From: Acaryochloris thomasi RCC1774
Lineage (GTDB): Bacteria > Cyanobacteriota > Cyanobacteriia > Thermosynechococcales > Thermosynechococcaceae
Length of the DNA stretch: 32,000 nt
Direction of reading: 5' to 3'
NCBI RefSeq assembly: GCF_003231495.1
Contig: NZ_PQWO01000004.1
Span: 210,001 to 242,000 of the forward strand
Both the position numbers and the translations under genes were made by a program. This document shows, piece after piece, positions 1 to 32,000 of the stretch. The stretch's first letter is position 1; each line of letters begins with the position of its first letter. The notes beneath the pieces were generated by a model. It saw nothing but the letters and a program-made list of their open reading frames with translations. It was not told where the DNA came from and ran no database searches.

Positions 1-329
1 TCTCAGGCGGTCGCTTCCGTCACGGACCGATGGAGCTGCTGTCATCGCAGGTGGGCTGCATTGTCTTTACAACTCCCGGTCAAACGCTGGAACTCAGTCA
101 GCATCTAGCGACAGATATTGCGAATCGTGGCGGGCAGTTGGTGACGATTGGAGAGGCAATTTCAGATGCTGCTCCCCATGCTCATCTAGCTCTGCCAGAG
201 GTCGATGAAGCCCTCAGCCCCATTCTGGAGATTTTAGGCCCTCAGCTCTTAGCGGCAAAGCTAGCGGAGCAAAAAGGACTTATCCCTGGTGAATTTCGCT
301 GGAGCGGCAAGGTTGTCCATACGGAGTAA
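1..329 (+). CDS. SIS-domain sugar-phosphate isomerase/aminotransferase-like protein, C-terminal part; the 5' end lies outside the window
   Basis: The frame of ORF 30..329 stays open back to base 3 (SGGRFRHGPMELL...). The FRHGP(M/L)E motif and the ...LLAAKLAEQKGLIPGEF tail resemble the second SIS domain of GlmS/AgaS-like proteins. The internal Met at 30 is therefore not the start. Confidence 0.65.
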   Translation, partial: SGGRFRHGPMELLSSQVGCIVFTTPGQTLELSQHLATDIANRGGQLVTIGEAISDAAPHAHLALPEVDEALSPILEILGPQLLAAKLAEQKGLIPGEFRWSGKVVHTE

Positions 330-390
330 GGGGCAGGTCTCGCTCGCTCCGATAGGTGAATGCACAGCAAATGCTCCTGTTGTTCTCAAT

Positions 391-420
391 GGTCCCGTGA
401 GGCATAAACTTCACGGGACC
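391..420. terminator. Perfect 10-bp stem hairpin between convergent genes; candidate bidirectional terminator
   Basis: GGTCCCGTGA (391-400), 10-nt loop, TCACGGGACC (411-420). It sits between the SIS gene stop (329) and the leuA stop (439). There is no strong U-tract on either side. Confidence 0.5.
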
Positions 421-438
421 AGCTACGACAGGCTCTAA

Positions 439-2082
439 CTATGGATGCTTTCGGTTGCAAGCACTGAGAATGGCTAATAGGGAAGCTGTGACAATATTGG
501 GATGAATTCCCACGCCGTAGCTGCCTTTTTGCTCTTGCGCTGACTTTAGCTGGATAGTTGCGATCGCAACCGCATCACTCCCCTGCTCCAGAGCGCGCTC
601 CTCATAATGACAAACCTGCAAATCTTGATCCAGAGCATTCAAAAAAGCATCAATCGGCCCATTCCCCTCCCCTTGAATCTTGAGAGGCTGTTGCTCACGC
701 TCCAATTCAGCCACAATTTTCCATCCTGATCGAGTTTCACTCATCTGATGAGACTGATACTTAAACGGACTCCCCTGCAGATATTCACGCGTAAACAACT
801 GCCATAAATCGGCTGATGACAGCTCCTGTCCAACCGTATCCATTGTTTTCTGCACGACTTGACCAAACTCAATCTGCAGCGGACGCGGCAGCACCAAACC
901 ATAATCACGCTCCAACAAGAAAGCAATGCCCCCTTTCCCAGACTGGCTGTTGACCCGTACCACCGACTCATAGGTGCGACCCACATCTGCCGGATCCATC
1001 GGCAAATAGGGAACCTGCCATAGTTCATCTGATTTTTGAACCGCAAAACCCTTCTTAATCGCATCTTGATGAGAGCCTGAGAACGCAGTAAAAACAAGCT
1101 CTCCAGCATAGGGATGACGAGGATGAATCGGCAACTGTGTACAGTCCTGAGCGACTTGAGCCACCTCATCAATCTGGCTAAAATCCAGCCCCGGATGAAT
1201 GCCCTGAGTATATAAATTCATCGCCAGGGTCACCAGATCAACATTGCCGGTTCGTTCTCCATTGCCGAACAAACAGCCCTCAACACGTTCTGCCCCCGCC
1301 ATCTGGGCCAGCTCCGCCGCTGCAATGCCACAACCGCGATCATTGTGGGTATGTACGCAAAGAATAACGCTGTCTCTAGGAATGAGGTGTCGATGCATCC
1401 ACTCCACTTGGTCAGCAAAGACATTAGGCGTTGCCACTTCGACACTGGCAGGCAGATTGATGATCGCCTGATGCTGAGGCGTGGGCCGCCAAATATCCAG
1501 GACTGCGTTACAAATATTTCGAGCAAAATCCAGTTCCGTTGAAGTGAATACCTCTGGAGAATATTGGAACTGCCACCGCGTTTCAGGATGTTCAGCAGCA
1601 AGATCGTAGACAAGCTGAGCCGCAGTTGTTGCAAGGTCGATGGTTTGGTCTTGATCCCGCCCAAATACAATACGACGGAAGGCTGGGGCAGTCGCGTTAT
1701 AGACGTGCACAATTGCCTGGGGAACCCCTTTCAATGCGGCAAAAGTACGGTGAATCAAATCTTCTCGCGCAGGGACAAGCACTTGAATGACCACATCGTC
1801 GGGAATCAAACAGTGTTCAATTAAATAGCGAACAAAATCAAACTCGGCTTGAGAAGCAGAGGGGAAACCCACTTCAATTTCTTTGAATCCAATTTGAACC
1901 AGCAGGTTGAACATCTGCAGCTTTTGAGCCGGATTCATCGGTTCTATCAGTGCTTGGTTACCGTCTCGCAGGTCGGTACTGAGCCAGATAGGTGGCCTCG
2001 AAATACTCTTGGCGGGCCAAGTACGGTCGGACAAATCAATGGGTTGAAAAGATTGGTACTTGGTTTGAGGCTGAATCAACAT
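439..2082 (-). CDS. leuA: 2-isopropylmalate synthase, long (yeast/actinobacterial, LeuA type 2) form
   Basis: 547-aa ORF. Motifs seen: DRTWP...PIWLSTDLRDGNQALIEPM, GFKEIEVGFPSASQAEFDF, HTHNDRGCG, and a C-terminal LeuA regulatory/dimerisation region. The ATG is preceded by GGAGA, 8 nt upstream. Confidence 0.95.
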   Translation of the reverse strand: MLIQPQTKYQSFQPIDLSDRTWPAKSISRPPIWLSTDLRDGNQALIEPMNPAQKLQMFNLLVQIGFKEIEVGFPSASQAEFDFVRYLIEHCLIPDDVVIQVLVPAREDLIHRTFAALKGVPQAIVHVYNATAPAFRRIVFGRDQDQTIDLATTAAQLVYDLAAEHPETRWQFQYSPEVFTSTELDFARNICNAVLDIWRPTPQHQAIINLPASVEVATPNVFADQVEWMHRHLIPRDSVILCVHTHNDRGCGIAAAELAQMAGAERVEGCLFGNGERTGNVDLVTLAMNLYTQGIHPGLDFSQIDEVAQVAQDCTQLPIHPRHPYAGELVFTAFSGSHQDAIKKGFAVQKSDELWQVPYLPMDPADVGRTYESVVRVNSQSGKGGIAFLLERDYGLVLPRPLQIEFGQVVQKTMDTVGQELSSADLWQLFTREYLQGSPFKYQSHQMSETRSGWKIVAELEREQQPLKIQGEGNGPIDAFLNALDQDLQVCHYEERALEQGSDAVAIATIQLKSAQEQKGSYGVGIHPNIVTASLLAILSACNRKHP

Positions 2083-2773
2083 TTTCGTTTTCTCCGGTGT
2101 GGTTTGTATGCGGCGGAGAGTGGGCTGTCAGTGTGCCGAGCTGTCTTCTGACAACCCACCAATAGTCGTAGCCCCAGAAAAGATTGAAGTCGCAGCATAG
2201 AATTACTCCAGATCAGCAAAAAATAGAATGAGCAAGCGCACATCAAAGTGCATGTCCATATAGAAGAGACATTCAAAAAATTGTTCTGAAACCTAGTCAG
2301 CAAAAACTCACCCTCTAGGTCAGAGGTGACAGTCCCTTATTGAAAGCGGGTAAAAGTGATATGTGATTAGATAGTGCGCCCAAGGCGCAGCAGCAGTTGT
2401 AGCCCTAATAAAAGGCTAGACAACAAACGTAGAGATAACTGCTGGCAAATCATGCAGGTGAATATCTAGGAGATAAATCAAGAGCCATAAGCTCAATTAT
2501 CATTCTATTAGGTTACCCTAACTTATCTAAGAATATCTGGCCATCGCGCAGTGCCAATGGTCCACTCTGGAAACATCCCACCTTGGCATTGAGCAATTAA
2601 GCCTGTAGCAATCAGATCCATAGGTGACACTGCAGCTTGACCGAAAGACCTAGGTCATCAGCATCAACAACTGCGCTGTAACGGAGCCACGATTTCGAGT
2701 GCTAAGTGCTTTGCGAAAGTGGGAGGTTCTTAGAGTGCTGTTATCGATCAGGGCATGATCATCGCCCTAAAAT

Positions 2774-3550
2774 CTACATACCCATAATGCAGTAGCCAGA
2801 ATCCACATAAATAATTTGGCCAGTGATTCCGCTTGCCAAATCACTGCTCAGAAAAGCAGCCGTATTTCCGACTTCTGTTTGAGTGACGGTGCGCTTGAGC
2901 GGTGCCATCTCTTCAACATGGTGAATCATATCCAAAATACCGCCCACCGCCGATGAAGCCAGCGTGCGAATGGGGCCAGCCGAGATACCATTGACGCGAA
3001 TATTCTGAGAGCCAAGCTCAGAGGCTAAATACTTCACATTCATCTCTAGGGCCGCCTTCGCAATCCCCATCACATTGTAGTTAGGAATCACCTGTACCCC
3101 TCCGAGGTAGCTTAGCGTGATAATGCTGCCTCCCTCAGTCATTAAAGGCTTTGCAGCAGCACTAAGCTGGATCAGAGAGTAGGCACTGACATCCAAAGCC
3201 AAGTTGAAGCCCTCTAGGCTCGTCTGACTAAAATCACCCGTCAAGTCATCTCGATTCGCAAAAGCCAGACAGTGGATCAAAATATCGATCTTGCCCCACT
3301 GATCTTTAATCGTTTGAAACGTGGTGTCAACTTGGGCCTGATCCTGGACGTTGCAGGGCAGGAACAGGCTAGGCGCAAGTGGTTCAACCAGCTTCTTTAC
3401 CTTGCCTTCATTGCGACCTTTGTCGTCGGGGAGATAGGTGACCCCTAAATTGGCCCCGGCTGCTTGGAGCTGCTGAGCAATGCCCCAAGCAATCGAGCGA
3501 TTGTTTGCAATCCCAGTGACGAGGGCATTCTTTCCGGTCAAGTTCAGCAT
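2774..3550 (-). CDS. fabI: Enoyl-[acyl-carrier-protein] reductase (NADH), FabI
   Basis: 258-aa SDR. N-terminus is GKNALVTGIANNRSIAWGIA. Catalytic Y-x6-K is present (YNVMGIAKAALE). ISAGPIRTLA block is typical of FabI. Confidence 0.95.
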   Translation of the reverse strand: MLNLTGKNALVTGIANNRSIAWGIAQQLQAAGANLGVTYLPDDKGRNEGKVKKLVEPLAPSLFLPCNVQDQAQVDTTFQTIKDQWGKIDILIHCLAFANRDDLTGDFSQTSLEGFNLALDVSAYSLIQLSAAAKPLMTEGGSIITLSYLGGVQVIPNYNVMGIAKAALEMNVKYLASELGSQNIRVNGISAGPIRTLASSAVGGILDMIHHVEEMAPLKRTVTQTEVGNTAAFLSSDLASGITGQIIYVDSGYCIMGM

Positions 3551-3698
3551 GGCTTATGTTTAAGTGACAGACTATTTGGACAATGAGGCTGAAATATCGC
3601 TTAAAAAGCGTAGAGATGGCGAAATAAAAGCTAATTTGCTAAAAAATACCGCTAAAGTAGATATTTTTTAGCTGTTTCTTATTTTGCACGAACGATTC

Positions 3699-3714
3699 TG
3701 TATCAAATAATACA
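3699..3714. promoter_or_regulatory. Consensus NtcA-binding site TGTA-N8-TACA in the fabI/ntcA divergent intergenic region
   Basis: TGTATCAAATAATACA is a perfect palindromic GTA-N8-TAC core with the flanking T and A. It lies about 234 nt upstream of the ntcA ATG. Candidate -10 elements TAAGTA (3737-3742) and TAGTCT (3741-3746) follow 23-27 nt downstream. ntcA autoregulation is well established. Confidence 0.6.
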
Positions 3715-3940
3715 CACAAACCTCTGCGAGTCCGCTTAAGTAGTCTAGATGCCTCTTTAGGCGAGGACTAGACGTGATTGGACTTCCTCGGCTATAGACG
3801 CAGGAGCGAGGTCACAGGCGATCTCATTGCGAAAATCAAGTGGTACCGACAGTTAAGAGCCTTGCATCTATATCAAGTGTTTCACATGTCGTGCCTTCTT
3901 TAAGTCCTATGAGTAGAGAAAAATCCGGGGCAAAGCAAGC

Positions 3941-4612
3941 ATGATTATGACTCAAGTTAGTCCTCTAGCAGCCGTTTTTCGTCAGATGAGCAACGGTCAG
4001 TTTCCGCCAGTGGCTGAGACGTTTGAGCGTGGCAAGACCATTTTCTTCCCCGGCGATCCTGCAGAGCGGGTCTATTTCTTGATTCGAGGCGCCGTTAAGT
4101 TATCCCGAGTTTACGAAGCGGGGGAAGAGATTACGGTGGCGCTCCTGCGAGAAAACAGCGTGTTCGGTGTTCTGTCACTGTTGACTCAGCAACGGTCTGA
4201 TCGCTTCTATCATGCGGTGGCTTTTACGCAAACAGAGCTGTTGTCGGTGCCGACTGAACAGGTTGAAAAAGCCATGAAAGAAGATTCTGAGCTGCCGATG
4301 GTGCTGATGCGGGGTTTGTCTTCTCGGATCTTGCAAACAGAAATGATGATTGAAACGCTAGCCCATCGGGATATGGCGTCAAGGCTAGTCAGCTTTTTGC
4401 TGATTCTATGCAAGGATTTTGGGGTTCAAAGCGGTCCAGGTATTACCATTGACCTCAAGCTGTCTCACCAAGCGATTGCGGAAGCGATTGGTTCAACGAG
4501 GGTCACGGTCACCCGCCTGCTAGGCGAGCTGAGGGATCAAGAAAAAATTTCGATCCACAAGAAAAAGATCACGGTTCATAACCCAATGCAGTTGGGACAA
4601 GAGTTTGCCTAA
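3941..4612 (+). CDS. ntcA: Global nitrogen regulator NtcA (CRP/FNR family)
   Basis: 223 aa. Canonical NtcA blocks seen: [49 protein letters not shown], and the [25 protein letters not shown]. Confidence 0.97.
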
Positions 4613-4770
4613 GGGTTACCCTGGCACGGTCACGCGTGATTGTTGAAGGCCGTAAACCCAGATCTGTAGCGGCACACGTATTGCTGAGTACACAAAAATG
4701 TCTGAAACCCATCTGTGCTAATGAAGGGCTGTCCTAACTCAGCCGGGTACTGCTGTATTGCATTAAAAAT

Positions 4771-5025
4771 TTAAACGACGTACAGCCTCGAAGTGGATGT
4801 ACGACAGCCTTTACGCCAGTTGCGAAAGTAGGTGTAGACCGTTTGCTACGCGAGAAAGTCACCGGGCAGTCCTCGCCAAGTGCGGCCTTCACACAGGATG
4901 TAGAAAATAGCATTGAGGAGCAGCAGGTCTGTTCCAGGGCGATCTCTGCGTTTGGCTACAGGCAAAAGAGACTCTAAGAGTTCTCCTTGTTCTAGAGTGA
5001 GGTCGCTCGGATATGATTTACGCAT
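4771..5025 (-). pseudogene. Remnant of an IS5/IS4-family (DUF4096-type N-terminus) transposase; in-frame stop and truncated
   Basis: My minus-strand translation from the ATG at 5025 reads MRKSYPSDLTLEQGELLESLLPVAKRRDRPGTDLLLLNAIFYILCEGRTWRGLPGDFLA*QTVYTYFRNWRKGC... This is the characteristic N-terminal ~85 aa of cyanobacterial IS5-group transposases. It is interrupted by a TAG and lacks the DDE domain. Confidence 0.65.
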
Positions 5026-5328
5026 TGCTCTTTGGTGGCTATTGTTTGGTAACGACAGCCTATAACCAAAGGGCTTTTCTTATGGAAATCTCGAATTCTC
5101 AAACATCCTCTTAGAGACCTAGGCGGAATCGGCCTGCCACCTTTTCTCAACATACAAGGCGGATTTTGCTTGTGTCGCTGCGGTTGCAACCGCCAAGTGA
5201 GAAGGTTCTCTCAGTCTTTTATTTATAAAGCAAAATTGATAGGCCATCATACCAAAAGCGACTTGGATTAACACCTTACCAAGATATGAATGATTTTAGC
5301 AATATCTACTTGTATTTTTTGTTGATCT

Positions 5329-6714
5329 ATGGATCTAAAGTCGGCAAAAAATATTTTTCTAGCGCTGAATTCATGCACTTATAGTCCTTTTAGGAATCTT
5401 TATAATCCATGTTTTCCTTATACGCTATTATCTTTTTATCTCTGCGATGTAAAATCTGTGCAGCCAATAGCATCAGCGAAAAATTTATCTCCGATGATAA
5501 CTCTTAGGGAGATCATGAAAATTCTCCTAAGACCCTTTAGATACCCTGTGGTTAGGATATTTCTAAAAATATCTAGGGTAGAAGATTTATGTAGCCAAAA
5601 CTTAGTAGAGCAATTCCTCGCTCGCATATTAATCACTGCCGCTAAGAGCTATGAGCTAGTCAAAATAACCTCGCTTGAAAAAATTTACGGAGAGGATCTT
5701 GTCAAAATCAGTGCAGTGCCTTGTGAAACAATGGCAACACCGGAAGCCCCACAACTTCCTCTATTACCCAAGTATCGGCGATTTCAAGCAGAGACCTACA
5801 CAACGCCCTCAAGCTATACAACAACATTGGAAGGGGTTATTTACTGTCCTGAATATAATCTTCTGTTAACAGAAGACAGAGAAATAATATCTGAATCGGT
5901 TCTCTCGGGTTGGATGAATGCGCATCTGAAGCGCGGGGTTACGTGGGAGGCACTTCATCAAGAGAACCTAGAAGTTATCAGCGGCTACAGCAGCATTATT
6001 CGAGGGTCTCCCGATTCATATTCACACGCCGTTATTGATAATATTTCTCGGGCGTTCTTGCTTGGCCACCCAGAATACTCCTGCATCGAAGAGATCAAGC
6101 TTTTATGCCCCTATCCATATCCTTTACAAGATCTAGAAAATTATTTTCTTGAAAGACTCTTGCCAAAGAACGTGAGCATGTATCCCGTTATTTCTGGAAA
6201 GCTCTACTACATTGAAAAGCTTATCTTCCCTTCTTATCTAACCGAAGAAGGTACGCATCTTTTACCTTCCTTCTGTCTAGATGAAATTCGCTCTAGATTT
6301 ATGCCAGATCGACCTCGGCGTAAAAACAAGCGGATATTGATTTCTCGAATCAAAGCTGCTGAGACGCTATCCAAACGTCACATTCTCAATGAGCAAGCGC
6401 TGTATAAAGAACTAAGGGGACTGGGTTATCAGAGATATGTATTAGAAGATATGACGATTGCAGATAAGATCGAGCTATTCTACGATGCAGAATCTGTGAT
6501 TGGAGCGGAGGGGGCTGGACTTACGCACTGTATCTTCTCGGAGGCCATCAACCTCTTAGCTCTAACGCCACGGACTGCAATAACGCCCTATTTCTATTTC
6601 ATCAGTAAATCTCTAGGCCATAATTTTCACTATCTTTTGGGTGAAAAAAACGTGCATTACACAAATTTTCATGTCAACGTCTCACAGGTCATGGAAGTCG
6701 TCAGCGCTTTTTAA
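5329..6714 (+). CDS. Glycosyltransferase family 61 (DUF563)-like protein
   Basis: The C-terminal half matches the DUF563/GT61 pattern: KRILISR...[55 protein letters not shown]. The gene is markedly AT-rich. The true start may be the ATG at 5515 (MKILLRPF), which is preceded by AGGGAG. The first ~60 codons look non-coding. Confidence 0.7.
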
Positions 6715-6785
6715 GCCTCTGCGCAGTAAGGCAGAGACAGATTTCGGTTTACACTGGTCAACGATACAGACGCCAGAGGTTAAGC

Positions 6786-7496
6786 ATGAGTGACGCAATG
6801 GATCCGGTCAAGTTAATGAAGCAGCAGGTGGGTAAAGCCGCCGCTGACCGGGTTAAATCAGGCTCCATTGTGGGTTTAGGCACTGGATCGACGACAGCCT
6901 TTGCCATTCAGTTCTTAGGCGATCGCATCAAGTCCGGTGAGCTAACCGACATTAAAGGCGTTCCTACTTCGTTTCAAGCCTCTGTATTAGCCAAGCAGTA
7001 CGGCATTCCCCTCACAACGCTAGATGAAGTTGAGCGTATCCATATCGGCATTGACGGCGCAGATGAAGTCGATCCTGCCAAGAATCTGATTAAGGGCGGT
7101 GGTGCAGCTCATACCCGCGAAAAAGTTGTAGATTCCTTAGCCGAAGAGTTTATTGTTGTCGTCGATCAGTCCAAGATTGTCGATGCCTTGGGTTCCACCT
7201 TTCCGGTCCCTGTAGAAGTTTTGCCGATGGCGATTGCCCCTGTCATGCGAGCCTTAGAGAAGTTGGGCGGTAAGACCGATTTGCGAATGGGTGTCAATAA
7301 AGATGGTCCAGTGATCACTGATCAGGGCAATATGGTGATTGATACGAAATTTGAATCCATCGCCAATCCACCGGAGCTAGAAGCGATCCTCAACAATATT
7401 CCTGGTGTGCTCGAAAACGGAATTTTTGTAAATGTGACCGATTTAGTTTTGATCGGTGAGATCAAAGATGGTCAGCCCATTGTGAGAGAGATGTAG
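6786..7496 (+). CDS. rpiA: Ribose-5-phosphate isomerase A
   Basis: 236 aa with [21 protein letters not shown] and [12 protein letters not shown] motifs. Confidence 0.95.
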
Positions 7497-7594
7497 CCTT
7501 GTGTTCTAAGTTGCTGCTTGCTTTAGATCTCGCATTGATGTGCTGTTTGAGCACGTGGGTACTCTAGTCCAAGAGTCGAATACCTACTAGAGCC

Positions 7595-8308
7595 GTGCAA
7601 GACTTCTATGAGATCACAAGTGCTGCCACCGAAGAACAGCGCCAAAACTTAGCTGAGCTGACTGGTTCAGGATTTGGTAGCGCACCAGATACTCTTTGCA
7701 ATCATATCCGGTATTTAAGATTTGGAAGCATCGGGCAAATCTTCTGCTACACCTCTTGGAAGCAAGTTGTGACAGATGTTGCAGATCAAGTGGCTATCAG
7801 CTGGTCTGAGGTCTTGGGTGATCGCACATGGCATGACTTATCGACGCAAGAGATTGAAGATGCCGTCGTTGTGAAGCAGTTTCAACATCTGTTGGAGCAG
7901 TTAAGACCAGAACAACGGCAACACCTCCTAATGGATCTGACACGAGAAAGTGACGATCCTCATCTTGAAGGTTTTCTGCTAGGCGGCGGCGCAATGCTTG
8001 CAGCAAGAATGAGCGGTTTCGGTGTTTATGTGCTCGCGAGCACTGTACTAGGGAGCCTGACGGGTGCGTTAGGTATCACCTTACCCTTTGCTGTTTATAT
8101 GGGCGTGAGCCAGACTCTTGCACTCGTTCTTGGCCCTGTCGGGTGGGCAGCATTAGCTGGAGGAGTCTTATTCTCGCTTAATCAGCCCAATTGGAACCGG
8201 CTAGTTTTGTCTGTCCTACATATTGCGACACTGCGACATTCCGCGACCCCATCAGGAGCGACAGCAGAACAGCAGTATTCTAAAGCAGGTTCTATTGCTG
8301 TAGGTTGA
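7595..8308 (+). CDS. Hypothetical membrane-associated protein, possibly YaaW/UPF0174-like
   Basis: 237-aa ORF with a GTG start. It has a soluble N-terminal half and a Gly/Ala-rich hydrophobic C-terminal half (GGGAMLAARMSGFGVYVLASTVLGSLTGALGITLPF...). Length and layout recall YaaW. The family assignment is tentative. Confidence 0.55.
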   Translation: MQDFYEITSAATEEQRQNLAELTGSGFGSAPDTLCNHIRYLRFGSIGQIFCYTSWKQVVTDVADQVAISWSEVLGDRTWHDLSTQEIEDAVVVKQFQHLLEQLRPEQRQHLLMDLTRESDDPHLEGFLLGGGAMLAARMSGFGVYVLASTVLGSLTGALGITLPFAVYMGVSQTLALVLGPVGWAALAGGVLFSLNQPNWNRLVLSVLHIATLRHSATPSGATAEQQYSKAGSIAVG

Positions 8309-8322
8309 AGTCCAAGCAAATA

Positions 8323-9348
8323 TCAATACCGAATGCGGGGATCAATGTAGGCGTTCACAATATCGATCGCAATACTGGTAAGCACAACAATTAGTGCAAA
8401 AAAGACAATGACGCCCTGCACCGTGGGGTAGTCGCGATCGCCAATCGCTGCATAAAGACGATTGCCGAGCCCTGGCCAAGAGAACGTTACCTCTGTGAGC
8501 ACAGCACCCCCTAACATTGAGGCCGTTGTTAGCCCCAAAATGGTCACAACGGGAATCAAGGCATTACGTAGCGCGTGACTCAAAAGTACCCGCCGTTCAG
8601 GGATGCCCCTGGCTTTGGCCGCTTCAACATAATCGGCCCTCAGTGTTTGCTTGAGATTGACCCGAACAATACGCTCAAAGATACCGCTCAGCACCAGCCC
8701 TAACGTGAAGCTAGGCAGCGCTAAATAGTAGAGCGTGGCACCAAATGCCTCGAAATTACCGCTCAGGAGACTGTCAATGAGATATAGACCGGTCGGACCC
8801 TCGGGGGGAAGCATTCGAATCGGGAAACGAGTCCCGTTGGGAAACCAGCCCAGTTTGACGGCAAAGAGCAGCTTCAGCAACATGCCAGCCCAAAAAAGCG
8901 GTAGTGCGTAAGTGATGATGCCAAACAAACGTCCTCCTGCATCTAGAGCAGTGCCCGGACGAGAGGCCGAGAGCACACCTGCTCCAACGCCAATCAAGAG
9001 GGCAAACACCATGCTGCAGATCGCGAGTTCAGCGGTGGCGGGGAAAAAATCTTGAATAATATCCCAAACCGGCTGACCTCTGCTGGTGAGAGAAGTACCC
9101 AGATCGAAGCTCAGCAGGTGCTTGAGGTAGTCAAAGTATTGCTCGAGCAGTGGCTTTGCTAGCCCGAGCTGCTCCCGGACGAGAGCCTTTTGTGATTCTG
9201 GTGCGCGCGGCCCCAAGATTACGTCTACGGTGTCTCCGGGGGTCGCTCTCAGCAGTAAAAACACCACGGTGCTAATCACCCAGACCATAAGGGGAGCCAG
9301 CATGAGGCGGGTGATGATGTAGGCCTGGAGCGCATGGGAGCGAGACAT
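8323..9348 (-). CDS. ABC transporter permease, DppB/OppB (peptide/nickel) family
   Basis: 341 aa, multi-TM. N-terminus is YIITRLMLAPLMVWVISTVVFLLLRATPGD. EAA-type loop is ADYVEAAKARGIPERRVLLSHALRNAL. It starts 30 nt after the stop of the upstream binding-protein gene. Confidence 0.9.
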   Translation of the reverse strand: MSRSHALQAYIITRLMLAPLMVWVISTVVFLLLRATPGDTVDVILGPRAPESQKALVREQLGLAKPLLEQYFDYLKHLLSFDLGTSLTSRGQPVWDIIQDFFPATAELAICSMVFALLIGVGAGVLSASRPGTALDAGGRLFGIITYALPLFWAGMLLKLLFAVKLGWFPNGTRFPIRMLPPEGPTGLYLIDSLLSGNFEAFGATLYYLALPSFTLGLVLSGIFERIVRVNLKQTLRADYVEAAKARGIPERRVLLSHALRNALIPVVTILGLTTASMLGGAVLTEVTFSWPGLGNRLYAAIGDRDYPTVQGVIVFFALIVVLTSIAIDIVNAYIDPRIRY

Positions 9349-9378
9349 AGGGCGTTAACCTTCAATGTTTTTGAGGCT

Positions 9379-11070
9379 TTAGGATTTTTTGAGGGGCCAG
9401 AAGGGGAGATGTTGGGTCGGCTCCAATCGAATGCCTTTAACATTATCCTGGGCAAATGCGTACTCACGCCGCTGCCAGAGCGGAATATAGGGGACATCTT
9501 CCGCCACGATGTCTTGAATTTCTGCAAAAATCTTTTGTCGCTCCTGTGGATCTTGAGACTGGCGCTCTTGATCGATGAGTTGGTTCATGCGTTCTCGATA
9601 GTAAAACGACCCTTGCACAACCGTCGCTCCGGTCTGACAGCCCTCTTCTTCTGATCCTTTGCTGCAGGCTAAGAAGGGCTGGATATAGGTGTCAGGATCA
9701 TAAAAGTCTCCGGTGTAGTCGAGCATAAACAGGTTGTAACGCCCTTGATTTTGACTGATGTAAGCCTGTGCAGAGTCCATGCTCTCAAGATCTACGGTGA
9801 CCAAGCCATCAAGCTGTCGCTCTATTGATGATTTGATGGCTTGAGCGGCTGGAGCATCGCTCGGGACGTTACTGCGATAGCCAAGGGTCAGCTTGATGGA
9901 CTTGCTTTTGGAATAGCCTCCTGCTCTGAGCCGCTCCTTTGCCTGAGCTGCTGGGTTAATATCGGCGGCAGTCCGAAAAACAGACTTTGACTCTGGATAA
10001 ATACTGGGGATGAGGCTGTACAGTGGCTCTACCTGATCTCGAGAGATTCGATTTTGCAGACTTTGCCGGTCAATGACGAGAGCGATGGCCTGCCGTACTT
10101 CTATTTTGTTCAGCGGCGGATCTCGGAGGTTGAGGCTCAAGTAAGTGATGTTGCTGCCAGGACCGGTAATCGTTTGCCAGTCACCCGTTTGCTCTGCAGT
10201 ACTCACCAATACCCCGATTTGATCGGGGTTGAGGGATTGATAGGCAATATCCACTAGGCCGGAACGGAAGGCATTGTAGAGGCTGGCTGCGTTGTTGTAG
10301 CGTTTGACGGTGACGCTTTTGTTCTCAGGGGGGTCGCCCCAATACTGGTCAAAGGGGGTGAGCTTGAGGTTGTCTAGGGTATCGCTGGTCAGGCGATAGG
10401 GGCCTGTGCCTACAAATGTTGATCGCCGAAAGGTTTCGACCTGATCTGTATAGGCCTGGGGAGAAACGGGAGTCAGTCCCGAAAATGCAAGTAGGGCTGG
10501 GAAGGCGACAAAGGGCTTCTTTAAACGAATCTTGAGCTTATGAGATGCGATCTCATCTACTTTCTCTACCGTATCTGACAGCAGAAAGGAGGGCTGCCCG
10601 CCGTTATCAATAAACCGCTGCAGTGAAAAAGCCATCGCCTTGGCATCAAAAGGCGTCCCGTCATGGAACACAACATCTTGACGCAGATCGATTTGATACT
10701 CCAAACCATCCTCGCTAACCTCAGGCATTGCCGTTGCGAGCTGCGGCACAAGTTCGCCCTCTTTGTAGGTATAGAGGCGATCCCCGAGGTTGTAGAGCAA
10801 ATTGCCCGTGAACACTTTGTAGGCATCTGCCGGGTCCAGCGTGCGAATTTTGGCTGTGGTTCCCAGCGTCAGCGTACTAGTGATCGCGGGCGGACTAGTG
10901 CTTGGAGTCGGCGTCGGGCTGGGCGTTGGCGCAGAACTAAACCATTGGCGACAACCGACCGTCACGACCATGCAAAGACCGAATAAAGCGATAAGTAGCG
11001 GTCGCTGGAAAGCTGTGCTCCAGACGCTGCGACTCTGTAGTCTGCGTAACCATCGAGGGAGTTTTGCCAA
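9379..11070 (-). CDS. ABC transporter substrate-binding lipoprotein, family 5 (peptide/nickel type)
   Basis: 563 aa with a TTG start. A signal sequence with lipobox VTVGC is followed by a PT-rich linker (APTPSPTPTPSTSPP). Family-5 SBP-like body includes FHDGTPFDAKA and GTGPYRL. Confidence 0.88.
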   Translation of the reverse strand: MAKLPRWLRRLQSRSVWSTAFQRPLLIALFGLCMVVTVGCRQWFSSAPTPSPTPTPSTSPPAITSTLTLGTTAKIRTLDPADAYKVFTGNLLYNLGDRLYTYKEGELVPQLATAMPEVSEDGLEYQIDLRQDVVFHDGTPFDAKAMAFSLQRFIDNGGQPSFLLSDTVEKVDEIASHKLKIRLKKPFVAFPALLAFSGLTPVSPQAYTDQVETFRRSTFVGTGPYRLTSDTLDNLKLTPFDQYWGDPPENKSVTVKRYNNAASLYNAFRSGLVDIAYQSLNPDQIGVLVSTAEQTGDWQTITGPGSNITYLSLNLRDPPLNKIEVRQAIALVIDRQSLQNRISRDQVEPLYSLIPSIYPESKSVFRTAADINPAAQAKERLRAGGYSKSKSIKLTLGYRSNVPSDAPAAQAIKSSIERQLDGLVTVDLESMDSAQAYISQNQGRYNLFMLDYTGDFYDPDTYIQPFLACSKGSEEEGCQTGATVVQGSFYYRERMNQLIDQERQSQDPQERQKIFAEIQDIVAEDVPYIPLWQRREYAFAQDNVKGIRLEPTQHLPFWPLKKS

Positions 11071-11111
11071 GGGAATAATCGCTCCGATACGACTCTAGGC
11101 CAAATAGCACA

Positions 11112-11145
11112 ATACCGAGACGACCTGAATCAGCAGTCTCGGTAT
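11112..11145 (-). terminator. 10-bp stem hairpin downstream of the Pro-rich lipoprotein gene
   Basis: ATACCGAGAC (11112-11121), 14-nt loop, GTCTCGGTAT (11136-11145). It lies 76 nt after the stop at 11221. Only a weak T-run follows on the minus strand. Confidence 0.35.
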
Positions 11146-11220
11146 GGGTTGCTTAGCTATTGTATCGGGGAGTCTTACCCTTTTGTACTCAGAAAGGACG
11201 ACCCAAGCCTGAGGCTCGGA

Positions 11221-12018
11221 CTAGTTCAATCCGACTTTATACAAGCCCCGAACGGGAGCCTGAGAGCTGGCAGACGCGAGCACAATAGGCTCTTGACCAA
11301 CGCCGATGGCAACTTCCATGCCGGCCTCTTCAAAAATGGCCTTAGGCGCAACGGGGTTGCTCATGTCGAAGCCCTTCAGCAGAACCCGACCGTTAGCAAC
11401 CCGATCGCCGGAGCTGATCGTGCGAGCGGTCTTCTCTTCCGGTGCCTGGACGATGGCTTGCGGTCTGCCAGCCATCACGACAATTCCCTGAACCTGAACT
11501 TCTTTTGCCGCCGTAGGTTCGGGGGCTGGTAAAGGGGGAAGCACCGCTTTACCCGGAGAAGTACTCGGTGACGATTTAGGAGTAGCCGTACTGGGTGGGC
11601 TGAGGCGAGTGCTGCTGCCCCGCGTGGCTGCTGTCGACCTTGTTGTTGGTCTAGCACCTGGCGCTGTCCGCCCGCCGCTGCCGCCTGCGCTGGGACGAAC
11701 GCCAGAACCAGGGCGACTTTGAGGCTGAGCTGGCGAAACCAAAGGACGGAAGGGATCGGCCCGACCGCTCTGGATGGTGCGCACCCGTTCTTCAGGATCT
11801 GTTGGACGGATCAGGGCCACGGTGGCCGGGGCTGTTGTGCTCTGATCCACTGCAGCGATCGAGACAACCTCTGGAACTGATGTCGCCTCTACAGTGTCAG
11901 ACGGCACAGCTTTTGTATCTTTTGAAATGGCATTTGACTTTAGCTCACTGCCAGAATTGCATCCACTTAAAGCTATTGCCAGGAGCGTTAAGGTTACTCC
12001 AACTGCAGATCGACGCAT
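11221..12018 (-). CDS. Pro/Ser/Thr/Ala-rich lipoprotein with a PilP/GspC-like C-terminal beta domain (function unknown)
   Basis: The ATG at 12018 is preceded by AAGGAGGAG with a 5-nt spacer, so it is preferred over the ORF-track start at 12039. Signal peptide with lipobox LSGC. A ~130-aa low-complexity P/S/T/A/R region follows. C-terminus is VQVQGIVVMAGRPQAIVQAPEEKTARTISSGDRVANGRVLLKGF.... Confidence 0.7.
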   Translation of the reverse strand: MRRSAVGVTLTLLAIALSGCNSGSELKSNAISKDTKAVPSDTVEATSVPEVVSIAAVDQSTTAPATVALIRPTDPEERVRTIQSGRADPFRPLVSPAQPQSRPGSGVRPSAGGSGGRTAPGARPTTRSTAATRGSSTRLSPPSTATPKSSPSTSPGKAVLPPLPAPEPTAAKEVQVQGIVVMAGRPQAIVQAPEEKTARTISSGDRVANGRVLLKGFDMSNPVAPKAIFEEAGMEVAIGVGQEPIVLASASSQAPVRGLYKVGLN

Positions 12019-12247
12019 CTGCTCCTCCTTAAAGGTCACATCTAAAAAACTAACTGAAATATTCCCGATCAGCCAGTGACGGGCTTGAGAACTGGCTTTG
12101 CGCGATCAAGATCGCACCCCCAATCTAGAACCAGCTTTGTTTGACCGTACAATGCAGTCTAGATGTTAGCTCCATTGTACTCATGTCATTGAACAGCTTG
12201 GTCGCAATAATGGGCAGGGTCAACGGAGACCTGTACCTCTCAGGGAA

Positions 12248-13891
12248 ATGAGTAAGCAGCAGGGCAAGGTAGATATTGTTGGTGCTGGACCTGGGGGTCT
12301 AGCCTATCTAACCTTGGCTGGGAAAAGCCTGATTGTTCAGGCCGAGGTTCTTATTTATGATGCCCTGATCCATTCCGAAATATTAACTTTGGCGACAGAA
12401 GACTGTGTGCGTTTGTCAGTCGGCAAACGGGGAGGGCAGCCGAGCACGCCACAGGACCAGATTAACCAGCTTCTGGTCGAGCAGTGTCAGCAAGGTAAAC
12501 GGGTGGTGCGCTTAAAGTGCGGCGATCCTTTCATTTTTGGACGAACAGCGGCTGAGTTGCAGATGTTGAAAAGACATGGCTGTGCGGCCCAGGTGTGGCC
12601 GGGACTCTCTTCTGTGTTTACGGCTCCTTTGCTGGCGGGCATTCCGCTTACAGATGCGCGATTGAGCGGAAGTTTTGTCGTCATCAGTGGTCACGCGCCT
12701 GATCTCATCAACTGGTCGGCAGTGGCGCACATAGAGACTCTGGTGATTTTGATGGGCACCCAGACTTTATCGACAATCATTGAGCAGCTTTTGCGGCAGG
12801 GGCAAGATCCAGCCCGCCCCATCGCAATTATTCGTCGGGGTGGATGGCCGCAGCAGCAGGTTTGGGTGGGAACACTGGCAACAATTGAGCCGCAAATCCA
12901 AGGTGAAGTGCTGTCTCCGGCGGTTATTGTTGTGGGTGAGGTGGTCACTCTACGATCATCCTTGGAGGTTGCGGCTCCCAGCCATCTTCAATCTGCCGAG
13001 GATTTCAAGCGGGTGTCGCCAGCCAATGATGTCCTGCTGTCACGTTCTCTATCCATGACTGATGCCAATCGACCGCTTGCGGGTAAAACAGTCCTTGTGA
13101 CGCGCTCGGCGTCTCAGGCGAAAGGGTTTTGCGATCGCATCTCTACTGCCGGAGCCACGGTCCTAGAGATGCCCGCTATCGAGATTGTTCCGCCTTCTGA
13201 CTGGAGTGAATTGGATGATGCGATCGCAACCCTAGAAAAATTCCACTGGTTGATTCTCACCTCTGCCAACGGCGTCAACTACTTCTTAGATCGGCTAATC
13301 GAGAATGGGAAAGACTTGCGATCGCTCAGTCACCTCAAAATTGCTGTTGTGGGTCGCAAAACCGCCACCACCCTCAAAGAGAGAGGACTGCAGGCTGACT
13401 TTATCCCTCCCAGCTTTGTGGCCGACTCCCTAGTCGAACATTTCCCGCAGCAAGATCTTCGCGATCTACCCATGCTGTTCCCAAGGGTTGAAACCGGAGG
13501 GCGTGACGTATTGGTTGCTCAGTTCAAAGCTCAGGGGGCAGACATCACCGAAGCCCCTGCCTATCAATCACAGTGTACCCGCAGCATCAGCCCCTCAGTG
13601 CTAGAAGCGCTGCAGACGCGGTCTGTTGACGTGATTACCTTTGCCAGCTCTAAGACCGTTCAGTGCTTCTGTCAGCTTTTGCAGCATACCGCCACGGCTG
13701 CAGGACAAAACTGGCTGCAGTGGATTCAACAGGCTCAGATTGCCTCCATCGGTCCCCAAACCTCTGCCACCTGTGAACAGCTTCTGGGACGGGTCGATGT
13801 AGAAGCGTCAGAATATACGCTAGAAGGTCTAATACAAAGCATCTTGGATCACTGCATCAAGCCTGAAGCCAACATCTTGAATAAAGAATAG
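12248..13891 (+). CDS. cobA: Fused uroporphyrinogen-III C-methyltransferase / uroporphyrinogen-III synthase (CobA/HemD)
   Basis: The N-terminal ~245 aa is a tetrapyrrole methylase (VDIVGAGPGGLAYLTL, VVRLKCGDPFIFGR). The C-terminal ~270 aa is HemD-like (LAGKTVLVTRSASQA..., LILTSANGV, ITFASSKTV). Confidence 0.9.
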   Translation: MSKQQGKVDIVGAGPGGLAYLTLAGKSLIVQAEVLIYDALIHSEILTLATEDCVRLSVGKRGGQPSTPQDQINQLLVEQCQQGKRVVRLKCGDPFIFGRTAAELQMLKRHGCAAQVWPGLSSVFTAPLLAGIPLTDARLSGSFVVISGHAPDLINWSAVAHIETLVILMGTQTLSTIIEQLLRQGQDPARPIAIIRRGGWPQQQVWVGTLATIEPQIQGEVLSPAVIVVGEVVTLRSSLEVAAPSHLQSAEDFKRVSPANDVLLSRSLSMTDANRPLAGKTVLVTRSASQAKGFCDRISTAGATVLEMPAIEIVPPSDWSELDDAIATLEKFHWLILTSANGVNYFLDRLIENGKDLRSLSHLKIAVVGRKTATTLKERGLQADFIPPSFVADSLVEHFPQQDLRDLPMLFPRVETGGRDVLVAQFKAQGADITEAPAYQSQCTRSISPSVLEALQTRSVDVITFASSKTVQCFCQLLQHTATAAGQNWLQWIQQAQIASIGPQTSATCEQLLGRVDVEASEYTLEGLIQSILDHCIKPEANILNKE

Positions 13892-13916
13892 TGAACCTAA
13901 CTTTTTGCAGTGATTT

Positions 13917-13938
13917 AGATCACAGTAGTCTGTGATCT
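13917..13938. terminator. Perfect 9-bp hairpin between the convergent cobA/hemD and GHL10-like genes
   Basis: AGATCACAG, loop TAGT, CTGTGATCT. There is no adjacent U-tract, so a terminator role is uncertain. Confidence 0.3.
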
Positions 13939-14056
13939 CTAGCACAGCGACCCGTCACCCCGGCCGTCATGATACTTATGCCTTCTATAAGGTATACGCA
14001 ATACAAAACAGGGATTGTCAGATGTGGCGGTCCTTTTTTCTATGCTTTTGACGAAA

Positions 14057-15295
14057 TCAGGAATCCTGCACACTCTTTGAAACCAGGCGATTGACGTTGG
14101 CCGCAGTGGTCTCGGGCTTGCCGGAGAGCGGAAAAACCAACACGCTCTTAATGGCTTTATTCTCGATCAGCTCGGGTAGACGATGGAGCTGATTGTCGGT
14201 GATCGCAATGCCTGCATGTTTTCTGGCATATTCTAGCTCCTTGTCAAAATTAGCCTCGTTATAGGCCTGCACAAAGACGCGGTCCACATCCCAGTTTTTC
14301 CAGTCAGCAGCGAAATATCGTTTGGACCAGTAGGGGTTGTGGTGACAGAGATCGAAGCTCACATCAGGATTGACCTTTTTCATCGCCTGAATCATCGCTT
14401 GAGAAAATTTAGTCAGACTTTCTGTTCGATCGACATCTCCAGGGAGTTCGGCATGGTAGCCCAAGTAGTCGTCCCACTGAACCGCATCAATGGTGGGATA
14501 CTTTTGAGCAAACTCAGCCAGGATATCCCTGAAAAAATCAGACACCTCAGGATTTGCTACGTCTAGGACATGATGTTCGACATTACTGTAGGTGCGGTCA
14601 ATACCAGGAACCGTCCATTTCTGTGACATGGCTAAATCGAAAAGCGGACTGTTTTTATCGATCTTGATGCCTTTCTCAAAATAGGCATGAACCTGCATAT
14701 CTTGCTTATGGGCTTCATCTATGAGCCAGTCTAGCCACTGAGCTTGAAACTTATTGGGGCAGCTATCGTAGCCGAGCTTTTTTGCCATCACCTTGCTCTT
14801 GTACATGGTGCAGGCATTCCCCCAAACGCCGTGGAGAATGGTGTTAAATCCCTGGGAACGGTAGTAGCGGACTCTTTCGCGAATGGTTTCTTCCGAGGCG
14901 TTGTTGGTGACTTGATAGCGGCTCAGATAAATTCCTCGCATCTCTTTTTGATACCAAGGTGACTGAGGCTGGTCTCTCTCCTGCGGTGGCTTTGCTGTGA
15001 TCGTCTCGGGTGCCTTCTCAATCTCAGGTGGATCTGTGGCCGGAAGAATGGCGGTGGGGAGCGGCGTTGGCACCGGGGGCACTGCAGGAGTTGATGGATT
15101 TAGATTGACGGTTAGATCTAGAACCGGAAGCGTGAGGGTTTGATCGGGGGGGACGTATCGGCTGATCTCTCGATTTTGCGGTTGACTGAACCACCAATAT
15201 CCAGCCCCTAAGAAGAGCAGAATGACGGAGAAGGGAATACTGCCGCATCCGCAACCTTGGGGTTCTTTCTTTTGGCTCGCCATAATTCCGTTCAC
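14057..15295 (-). CDS. Glycoside-hydrolase-like protein (GHL10/DUF187, YngK-type) with an N-terminal membrane anchor and Pro-rich linker
   Basis: 412-aa ORF. GTG at 15295; an ATG at 15283 is a likely alternative start. TM segment is IPFSVILLFLGAGYWWF. P-rich spacer, then a TIM-barrel-like body: MRGIYLSRY..., GFNTILHGVWGNACTMYKS, DMQVHAYFEKG, DAVQWDDYLGY. Confidence 0.7.
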   Translation of the reverse strand: MNGIMASQKKEPQGCGCGSIPFSVILLFLGAGYWWFSQPQNREISRYVPPDQTLTLPVLDLTVNLNPSTPAVPPVPTPLPTAILPATDPPEIEKAPETITAKPPQERDQPQSPWYQKEMRGIYLSRYQVTNNASEETIRERVRYYRSQGFNTILHGVWGNACTMYKSKVMAKKLGYDSCPNKFQAQWLDWLIDEAHKQDMQVHAYFEKGIKIDKNSPLFDLAMSQKWTVPGIDRTYSNVEHHVLDVANPEVSDFFRDILAEFAQKYPTIDAVQWDDYLGYHAELPGDVDRTESLTKFSQAMIQAMKKVNPDVSFDLCHHNPYWSKRYFAADWKNWDVDRVFVQAYNEANFDKELEYARKHAGIAITDNQLHRLPELIENKAIKSVLVFPLSGKPETTAANVNRLVSKSVQDS

Positions 15296-15343
15296 CCTAG
15301 ATATTTTGTCGCTGGCTGTAGGAAAGCGTATCTCAACCAGTCC

Positions 15344-16096
15344 TTACTTTTGGACGCTCTTAAAAAAGGGCTGAGCTTGAAACTTCAGGCCTCCAGCAAT
15401 CAAAACGGTGGGGAAATCTCGTAGTGACTGATTGTAGATCTGGACTGCTTGGTTGTAGCGCATCCGCTCAGTGGCCATTCGGTTCTCGGTTCCGGCAATT
15501 TCGTACTGCAGGTTGATGAACAGTTCGTTGGATTGAAGGGAGGGATTGCGAGCGGTGATAGTTTGGAAGTTTGCGATCGCATCTTTCACCCCCCCATCTG
15601 CAGCCTGCTTCTGGGCAATCGTTTCCGCATTAAGAAAAGCAGTCTGGGCCTTCGCTAGCTCTTGAATCATCTGCTGTTCTGAACTGGCGTAGGACTGCGC
15701 CACCTGCGTTAGCTGTGGAATCAAATCAGCACGGCGCTGCATCTGGTTTTCTACCTGTGCCCATTTACCTTCGACGGTGGATTTTGAGGCGTTGAGAGAA
15801 TTGTAGGTTGCGCCAAACCAGATGGTTCCGAGGAGAGGGAGGAGAGTTGCGATCGCACCTCCGATCATCAAATACTGCCGCTGTTGTGTCTGACGCCGCT
15901 TTGCATCCTCCTGCTCTCGCTGAAGCTGTCTGTATGCCTGTTGAATCAGCTCGGCTGGAATCTGAGCTTCTGAACCTGCATCCATCAGTTCCTCAAGGGA
16001 GTAGCCCTCAGGGCCAGTATTCTGTAGATAAAGCTGGCCTGCCTTTTCTAGCACGACAGGAACGAGTTCTTCAGGAATGACGTTTTTAGAATTCAT
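15344..16096 (-). CDS. lemA: LemA family protein with a ~74-aa N-terminal cytoplasmic extension
   Basis: The ATG at 16096 is preferred; the ORF-track start at 16108 is a TTG. One TM (YLMIGGAIATLLPLLGTIWF). LemA core: GKWAQVENQMQRRADLIPQLTQVAQSYASSEQ...NRMATERMRYNQAVQIYNQSLRDFP. Confidence 0.9.
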   Translation of the reverse strand: MNSKNVIPEELVPVVLEKAGQLYLQNTGPEGYSLEELMDAGSEAQIPAELIQQAYRQLQREQEDAKRRQTQQRQYLMIGGAIATLLPLLGTIWFGATYNSLNASKSTVEGKWAQVENQMQRRADLIPQLTQVAQSYASSEQQMIQELAKAQTAFLNAETIAQKQAADGGVKDAIANFQTITARNPSLQSNELFINLQYEIAGTENRMATERMRYNQAVQIYNQSLRDFPTVLIAGGLKFQAQPFFKSVQK

Positions 16097-16146
16097 AGCA
16101 GGAAGCAAAATGGGTTAGCAAATCGAAATTAAAGAGAATCGGAGCA

Positions 16147-17871
16147 CTACCAGCTCCCGCCCGCACCACCGCCACCGCTGCTGCCCCCGCCGAAACTGGA
16201 GCCGCTGGAAGAACTACTGGAAGAACTACTGGAAGAGCTGGAAGAACTCGATGAGCTATAGCTATAGCTGCTGTAACTACTAGAAGAGCTGGAAGAAGAG
16301 CTAGAGCGGCGCGGAATAGCCACTCGTTTTTCAATTGTTTTGTCACAGCAGGCACAGTGTCTCGTCACCAGTCTTTCTCCCTCCACACGGGTTGTCGCAG
16401 GTGTGAGAACTTTTGATATTTTCGTCACTGTGAGGGCATCACAGTCGCTGCAGCGCTCAAATTTCTGGGACCGCATGACTTCAGAGAACAGGTGCAGATC
16501 AAAGCCATCCTGAGCCAGAACAGGACTGCAGGCCGGACACTGCCAACCTTCGTAAATCGTACTTTTGATTTTCTTCGCCGCTTGTTCTGCTGGCTTGAGA
16601 CGCTGTTGTAGAGCATCTTCCGCGAGGGGCTGCATGGGGCCATCGCACGATAAACACAGAACTTCGTTATGCTCACAGAGCGATCGCAACAGCCGTAGTG
16701 ACCCCGCACAGGCACCACCAAAAGCCGCCAAAAACAAGGAGGGTAGGAAAAAGAACTCCTCGAAGATGCTAAATATCACGAGCATCATAAACAAAGCTAC
16801 GAAACTAAACGTAAAGAGCGTAACCATAACGGTCTTTAGTGCTTTTCTTCCCTTAATATCGCGTTTAGCGCAGCACCAAAGCTCATAGCCGAACCAGGCC
16901 CAAATGAGCAGAAGCTTCAGCAGTATGCCTCCTGCAATTATGGAGGACACAACCCAAAGCCCCGCAAAAAGGCCAAACAAGGTCCACCAGCCTTGAAACA
17001 CTGTTCGGGTTGGATTAAGAACAATACCCAGCTTGAGGGGGCGTCGCTCTGTACCCTCCAAAGGCGAGCAGTCTCCGGCTAACCAACGGAGGCCCGCCAC
17101 CCACTGCCCTCTCCAGTCATCCGTTTTTACAGAGACTGTGCGCCCCAGCGGCGCAACTAAAATAGCCTGCTGCCCTCCCTTGAGCATTCTCTTTAGCTGC
17201 GCAGCTACGATGGCGACGAATACTACGGCCACAGCATTTGCACTGCTAAATAGCCCGCCTGTGTATCGATTGATTTGCTCTAAGGGTGTCGGTGGCTCAA
17301 AGATTTCGTTCTCTAACAAGGCGATCAGGGCTTGGGTTCCGTTGACGATACCCTCATCAAAGTTGCCCTGCTTAAACTGTGGCGTCACTTCAAGCCTTAT
17401 GATTTTGCCCACCCTTGCATCGGGTAAGATTCCTTCTACGCCATAGCCTGTTTCGATTTCCGTGCGGCGATCGCCCTTAGAAACCATAAACAAAACCCCA
17501 TTGTCTACCCCTTTTTTGCCAATTCCCCAGGTCTTGAATAGCTCTGTTGTGAACGTTTTGGGCGATGCTGAGGGCTGCGTATCCGGTACGGTGACCACCG
17601 CAATCTCTGCACCATTGGTGGCTTCCAGGGCTGAGAGCATCTGATTGAGCTGATCTTCACTGCTGGGACTGAGCAGATTGGCCATATCTGTGACCCAGAC
17701 GTTGTTTTGACGCGGGTTGGGAACGGCAGACACTTCAATGGCTTGGCTGGGAACAAGCGATGACAGTAAGAAGCTGAGACCTAGGCCCAAGGCAAAGGTC
17801 GGCAAGATGCGATAGCAATATCTCAATTGGTTTAGAAGCACGGTTGCAGAAATAGAGTGTTCGAGAGGCAA
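16147..17871 (-). CDS. TPM-domain membrane protein, paralogue B (signal anchor, TPM, about 5 TM, double CxxC zinc-ribbon-like module, poly-Ser, Gly tail)
   Basis: The TPM/YgcG core is WVTDMANLLS...GAEIAVVTVPD...FTTELFKTWGIGKKGVDNGVLFMVSKGDRRTEIETGYG...LPDARVG. The C-terminus GGGSSGGGGAGGSW is the hallmark YgcG-type tail. The start is uncertain: TTG at 17871 or GTG at 17841. There is no ATG before the signal peptide. Confidence 0.85.
   Translation of the reverse strand: MPLEHSISATVLLNQLRYCYRILPTFALGLGLSFLLSSLVPSQAIEVSAVPNPRQNNVWVTDMANLLSPSSEDQLNQMLSALEATNGAEIAVVTVPDTQPSASPKTFTTELFKTWGIGKKGVDNGVLFMVSKGDRRTEIETGYGVEGILPDARVGKIIRLEVTPQFKQGNFDEGIVNGTQALIALLENEIFEPPTPLEQINRYTGGLFSSANAVAVVFVAIVAAQLKRMLKGGQQAILVAPLGRTVSVKTDDWRGQWVAGLRWLAGDCSPLEGTERRPLKLGIVLNPTRTVFQGWWTLFGLFAGLWVVSSIIAGGILLKLLLIWAWFGYELWCCAKRDIKGRKALKTVMVTLFTFSFVALFMMLVIFSIFEEFFFLPSLFLAAFGGACAGSLRLLRSLCEHNEVLCLSCDGPMQPLAEDALQQRLKPAEQAAKKIKSTIYEGWQCPACSPVLAQDGFDLHLFSEVMRSQKFERCSDCDALTVTKISKVLTPATTRVEGERLVTRHCACCDKTIEKRVAIPRRSSSSSSSSSSYSSYSYSSSSSSSSSSSSSSSSSSGSSFGGGSSGGGGAGGSW
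16150..16311 (-). repeat. Low-complexity Ser/Tyr/Gly-coding tract at the 3' end of TPM paralogue B
   Basis: It encodes RRS10YSSYSYS19GSSFGGGSSGGGGAGGSW. The DNA contains a tandem GGAAGAACTACT x2 and related GGAAGAGCT units. Confidence 0.7.
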
Positions 17872-17974
17872 AGAAAAACTGCTGAGTCAAGATGACAAGC
17901 TAGTTCTAGGGTTCCCCAGATCGAAGCTGTACTTGAGGAACTGCAATTTTGCAAAATTGAGCATCGCCTTGTCG

Positions 17975-19957
17975 TTACCAGCTTCCGCCCGCACCACCGC
18001 CGCCGCTGGAGCCGCCTCCAAAGCTGCCGCCACTACTGCCGCCAGAAGAACCACCAGCACTTCCTCCCGAGCTATAGCTACCGCTAGACCCGCTCGAATA
18101 ACTTGAACTCGAAGAAGAACTACGTCTGACTTTGGGTTTGGGCTTGCGCTTCTGCCAACGTTTGATGTTTTCATAGCCACACAAATGACAAGTTTCCGTG
18201 CGGTAGTAGTAGATGTGAATCAAATCCCCAGATTTGCGCTGTGTCGTTTCGCTCTCTAAGGTATCGGCTTTACACTCGGGGCAGTCAGTCTTGGACTTGC
18301 GGAAACGGCGTTTTAGATAAGCGGTGCCGGGACGCTGCTCAGGATGACAATGCTGACAGCTATAAGCCTGATATTTGATATTGCCGATATCGATCGCGAT
18401 CGCCTCTGCTTTACTTAAGCTTTCAGGGTGCAGCGTTGCTTTTCTCACTTGCTCAGAGAGGGTCAAGCCACGCTTGCCGAGACCAAAGCCACAGTCTCGG
18501 CAAGCGGTTTGTTTCTCTAGATGTTGTTTTTGAAAAGAAAGCCAGAGCTGCCGTAAGAGGTTGGCTAAATAGATAGACACCACCAATGAAAAAGCAGCGG
18601 AGATCTGTGCTGAAGTCACATCGGGAGCAAACGTGCTACTTGGTTCAGTCGCTGCCGTCAAGGCGGGGATAGTATAAAAGAGGAAACAGAGGATGCCGAT
18701 TACCACCAGAGCAGAATTGACACATCCAGAGGCCGAAGACGTCTTAAAGAAGGTCTTGGCTGACCAGGGTTTCAGCTCACGCTGCCGACAAAACTTGGAT
18801 TGCAGTTGAGCCACTCTGCAGGCCGTCAATCTCAATATTAACGACTGTCCCTTGATTAAACCCACAAATGCAGCAGGAATAGCCAGGAGAATCCAGGGAG
18901 TTTGCGATCGCATCAAAGCCACAATGGCCCATCCCATCAAACCTGCGCTGAGAGTCGCTAGTCCCACCCCTGCCAAACCGCCATAGCTATACATGCTCCA
19001 TCCAAGCGGAGGCAATTGAATGGCGGCAGCCTGTAGCCTTACCCCTTCATTTAATTGTTGCTCCTGGGAATGGCCTCCAGTCGAGAGGCTATGGGGAGTG
19101 AGCTGCGCAGCCTTCAATCGACTTTGAACACGATTTAGGAAACAAACTAACCCCAGAATCGAGAGCAATCCCCCAGAGACTGAAAGTTGCTTATAGAGTG
19201 GCAAGCGTTGCTGTTGTTCCGCCTCCAACTCCACCCGCCGTCGCGCCTCAGCCAGTGATCGCTCCTGTTGACGCTGACGTTCTACTTGTCTCTGTTTTTC
19301 TCGTTTCTGTTGATACTGAAGCCGCCGTTTTGCTTGTTCTTCCTTGTAAAGTTTTTCCTGATGTCGCGCCACTGCCAAGGCAGCTGCCTTTTGGGTTAAA
19401 GGCTCCGAAATACTATCTGGCAGCTTCAGATCTGGGGCAATTCCCAAAACCACGGCCAGAGTCCCGTTGACAATCCCTGTCTCATAGGCCTCACGCTTAA
19501 ACTCTGGAATCATCTCGGTGCGAATGATTGCCCCGACCTTTGCATCGGGCAAAATTGCTTCCATCCCGTACCCTGTCTCAATCTCAACTCGACGATCGCC
19601 CTTCGATACCATCACCAGCACACCGTTATCTTGCCCCTCTTTCCCAATCCCCCAGGTATTAAACAGTTCTGTAGTAAAGGCTTTAGGAGAAGCAGAGGGC
19701 GCAACATCAGGCACCGTCACGACGGCCACTTCTGCGCCATTGTTCTCTTCTAGCTGGGTGAGTAAAGCATTGAGCTGAGCTTCTGCATTGTCGCTAAGCA
19801 GATTAGCTTGATCTGAGACCCAACCCCCATTTGCCTGTCGCGGATTCACCACATCAGAAATTTGAATCGCAGTGCTGGGCAGCACGAGGGCTAGCAAGAA
19901 ACTCAGACCTAAAACAAACCCTATTGGGGCGCGGTGTCCCATTCGTTGAGGGAGCAT
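17975..19957 (-). CDS. TPM-domain membrane protein, paralogue A (signal anchor, TPM, ER/K-rich helix, about 5 TM, double CxxC zinc-ribbon-like module, poly-Ser, Gly tail)
   Basis: The TPM core is about 70% identical to paralogue B by eye (WVSDQANLLS...GAEVAVVTVPD...FTTELFNTWGIGKEGQDNGVLVMVSKGDRRVEIETGYG). It has the same GGGSSGGGGAGGSW end. The start is set at ATG 19957 (MLPQRMGHRAPIGFVLGLSFLL...). The ORF-track start at 20059 would overlap the upstream lipoprotein gene. Confidence 0.85.
   Translation of the reverse strand: MLPQRMGHRAPIGFVLGLSFLLALVLPSTAIQISDVVNPRQANGGWVSDQANLLSDNAEAQLNALLTQLEENNGAEVAVVTVPDVAPSASPKAFTTELFNTWGIGKEGQDNGVLVMVSKGDRRVEIETGYGMEAILPDAKVGAIIRTEMIPEFKREAYETGIVNGTLAVVLGIAPDLKLPDSISEPLTQKAAALAVARHQEKLYKEEQAKRRLQYQQKREKQRQVERQRQQERSLAEARRRVELEAEQQQRLPLYKQLSVSGGLLSILGLVCFLNRVQSRLKAAQLTPHSLSTGGHSQEQQLNEGVRLQAAAIQLPPLGWSMYSYGGLAGVGLATLSAGLMGWAIVALMRSQTPWILLAIPAAFVGLIKGQSLILRLTACRVAQLQSKFCRQRELKPWSAKTFFKTSSASGCVNSALVVIGILCFLFYTIPALTAATEPSSTFAPDVTSAQISAAFSLVVSIYLANLLRQLWLSFQKQHLEKQTACRDCGFGLGKRGLTLSEQVRKATLHPESLSKAEAIAIDIGNIKYQAYSCQHCHPEQRPGTAYLKRRFRKSKTDCPECKADTLESETTQRKSGDLIHIYYYRTETCHLCGYENIKRWQKRKPKPKVRRSSSSSSSYSSGSSGSYSSGGSAGGSSGGSSGGSFGGGSSGGGGAGGSW
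17978..18127 (-). repeat. Low-complexity Ser/Gly-coding tract at the 3' end of TPM paralogue A
   Basis: It encodes RRSSSSSSSYSSGSSGSYSSGGSAGGSSGGSSGGSFGGGSSGGGGAGGSW. The last ~30 nt are nearly identical (27/30 by my alignment) to the 3' end of paralogue B. Confidence 0.7.
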
Positions 19958-20007
19958 TGATTTCAAAGATTTATGAGAACAGTAGAGGACTCTGATGGCC
20001 ACAGTTT

Positions 20008-20484
20008 TTATGCGGCAGGTTGTGAGGTCAATTCCTCTGGGGCCGTCCCGTTTTTGCAATAGCTTTGCGTCGCATTGAATGTGGACACGAATGATTGGGA
20101 TGCCGCTGTATTTTGTGCGATCACAGCTTGGGCCTGCGGGCTGTCGTCGAAACTGCCGCTTGGACCTGAAAGCTGGGCCAGTTGGAGAGTGGCTTGACTT
20201 TGCTCTCGCATGGATTGAGCTAGGTGCGATCGCAAATTGCTCAGTTTTTTATCGTCTAGCTTCAATGCGTCTAAATCAGTCGCTGTTTGGGTTGCTAGCT
20301 TCGATAGCGTAGATAGACCACCCGGCTTATCCATCAGGGAGGGCGTGACTGAAGACAAGCTGTTGACAATATCTCCGACTTTCTGGCATTGCGCCACTTT
20401 GGTTTCGCCTCCGCAAGCGTTGATCAGACCGGCGCATAGGAGCATCGAGCATAGCAAGGCAGACGATAGACGCTGTGTTCTCAT
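20008..20484 (-). CDS. Small lipoprotein of unknown function; first gene of the TPM/LemA cluster
   Basis: ATG at 20484 (or 20493) gives MRTQRLSSALLCSMLLCAGLINAC, a signal peptide with a lipobox Cys. The mature part is Q/S/A/L-rich and looks helical. The longer ORF-track form (20586) adds a non-signal N-terminus. Confidence 0.6.
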   Translation of the reverse strand: MRTQRLSSALLCSMLLCAGLINACGGETKVAQCQKVGDIVNSLSSVTPSLMDKPGGLSTLSKLATQTATDLDALKLDDKKLSNLRSHLAQSMREQSQATLQLAQLSGPSGSFDDSPQAQAVIAQNTAASQSFVSTFNATQSYCKNGTAPEELTSQPAA

Positions 20485-20991
20485 CGAATTCATCCGATTC
20501 CAGTGTTTTAGGGAGTGTGCCCACTGGAACGATCGTTGAGAACACTGAGAAACTTGATCTGCCGCATTGTTGGGAAATCTATACAACAGATTAAATATGC
20601 GCCGCTTATTCAGGGATCGATCTACAATTCAAAACTTATACCCAAATCAGTTCATCCTCGGGACTGAATAAAACTCCAGCGAAGCTTTAGTTCACTCATT
20701 AACTACAGGAGTTTTTACGTCACGAATGTCAGCGTTTTGAACCATTGCCCACGGCTGAGCCTGATCCAGAAAGCGATCCTAAGAAATGGATTCTCCTTGC
20801 TTAAGTCAAGCAGCCAGCACTCAATCTGAAGTTTAGATTCAGTAGAAATTATCTCCCCATTGCCCGTAAAGACCTTTAAGCCCTTGGCTACTTCTATCTC
20901 ACGATCGCCTTGACCCATTTGCCTTACTGAGGCGCTAGGATACCAACAAGGCAATAAGTATTTATACCTACTAAAGTACAAAGGAGCGCTC

Positions 20992-22614
20992 ATGACTGTT
21001 GCTGTTTCTAAAGCAGTTGACACCAGCCCAGCCCAAGAGGCATCAACTCAGACTCAGCTTGTGGTGGGAATTCCCAAAGAGGTTTTTCCCGGAGAGTGCC
21101 GCGTTGCCGCTACGCCAGAAACATCACAAAAGCTGCAAAAGCTTGGCTTCAAGGTCCTGATCGAATCCGGTGCCGGTGCCGCCGCTAATTTTTCAGATAC
21201 CGCCTATGAAGAGGCCGGTTGTCACATCGTTTCTGACGCTGCAACCCTCTGGGGATCGTCAAAAATCATCCTCAAGGTGCGCGCGCCACAGGTGAATCCT
21301 GCTTCCAGTCAGCATGAGTCAGAGCTGCTCACCGAAGATAAAACGCTGATTAGCTTTATTTGGCCTGCTCAAAATGCTGAGTTGCTAGAACAGCTTGCTG
21401 CTCGCAAAGCAACCGTCCTGGCAATGGACTCGATCCCCAGAATCTCGCGGGCGCAGAAAATGGATGCCCTTAGCTCGATGGCAAACATTGCCGGGTATCG
21501 AGCCGTGATTGAGGCTGCTCAAAACTTTGGTCGCTTTTTCACTGGACAAATCACTGCTGCGGGTAAAGTGCCGCCAGCGAAAGTGCTGGTAATTGGTGCA
21601 GGCGTGGCGGGTCTCGCGGCCATTGGTGCCGCCCGTAGCTTGGGTGCAATTGTGCGAGCCTTTGATACGCGACCTGTTGTCAAAGAACAGGTTCAAAGCA
21701 TGGGGGCTGAATTCTTAGAGCTTGAGTTTGAAGAAGATGGCACAGGCCAGGGTGGCTATGCCAAAACGATGAGTAAAGAGTTCATCGACGCAGAAATGGC
21801 GCTGTTTTTAGAGCAGGCCCATGACGTCGATATCATCGTCACTACCGCACTGATTCCTGGTCGTCCAGCGCCGAAGCTGATCACCGAAGAAATGGTAAAC
21901 GCCATGAAAGATGGCTCTGTGATTGTCGATATGGCGGCAGAGCAGGGCGGTAACTGTGAGCTAACGAAGCCCAACGAAATTTATTGCCACAACGGGGTTT
22001 CCATTCTGGGTCTAACGGATCTACCTAGCCGGATGGCGAGTCAGTCCAGTCAGCTGTACGGCACCAACCTCTGGCATCTGCTCAAGGATATGGGCGGCTC
22101 TGACAACTACAATGTCAATTTTGAAGACGAGGTGGTGCGGGGCGCGTTGGTCATGCACGAAGGTGAGATCACTTGGCCTGCCCCTAAGCCTGAACCCAGT
22201 CCGGCGGCGGCAGCTCCAGCGCAAAAAGCTGAGGTCCAAGCACCGACTGCAGTGGTTGAAGCTGAACCGTTTCCTTTAAAAGGTTTGCTGTGGCCTGTAT
22301 TAGCAGGTCTAGCGTTAGTGGGCGTTGGTATTGGTGCACCGCCATCTTTCCTCTCGCACTTCACCGTGTTTGTGTTGGCCTGTTTTGTGGGCTGGCAGGT
22401 GATCTGGAATGTTTCTCCAGCCTTGCATACGCCTTTGATGAGTGTGACCAACGCCATTAGCGGCATTATTATTCTCGGCGGAATGCTCCAGATTTCGGGG
22501 CCGCTGACCTCGCCGACGACTGTTTTAGGTGCGATCGCAATTCTAGTGGGCACCATCAATATCTCCGGGGGCTTTTTGGTCACCCAACGAATGCTGCAGA
22601 TGTTCCGTAAGTAG
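20992..22614 (+). CDS. pntA: NAD(P) transhydrogenase subunit alpha (PntA; dI plus membrane dII-alpha)
   Basis: 540 aa. AlaDH/PNT N-terminal domain, Rossmann motif [17 protein letters not shown], and C-terminal TM helices. AAGGAG lies 6 nt upstream of the ATG. Confidence 0.95.
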
Positions 22615-22788
22615 AGTGTGGGGTGTTTGTAAGGGGTGGTTGAGCAGTATCACCGACTTTGAACTAGCTCCCCAATTCTGGGGGGAGAGTAGCGACGGTT
22701 ATTCTCGTCATCACCATTTGATACGTTTTCTGAAATCTAAATCTATTTACCCAGTACCGACTAACAGCTACGGAAGAAGAAATTAGCT

Positions 22789-24219
22789 ATGACCAATAGT
22801 CTTGTCACCGTCGCTTATATTGCGGCTAGTGCGTTATTCATTCTAAGTCTGGCTGGCCTCTCTAACCAAGAGACTGCCCGCAAAGGAAACCTCTACGGCA
22901 TTGCCGGAATGCTGATTGCCTTTGTCGCCACTGCCCTAGGTAGCCAGGTGACAGGATATACAACCCTCATTGCCGTGATTATCCCCGGCGTGATCATTGG
23001 GGCGATTTTAGCTTCTCGGGTCGCCATGACCTCTATGCCTGAGCTAGTTGCCATTCTGCACAGCTTCGTCGGCTTAGCCGCCGTACTGGTGGGAATCGGC
23101 AACTATCTGCAGCCGGAGTCAGGTTTGACTGGATCTGAAGAAGTGATTCACCAGATCGAAATCTATATCGGTGTCTTTATTGGGGCCGTTACTTTCACCG
23201 GTTCCATCATCGCCTTCGGTAAGCTACGGGCCATTTTGGGCAGTAAGCCTCTAATGCTTCCCGGCCGCCATATTTTGAATATCAGTCTGTTGGTGGCAAC
23301 CGTTGTCTTTGGTGTGCAGTTCATGGGGGCTGACAGCACTGCCGCTGGCCTCACGCCACTGTTGATTATGACGGGTCTGGCAAGCTTTCTTGGCATTCAC
23401 CTCGTGGTTTCCATTGGTGGGGCTGACATGCCGGTGGTGATTTCTATGCTGAACAGCTACTCTGGCTGGGCGGCTGCAGCGGCGGGCTTTATGCTCTCTA
23501 ACGACCTGCTGATTATTATTGGTGCGCTTGTTGGCAGCAGTGGTGCGATTCTGAGCTACATCATGTGTGAAGCGATGAACCGCTCTTTCTTCAGCGTTAT
23601 TCTAGGCGGATTTGGTACTGGAGCACCTACCGGCGAAGCGAAGAAAATTGAAGGTGAAGCGACACCGACCACCGTTGAAGAGACGGCTGAAAAGCTGCGG
23701 AACGCCAAGAACATCATTATCGCCCCTGGTTATGGAATGGCTGTGGCTCAGGCTCAGCATTCGGTGGCTCAGATTACGAAGAATCTGAGAGATCGCGGTG
23801 CTAATGTCCGTTTCGGGATTCACCCTGTTGCCGGTCGTCTACCCGGTCACATGAACGTGCTGCTAGCTGAGGCCAATCTCCCCTACGACATCGTGCTGGA
23901 GATGGACGAAATCAACGATGACTTTGGTGAAACCGATCTGGTGCTTGTGATTGGCGCTAACGATACGGTGAACCCCAGTGCAATCGAAGATCCCAACAGC
24001 CCCATTGCCGGGATGCCGGTTCTCGAAGTTTGGAACGCTGAAAATGTTGTGGTTATGAAGCGCAGCCTTGGTAGCGGCTATGCAGGTGTTGATAATCCTC
24101 TGTTTTATAAAGAGAACACTGACATGCTGTTTGGTGATGCTCGGGAGAACGTGGATGCCATTCTTGGTCAGTTGGCGGCCAAGTCTTCTGGCAAAACTTT
24201 GGTGGGAGCCGGAAAGTAG
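22789..24219 (+). CDS. pntB: NAD(P) transhydrogenase subunit beta (PntB)
   Basis: 476 aa. Multi-TM N-terminal part and a C-terminal NADP(H)-binding dIII: [45 protein letters not shown]. Confidence 0.95.
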
Positions 24220-24269
24220 ACCTCTTTGGAAGTTGAAGTCAGCCGACTTTGCTTCCAGCCAATATAAAT

Positions 24270-24303
24270 AAAGGGTAGTCAGCATTCGTGTTGTCTACCC
24301 TTT
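24270..24303. terminator. Rho-independent-type terminator hairpin between the convergent pntB and sixA-like genes
   Basis: AAAGGGTAG (24270-24278), 16-nt loop, CTACCCTTT (24295-24303), followed by GTTCTT. It lies 51 nt after the pntB stop and 59 nt after the sixA-like stop on the other strand. Confidence 0.55.
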
Positions 24304-24361
24304 GTTCTTAGAATCCATCGATCATCTTGGCTGTATGCCATTGATGGTCGATTTAAAGAAC

Positions 24362-24853
24362 CTACGGCTGAAAAAGTTTAGGCTGCAACAACCACCGAAG
24401 AACCCCTTGCCCACAGGTAACCTGTTGCCAAATATCGACATCAAAATCGATCCGCGCTATTGCTCCCGTAGGGAAGCGGAGCTGTCCCCCTCCAATCAGC
24501 TGTGATGCTAAAGCTGAGCAAGTGGGTTCGTGGCCTGCTAACAGCAAAGTATTGATCTCGATAGCGACCTGATGAATGATAGTCAGAACCTGGGTAGGGC
24601 TAGCCTCATAAAGCTGATTGGTGACCTGGACTGGACAGCCCCATTGTCCCGCCTGCAGGGCTAGCTCCACTGTTCGTTTGGCTCTGACAGCAGAAGAAGT
24701 AATCACGAGATCGGGTGTTGCATTGCTCAATAGACGACCCATTGTTTTGGCGGTTTCAATACCCCGCTTTGTGAGGTTGCGATCGCAATCCTTTTTATAA
24801 ACCGCACTCCAGTCAGACTTACCGTGACGAAAAAGGATGAGTTTCTTACTCAT
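24362..24853 (-). CDS. sixA: SixA-like histidine phosphatase superfamily protein
   Basis: The ATG at 24853 (MSKKLILFRHGKSDW) is preceded by AGGGG with a 5-nt spacer. It lies 13 nt after the upstream stop. RHG and GHEP catalytic motifs are present. The ORF-track start at 24883 would overlap the upstream gene. Confidence 0.85.
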   Translation of the reverse strand: MSKKLILFRHGKSDWSAVYKKDCDRNLTKRGIETAKTMGRLLSNATPDLVITSSAVRAKRTVELALQAGQWGCPVQVTNQLYEASPTQVLTIIHQVAIEINTLLLAGHEPTCSALASQLIGGGQLRFPTGAIARIDFDVDIWQQVTCGQGVLRWLLQPKLFQP

Positions 24854-24866
24854 AAATACCCCTGCT

Positions 24867-25934
24867 TTAGGCCGTAAAAGCAACCTGAATAAGCTGTGAG
24901 TCAGGTGGGGGTACCTGCACGTTTCGAGGACGAGTCCGAATGAGATAGTAACCTTTAGTAGGAAAGGGAGGAACCGTCACGGTTTCTTGCTCAATCTTGG
25001 TGTAAAACAGGGGCAGGCTAGAACGGCTATAGAGCGTGAAGTAAATATCGTAGTTTTGTAACGCCGTAGGGTGCAGGGAGAGAGAGAGAGCCTGCTGCGC
25101 TTCAACATAGTCATAGAAAAAGGCTGTGTCAGGATTGCCCACGGGTAGATATTCTCGGGTGACAAAGGCCTCTGGCAGCCAGGGGCGAAGCTGAAGGAGC
25201 GTATAGATATAGTAGTGAAGTGCAAGATAAAACCCGTTGTGGCGATCGCTTAGATGGCGATAAAACGCATTGGTCTCTGCAGAAGCCGTCTGGGCATTGA
25301 TAGTGGGCGGCTCTGACGATGATGGGTTTTCGGTGTCGGCAGGAGTTTGATCATCGGCTCCTGGCGCAACGGTGACGGCATCGGCCTGAACGCTGGGGAA
25401 TTCAACAGCTCCCGAACATTCGTAATATCGGAGGGCCAAACTATATTTTCCGGGTGCGACTTTGAGGGTGTGCTGTAGCTCTGCACCCTGTTCGAGTGAG
25501 CTGAGCTGGGCCACGGTGGCATAGTCAGGATAGCGATAAACAACAATGGTCCAGGATTGCGCCGATTGGCGCGGAGGAGTCAGGTCAATCGAAATAGCTT
25601 CCTGAGCAGCAAAAGGACCGACGGTGCCAATGATGGCGTGGGTGTTCCAGCGGGGGCCTTTGGTCATCAGCACCGGGAGCACGATGGGAATGCTCAACAC
25701 GTCGGTAGAGAGAACCTGCCACTGGGTCGCTCGGTTGCGATCTCGACTCAAATAAATCCCATAGAAAAGCCCAATCAACGTCTTCACGACCTTGAAAAAG
25801 CAAAAGGACAGCACGGCCAAGGGAAGTTCCCAGAGCAGAGAAAGCGGCAGGGGACGCCTAGTGTTGCTCACGGGTTTGAACCTCTGCCGAGTCCAGAAGA
25901 GCCAAAATCTGCTGAGATAGCTCTGCGGATGCAT
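24867..25934 (-). CDS. Hypothetical membrane-anchored protein, no family recognised; overlaps the 3' end of the PKS gene
   Basis: 355-aa ORF. N-terminal hydrophobic segments are LPLAVLSFCFFKVVKTLIGLFYGIYL and VLSIPIVLPVLM. A Tyr-rich soluble body follows. ATG at 25934 overlaps ols by 77 nt. An in-frame GTG at 25871 would overlap by 14 nt. The start is uncertain. Confidence 0.65.
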   Translation of the reverse strand: MHPQSYLSRFWLFWTRQRFKPVSNTRRPLPLSLLWELPLAVLSFCFFKVVKTLIGLFYGIYLSRDRNRATQWQVLSTDVLSIPIVLPVLMTKGPRWNTHAIIGTVGPFAAQEAISIDLTPPRQSAQSWTIVVYRYPDYATVAQLSSLEQGAELQHTLKVAPGKYSLALRYYECSGAVEFPSVQADAVTVAPGADDQTPADTENPSSSEPPTINAQTASAETNAFYRHLSDRHNGFYLALHYYIYTLLQLRPWLPEAFVTREYLPVGNPDTAFFYDYVEAQQALSLSLHPTALQNYDIYFTLYSRSSLPLFYTKIEQETVTVPPFPTKGYYLIRTRPRNVQVPPPDSQLIQVAFTA

Positions 25935-28900
25935 CTAAATGAATGTTATGCCCTCCCGGCAGCGTGATTTGCTGGGCATGGGGTAAAGCAGCCTGCTGAT
26001 CGCTTAAGTCTTGGGGACGATTGAAGCGACTGCGGTCACCATAAACGAGAGTCACCGGCATTTGAATGCGCCGCAAAAGTTGCAGATAGCCCTCTCGATC
26101 AAACGGCGCACCGCGCAAACTGGTGCGCGTCCGCAAGATCGGATCCCAACGCCAGCGCACTCCTACGCCGTCAGTCTGTGTGGCGCGTTCCGCCAAAAGC
26201 TGAGCGAACTGGGGCGAGAGGCTGGGGGTAGCCTGCTGTAAACGATGGGCGGCAGCAGCCTGATCTGTTAGCAGGGAATGCTCCGGCGGAGACGCAGCAT
26301 AATCAAGATGGGTCAAGAGCTGATTGGCTGGATCGGTATTGTTCTCAGCAGCAGGCAAAATCGTTTCAACCAGGATCAACTGCCGTACCCACTGAGGCCG
26401 CACGCTGGCAAACAGGGCGGTAACCACTGAACCCAGAGAATGCCCGATTAGAGTAACCGGCTGATCCGTTAGTTTTGGAACAAGCTGGTCGAGATCTGCT
26501 AAAAAGTCCTGGAGCTGGTAAGTGACCGTACGGCCTGACTTCCCGTGTCCTCGCAGGTCGGGAGCGATGACCCGGTACCCTTGCGCTGCAAGCTGCGCCG
26601 CAATCGGATCCCAAACGGCTCCCTGCTCTAGGATGCCATGTAGACAGAGAACGAGAGGACCCTCTTCTGGCCCCCAGGTGCAGAGACAGAGTTCTAGATC
26701 GCCCAGCGAGAGCGAGGTTTCCGCCAGCATTGCACCGGGTTCAGGTTCAGCCTCGGGCAGATCATAGCCCAGTTGAAGCGTGATGTGACGGGCAAAATTT
26801 CCGAGCTTGTGGGGGAGTCTAATTTTTCTCCAGGCATCACCCAAGGCTTTTTCAACACGGTTGTGTTTCAAGAAGTTCGGGTCGCCGAGGGAAAGCGACT
26901 GCTGATGGAGCCCATCGGTCATCCGCTGACCGTCGTAGGGCTGCAGCACTGAAGGGTCAAAGGGAATCCCGAGAAAGGTACAGAGCCGCTGCATCACTTT
27001 TTGTGGCTCGCTCACGAGATCTTCGTAATGAATCAAGTGATGGCGGTCGCTGCCCAAGGTTTTGGCAAACTGCAGCACATTTTGATTGCTACGGGTCCAG
27101 ATACTTTCAGCGATGCGGTAGGGGTTACCGTCACCCGCCCCAATCAGCTTATCCATTCGCATGCGGACGAAGGATTCAATCATGGCGTAGGGATGCCGCA
27201 CCAGATGAATGTACTTGGCGTCGGCAAAGATTTCTTCAGCTCGGCCTAAGGTCTCAAGACTCATGGCATAGGTGGGAGACTTATCCACCAGTAGGCGGCT
27301 GCCGGCCAGCTCCTGCAGCATGGCGTAGACGTTTTGAATCGGTGAGGACCGCTGCACCAAATCTTGAATCAGTGACTGGCTGGTTTTGACTCCTAGCCCT
27401 TTGAGGTCCATCAGCACCCGCTGCAGGCCTTCGCCCAGATTCGACAGCGACAGATCTTTGGCCCGTTCGGCCATTGTTTCAAAAGGCAGCAGATGCAGTT
27501 CTGGTGTTGAGAGCAGCCTCGGATGCCCCGCCAGCATAACGCGCAGCAGGGTGGAACCGGAACGGGGACTCGACAGAATAAAGACAATGCCGGGGAGCCG
27601 ATCGCTCGGGGGATCCGTGGTGGTGGGTTTGGCGGTCGGCGTAGCAAAAGTCTGGAAATCGGTGTCGAGGTCTTCTTCTAGATCAGACGCATCGGTTAGG
27701 GGCTGAGCACCGTGGCTGCGCTCAAATTCTTCGGCAAGGTAGGCGGCAAAGACTTGGATGCGGGGGCGGTCGTAGAACTCGCGGGGATAGAGCATCAACT
27801 GCAGATCTTGCTGGATCTGATTCAGTAGCTCCATCATCATTAGAGAATCGCATCCCTTCTCTAGCAGGTTCTCTTCAATATCAATATTGGCGGGCTGGAG
27901 ATGCAGGACGTGGGCAATCTGCTGCTGCAGATAGTGGGTGAGATGGGAGGTGCGATCGCAAATATTCATCTCTTTAAGCGTTTCAAAGATTCGCGATTCA
28001 CGAACGCTAGGCTTTGCCTGTATCAAAGCCTGTAAATAAGGGCTGCTGGCATAGGAACCCAAGTCTGACCAACGCACCGACAGCGCCCCCACCTGAGCGG
28101 GGAAGGCTTCTCCATTCGCAATCAGCATCTCCAGTAGACGCAGTCCTTGAGCCACCGGAATGGGATCAATACCACTAGCCGTCAGCGTCTTCTCATTCTG
28201 GACGGCCATGCCTGCCTGTGCCCACGGTCCCCAATTAATGCTCAGAGCCGGAAGCTGTTGCTGACGACGGAAGTGAGCCAGGGCATCCATGAAGGCATTA
28301 GCAGCGGCGTAGTTCCCCTGTCCCGGAGAGCCTAAAAGCGAAGCCGCTGACGAAAACATCACGAAAAAATCGAGGGGCTGATCCTGAGTCAAAGTGTGGA
28401 GGTTCCAGGCACCCGTGACTTTTGGAGCCATGACCTGCTGAAACTGCTCCCAGGTTTGCTGCTCTAAGATGCCGTCCTTCAAAACGCCAGCAGCATGAAT
28501 GACGCCCCGTAGAGGTGGGCTAGATGCAAGGGTTGACTGGAGAGTGGGGAGCTGGTTGCGATCGCAAATATCAACTGGTGCCGTACTGATCACAACACCC
28601 TGTTCTTCTAGGCACTGCAGCACCTCTATCGCCGCTGCAGAGGGGGCGTTACGACCCACCAGCACCAGCGATCGCGCGCCTTGGGTCACCAGCCACTGCG
28701 CCACCTGCAGACCTAACGCTCCCAGGCCACCCGTGATTAGGTAGGTGCCTTGCGGGTGACAAATTGCTTGTTTCACGTTTTGAACAGGGACCTGCGAGCG
28801 CTGCAGACGGGCCACGTAGCGCTGCTGTCCTCGAAGTGCAACCTGCGTTTCTGTGTGGGGGTGTGCCAGCTCAGCTAGCAGTGCCGCCGAGCCTAAGGTG

Positions 28901-31900
28901 TCTACATCAACCAAACCACCCCAAAGGTGAGGATGCTCCAGCGCTAAGACTTTGCCGAGACCCCAGAGAGAAGACTGTGCCAGCCGCTGCTCCATGTTCT
29001 GATCCGATGGCAATCGAATCGCCTCTTGGGTGACAATCCAAAATCGGGGCTGCAGCTTCAGCGCCGTGGGCAGCGCCGCCGTCAGGGTTTGCAAGAGATA
29101 AAGAACGGCCTGACAGTCTGCGATCTGCGCCAGTGCTTCAGGCCGATCTGACGCTAAATTCCAGAGCTGCAGGATGCCCGCCAGCGGTGGCTGCTCATCC
29201 GTCAAAGCCTCAGCCCAGAGGCGTTTCCAGTCTGCTGGCTGACTCGGATCGATCCGCCATTTCTGGCCCTGATGGTGGTAGGCCGCACCCGCATAGACCC
29301 GCAGGCATGTATGTCCCTGGGTCTCTAACTGCGTTGCCAGCGCTTCGCCCGCCGGATCCATCAGCAACAGCCAGCGGCCCGTCGCCACTGCAGAGGCATC
29401 CACAGACTGCGGCTGCCAGTCCACCTGATAGAGACAGTCTTCTAGAGCAGAAGTCTGCTGTTCTTGCTGGTGCTGCTCAACCAAGTGGTTAACGACCGTG
29501 GGGAGAAGCGCCGCCTGATCTGCCGAAAGCGCCATCGACTGCTGCAGCCACCGCGCCAGCGGTTCCGTTTGCCCCTGCTTAATCCACTGCACAACTGAGG
29601 TTTCTGAGGCATTGATCGGGAGAGTCTTTGGCTCCAGCCAATAACGCTGCCGCTGCCAAGGATAGGTGGGCAACGGTAGACGCTGACGGTGATATCCGGC
29701 TTCGAATTGAGACCAATTGGGGGCCAACCCTTGGGTATAAAGCGTCCCTAAACTCTGCAAAAGCTGCAGCCAATCAGCCTGCTGCCGCCGCAGACTGGGT
29801 AACCATGCCCCTGTGCTCTTGGGTAGACAACGCCGTCCCATCCCCAGCAGCGTGGGCTGCGGCCCGATCTCTAAGAATGTTTGGCATCCCATTGTATTGA
29901 GGGTCTGCAGGCTGCTCTCAAAGCGAACCGTTTCCAGAATGTGCTGACACCAGTAATCGGCATGCGTCAATTCTTCTGCAGCCCGCTGTCCGGTAACGTT
30001 AGAGATTAAGGGTAAGTGAGGCAGACGATAGCTTACCTCATTCGCTACCTGACGAAAGGCATCCAGCATGGGGGCCATTAGCTGCGAGTGAAAGGCATGG
30101 GAAACCCGCAGCCACCGCATTTTAATACCCGCAGTGGTAAGGTCGGCCACCATCGATTCAATGGTCTGGTGATCTCCTGAAACCACGATGTTCTCTGGCC
30201 CGTTTTCAGCCGCAATGGTTGCCGAGGCAGCATAGGGCTGCAGCATTTCCTGCACTCTGGTTGCCGAGGCAAAGATAGCCACCATCGCTCCCGTTTGCGG
30301 CAGTTTCTGCATCAGATGCGCGCGCGTCGCCACTAGCTTTAGAGCATCTTCTAGAGAGAAGACACCGGCCACACAGGCCGCTACATATTCCCCGACACTG
30401 TGCCCCATCACCACGGCGGGCTGAATGCCCCAGGACTGCCACAGCCGACAGAGGGCGTATTCCACGGCAAATAGAGCCGGTTGCGTATAGGCGGTCTGAT
30501 CGAGCAGATCTCGCTCAAGCGTAGACTCAGACGCAGCGTTCGGAGGATAGAGAATGTCGAGGAGGGACTGGTCAAGGTAGTTCTGAAGGATGCGATCGCA
30601 TCTCTCTAAAATCTCTCGGAATAGAGGCTGTGTCTTATAGAGCTGTCGCCCCATCCCCGAATACTGAGACCCCTGCCCCGTGAATAGAAAGGCTGTTTGA
30701 GATCCCCCTGCCGCACCACTATGCGCCGTTTTTTTCCCTTCGAGATAGTCCGTCAGCCGTTGTTCCAGCGTTGAAATCGAATCCGATACTGCGGCAAAGC
30801 GATACTCCAGGGACGAGCGCCCTGTGTTCGCTGAATAGCAAAGATCCGCTAGGTTCGGCGAGGTCTGCAGATGATCAACGTAGCTAAGAACCAATTCCCT
30901 CAACGCGGGTTCGGTCTTCGCCGATAGGGTTAGCAGATGCCAAGGCCGGTCAGGCTGAGGGGTCGGAGGCACTTCAGCTACTTGAGGCGCAGCCTCGATC
31001 ACCACATGGGCATTGGTGCCGCCGAAGCCAAAGGAACTCACCCCAGCAAATCTTTGAGCTTGCGACCATGCCCGATGCTGCGTCGGCACGTCAAGGGGCG
31101 TTCCCTTCAGATCGATCAGACTGTTGATCTCGTTTAGGTGCAAATGGGGAGGAATGGATTCATGCTGCAGCGCCAGCACAATCTTCAGCAGTCCGGCAAT
31201 TCCCGCCGCTGCTTCTAAATGACCAATATTCGTTTTCACCGACCCAATCCAGCAGGGCTGCTCGGGGTCTCGATCCTGGAGTAGAACCGTCTTGAGAGCG
31301 CTCATCTCGATGGGGTCACCGAGAGACGTTCCCGTGCCGTGGGCATCCACATAGCTAATTTGGTCCGGCGTCACCTGGGCCTGCGCGAGAGCCTGATGAA
31401 TCACCGCCTGCTGCGCGGGACCGTTGGGTGCCGTGAGGCCGTTGCTGCGACCATCTTGATTGATCGCGGAACCCCGAATCACGGCCAGAACATTGTCGCC
31501 ATCGGCCTGGGCCTGCGATAGACGCTTGAGCAACACAACGCCGCAGCCTTCACCGCGCACATAGCCATCGGCGCTGTCGTCAAAGGTTTTACAGCGGCCA
31601 TCCGCGGCCAGCATTCCGGCTTGAGCAAAGGTGTCGGTCAGGGTTGAGGATAAAATCAGATTGACGCCGCCGACGAGCGCCTGATCGCATTCCCCCTGGC
31701 GGATACTCTGGCTAGCGAGATGCACCGCAACTAGTGAAGAGGAGCAGGCCGTATCCACCGCGAGAGAAGGGCCGCGCAAATCAAGCAGATAGGACAGGCG
31801 ATTGGCGGCAATACTGTGGGCGTTGCCGGTACCGGAATAGGCGCTCACGTCCTGCGGCATTTGAGCATAGTCAGAGCTGCTCATGCCGATGAAGACGCCC

Positions 31901-32000
31901 GTGGCCGTCTGCGCGAGCTGGTGGGGCGGGATGCCGGCCTGCTCTAGGGTTTCCCAAACCACCTCTAGCAAAAGGCGCTGCTGCGGATCCATATACTCCG
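25858..32000 (-). CDS. ols: Olefin synthase-type modular polyketide synthase (Ols/CurM-like), KS-AT-KR-ACP-ST-TE; 5' end outside the window
   Basis: The reading frame is open to base 32000 (..EYMDPQQRLLLE), and the KS active-site Cys is already at residue 83. This means about 90 aa of KS and any loading domains lie upstream.
Domains, approximate nt:
- KS 30988-32000 (DTACSSS, HGTGT, NIGHLE)
- AT 29758-30696 (GHSVGE, HAFH)
- KR 28213-28755 (TGGLGALG, GNYAAAN)
- ACP 27718-27960 (GCDSL)
- sulfotransferase 26758-27600 (SSPRSGSTLL PAPS loop, LVRHP)
- alpha/beta-hydrolase TE 25861-26715 (GHSLGS). Confidence 0.9.
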   Translation of the reverse strand, partial: EYMDPQQRLLLEVVWETLEQAGIPPHQLAQTATGVFIGMSSSDYAQMPQDVSAYSGTGNAHSIAANRLSYLLDLRGPSLAVDTACSSSLVAVHLASQSIRQGECDQALVGGVNLILSSTLTDTFAQAGMLAADGRCKTFDDSADGYVRGEGCGVVLLKRLSQAQADGDNVLAVIRGSAINQDGRSNGLTAPNGPAQQAVIHQALAQAQVTPDQISYVDAHGTGTSLGDPIEMSALKTVLLQDRDPEQPCWIGSVKTNIGHLEAAAGIAGLLKIVLALQHESIPPHLHLNEINSLIDLKGTPLDVPTQHRAWSQAQRFAGVSSFGFGGTNAHVVIEAAPQVAEVPPTPQPDRPWHLLTLSAKTEPALRELVLSYVDHLQTSPNLADLCYSANTGRSSLEYRFAAVSDSISTLEQRLTDYLEGKKTAHSGAAGGSQTAFLFTGQGSQYSGMGRQLYKTQPLFREILERCDRILQNYLDQSLLDILYPPNAASESTLERDLLDQTAYTQPALFAVEYALCRLWQSWGIQPAVVMGHSVGEYVAACVAGVFSLEDALKLVATRAHLMQKLPQTGAMVAIFASATRVQEMLQPYAASATIAAENGPENIVVSGDHQTIESMVADLTTAGIKMRWLRVSHAFHSQLMAPMLDAFRQVANEVSYRLPHLPLISNVTGQRAAEELTHADYWCQHILETVRFESSLQTLNTMGCQTFLEIGPQPTLLGMGRRCLPKSTGAWLPSLRRQQADWLQLLQSLGTLYTQGLAPNWSQFEAGYHRQRLPLPTYPWQRQRYWLEPKTLPINASETSVVQWIKQGQTEPLARWLQQSMALSADQAALLPTVVNHLVEQHQQEQQTSALEDCLYQVDWQPQSVDASAVATGRWLLLMDPAGEALATQLETQGHTCLRVYAGAAYHHQGQKWRIDPSQPADWKRLWAEALTDEQPPLAGILQLWNLASDRPEALAQIADCQAVLYLLQTLTAALPTALKLQPRFWIVTQEAIRLPSDQNMEQRLAQSSLWGLGKVLALEHPHLWGGLVDVDTLGSAALLAELAHPHTETQVALRGQQRYVARLQRSQVPVQNVKQAICHPQGTYLITGGLGALGLQVAQWLVTQGARSLVLVGRNAPSAAAIEVLQCLEEQGVVISTAPVDICDRNQLPTLQSTLASSPPLRGVIHAAGVLKDGILEQQTWEQFQQVMAPKVTGAWNLHTLTQDQPLDFFVMFSSAASLLGSPGQGNYAAANAFMDALAHFRRQQQLPALSINWGPWAQAGMAVQNEKTLTASGIDPIPVAQGLRLLEMLIANGEAFPAQVGALSVRWSDLGSYASSPYLQALIQAKPSVRESRIFETLKEMNICDRTSHLTHYLQQQIAHVLHLQPANIDIEENLLEKGCDSLMMMELLNQIQQDLQLMLYPREFYDRPRIQVFAAYLAEEFERSHGAQPLTDASDLEEDLDTDFQTFATPTAKPTTTDPPSDRLPGIVFILSSPRSGSTLLRVMLAGHPRLLSTPELHLLPFETMAERAKDLSLSNLGEGLQRVLMDLKGLGVKTSQSLIQDLVQRSSPIQNVYAMLQELAGSRLLVDKSPTYAMSLETLGRAEEIFADAKYIHLVRHPYAMIESFVRMRMDKLIGAGDGNPYRIAESIWTRSNQNVLQFAKTLGSDRHHLIHYEDLVSEPQKVMQRLCTFLGIPFDPSVLQPYDGQRMTDGLHQQSLSLGDPNFLKHNRVEKALGDAWRKIRLPHKLGNFARHITLQLGYDLPEAEPEPGAMLAETSLSLGDLELCLCTWGPEEGPLVLCLHGILEQGAVWDPIAAQLAAQGYRVIAPDLRGHGKSGRTVTYQLQDFLADLDQLVPKLTDQPVTLIGHSLGSVVTALFASVRPQWVRQLILVETILPAAENNTDPANQLLTHLDYAASPPEHSLLTDQAAAAHRLQQATPSLSPQFAQLLAERATQTDGVGVRWRWDPILRTRTSLRGAPFDREGYLQLLRRIQMPVTLVYGDRSRFNRPQDLSDQQAALPHAQQITLPGGHNIHLDASAELSQQILALLDSAEVQTREQH

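Follow-up and report, generated by a model that had tools for sequence, protein, structure and literature searches.

A zinc-ribbon TPM/LemA gene module beside a GHL10 hydrolase gene and an orphan lipoprotein-like gene in Acaryochloris thomasi RCC1774

Within the five-gene minus-strand cluster of A. thomasi RCC1774 described here, the coherent and recurring unit is formed by two TPM-domain genes (TPM-A and TPM-B) and a LemA gene. The region as a whole is probably best understood as this TPM-A/TPM-B/LemA core, for which a scaffold role is proposed, accompanied by a separate GHL10 gene and an orphan lipoprotein-like gene, the three parts being mutually unrelated. A first-pass annotation of the analyzed stretch of 32,000 nucleotides (hereafter the window) had taken all five genes as one envelope system; that hypothesis is here trimmed to the unit that evolution has kept together. 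The core is one locus of the widespread LemA-TPM (YgcG-type) membrane module and belongs to a subtype in which zinc-ribbon TPM proteins are combined with a LemA protein carrying an N-terminal extension predicted to be cytoplasmic.

All five co-directional minus-strand open reading frames were found in the window (locus tags C1752_01713 to 01717), and Pfam confirms the TPM, LemA, and GHL10 domains named for them earlier. From upstream to downstream these are the lipoprotein-like gene (20008-20484; C1752_01717, 158 aa in RefSeq), TPM-A (17975-19957, maximal ORF to 20059; C1752_01716, 655-660 aa), TPM-B (16147-17871; 574 aa), LemA (15344-16096 or 16108; C1752_01714, 250 aa), and GHL10 (14057-15283 or 15295; C1752_01713, 408 aa). 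Annotated starts were taken from exact sequence matches for four of the five genes, i.e., all except TPM-B. The intergenic gaps are short, as noted before, although their range is 38-103 nt with maximal ORFs rather than 38-100 nt, and 50-103 nt with annotated starts. The cluster is bounded as previously described, by the divergent pntA upstream (20992-22614, plus strand) and the convergent cobA-hemD downstream (12248-13891, plus strand). Promoters are presumably located in the 507-nt intergenic region (20485-20991) that separates the lipoprotein-like gene from the divergent pntA; no match to the sigma-70 consensus was found in this region. No convincing intrinsic terminator was seen inside the cluster, and the short gaps and absent terminators leave open that all five genes may be co-transcribed in RCC1774. 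An Rfam search of the whole window returned no family, and the window contains no PspA or band-7 gene.

Both TPM proteins belong to the TPM domain family PF04536, by score (E 8e-39 and 133 bits for TPM-A, E 2e-41 and 142 bits for TPM-B, cut-off 22.1) as well as by their TPM alpha/beta fold. They have the YgcG-type layout of signal peptide, TPM domain, transmembrane anchor, and Gly-rich C-terminal tail, elements that are conserved in 61 homologues. At 574-660 aa, both are enlarged, in agreement with the first-pass annotation, by extra transmembrane helices and a module with eight conserved cysteines. Their common order is signal peptide, TPM domain, five transmembrane helices, double zinc ribbon, Ser/Gly tract, and a tail ending in W, and alignments of 23-61 homologues keep the signal peptide, the TPM domain, the transmembrane part, a PxGR(S/T) motif, the zinc ribbon, and the Ser/Gly tail. 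In TPM-A (an exact match to WP_233501472.1), the TPM domain (19451-19819, minus strand, as for all cluster features below) is followed by a long charged extramembrane helix (19205-19363), and the protein, with about five transmembrane helices, continues with a double zinc ribbon of eight cysteines, predicted to be cytoplasmic (18179-18502), and a Ser/Gly tail that ends in GGGGAGGSW (17978-18127); relatives of the same type occur in three other loci (L017, L039, and L005). In TPM-B, the TPM domain (17320-17694) precedes a predicted cytoplasmic beta-hairpin with PxGR(S/T) after the first transmembrane helix (17128-17163), an inserted four-helix transmembrane bundle (16669-17013), the double zinc ribbon (16315-16662), and a Ser-rich tract with the tail FGGGSSGGGGAGGSW (16150-16305). 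The AlphaFold2 model of TPM-B (mean pLDDT 83.8, zinc module >90) contains five transmembrane helices. The best relatives of TPM-B are Acaryochloris proteins named 'YgcG family' by NCBI (50-56% identity). For some relatives, Pfam PF27609 is listed.

Foldseek matched the TPM fold to 2kw7, 5anp, and 7tbr with probability 1.00 and TM-scores of 0.83-0.88, and its matches include BA41, PG_0361, Rhom172_1776, Psb32, TLP18.3, and AscF. The polar motif RRxEIETGYGxE..LPDA is strongly conserved in the domain, with the residues K119, R135, R136, E138, E140, Y143, E146, and D151 near-invariant. TPM-A and TPM-B are old paralogues, with 68% identity between their TPM domains and no alignment outside them. 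A recent origin of the tandem duplication named earlier was rejected because the alignment is limited to the TPM domain.

The eight cysteines of the zinc-ribbon module are invariant, and the TPM-A columns align with those of TPM-B and its relatives. A profile search with the module yielded 801 clusters at E<=1e-10, and a TPM domain was present in 81 of 95 sampled carriers, i.e., the module is widespread and almost always fused to TPM. Pfam returned for this module only generic zinc-finger matches, all below threshold, and a Foldseek comparison with the PDB gave local NrdR- or ZPR1-like ribbons only (best E 0.19).

LemA is a member of the LemA family PF04011 (E 3e-38, 131.6 bits, cut-off 26.2) and resembles PDB entry 2etd over residues 107-251 (E 4e-28). 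It is also the sole protein of the cluster with a PHROG match (phrog_1383, E 1e-17). Its single transmembrane helix (residues 80-98; 15815-15871) separates a predicted extracytoplasmic four-helix-bundle domain (15356-15766) from an N-terminal extension of about 55 residues that is helical and predicted to be cytoplasmic (15917-16081). This extension is conserved across phyla and is as conserved as the LemA domain (76% versus 68-71%), with no Pfam match and no sequence relative in the PDB. It was found together with a zinc-ribbon TPM in 40 of 47 loci, a sample that was chosen on the zinc-ribbon TPM and contains almost no negative class, so that no correlation between the two can be claimed.

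The topology put forward in the first-pass annotation is retained as a prediction: the TPM and LemA domains would be extracytoplasmic and the zinc ribbons and the LemA extension cytoplasmic. It is based on a positive-inside count, which assigns a cytoplasmic location to the zinc ribbon and to the N-terminus of LemA, on the structural model, and on the published prediction that the C-terminal domain of LemA is extracytoplasmic (PMC3905215).

The scope of the unit was assessed from gene neighbourhoods in other genomes, using a full-length TPM alignment as the query of the genome scan for relatives. LemA adjoins TPM in 34 of 57 assessable loci (20 of 35 in cyanobacteria and 14 of 22 in other phyla), which bears out the claim that LemA/TPM pairing is widespread. 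This two-gene module occurs in distant taxa, namely, cyanobacteria, Armatimonadota, Myxococcota/Bradymonadales, Calditrichia, and Poribacteria. Within 6 kb, no third conserved neighbour of TPM plus LemA was found, the next family being present in seven loci only. In the literature, searches on cyanobacterial LemA and on LemA/TPM neighbourhoods yielded largely author names and unrelated meanings of 'TPM'.

For the five genes together, no conserved operon or system was found across other genomes: the GHL10 and lipoprotein-like genes occur in none of the 82 TPM-centred loci, and TPM, LemA, and the lipoprotein-like gene in none of the 82 GHL10-centred loci. By the criterion set in the first-pass annotation, the reading of five genes as one system is refuted because its neighbourhood is not conserved elsewhere; the three-gene core survives. 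This view, in which the cluster would be an operon of one envelope system in this lineage and the lipoprotein-like and GHL10 proteins act with TPM/LemA outside the cytoplasm, would be favoured by the co-directional genes with their short gaps and no convincing internal terminator, and by the predicted membrane-bound or extracytoplasmic nature of all five products. The order lipoprotein/TPM/LemA/GHL10 is kept in a near-identical MAG contig (L087), and a second relative (L084) keeps a TPM remnant, a LemA remnant, and GHL10. However, the five-gene arrangement is restricted to near-identical relatives (L087, L088, and L084), and this synteny is uninformative on function because it is confined to genomes with 85-98% identical flanking proteins. 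In L084, moreover, the TPM/LemA part is a deletion remnant and GHL10 is intact, GHL10 is pan-cyanobacterial and lies in unrelated gene contexts already at 69-77% identity, and the lipoprotein-like gene is an orphan. Together with the absence of shared partners in either set of 82 loci, this makes a lineage-specific five-gene system very improbable.

Both outer genes are better described on their own terms. GHL10 belongs to the GHL10/DUF187/UPF0748 family PF02638 (E 4e-23, 82.3 bits, cut-off 27.9; the alignment covers profile positions 1-169 of 311 only), and relatives are annotated as 'YddW (UPF0748)'. It has an N-terminal membrane anchor (15188-15256), followed by a Pro-rich linker, and a TIM-barrel domain (14096-14944). 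The best PDB match is Cwp19. The W-D-D-Y motif (14465-14476) is invariant in 22 orthologues and aligns to FDDY of Cwp19; its D-D-Y corresponds to Asp195/Asp196/Tyr197 of that enzyme (PMC5765458). There are 1195 homologues, with orthologues across cyanobacteria at 60-85% identity. Since the family includes the peptidoglycan-glycan hydrolases DigH (PMC12288456) and Cwp19 (PMC6016235), and TPM proteins include Psb32/TLP18.3 and AscF, the earlier statement that no member of the cluster has a defined biochemical role was too strong. Another GHL10 member, DogH, has starch as its substrate (PMC9967864). By homology at the family level, the A. thomasi protein is most likely a membrane-anchored periplasmic peptidoglycan-glycan hydrolase, encoded by a separately conserved housekeeping gene of cyanobacteria.

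The lipoprotein-like protein, as read directly from the sequence, starts with a hydrophobic signal followed by LINAC (...LLCAGLINAC/GG). With Asn at position -2, this lies outside the usual lipobox [LVI][ASTVI][GAS]C, and an I-N-A signal peptidase I site appears equally possible. No match was found in Pfam, NCBIfam, PADLOC, or PHROG, and a search for homologues among 5.8 billion proteins returned only the protein itself; its cluster has members in A. thomasi, MAG P01_A01_bin.17, and one Logan contig only. By these searches, it is a species-restricted orphan that neighbours the conserved module from outside. Of the 'dedicated lipoprotein' named earlier, the gene itself is present, with a non-canonical lipobox; its absence from the 82 TPM loci speaks against a dedication to the system.

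By analogy with Psb32/TLP18.3, AscF, MOLO-1, and YdjH, a scaffold or maintenance role may be proposed for the core. Psb32/TLP18.3 act on photosystem II, AscF is found in the mycobacterial CIII-CIV supercomplex, MOLO-1 acts on an acetylcholine receptor, and YdjH works with PspA; a role as a chaperone-like assembly factor has been proposed for TPM, which is accompanied by zinc-ribbon proteins in the ydjFGHL operon (PMC11237479, PMC12419801). In the proposed mechanism, TPM-A, TPM-B, and LemA would form a hetero-oligomeric trans-membrane scaffold. Its periplasmic or lumenal side would carry the LemA four-helix bundle and the TPM domains, and its cytoplasmic side the PxGR(S/T) hairpin, the zinc ribbons, the LemA extension, and the Ser/Gly tract, which ends in the invariant ...GGGGAGxSW. 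Such a scaffold may promote the assembly, stabilization, or repair of membrane protein complexes or of the membrane as such, and its cytoplasmic modules may be docking or regulatory sites; we infer this function, as well as the formation of a complex. Some observations sit less easily with it. The conserved polar motif of the TPM domain resembles a ligand or catalytic site rather than part of a passive scaffold, hydrolase activities have been reported for BA41 and TLP18.3, and LemA is absent beside TPM in about 40% of assessable loci.

Part of this evidence would fit a different function, in which TPM is an extracytoplasmic phosphatase or nucleotidase controlled via the cytoplasmic zinc ribbons and LemA acts as a cofactor or regulator. 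The closest solved relatives include BA41, a reported ATPase/ADPase, and TLP18.3 and Rv2345, reported acid phosphatases; the charged cluster is near-invariant, and conservation is much stronger in the TPM domain than in the rest of the protein. However, the reported activities are weak and disputed, comparative analyses speak against TPM as a phosphatase (PMC11237479, PMC12419801), AscF shows no binding of metal or nucleotide (PMC13456599), and both Psb32 and AscF are structural subunits of complexes, so that an enzymatic TPM is considered unlikely. A further challenge to the scaffold proposal is the hypervariability of the TPM genes between near-identical genomes, which one would not expect of an assembly factor with a housekeeping role. 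In a comparison of A. thomasi with MAG P01_A01_bin.17, the identity of the flanking proteins is 97-98%, but that of TPM-A only 57%; the MAG lacks TPM-B, and nucleotide identity falls exactly at the TPM gene borders; the intergenic region 20485-20991 is 94-98% identical in L087. Acaryochloris loci carry two to five TPM paralogues, some of them truncated. Taken with the deletion remnant in L084 and the phage homologues of LemA (phrog_1383), this could point to a fast-evolving locus of conflict or surface interaction (e.g., phage interaction, exclusion, or toxin handling) in which LemA is constant and the TPM paralogues are exchangeable cassettes. Yet PADLOC found no known or candidate anti-phage defence gene in the cluster, save for LemA, which matched LmuB weakly and in a coiled-coil manner (E 0.0018), and no mobile-element genes flank the cluster in the window. 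Variability is greatest in the transmembrane and cytoplasmic regions and conservation greatest in the exposed TPM domain, and the backbone is mosaic too, with the distal pntA 85-89% identical. A conflict locus is therefore regarded as improbable. A related reading, held with little confidence, is that zinc-ribbon TPM and extended LemA form a distinct multi-phylum trans-membrane module with recombining TPM cassettes under diversifying selection. Recombination between the conserved coding sequences of the TPM domain and the Gly tail would then swap, add, or delete the transmembrane/zinc-ribbon middles, driven by phage or toxin pressure or by matching to variable client complexes, and the zinc ribbon and LemA extension may provide an interface for signalling or docking on the cytoplasmic side.

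Few bacterial membrane proteins without an agreed function are as widespread as LemA and TPM/YgcG proteins. For the three-gene core, the analysis defines an architecture (a double zinc ribbon, predicted to be cytoplasmic, with TPM as almost its only fusion partner, a four-helix transmembrane insertion where the protein is long, and the LemA extension) and reveals a rapid turnover of TPM between near-identical genomes with LemA constant. This offers experimental handles, namely, domains to mutate, the membrane face of each, and their partners. It also cautions that the adjacent hydrolase and orphan genes are no guide to the function of the module. Should the hypervariability be due to selection and not to drift, the module may serve in conflict or adaptation instead of housekeeping.

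Several known systems resemble parts of the region. With DigH (YddW) of Escherichia coli and Cwp19 of Clostridioides difficile, the GHL10 protein shares the family and the D-D-Y motif, but it carries a transmembrane anchor with an invariant GCGC motif instead of a lipoprotein signal or cell-wall-binding repeats. MamQ, the magnetosome member of the LemA family, has the same cytoplasmic N-terminal segment, single transmembrane helix, and lumenal LemA bundle, whereas the present locus has no magnetosome context; MamQ orthology (NCBIfam NF040966) was rejected at 60.2 bits against a cut-off of 250. Psb32/TLP18.3 share the lumenal TPM domain with a membrane anchor, the occurrence in cyanobacteria, and the fold (8c7i, 9i83, and 3pvh), but Psb32 measures only about 200-230 aa, lacks a zinc ribbon and a Gly tail, and is unlinked to LemA. 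Psb32 orthology (NCBIfam NF047379) was likewise rejected (63.2 and 66.5 bits, cut-off 160). The ydjFGHL operon of Bacillus subtilis has in common a TPM protein (YdjH) with a low-complexity tail, membrane-proximal zinc ribbons, and a context of membrane stress; there, however, the zinc ribbons are on separate proteins (YdjG and YdjL) and the partner is PspA, not LemA. The closest likeness is to LemA-TPM pairs such as BA41/BA42 of Bizionia argentinensis and E. coli YgcG, with the same signal peptide, TPM domain, membrane anchor, and Gly tail, the same LemA next door, commonly tandem TPM genes, and the best fold matches (BA41, 5anp; PG_0361, 2kw7). No description of a zinc-ribbon or four-helix insertion in TPM or of the LemA extension was found in the searchable literature, and YgcG and BA41 are not known to carry any of the three. 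Compared with these pairs, the A. thomasi module is set apart by its double zinc ribbon, four-helix transmembrane insertion, and 55-residue LemA extension.

Five co-directional genes on the minus strand occupy positions 14057-20484 of the window, as the first-pass annotation had described, and they are confirmed by open reading frames (ORFs) and, for four of the five, by Pfam domains. From the upstream end these are an ORF for a lipoprotein-like protein (20008-20484; C1752_01717, public name 'hypothetical protein'; no Pfam match), TPM-A (17975-19957, with a maximal ORF to 20059; C1752_01716, 'TPM domain-containing protein'; Pfam TPM, E 8e-39), an ORF for TPM-B (16147-17871; Pfam TPM, E 2e-41), LemA (15344-16096; C1752_01714, 'LemA family protein'; Pfam LemA, E 3e-38), and GHL10 (14057-15283; C1752_01713, 'family 10 glycosylhydrolase'; Pfam GHL10, E 4e-23); the locus tags and public names of all but TPM-B were obtained from exact protein-sequence matches. 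The genes are spaced by 38-103 nt, with pntA divergent on the upstream side and cobA-hemD convergent on the downstream side. A consensus scan for promoters and terminators returned fewer such sites than in shuffled sequence, and none was convincing within the cluster. Elsewhere in the window, ORFs of 237 and 272 aa (7595-8308, plus strand, and 11221-12039, minus strand) matched no Pfam family at E<=1e-5. A large PKS module on the minus strand (25858-31992, continuing past the window end) has the domains KS-AT-KR-ACP-sulfotransferase-thioesterase, an order that we take to be that of CurM/Ols-type terminal-olefin synthases, and is neighboured by a DUF6208 gene (24867-25934) and a His_Phos_1 gene (24362-24883).

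The proposal that the five genes form one envelope system fails because the neighbourhood, on whose conservation it depended, is not conserved. When the five proteins were used as queries against 82 TPM-centred loci (78 from a TPM-alignment scan of GTDB with one genome per species, and four from contigs), TPM and LemA matches were abundant, and GHL10 and the lipoprotein-like protein were found in none of the 82, even at E<=0.01. Reciprocally, TPM, LemA, the zinc ribbon of the TPM proteins, and the lipoprotein-like gene were all absent from 82 GHL10-centred loci (80 metagenome loci and two genome loci, 910 kb in total). The TPM-TPM-LemA core of the cluster does stand, as LemA adjoins TPM in 20 of the 35 assessable cyanobacterial loci and in 14/22 assessable loci of other phyla; no further recurring gene family was found within 6 kb of TPM and LemA. 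For the lipoprotein-like protein, whose lipobox has Asn at position -2, the only homologues besides the protein itself are copies in a single near-identical MAG and in a read-assembly contig. In Pleurocapsa sp. PCC 7319 (locus L002, 5255-17713), a TPM/LemA pair lies amid exopolysaccharide genes (exosortase EpsH, HpsJ, a GNVR tyrosine-kinase-type protein, and a Wzt ABC transporter), an arrangement that did not recur in the other loci.

GHL10 is a strongly conserved orthologue found throughout cyanobacteria (1195 homologues; 60-85% identity), and its neighbours are unrelated genes both in a relative with 77% identity and in Acaryochloris sp. bin.148. Family members include DigH (YddW), which in E. 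coli breaks down denuded peptidoglycan glycans at the septum (PMC12288456), the lytic transglycosylase Cwp19 (PMC6016235), and the starch-active DogH (PMC9967864). The best PDB match of the window protein is the Cwp19 structure, and its W-D-D-Y motif, the counterpart of the proposed active-site Asp195/Asp196/Tyr197 in Cwp19 (PMC5765458), is invariant across 22 orthologues. With its N-terminal anchor and Pro-rich linker, GHL10 is, judged from sequence, most likely a periplasmic glycan hydrolase that acts on peptidoglycan independently of TPM and LemA. Directly before the anchor, a G-C-G-C motif (15245-15256; residues 10-13 of 408 aa) is invariant in 22/22 aligned cyanobacterial orthologues; its location, cytoplasmic to the anchor, means that it is not a lipobox.

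The layout of the TPM proteins was read from alignments with 21 and then 60 homologues. The conserved N-terminal part comprises a signal peptide whose cleavage motif is P-S-x-A, the TPM domain containing a near-invariant RRxEIETGYGxE..LPDA, and one transmembrane (TM) helix. Next come the short motif P-x-G-R-(S/T), a ~120-residue module in which eight Cys are conserved as four pairs, a Ser-rich tract, and the C-terminal tail FGGGSSGGGGAGxSW. The usual cyanobacterial form of ~400 aa consists of exactly these parts. In the 554-aa homologue P0030, two zinc modules are each preceded by their own PxGRS motif, which suggests that hairpin and zinc ribbon are a single structural unit; two matched stretches also occur in other hits of the zinc-ribbon profile search. 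TPM-B has four additional TM helices, inserted after the PxGR(S/T) hairpin and ahead of the first zinc knuckle, and since this number is even, the zinc module stays on the same side of the membrane. The AlphaFold2 model of TPM-B (mean pLDDT 83.8; zinc module above 90) consists of the TPM domain (53-186), TM1 (196-232), a beta-hairpin (237-248), four helices (287-401), a beta-rich zinc module (404-519), a disordered Ser tract, and a short C-terminal strand. Lys/Arg counts of the loops predict a cytoplasmic zinc module and an extracytoplasmic TPM domain. TPM-A follows the same plan, with a long charged helix separating the TPM domain from TM1. The two proteins are old paralogues, 68% identical within the TPM domain and unalignable in the remainder, and each has relatives of its own type, those of TPM-A in loci L017, L039, and L005 of other genomes and those of TPM-B in Acaryochloris. 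The coding sequence for the Ser-rich tract of TPM-B (16205-16269) consists of short tandem repeats (periods 12, 9, and 6 nt), and the tract could therefore be polymorphic in length.

The long TPM architecture noted in the first-pass annotation is real here, but it is not exclusive to this genome, as the zinc-ribbon module recurs in many proteins: a profile search of 1.84 billion representative proteins gave 1617 matches at E<=1e-3 and 801 at E<=1e-10. TPM domains were present in 81 of 95 sampled full-length carriers (WD40 repeats in 1/95). TPM proteins from Armatimonadota, Bradymonadales/Myxococcota, and other phyla contain the module as well. The module matched no family above threshold in the local Pfam library. 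Modelled alone (pLDDT 87.9), it retrieved nothing better than E 0.19 among PDB folds, with local likeness only to single zinc ribbons, e.g., NrdR and ZPR1. In the literature, no description of this large zinc-ribbon TPM family was found, and its annotation is generic only.

The LemA domain matches the Thermotoga structure 2etd (E 4e-28). The single TM helix is preceded by ~55 residues that follow the pattern IPEE..a.eVlelAsrlY...sYS..EL..AG.E..IP.EfI.qA., a segment which is kept in cyanobacteria, Armatimonadota, Poribacteria, and Bradymonadales and has no relative in Pfam or PDB. Between A. thomasi and other Acaryochloris, this extension is 76% identical and the LemA domain 68-71%, so that conservation of the extension at least equals that of the domain. 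Because basic residues precede the TM helix and the C-terminal domains of LemA and MamQ are predicted to be extracytoplasmic (PMC3905215), the predicted topology places the extension in the cytoplasm and the LemA bundle in the same compartment as the TPM domains. The extension profile also matches non-LemA ORFs near TPM genes at E 1e-6 to 2e-5 (L076, 6951-9002; L010, 12076-12786; L016, 18719-19201; all minus strand), so the domain may occur in other proteins too. LemA matches the phage family phrog_1383, annotated 'virion structural protein' (E 1e-17), and LemA-like proteins are thus phage-encoded as well.

The least expected result, and one that merits follow-up, is how variable the TPM genes are when near-identical genomes are compared. 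A contig of the near-identical MAG P01_A01_bin.17 (L087) contains pntA, the lipoprotein-like gene, one TPM gene, LemA, and GHL10; the four non-TPM proteins are 97-98% identical to those of the window. TPM-B is absent, and the sole TPM protein (2039-3745) is of the TPM-A type with 57% identity (82-88% in the TPM domain, 12-60% elsewhere). Nucleotide identity falls from 95-99% to 81-84% precisely at the TPM-A start and to ~50% mid-island, and rises again in the region coding for the Ser/Gly tail of TPM-B; a second independent contig (L088) has the same junction. The TPM genes (16150-20000) are therefore a hypervariable island between two near-identical genomes. In a relative's contig (L084) with the order TPM / LemA / GHL10 / cobA-hemD and a GHL10 85% identical to that of the window, GHL10 and cobA-hemD are intact, and TPM-A and the C-terminal half of LemA persist only as stop-interrupted remnants (1-530), a pattern that fits the loss of ~3.8 kb between the middle of TPM-A and that of LemA. 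In other Acaryochloris genomes, a single LemA is preceded by 2-5 TPM paralogues, some of them truncated. From these comparisons, TPM genes turn over rapidly, and LemA and the flanks are stable. Distal pntA (21350-21950) is only 85-89% nucleotide-identical to L087 between adjacent segments at 95-99%, an identity dip that marks the shared backbone as itself a recombination mosaic.

The initial observation was accurate, but its interpretation was too broad: the locus is one more instance of the known yet unexplained LemA-TPM module, here as a variant with a zinc-ribbon TPM, multi-TM insertion, and N-extended LemA that is widespread in databases and was not found described in the literature. We infer that the TPM proteins and LemA may form one trans-membrane assembly: on its periplasmic or lumenal side, the TPM domains would contact the LemA bundle, and on its cytoplasmic side, a platform would be built from the zinc ribbons, the PxGR(S/T) hairpin, the C-terminal tail, and the LemA extension. 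Less probable alternatives are a coupling of all five genes in this lineage only, a conflict-related role for TPM, which the hypervariability of these genes brings to mind, and an enzymatic role for the cluster of conserved acidic residues in the TPM domain.

With modest confidence, upkeep of membrane complexes or of the membrane is favoured as the role of TPM-LemA. TPM domains of known role are non-catalytic accessory subunits of membrane complexes, namely, Psb32/TLP18.3, acting on photosystem II, AscF of the mycobacterial CIII-CIV supercomplex, and MOLO-1, on an acetylcholine receptor; AscF binds no metal and no nucleotide. Comparative studies have suggested that TPM acts in assembly in a chaperone-like manner, and they noted its occurrence alongside zinc-ribbon proteins and PspA in the ydjFGHL operon (PMC11237479; PMC12419801). 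In Flavobacterium columnare, deletion of a signal peptide peptidase induces lemA and a TPM gene (PMC13236525), which is consistent with a link to membrane stress.
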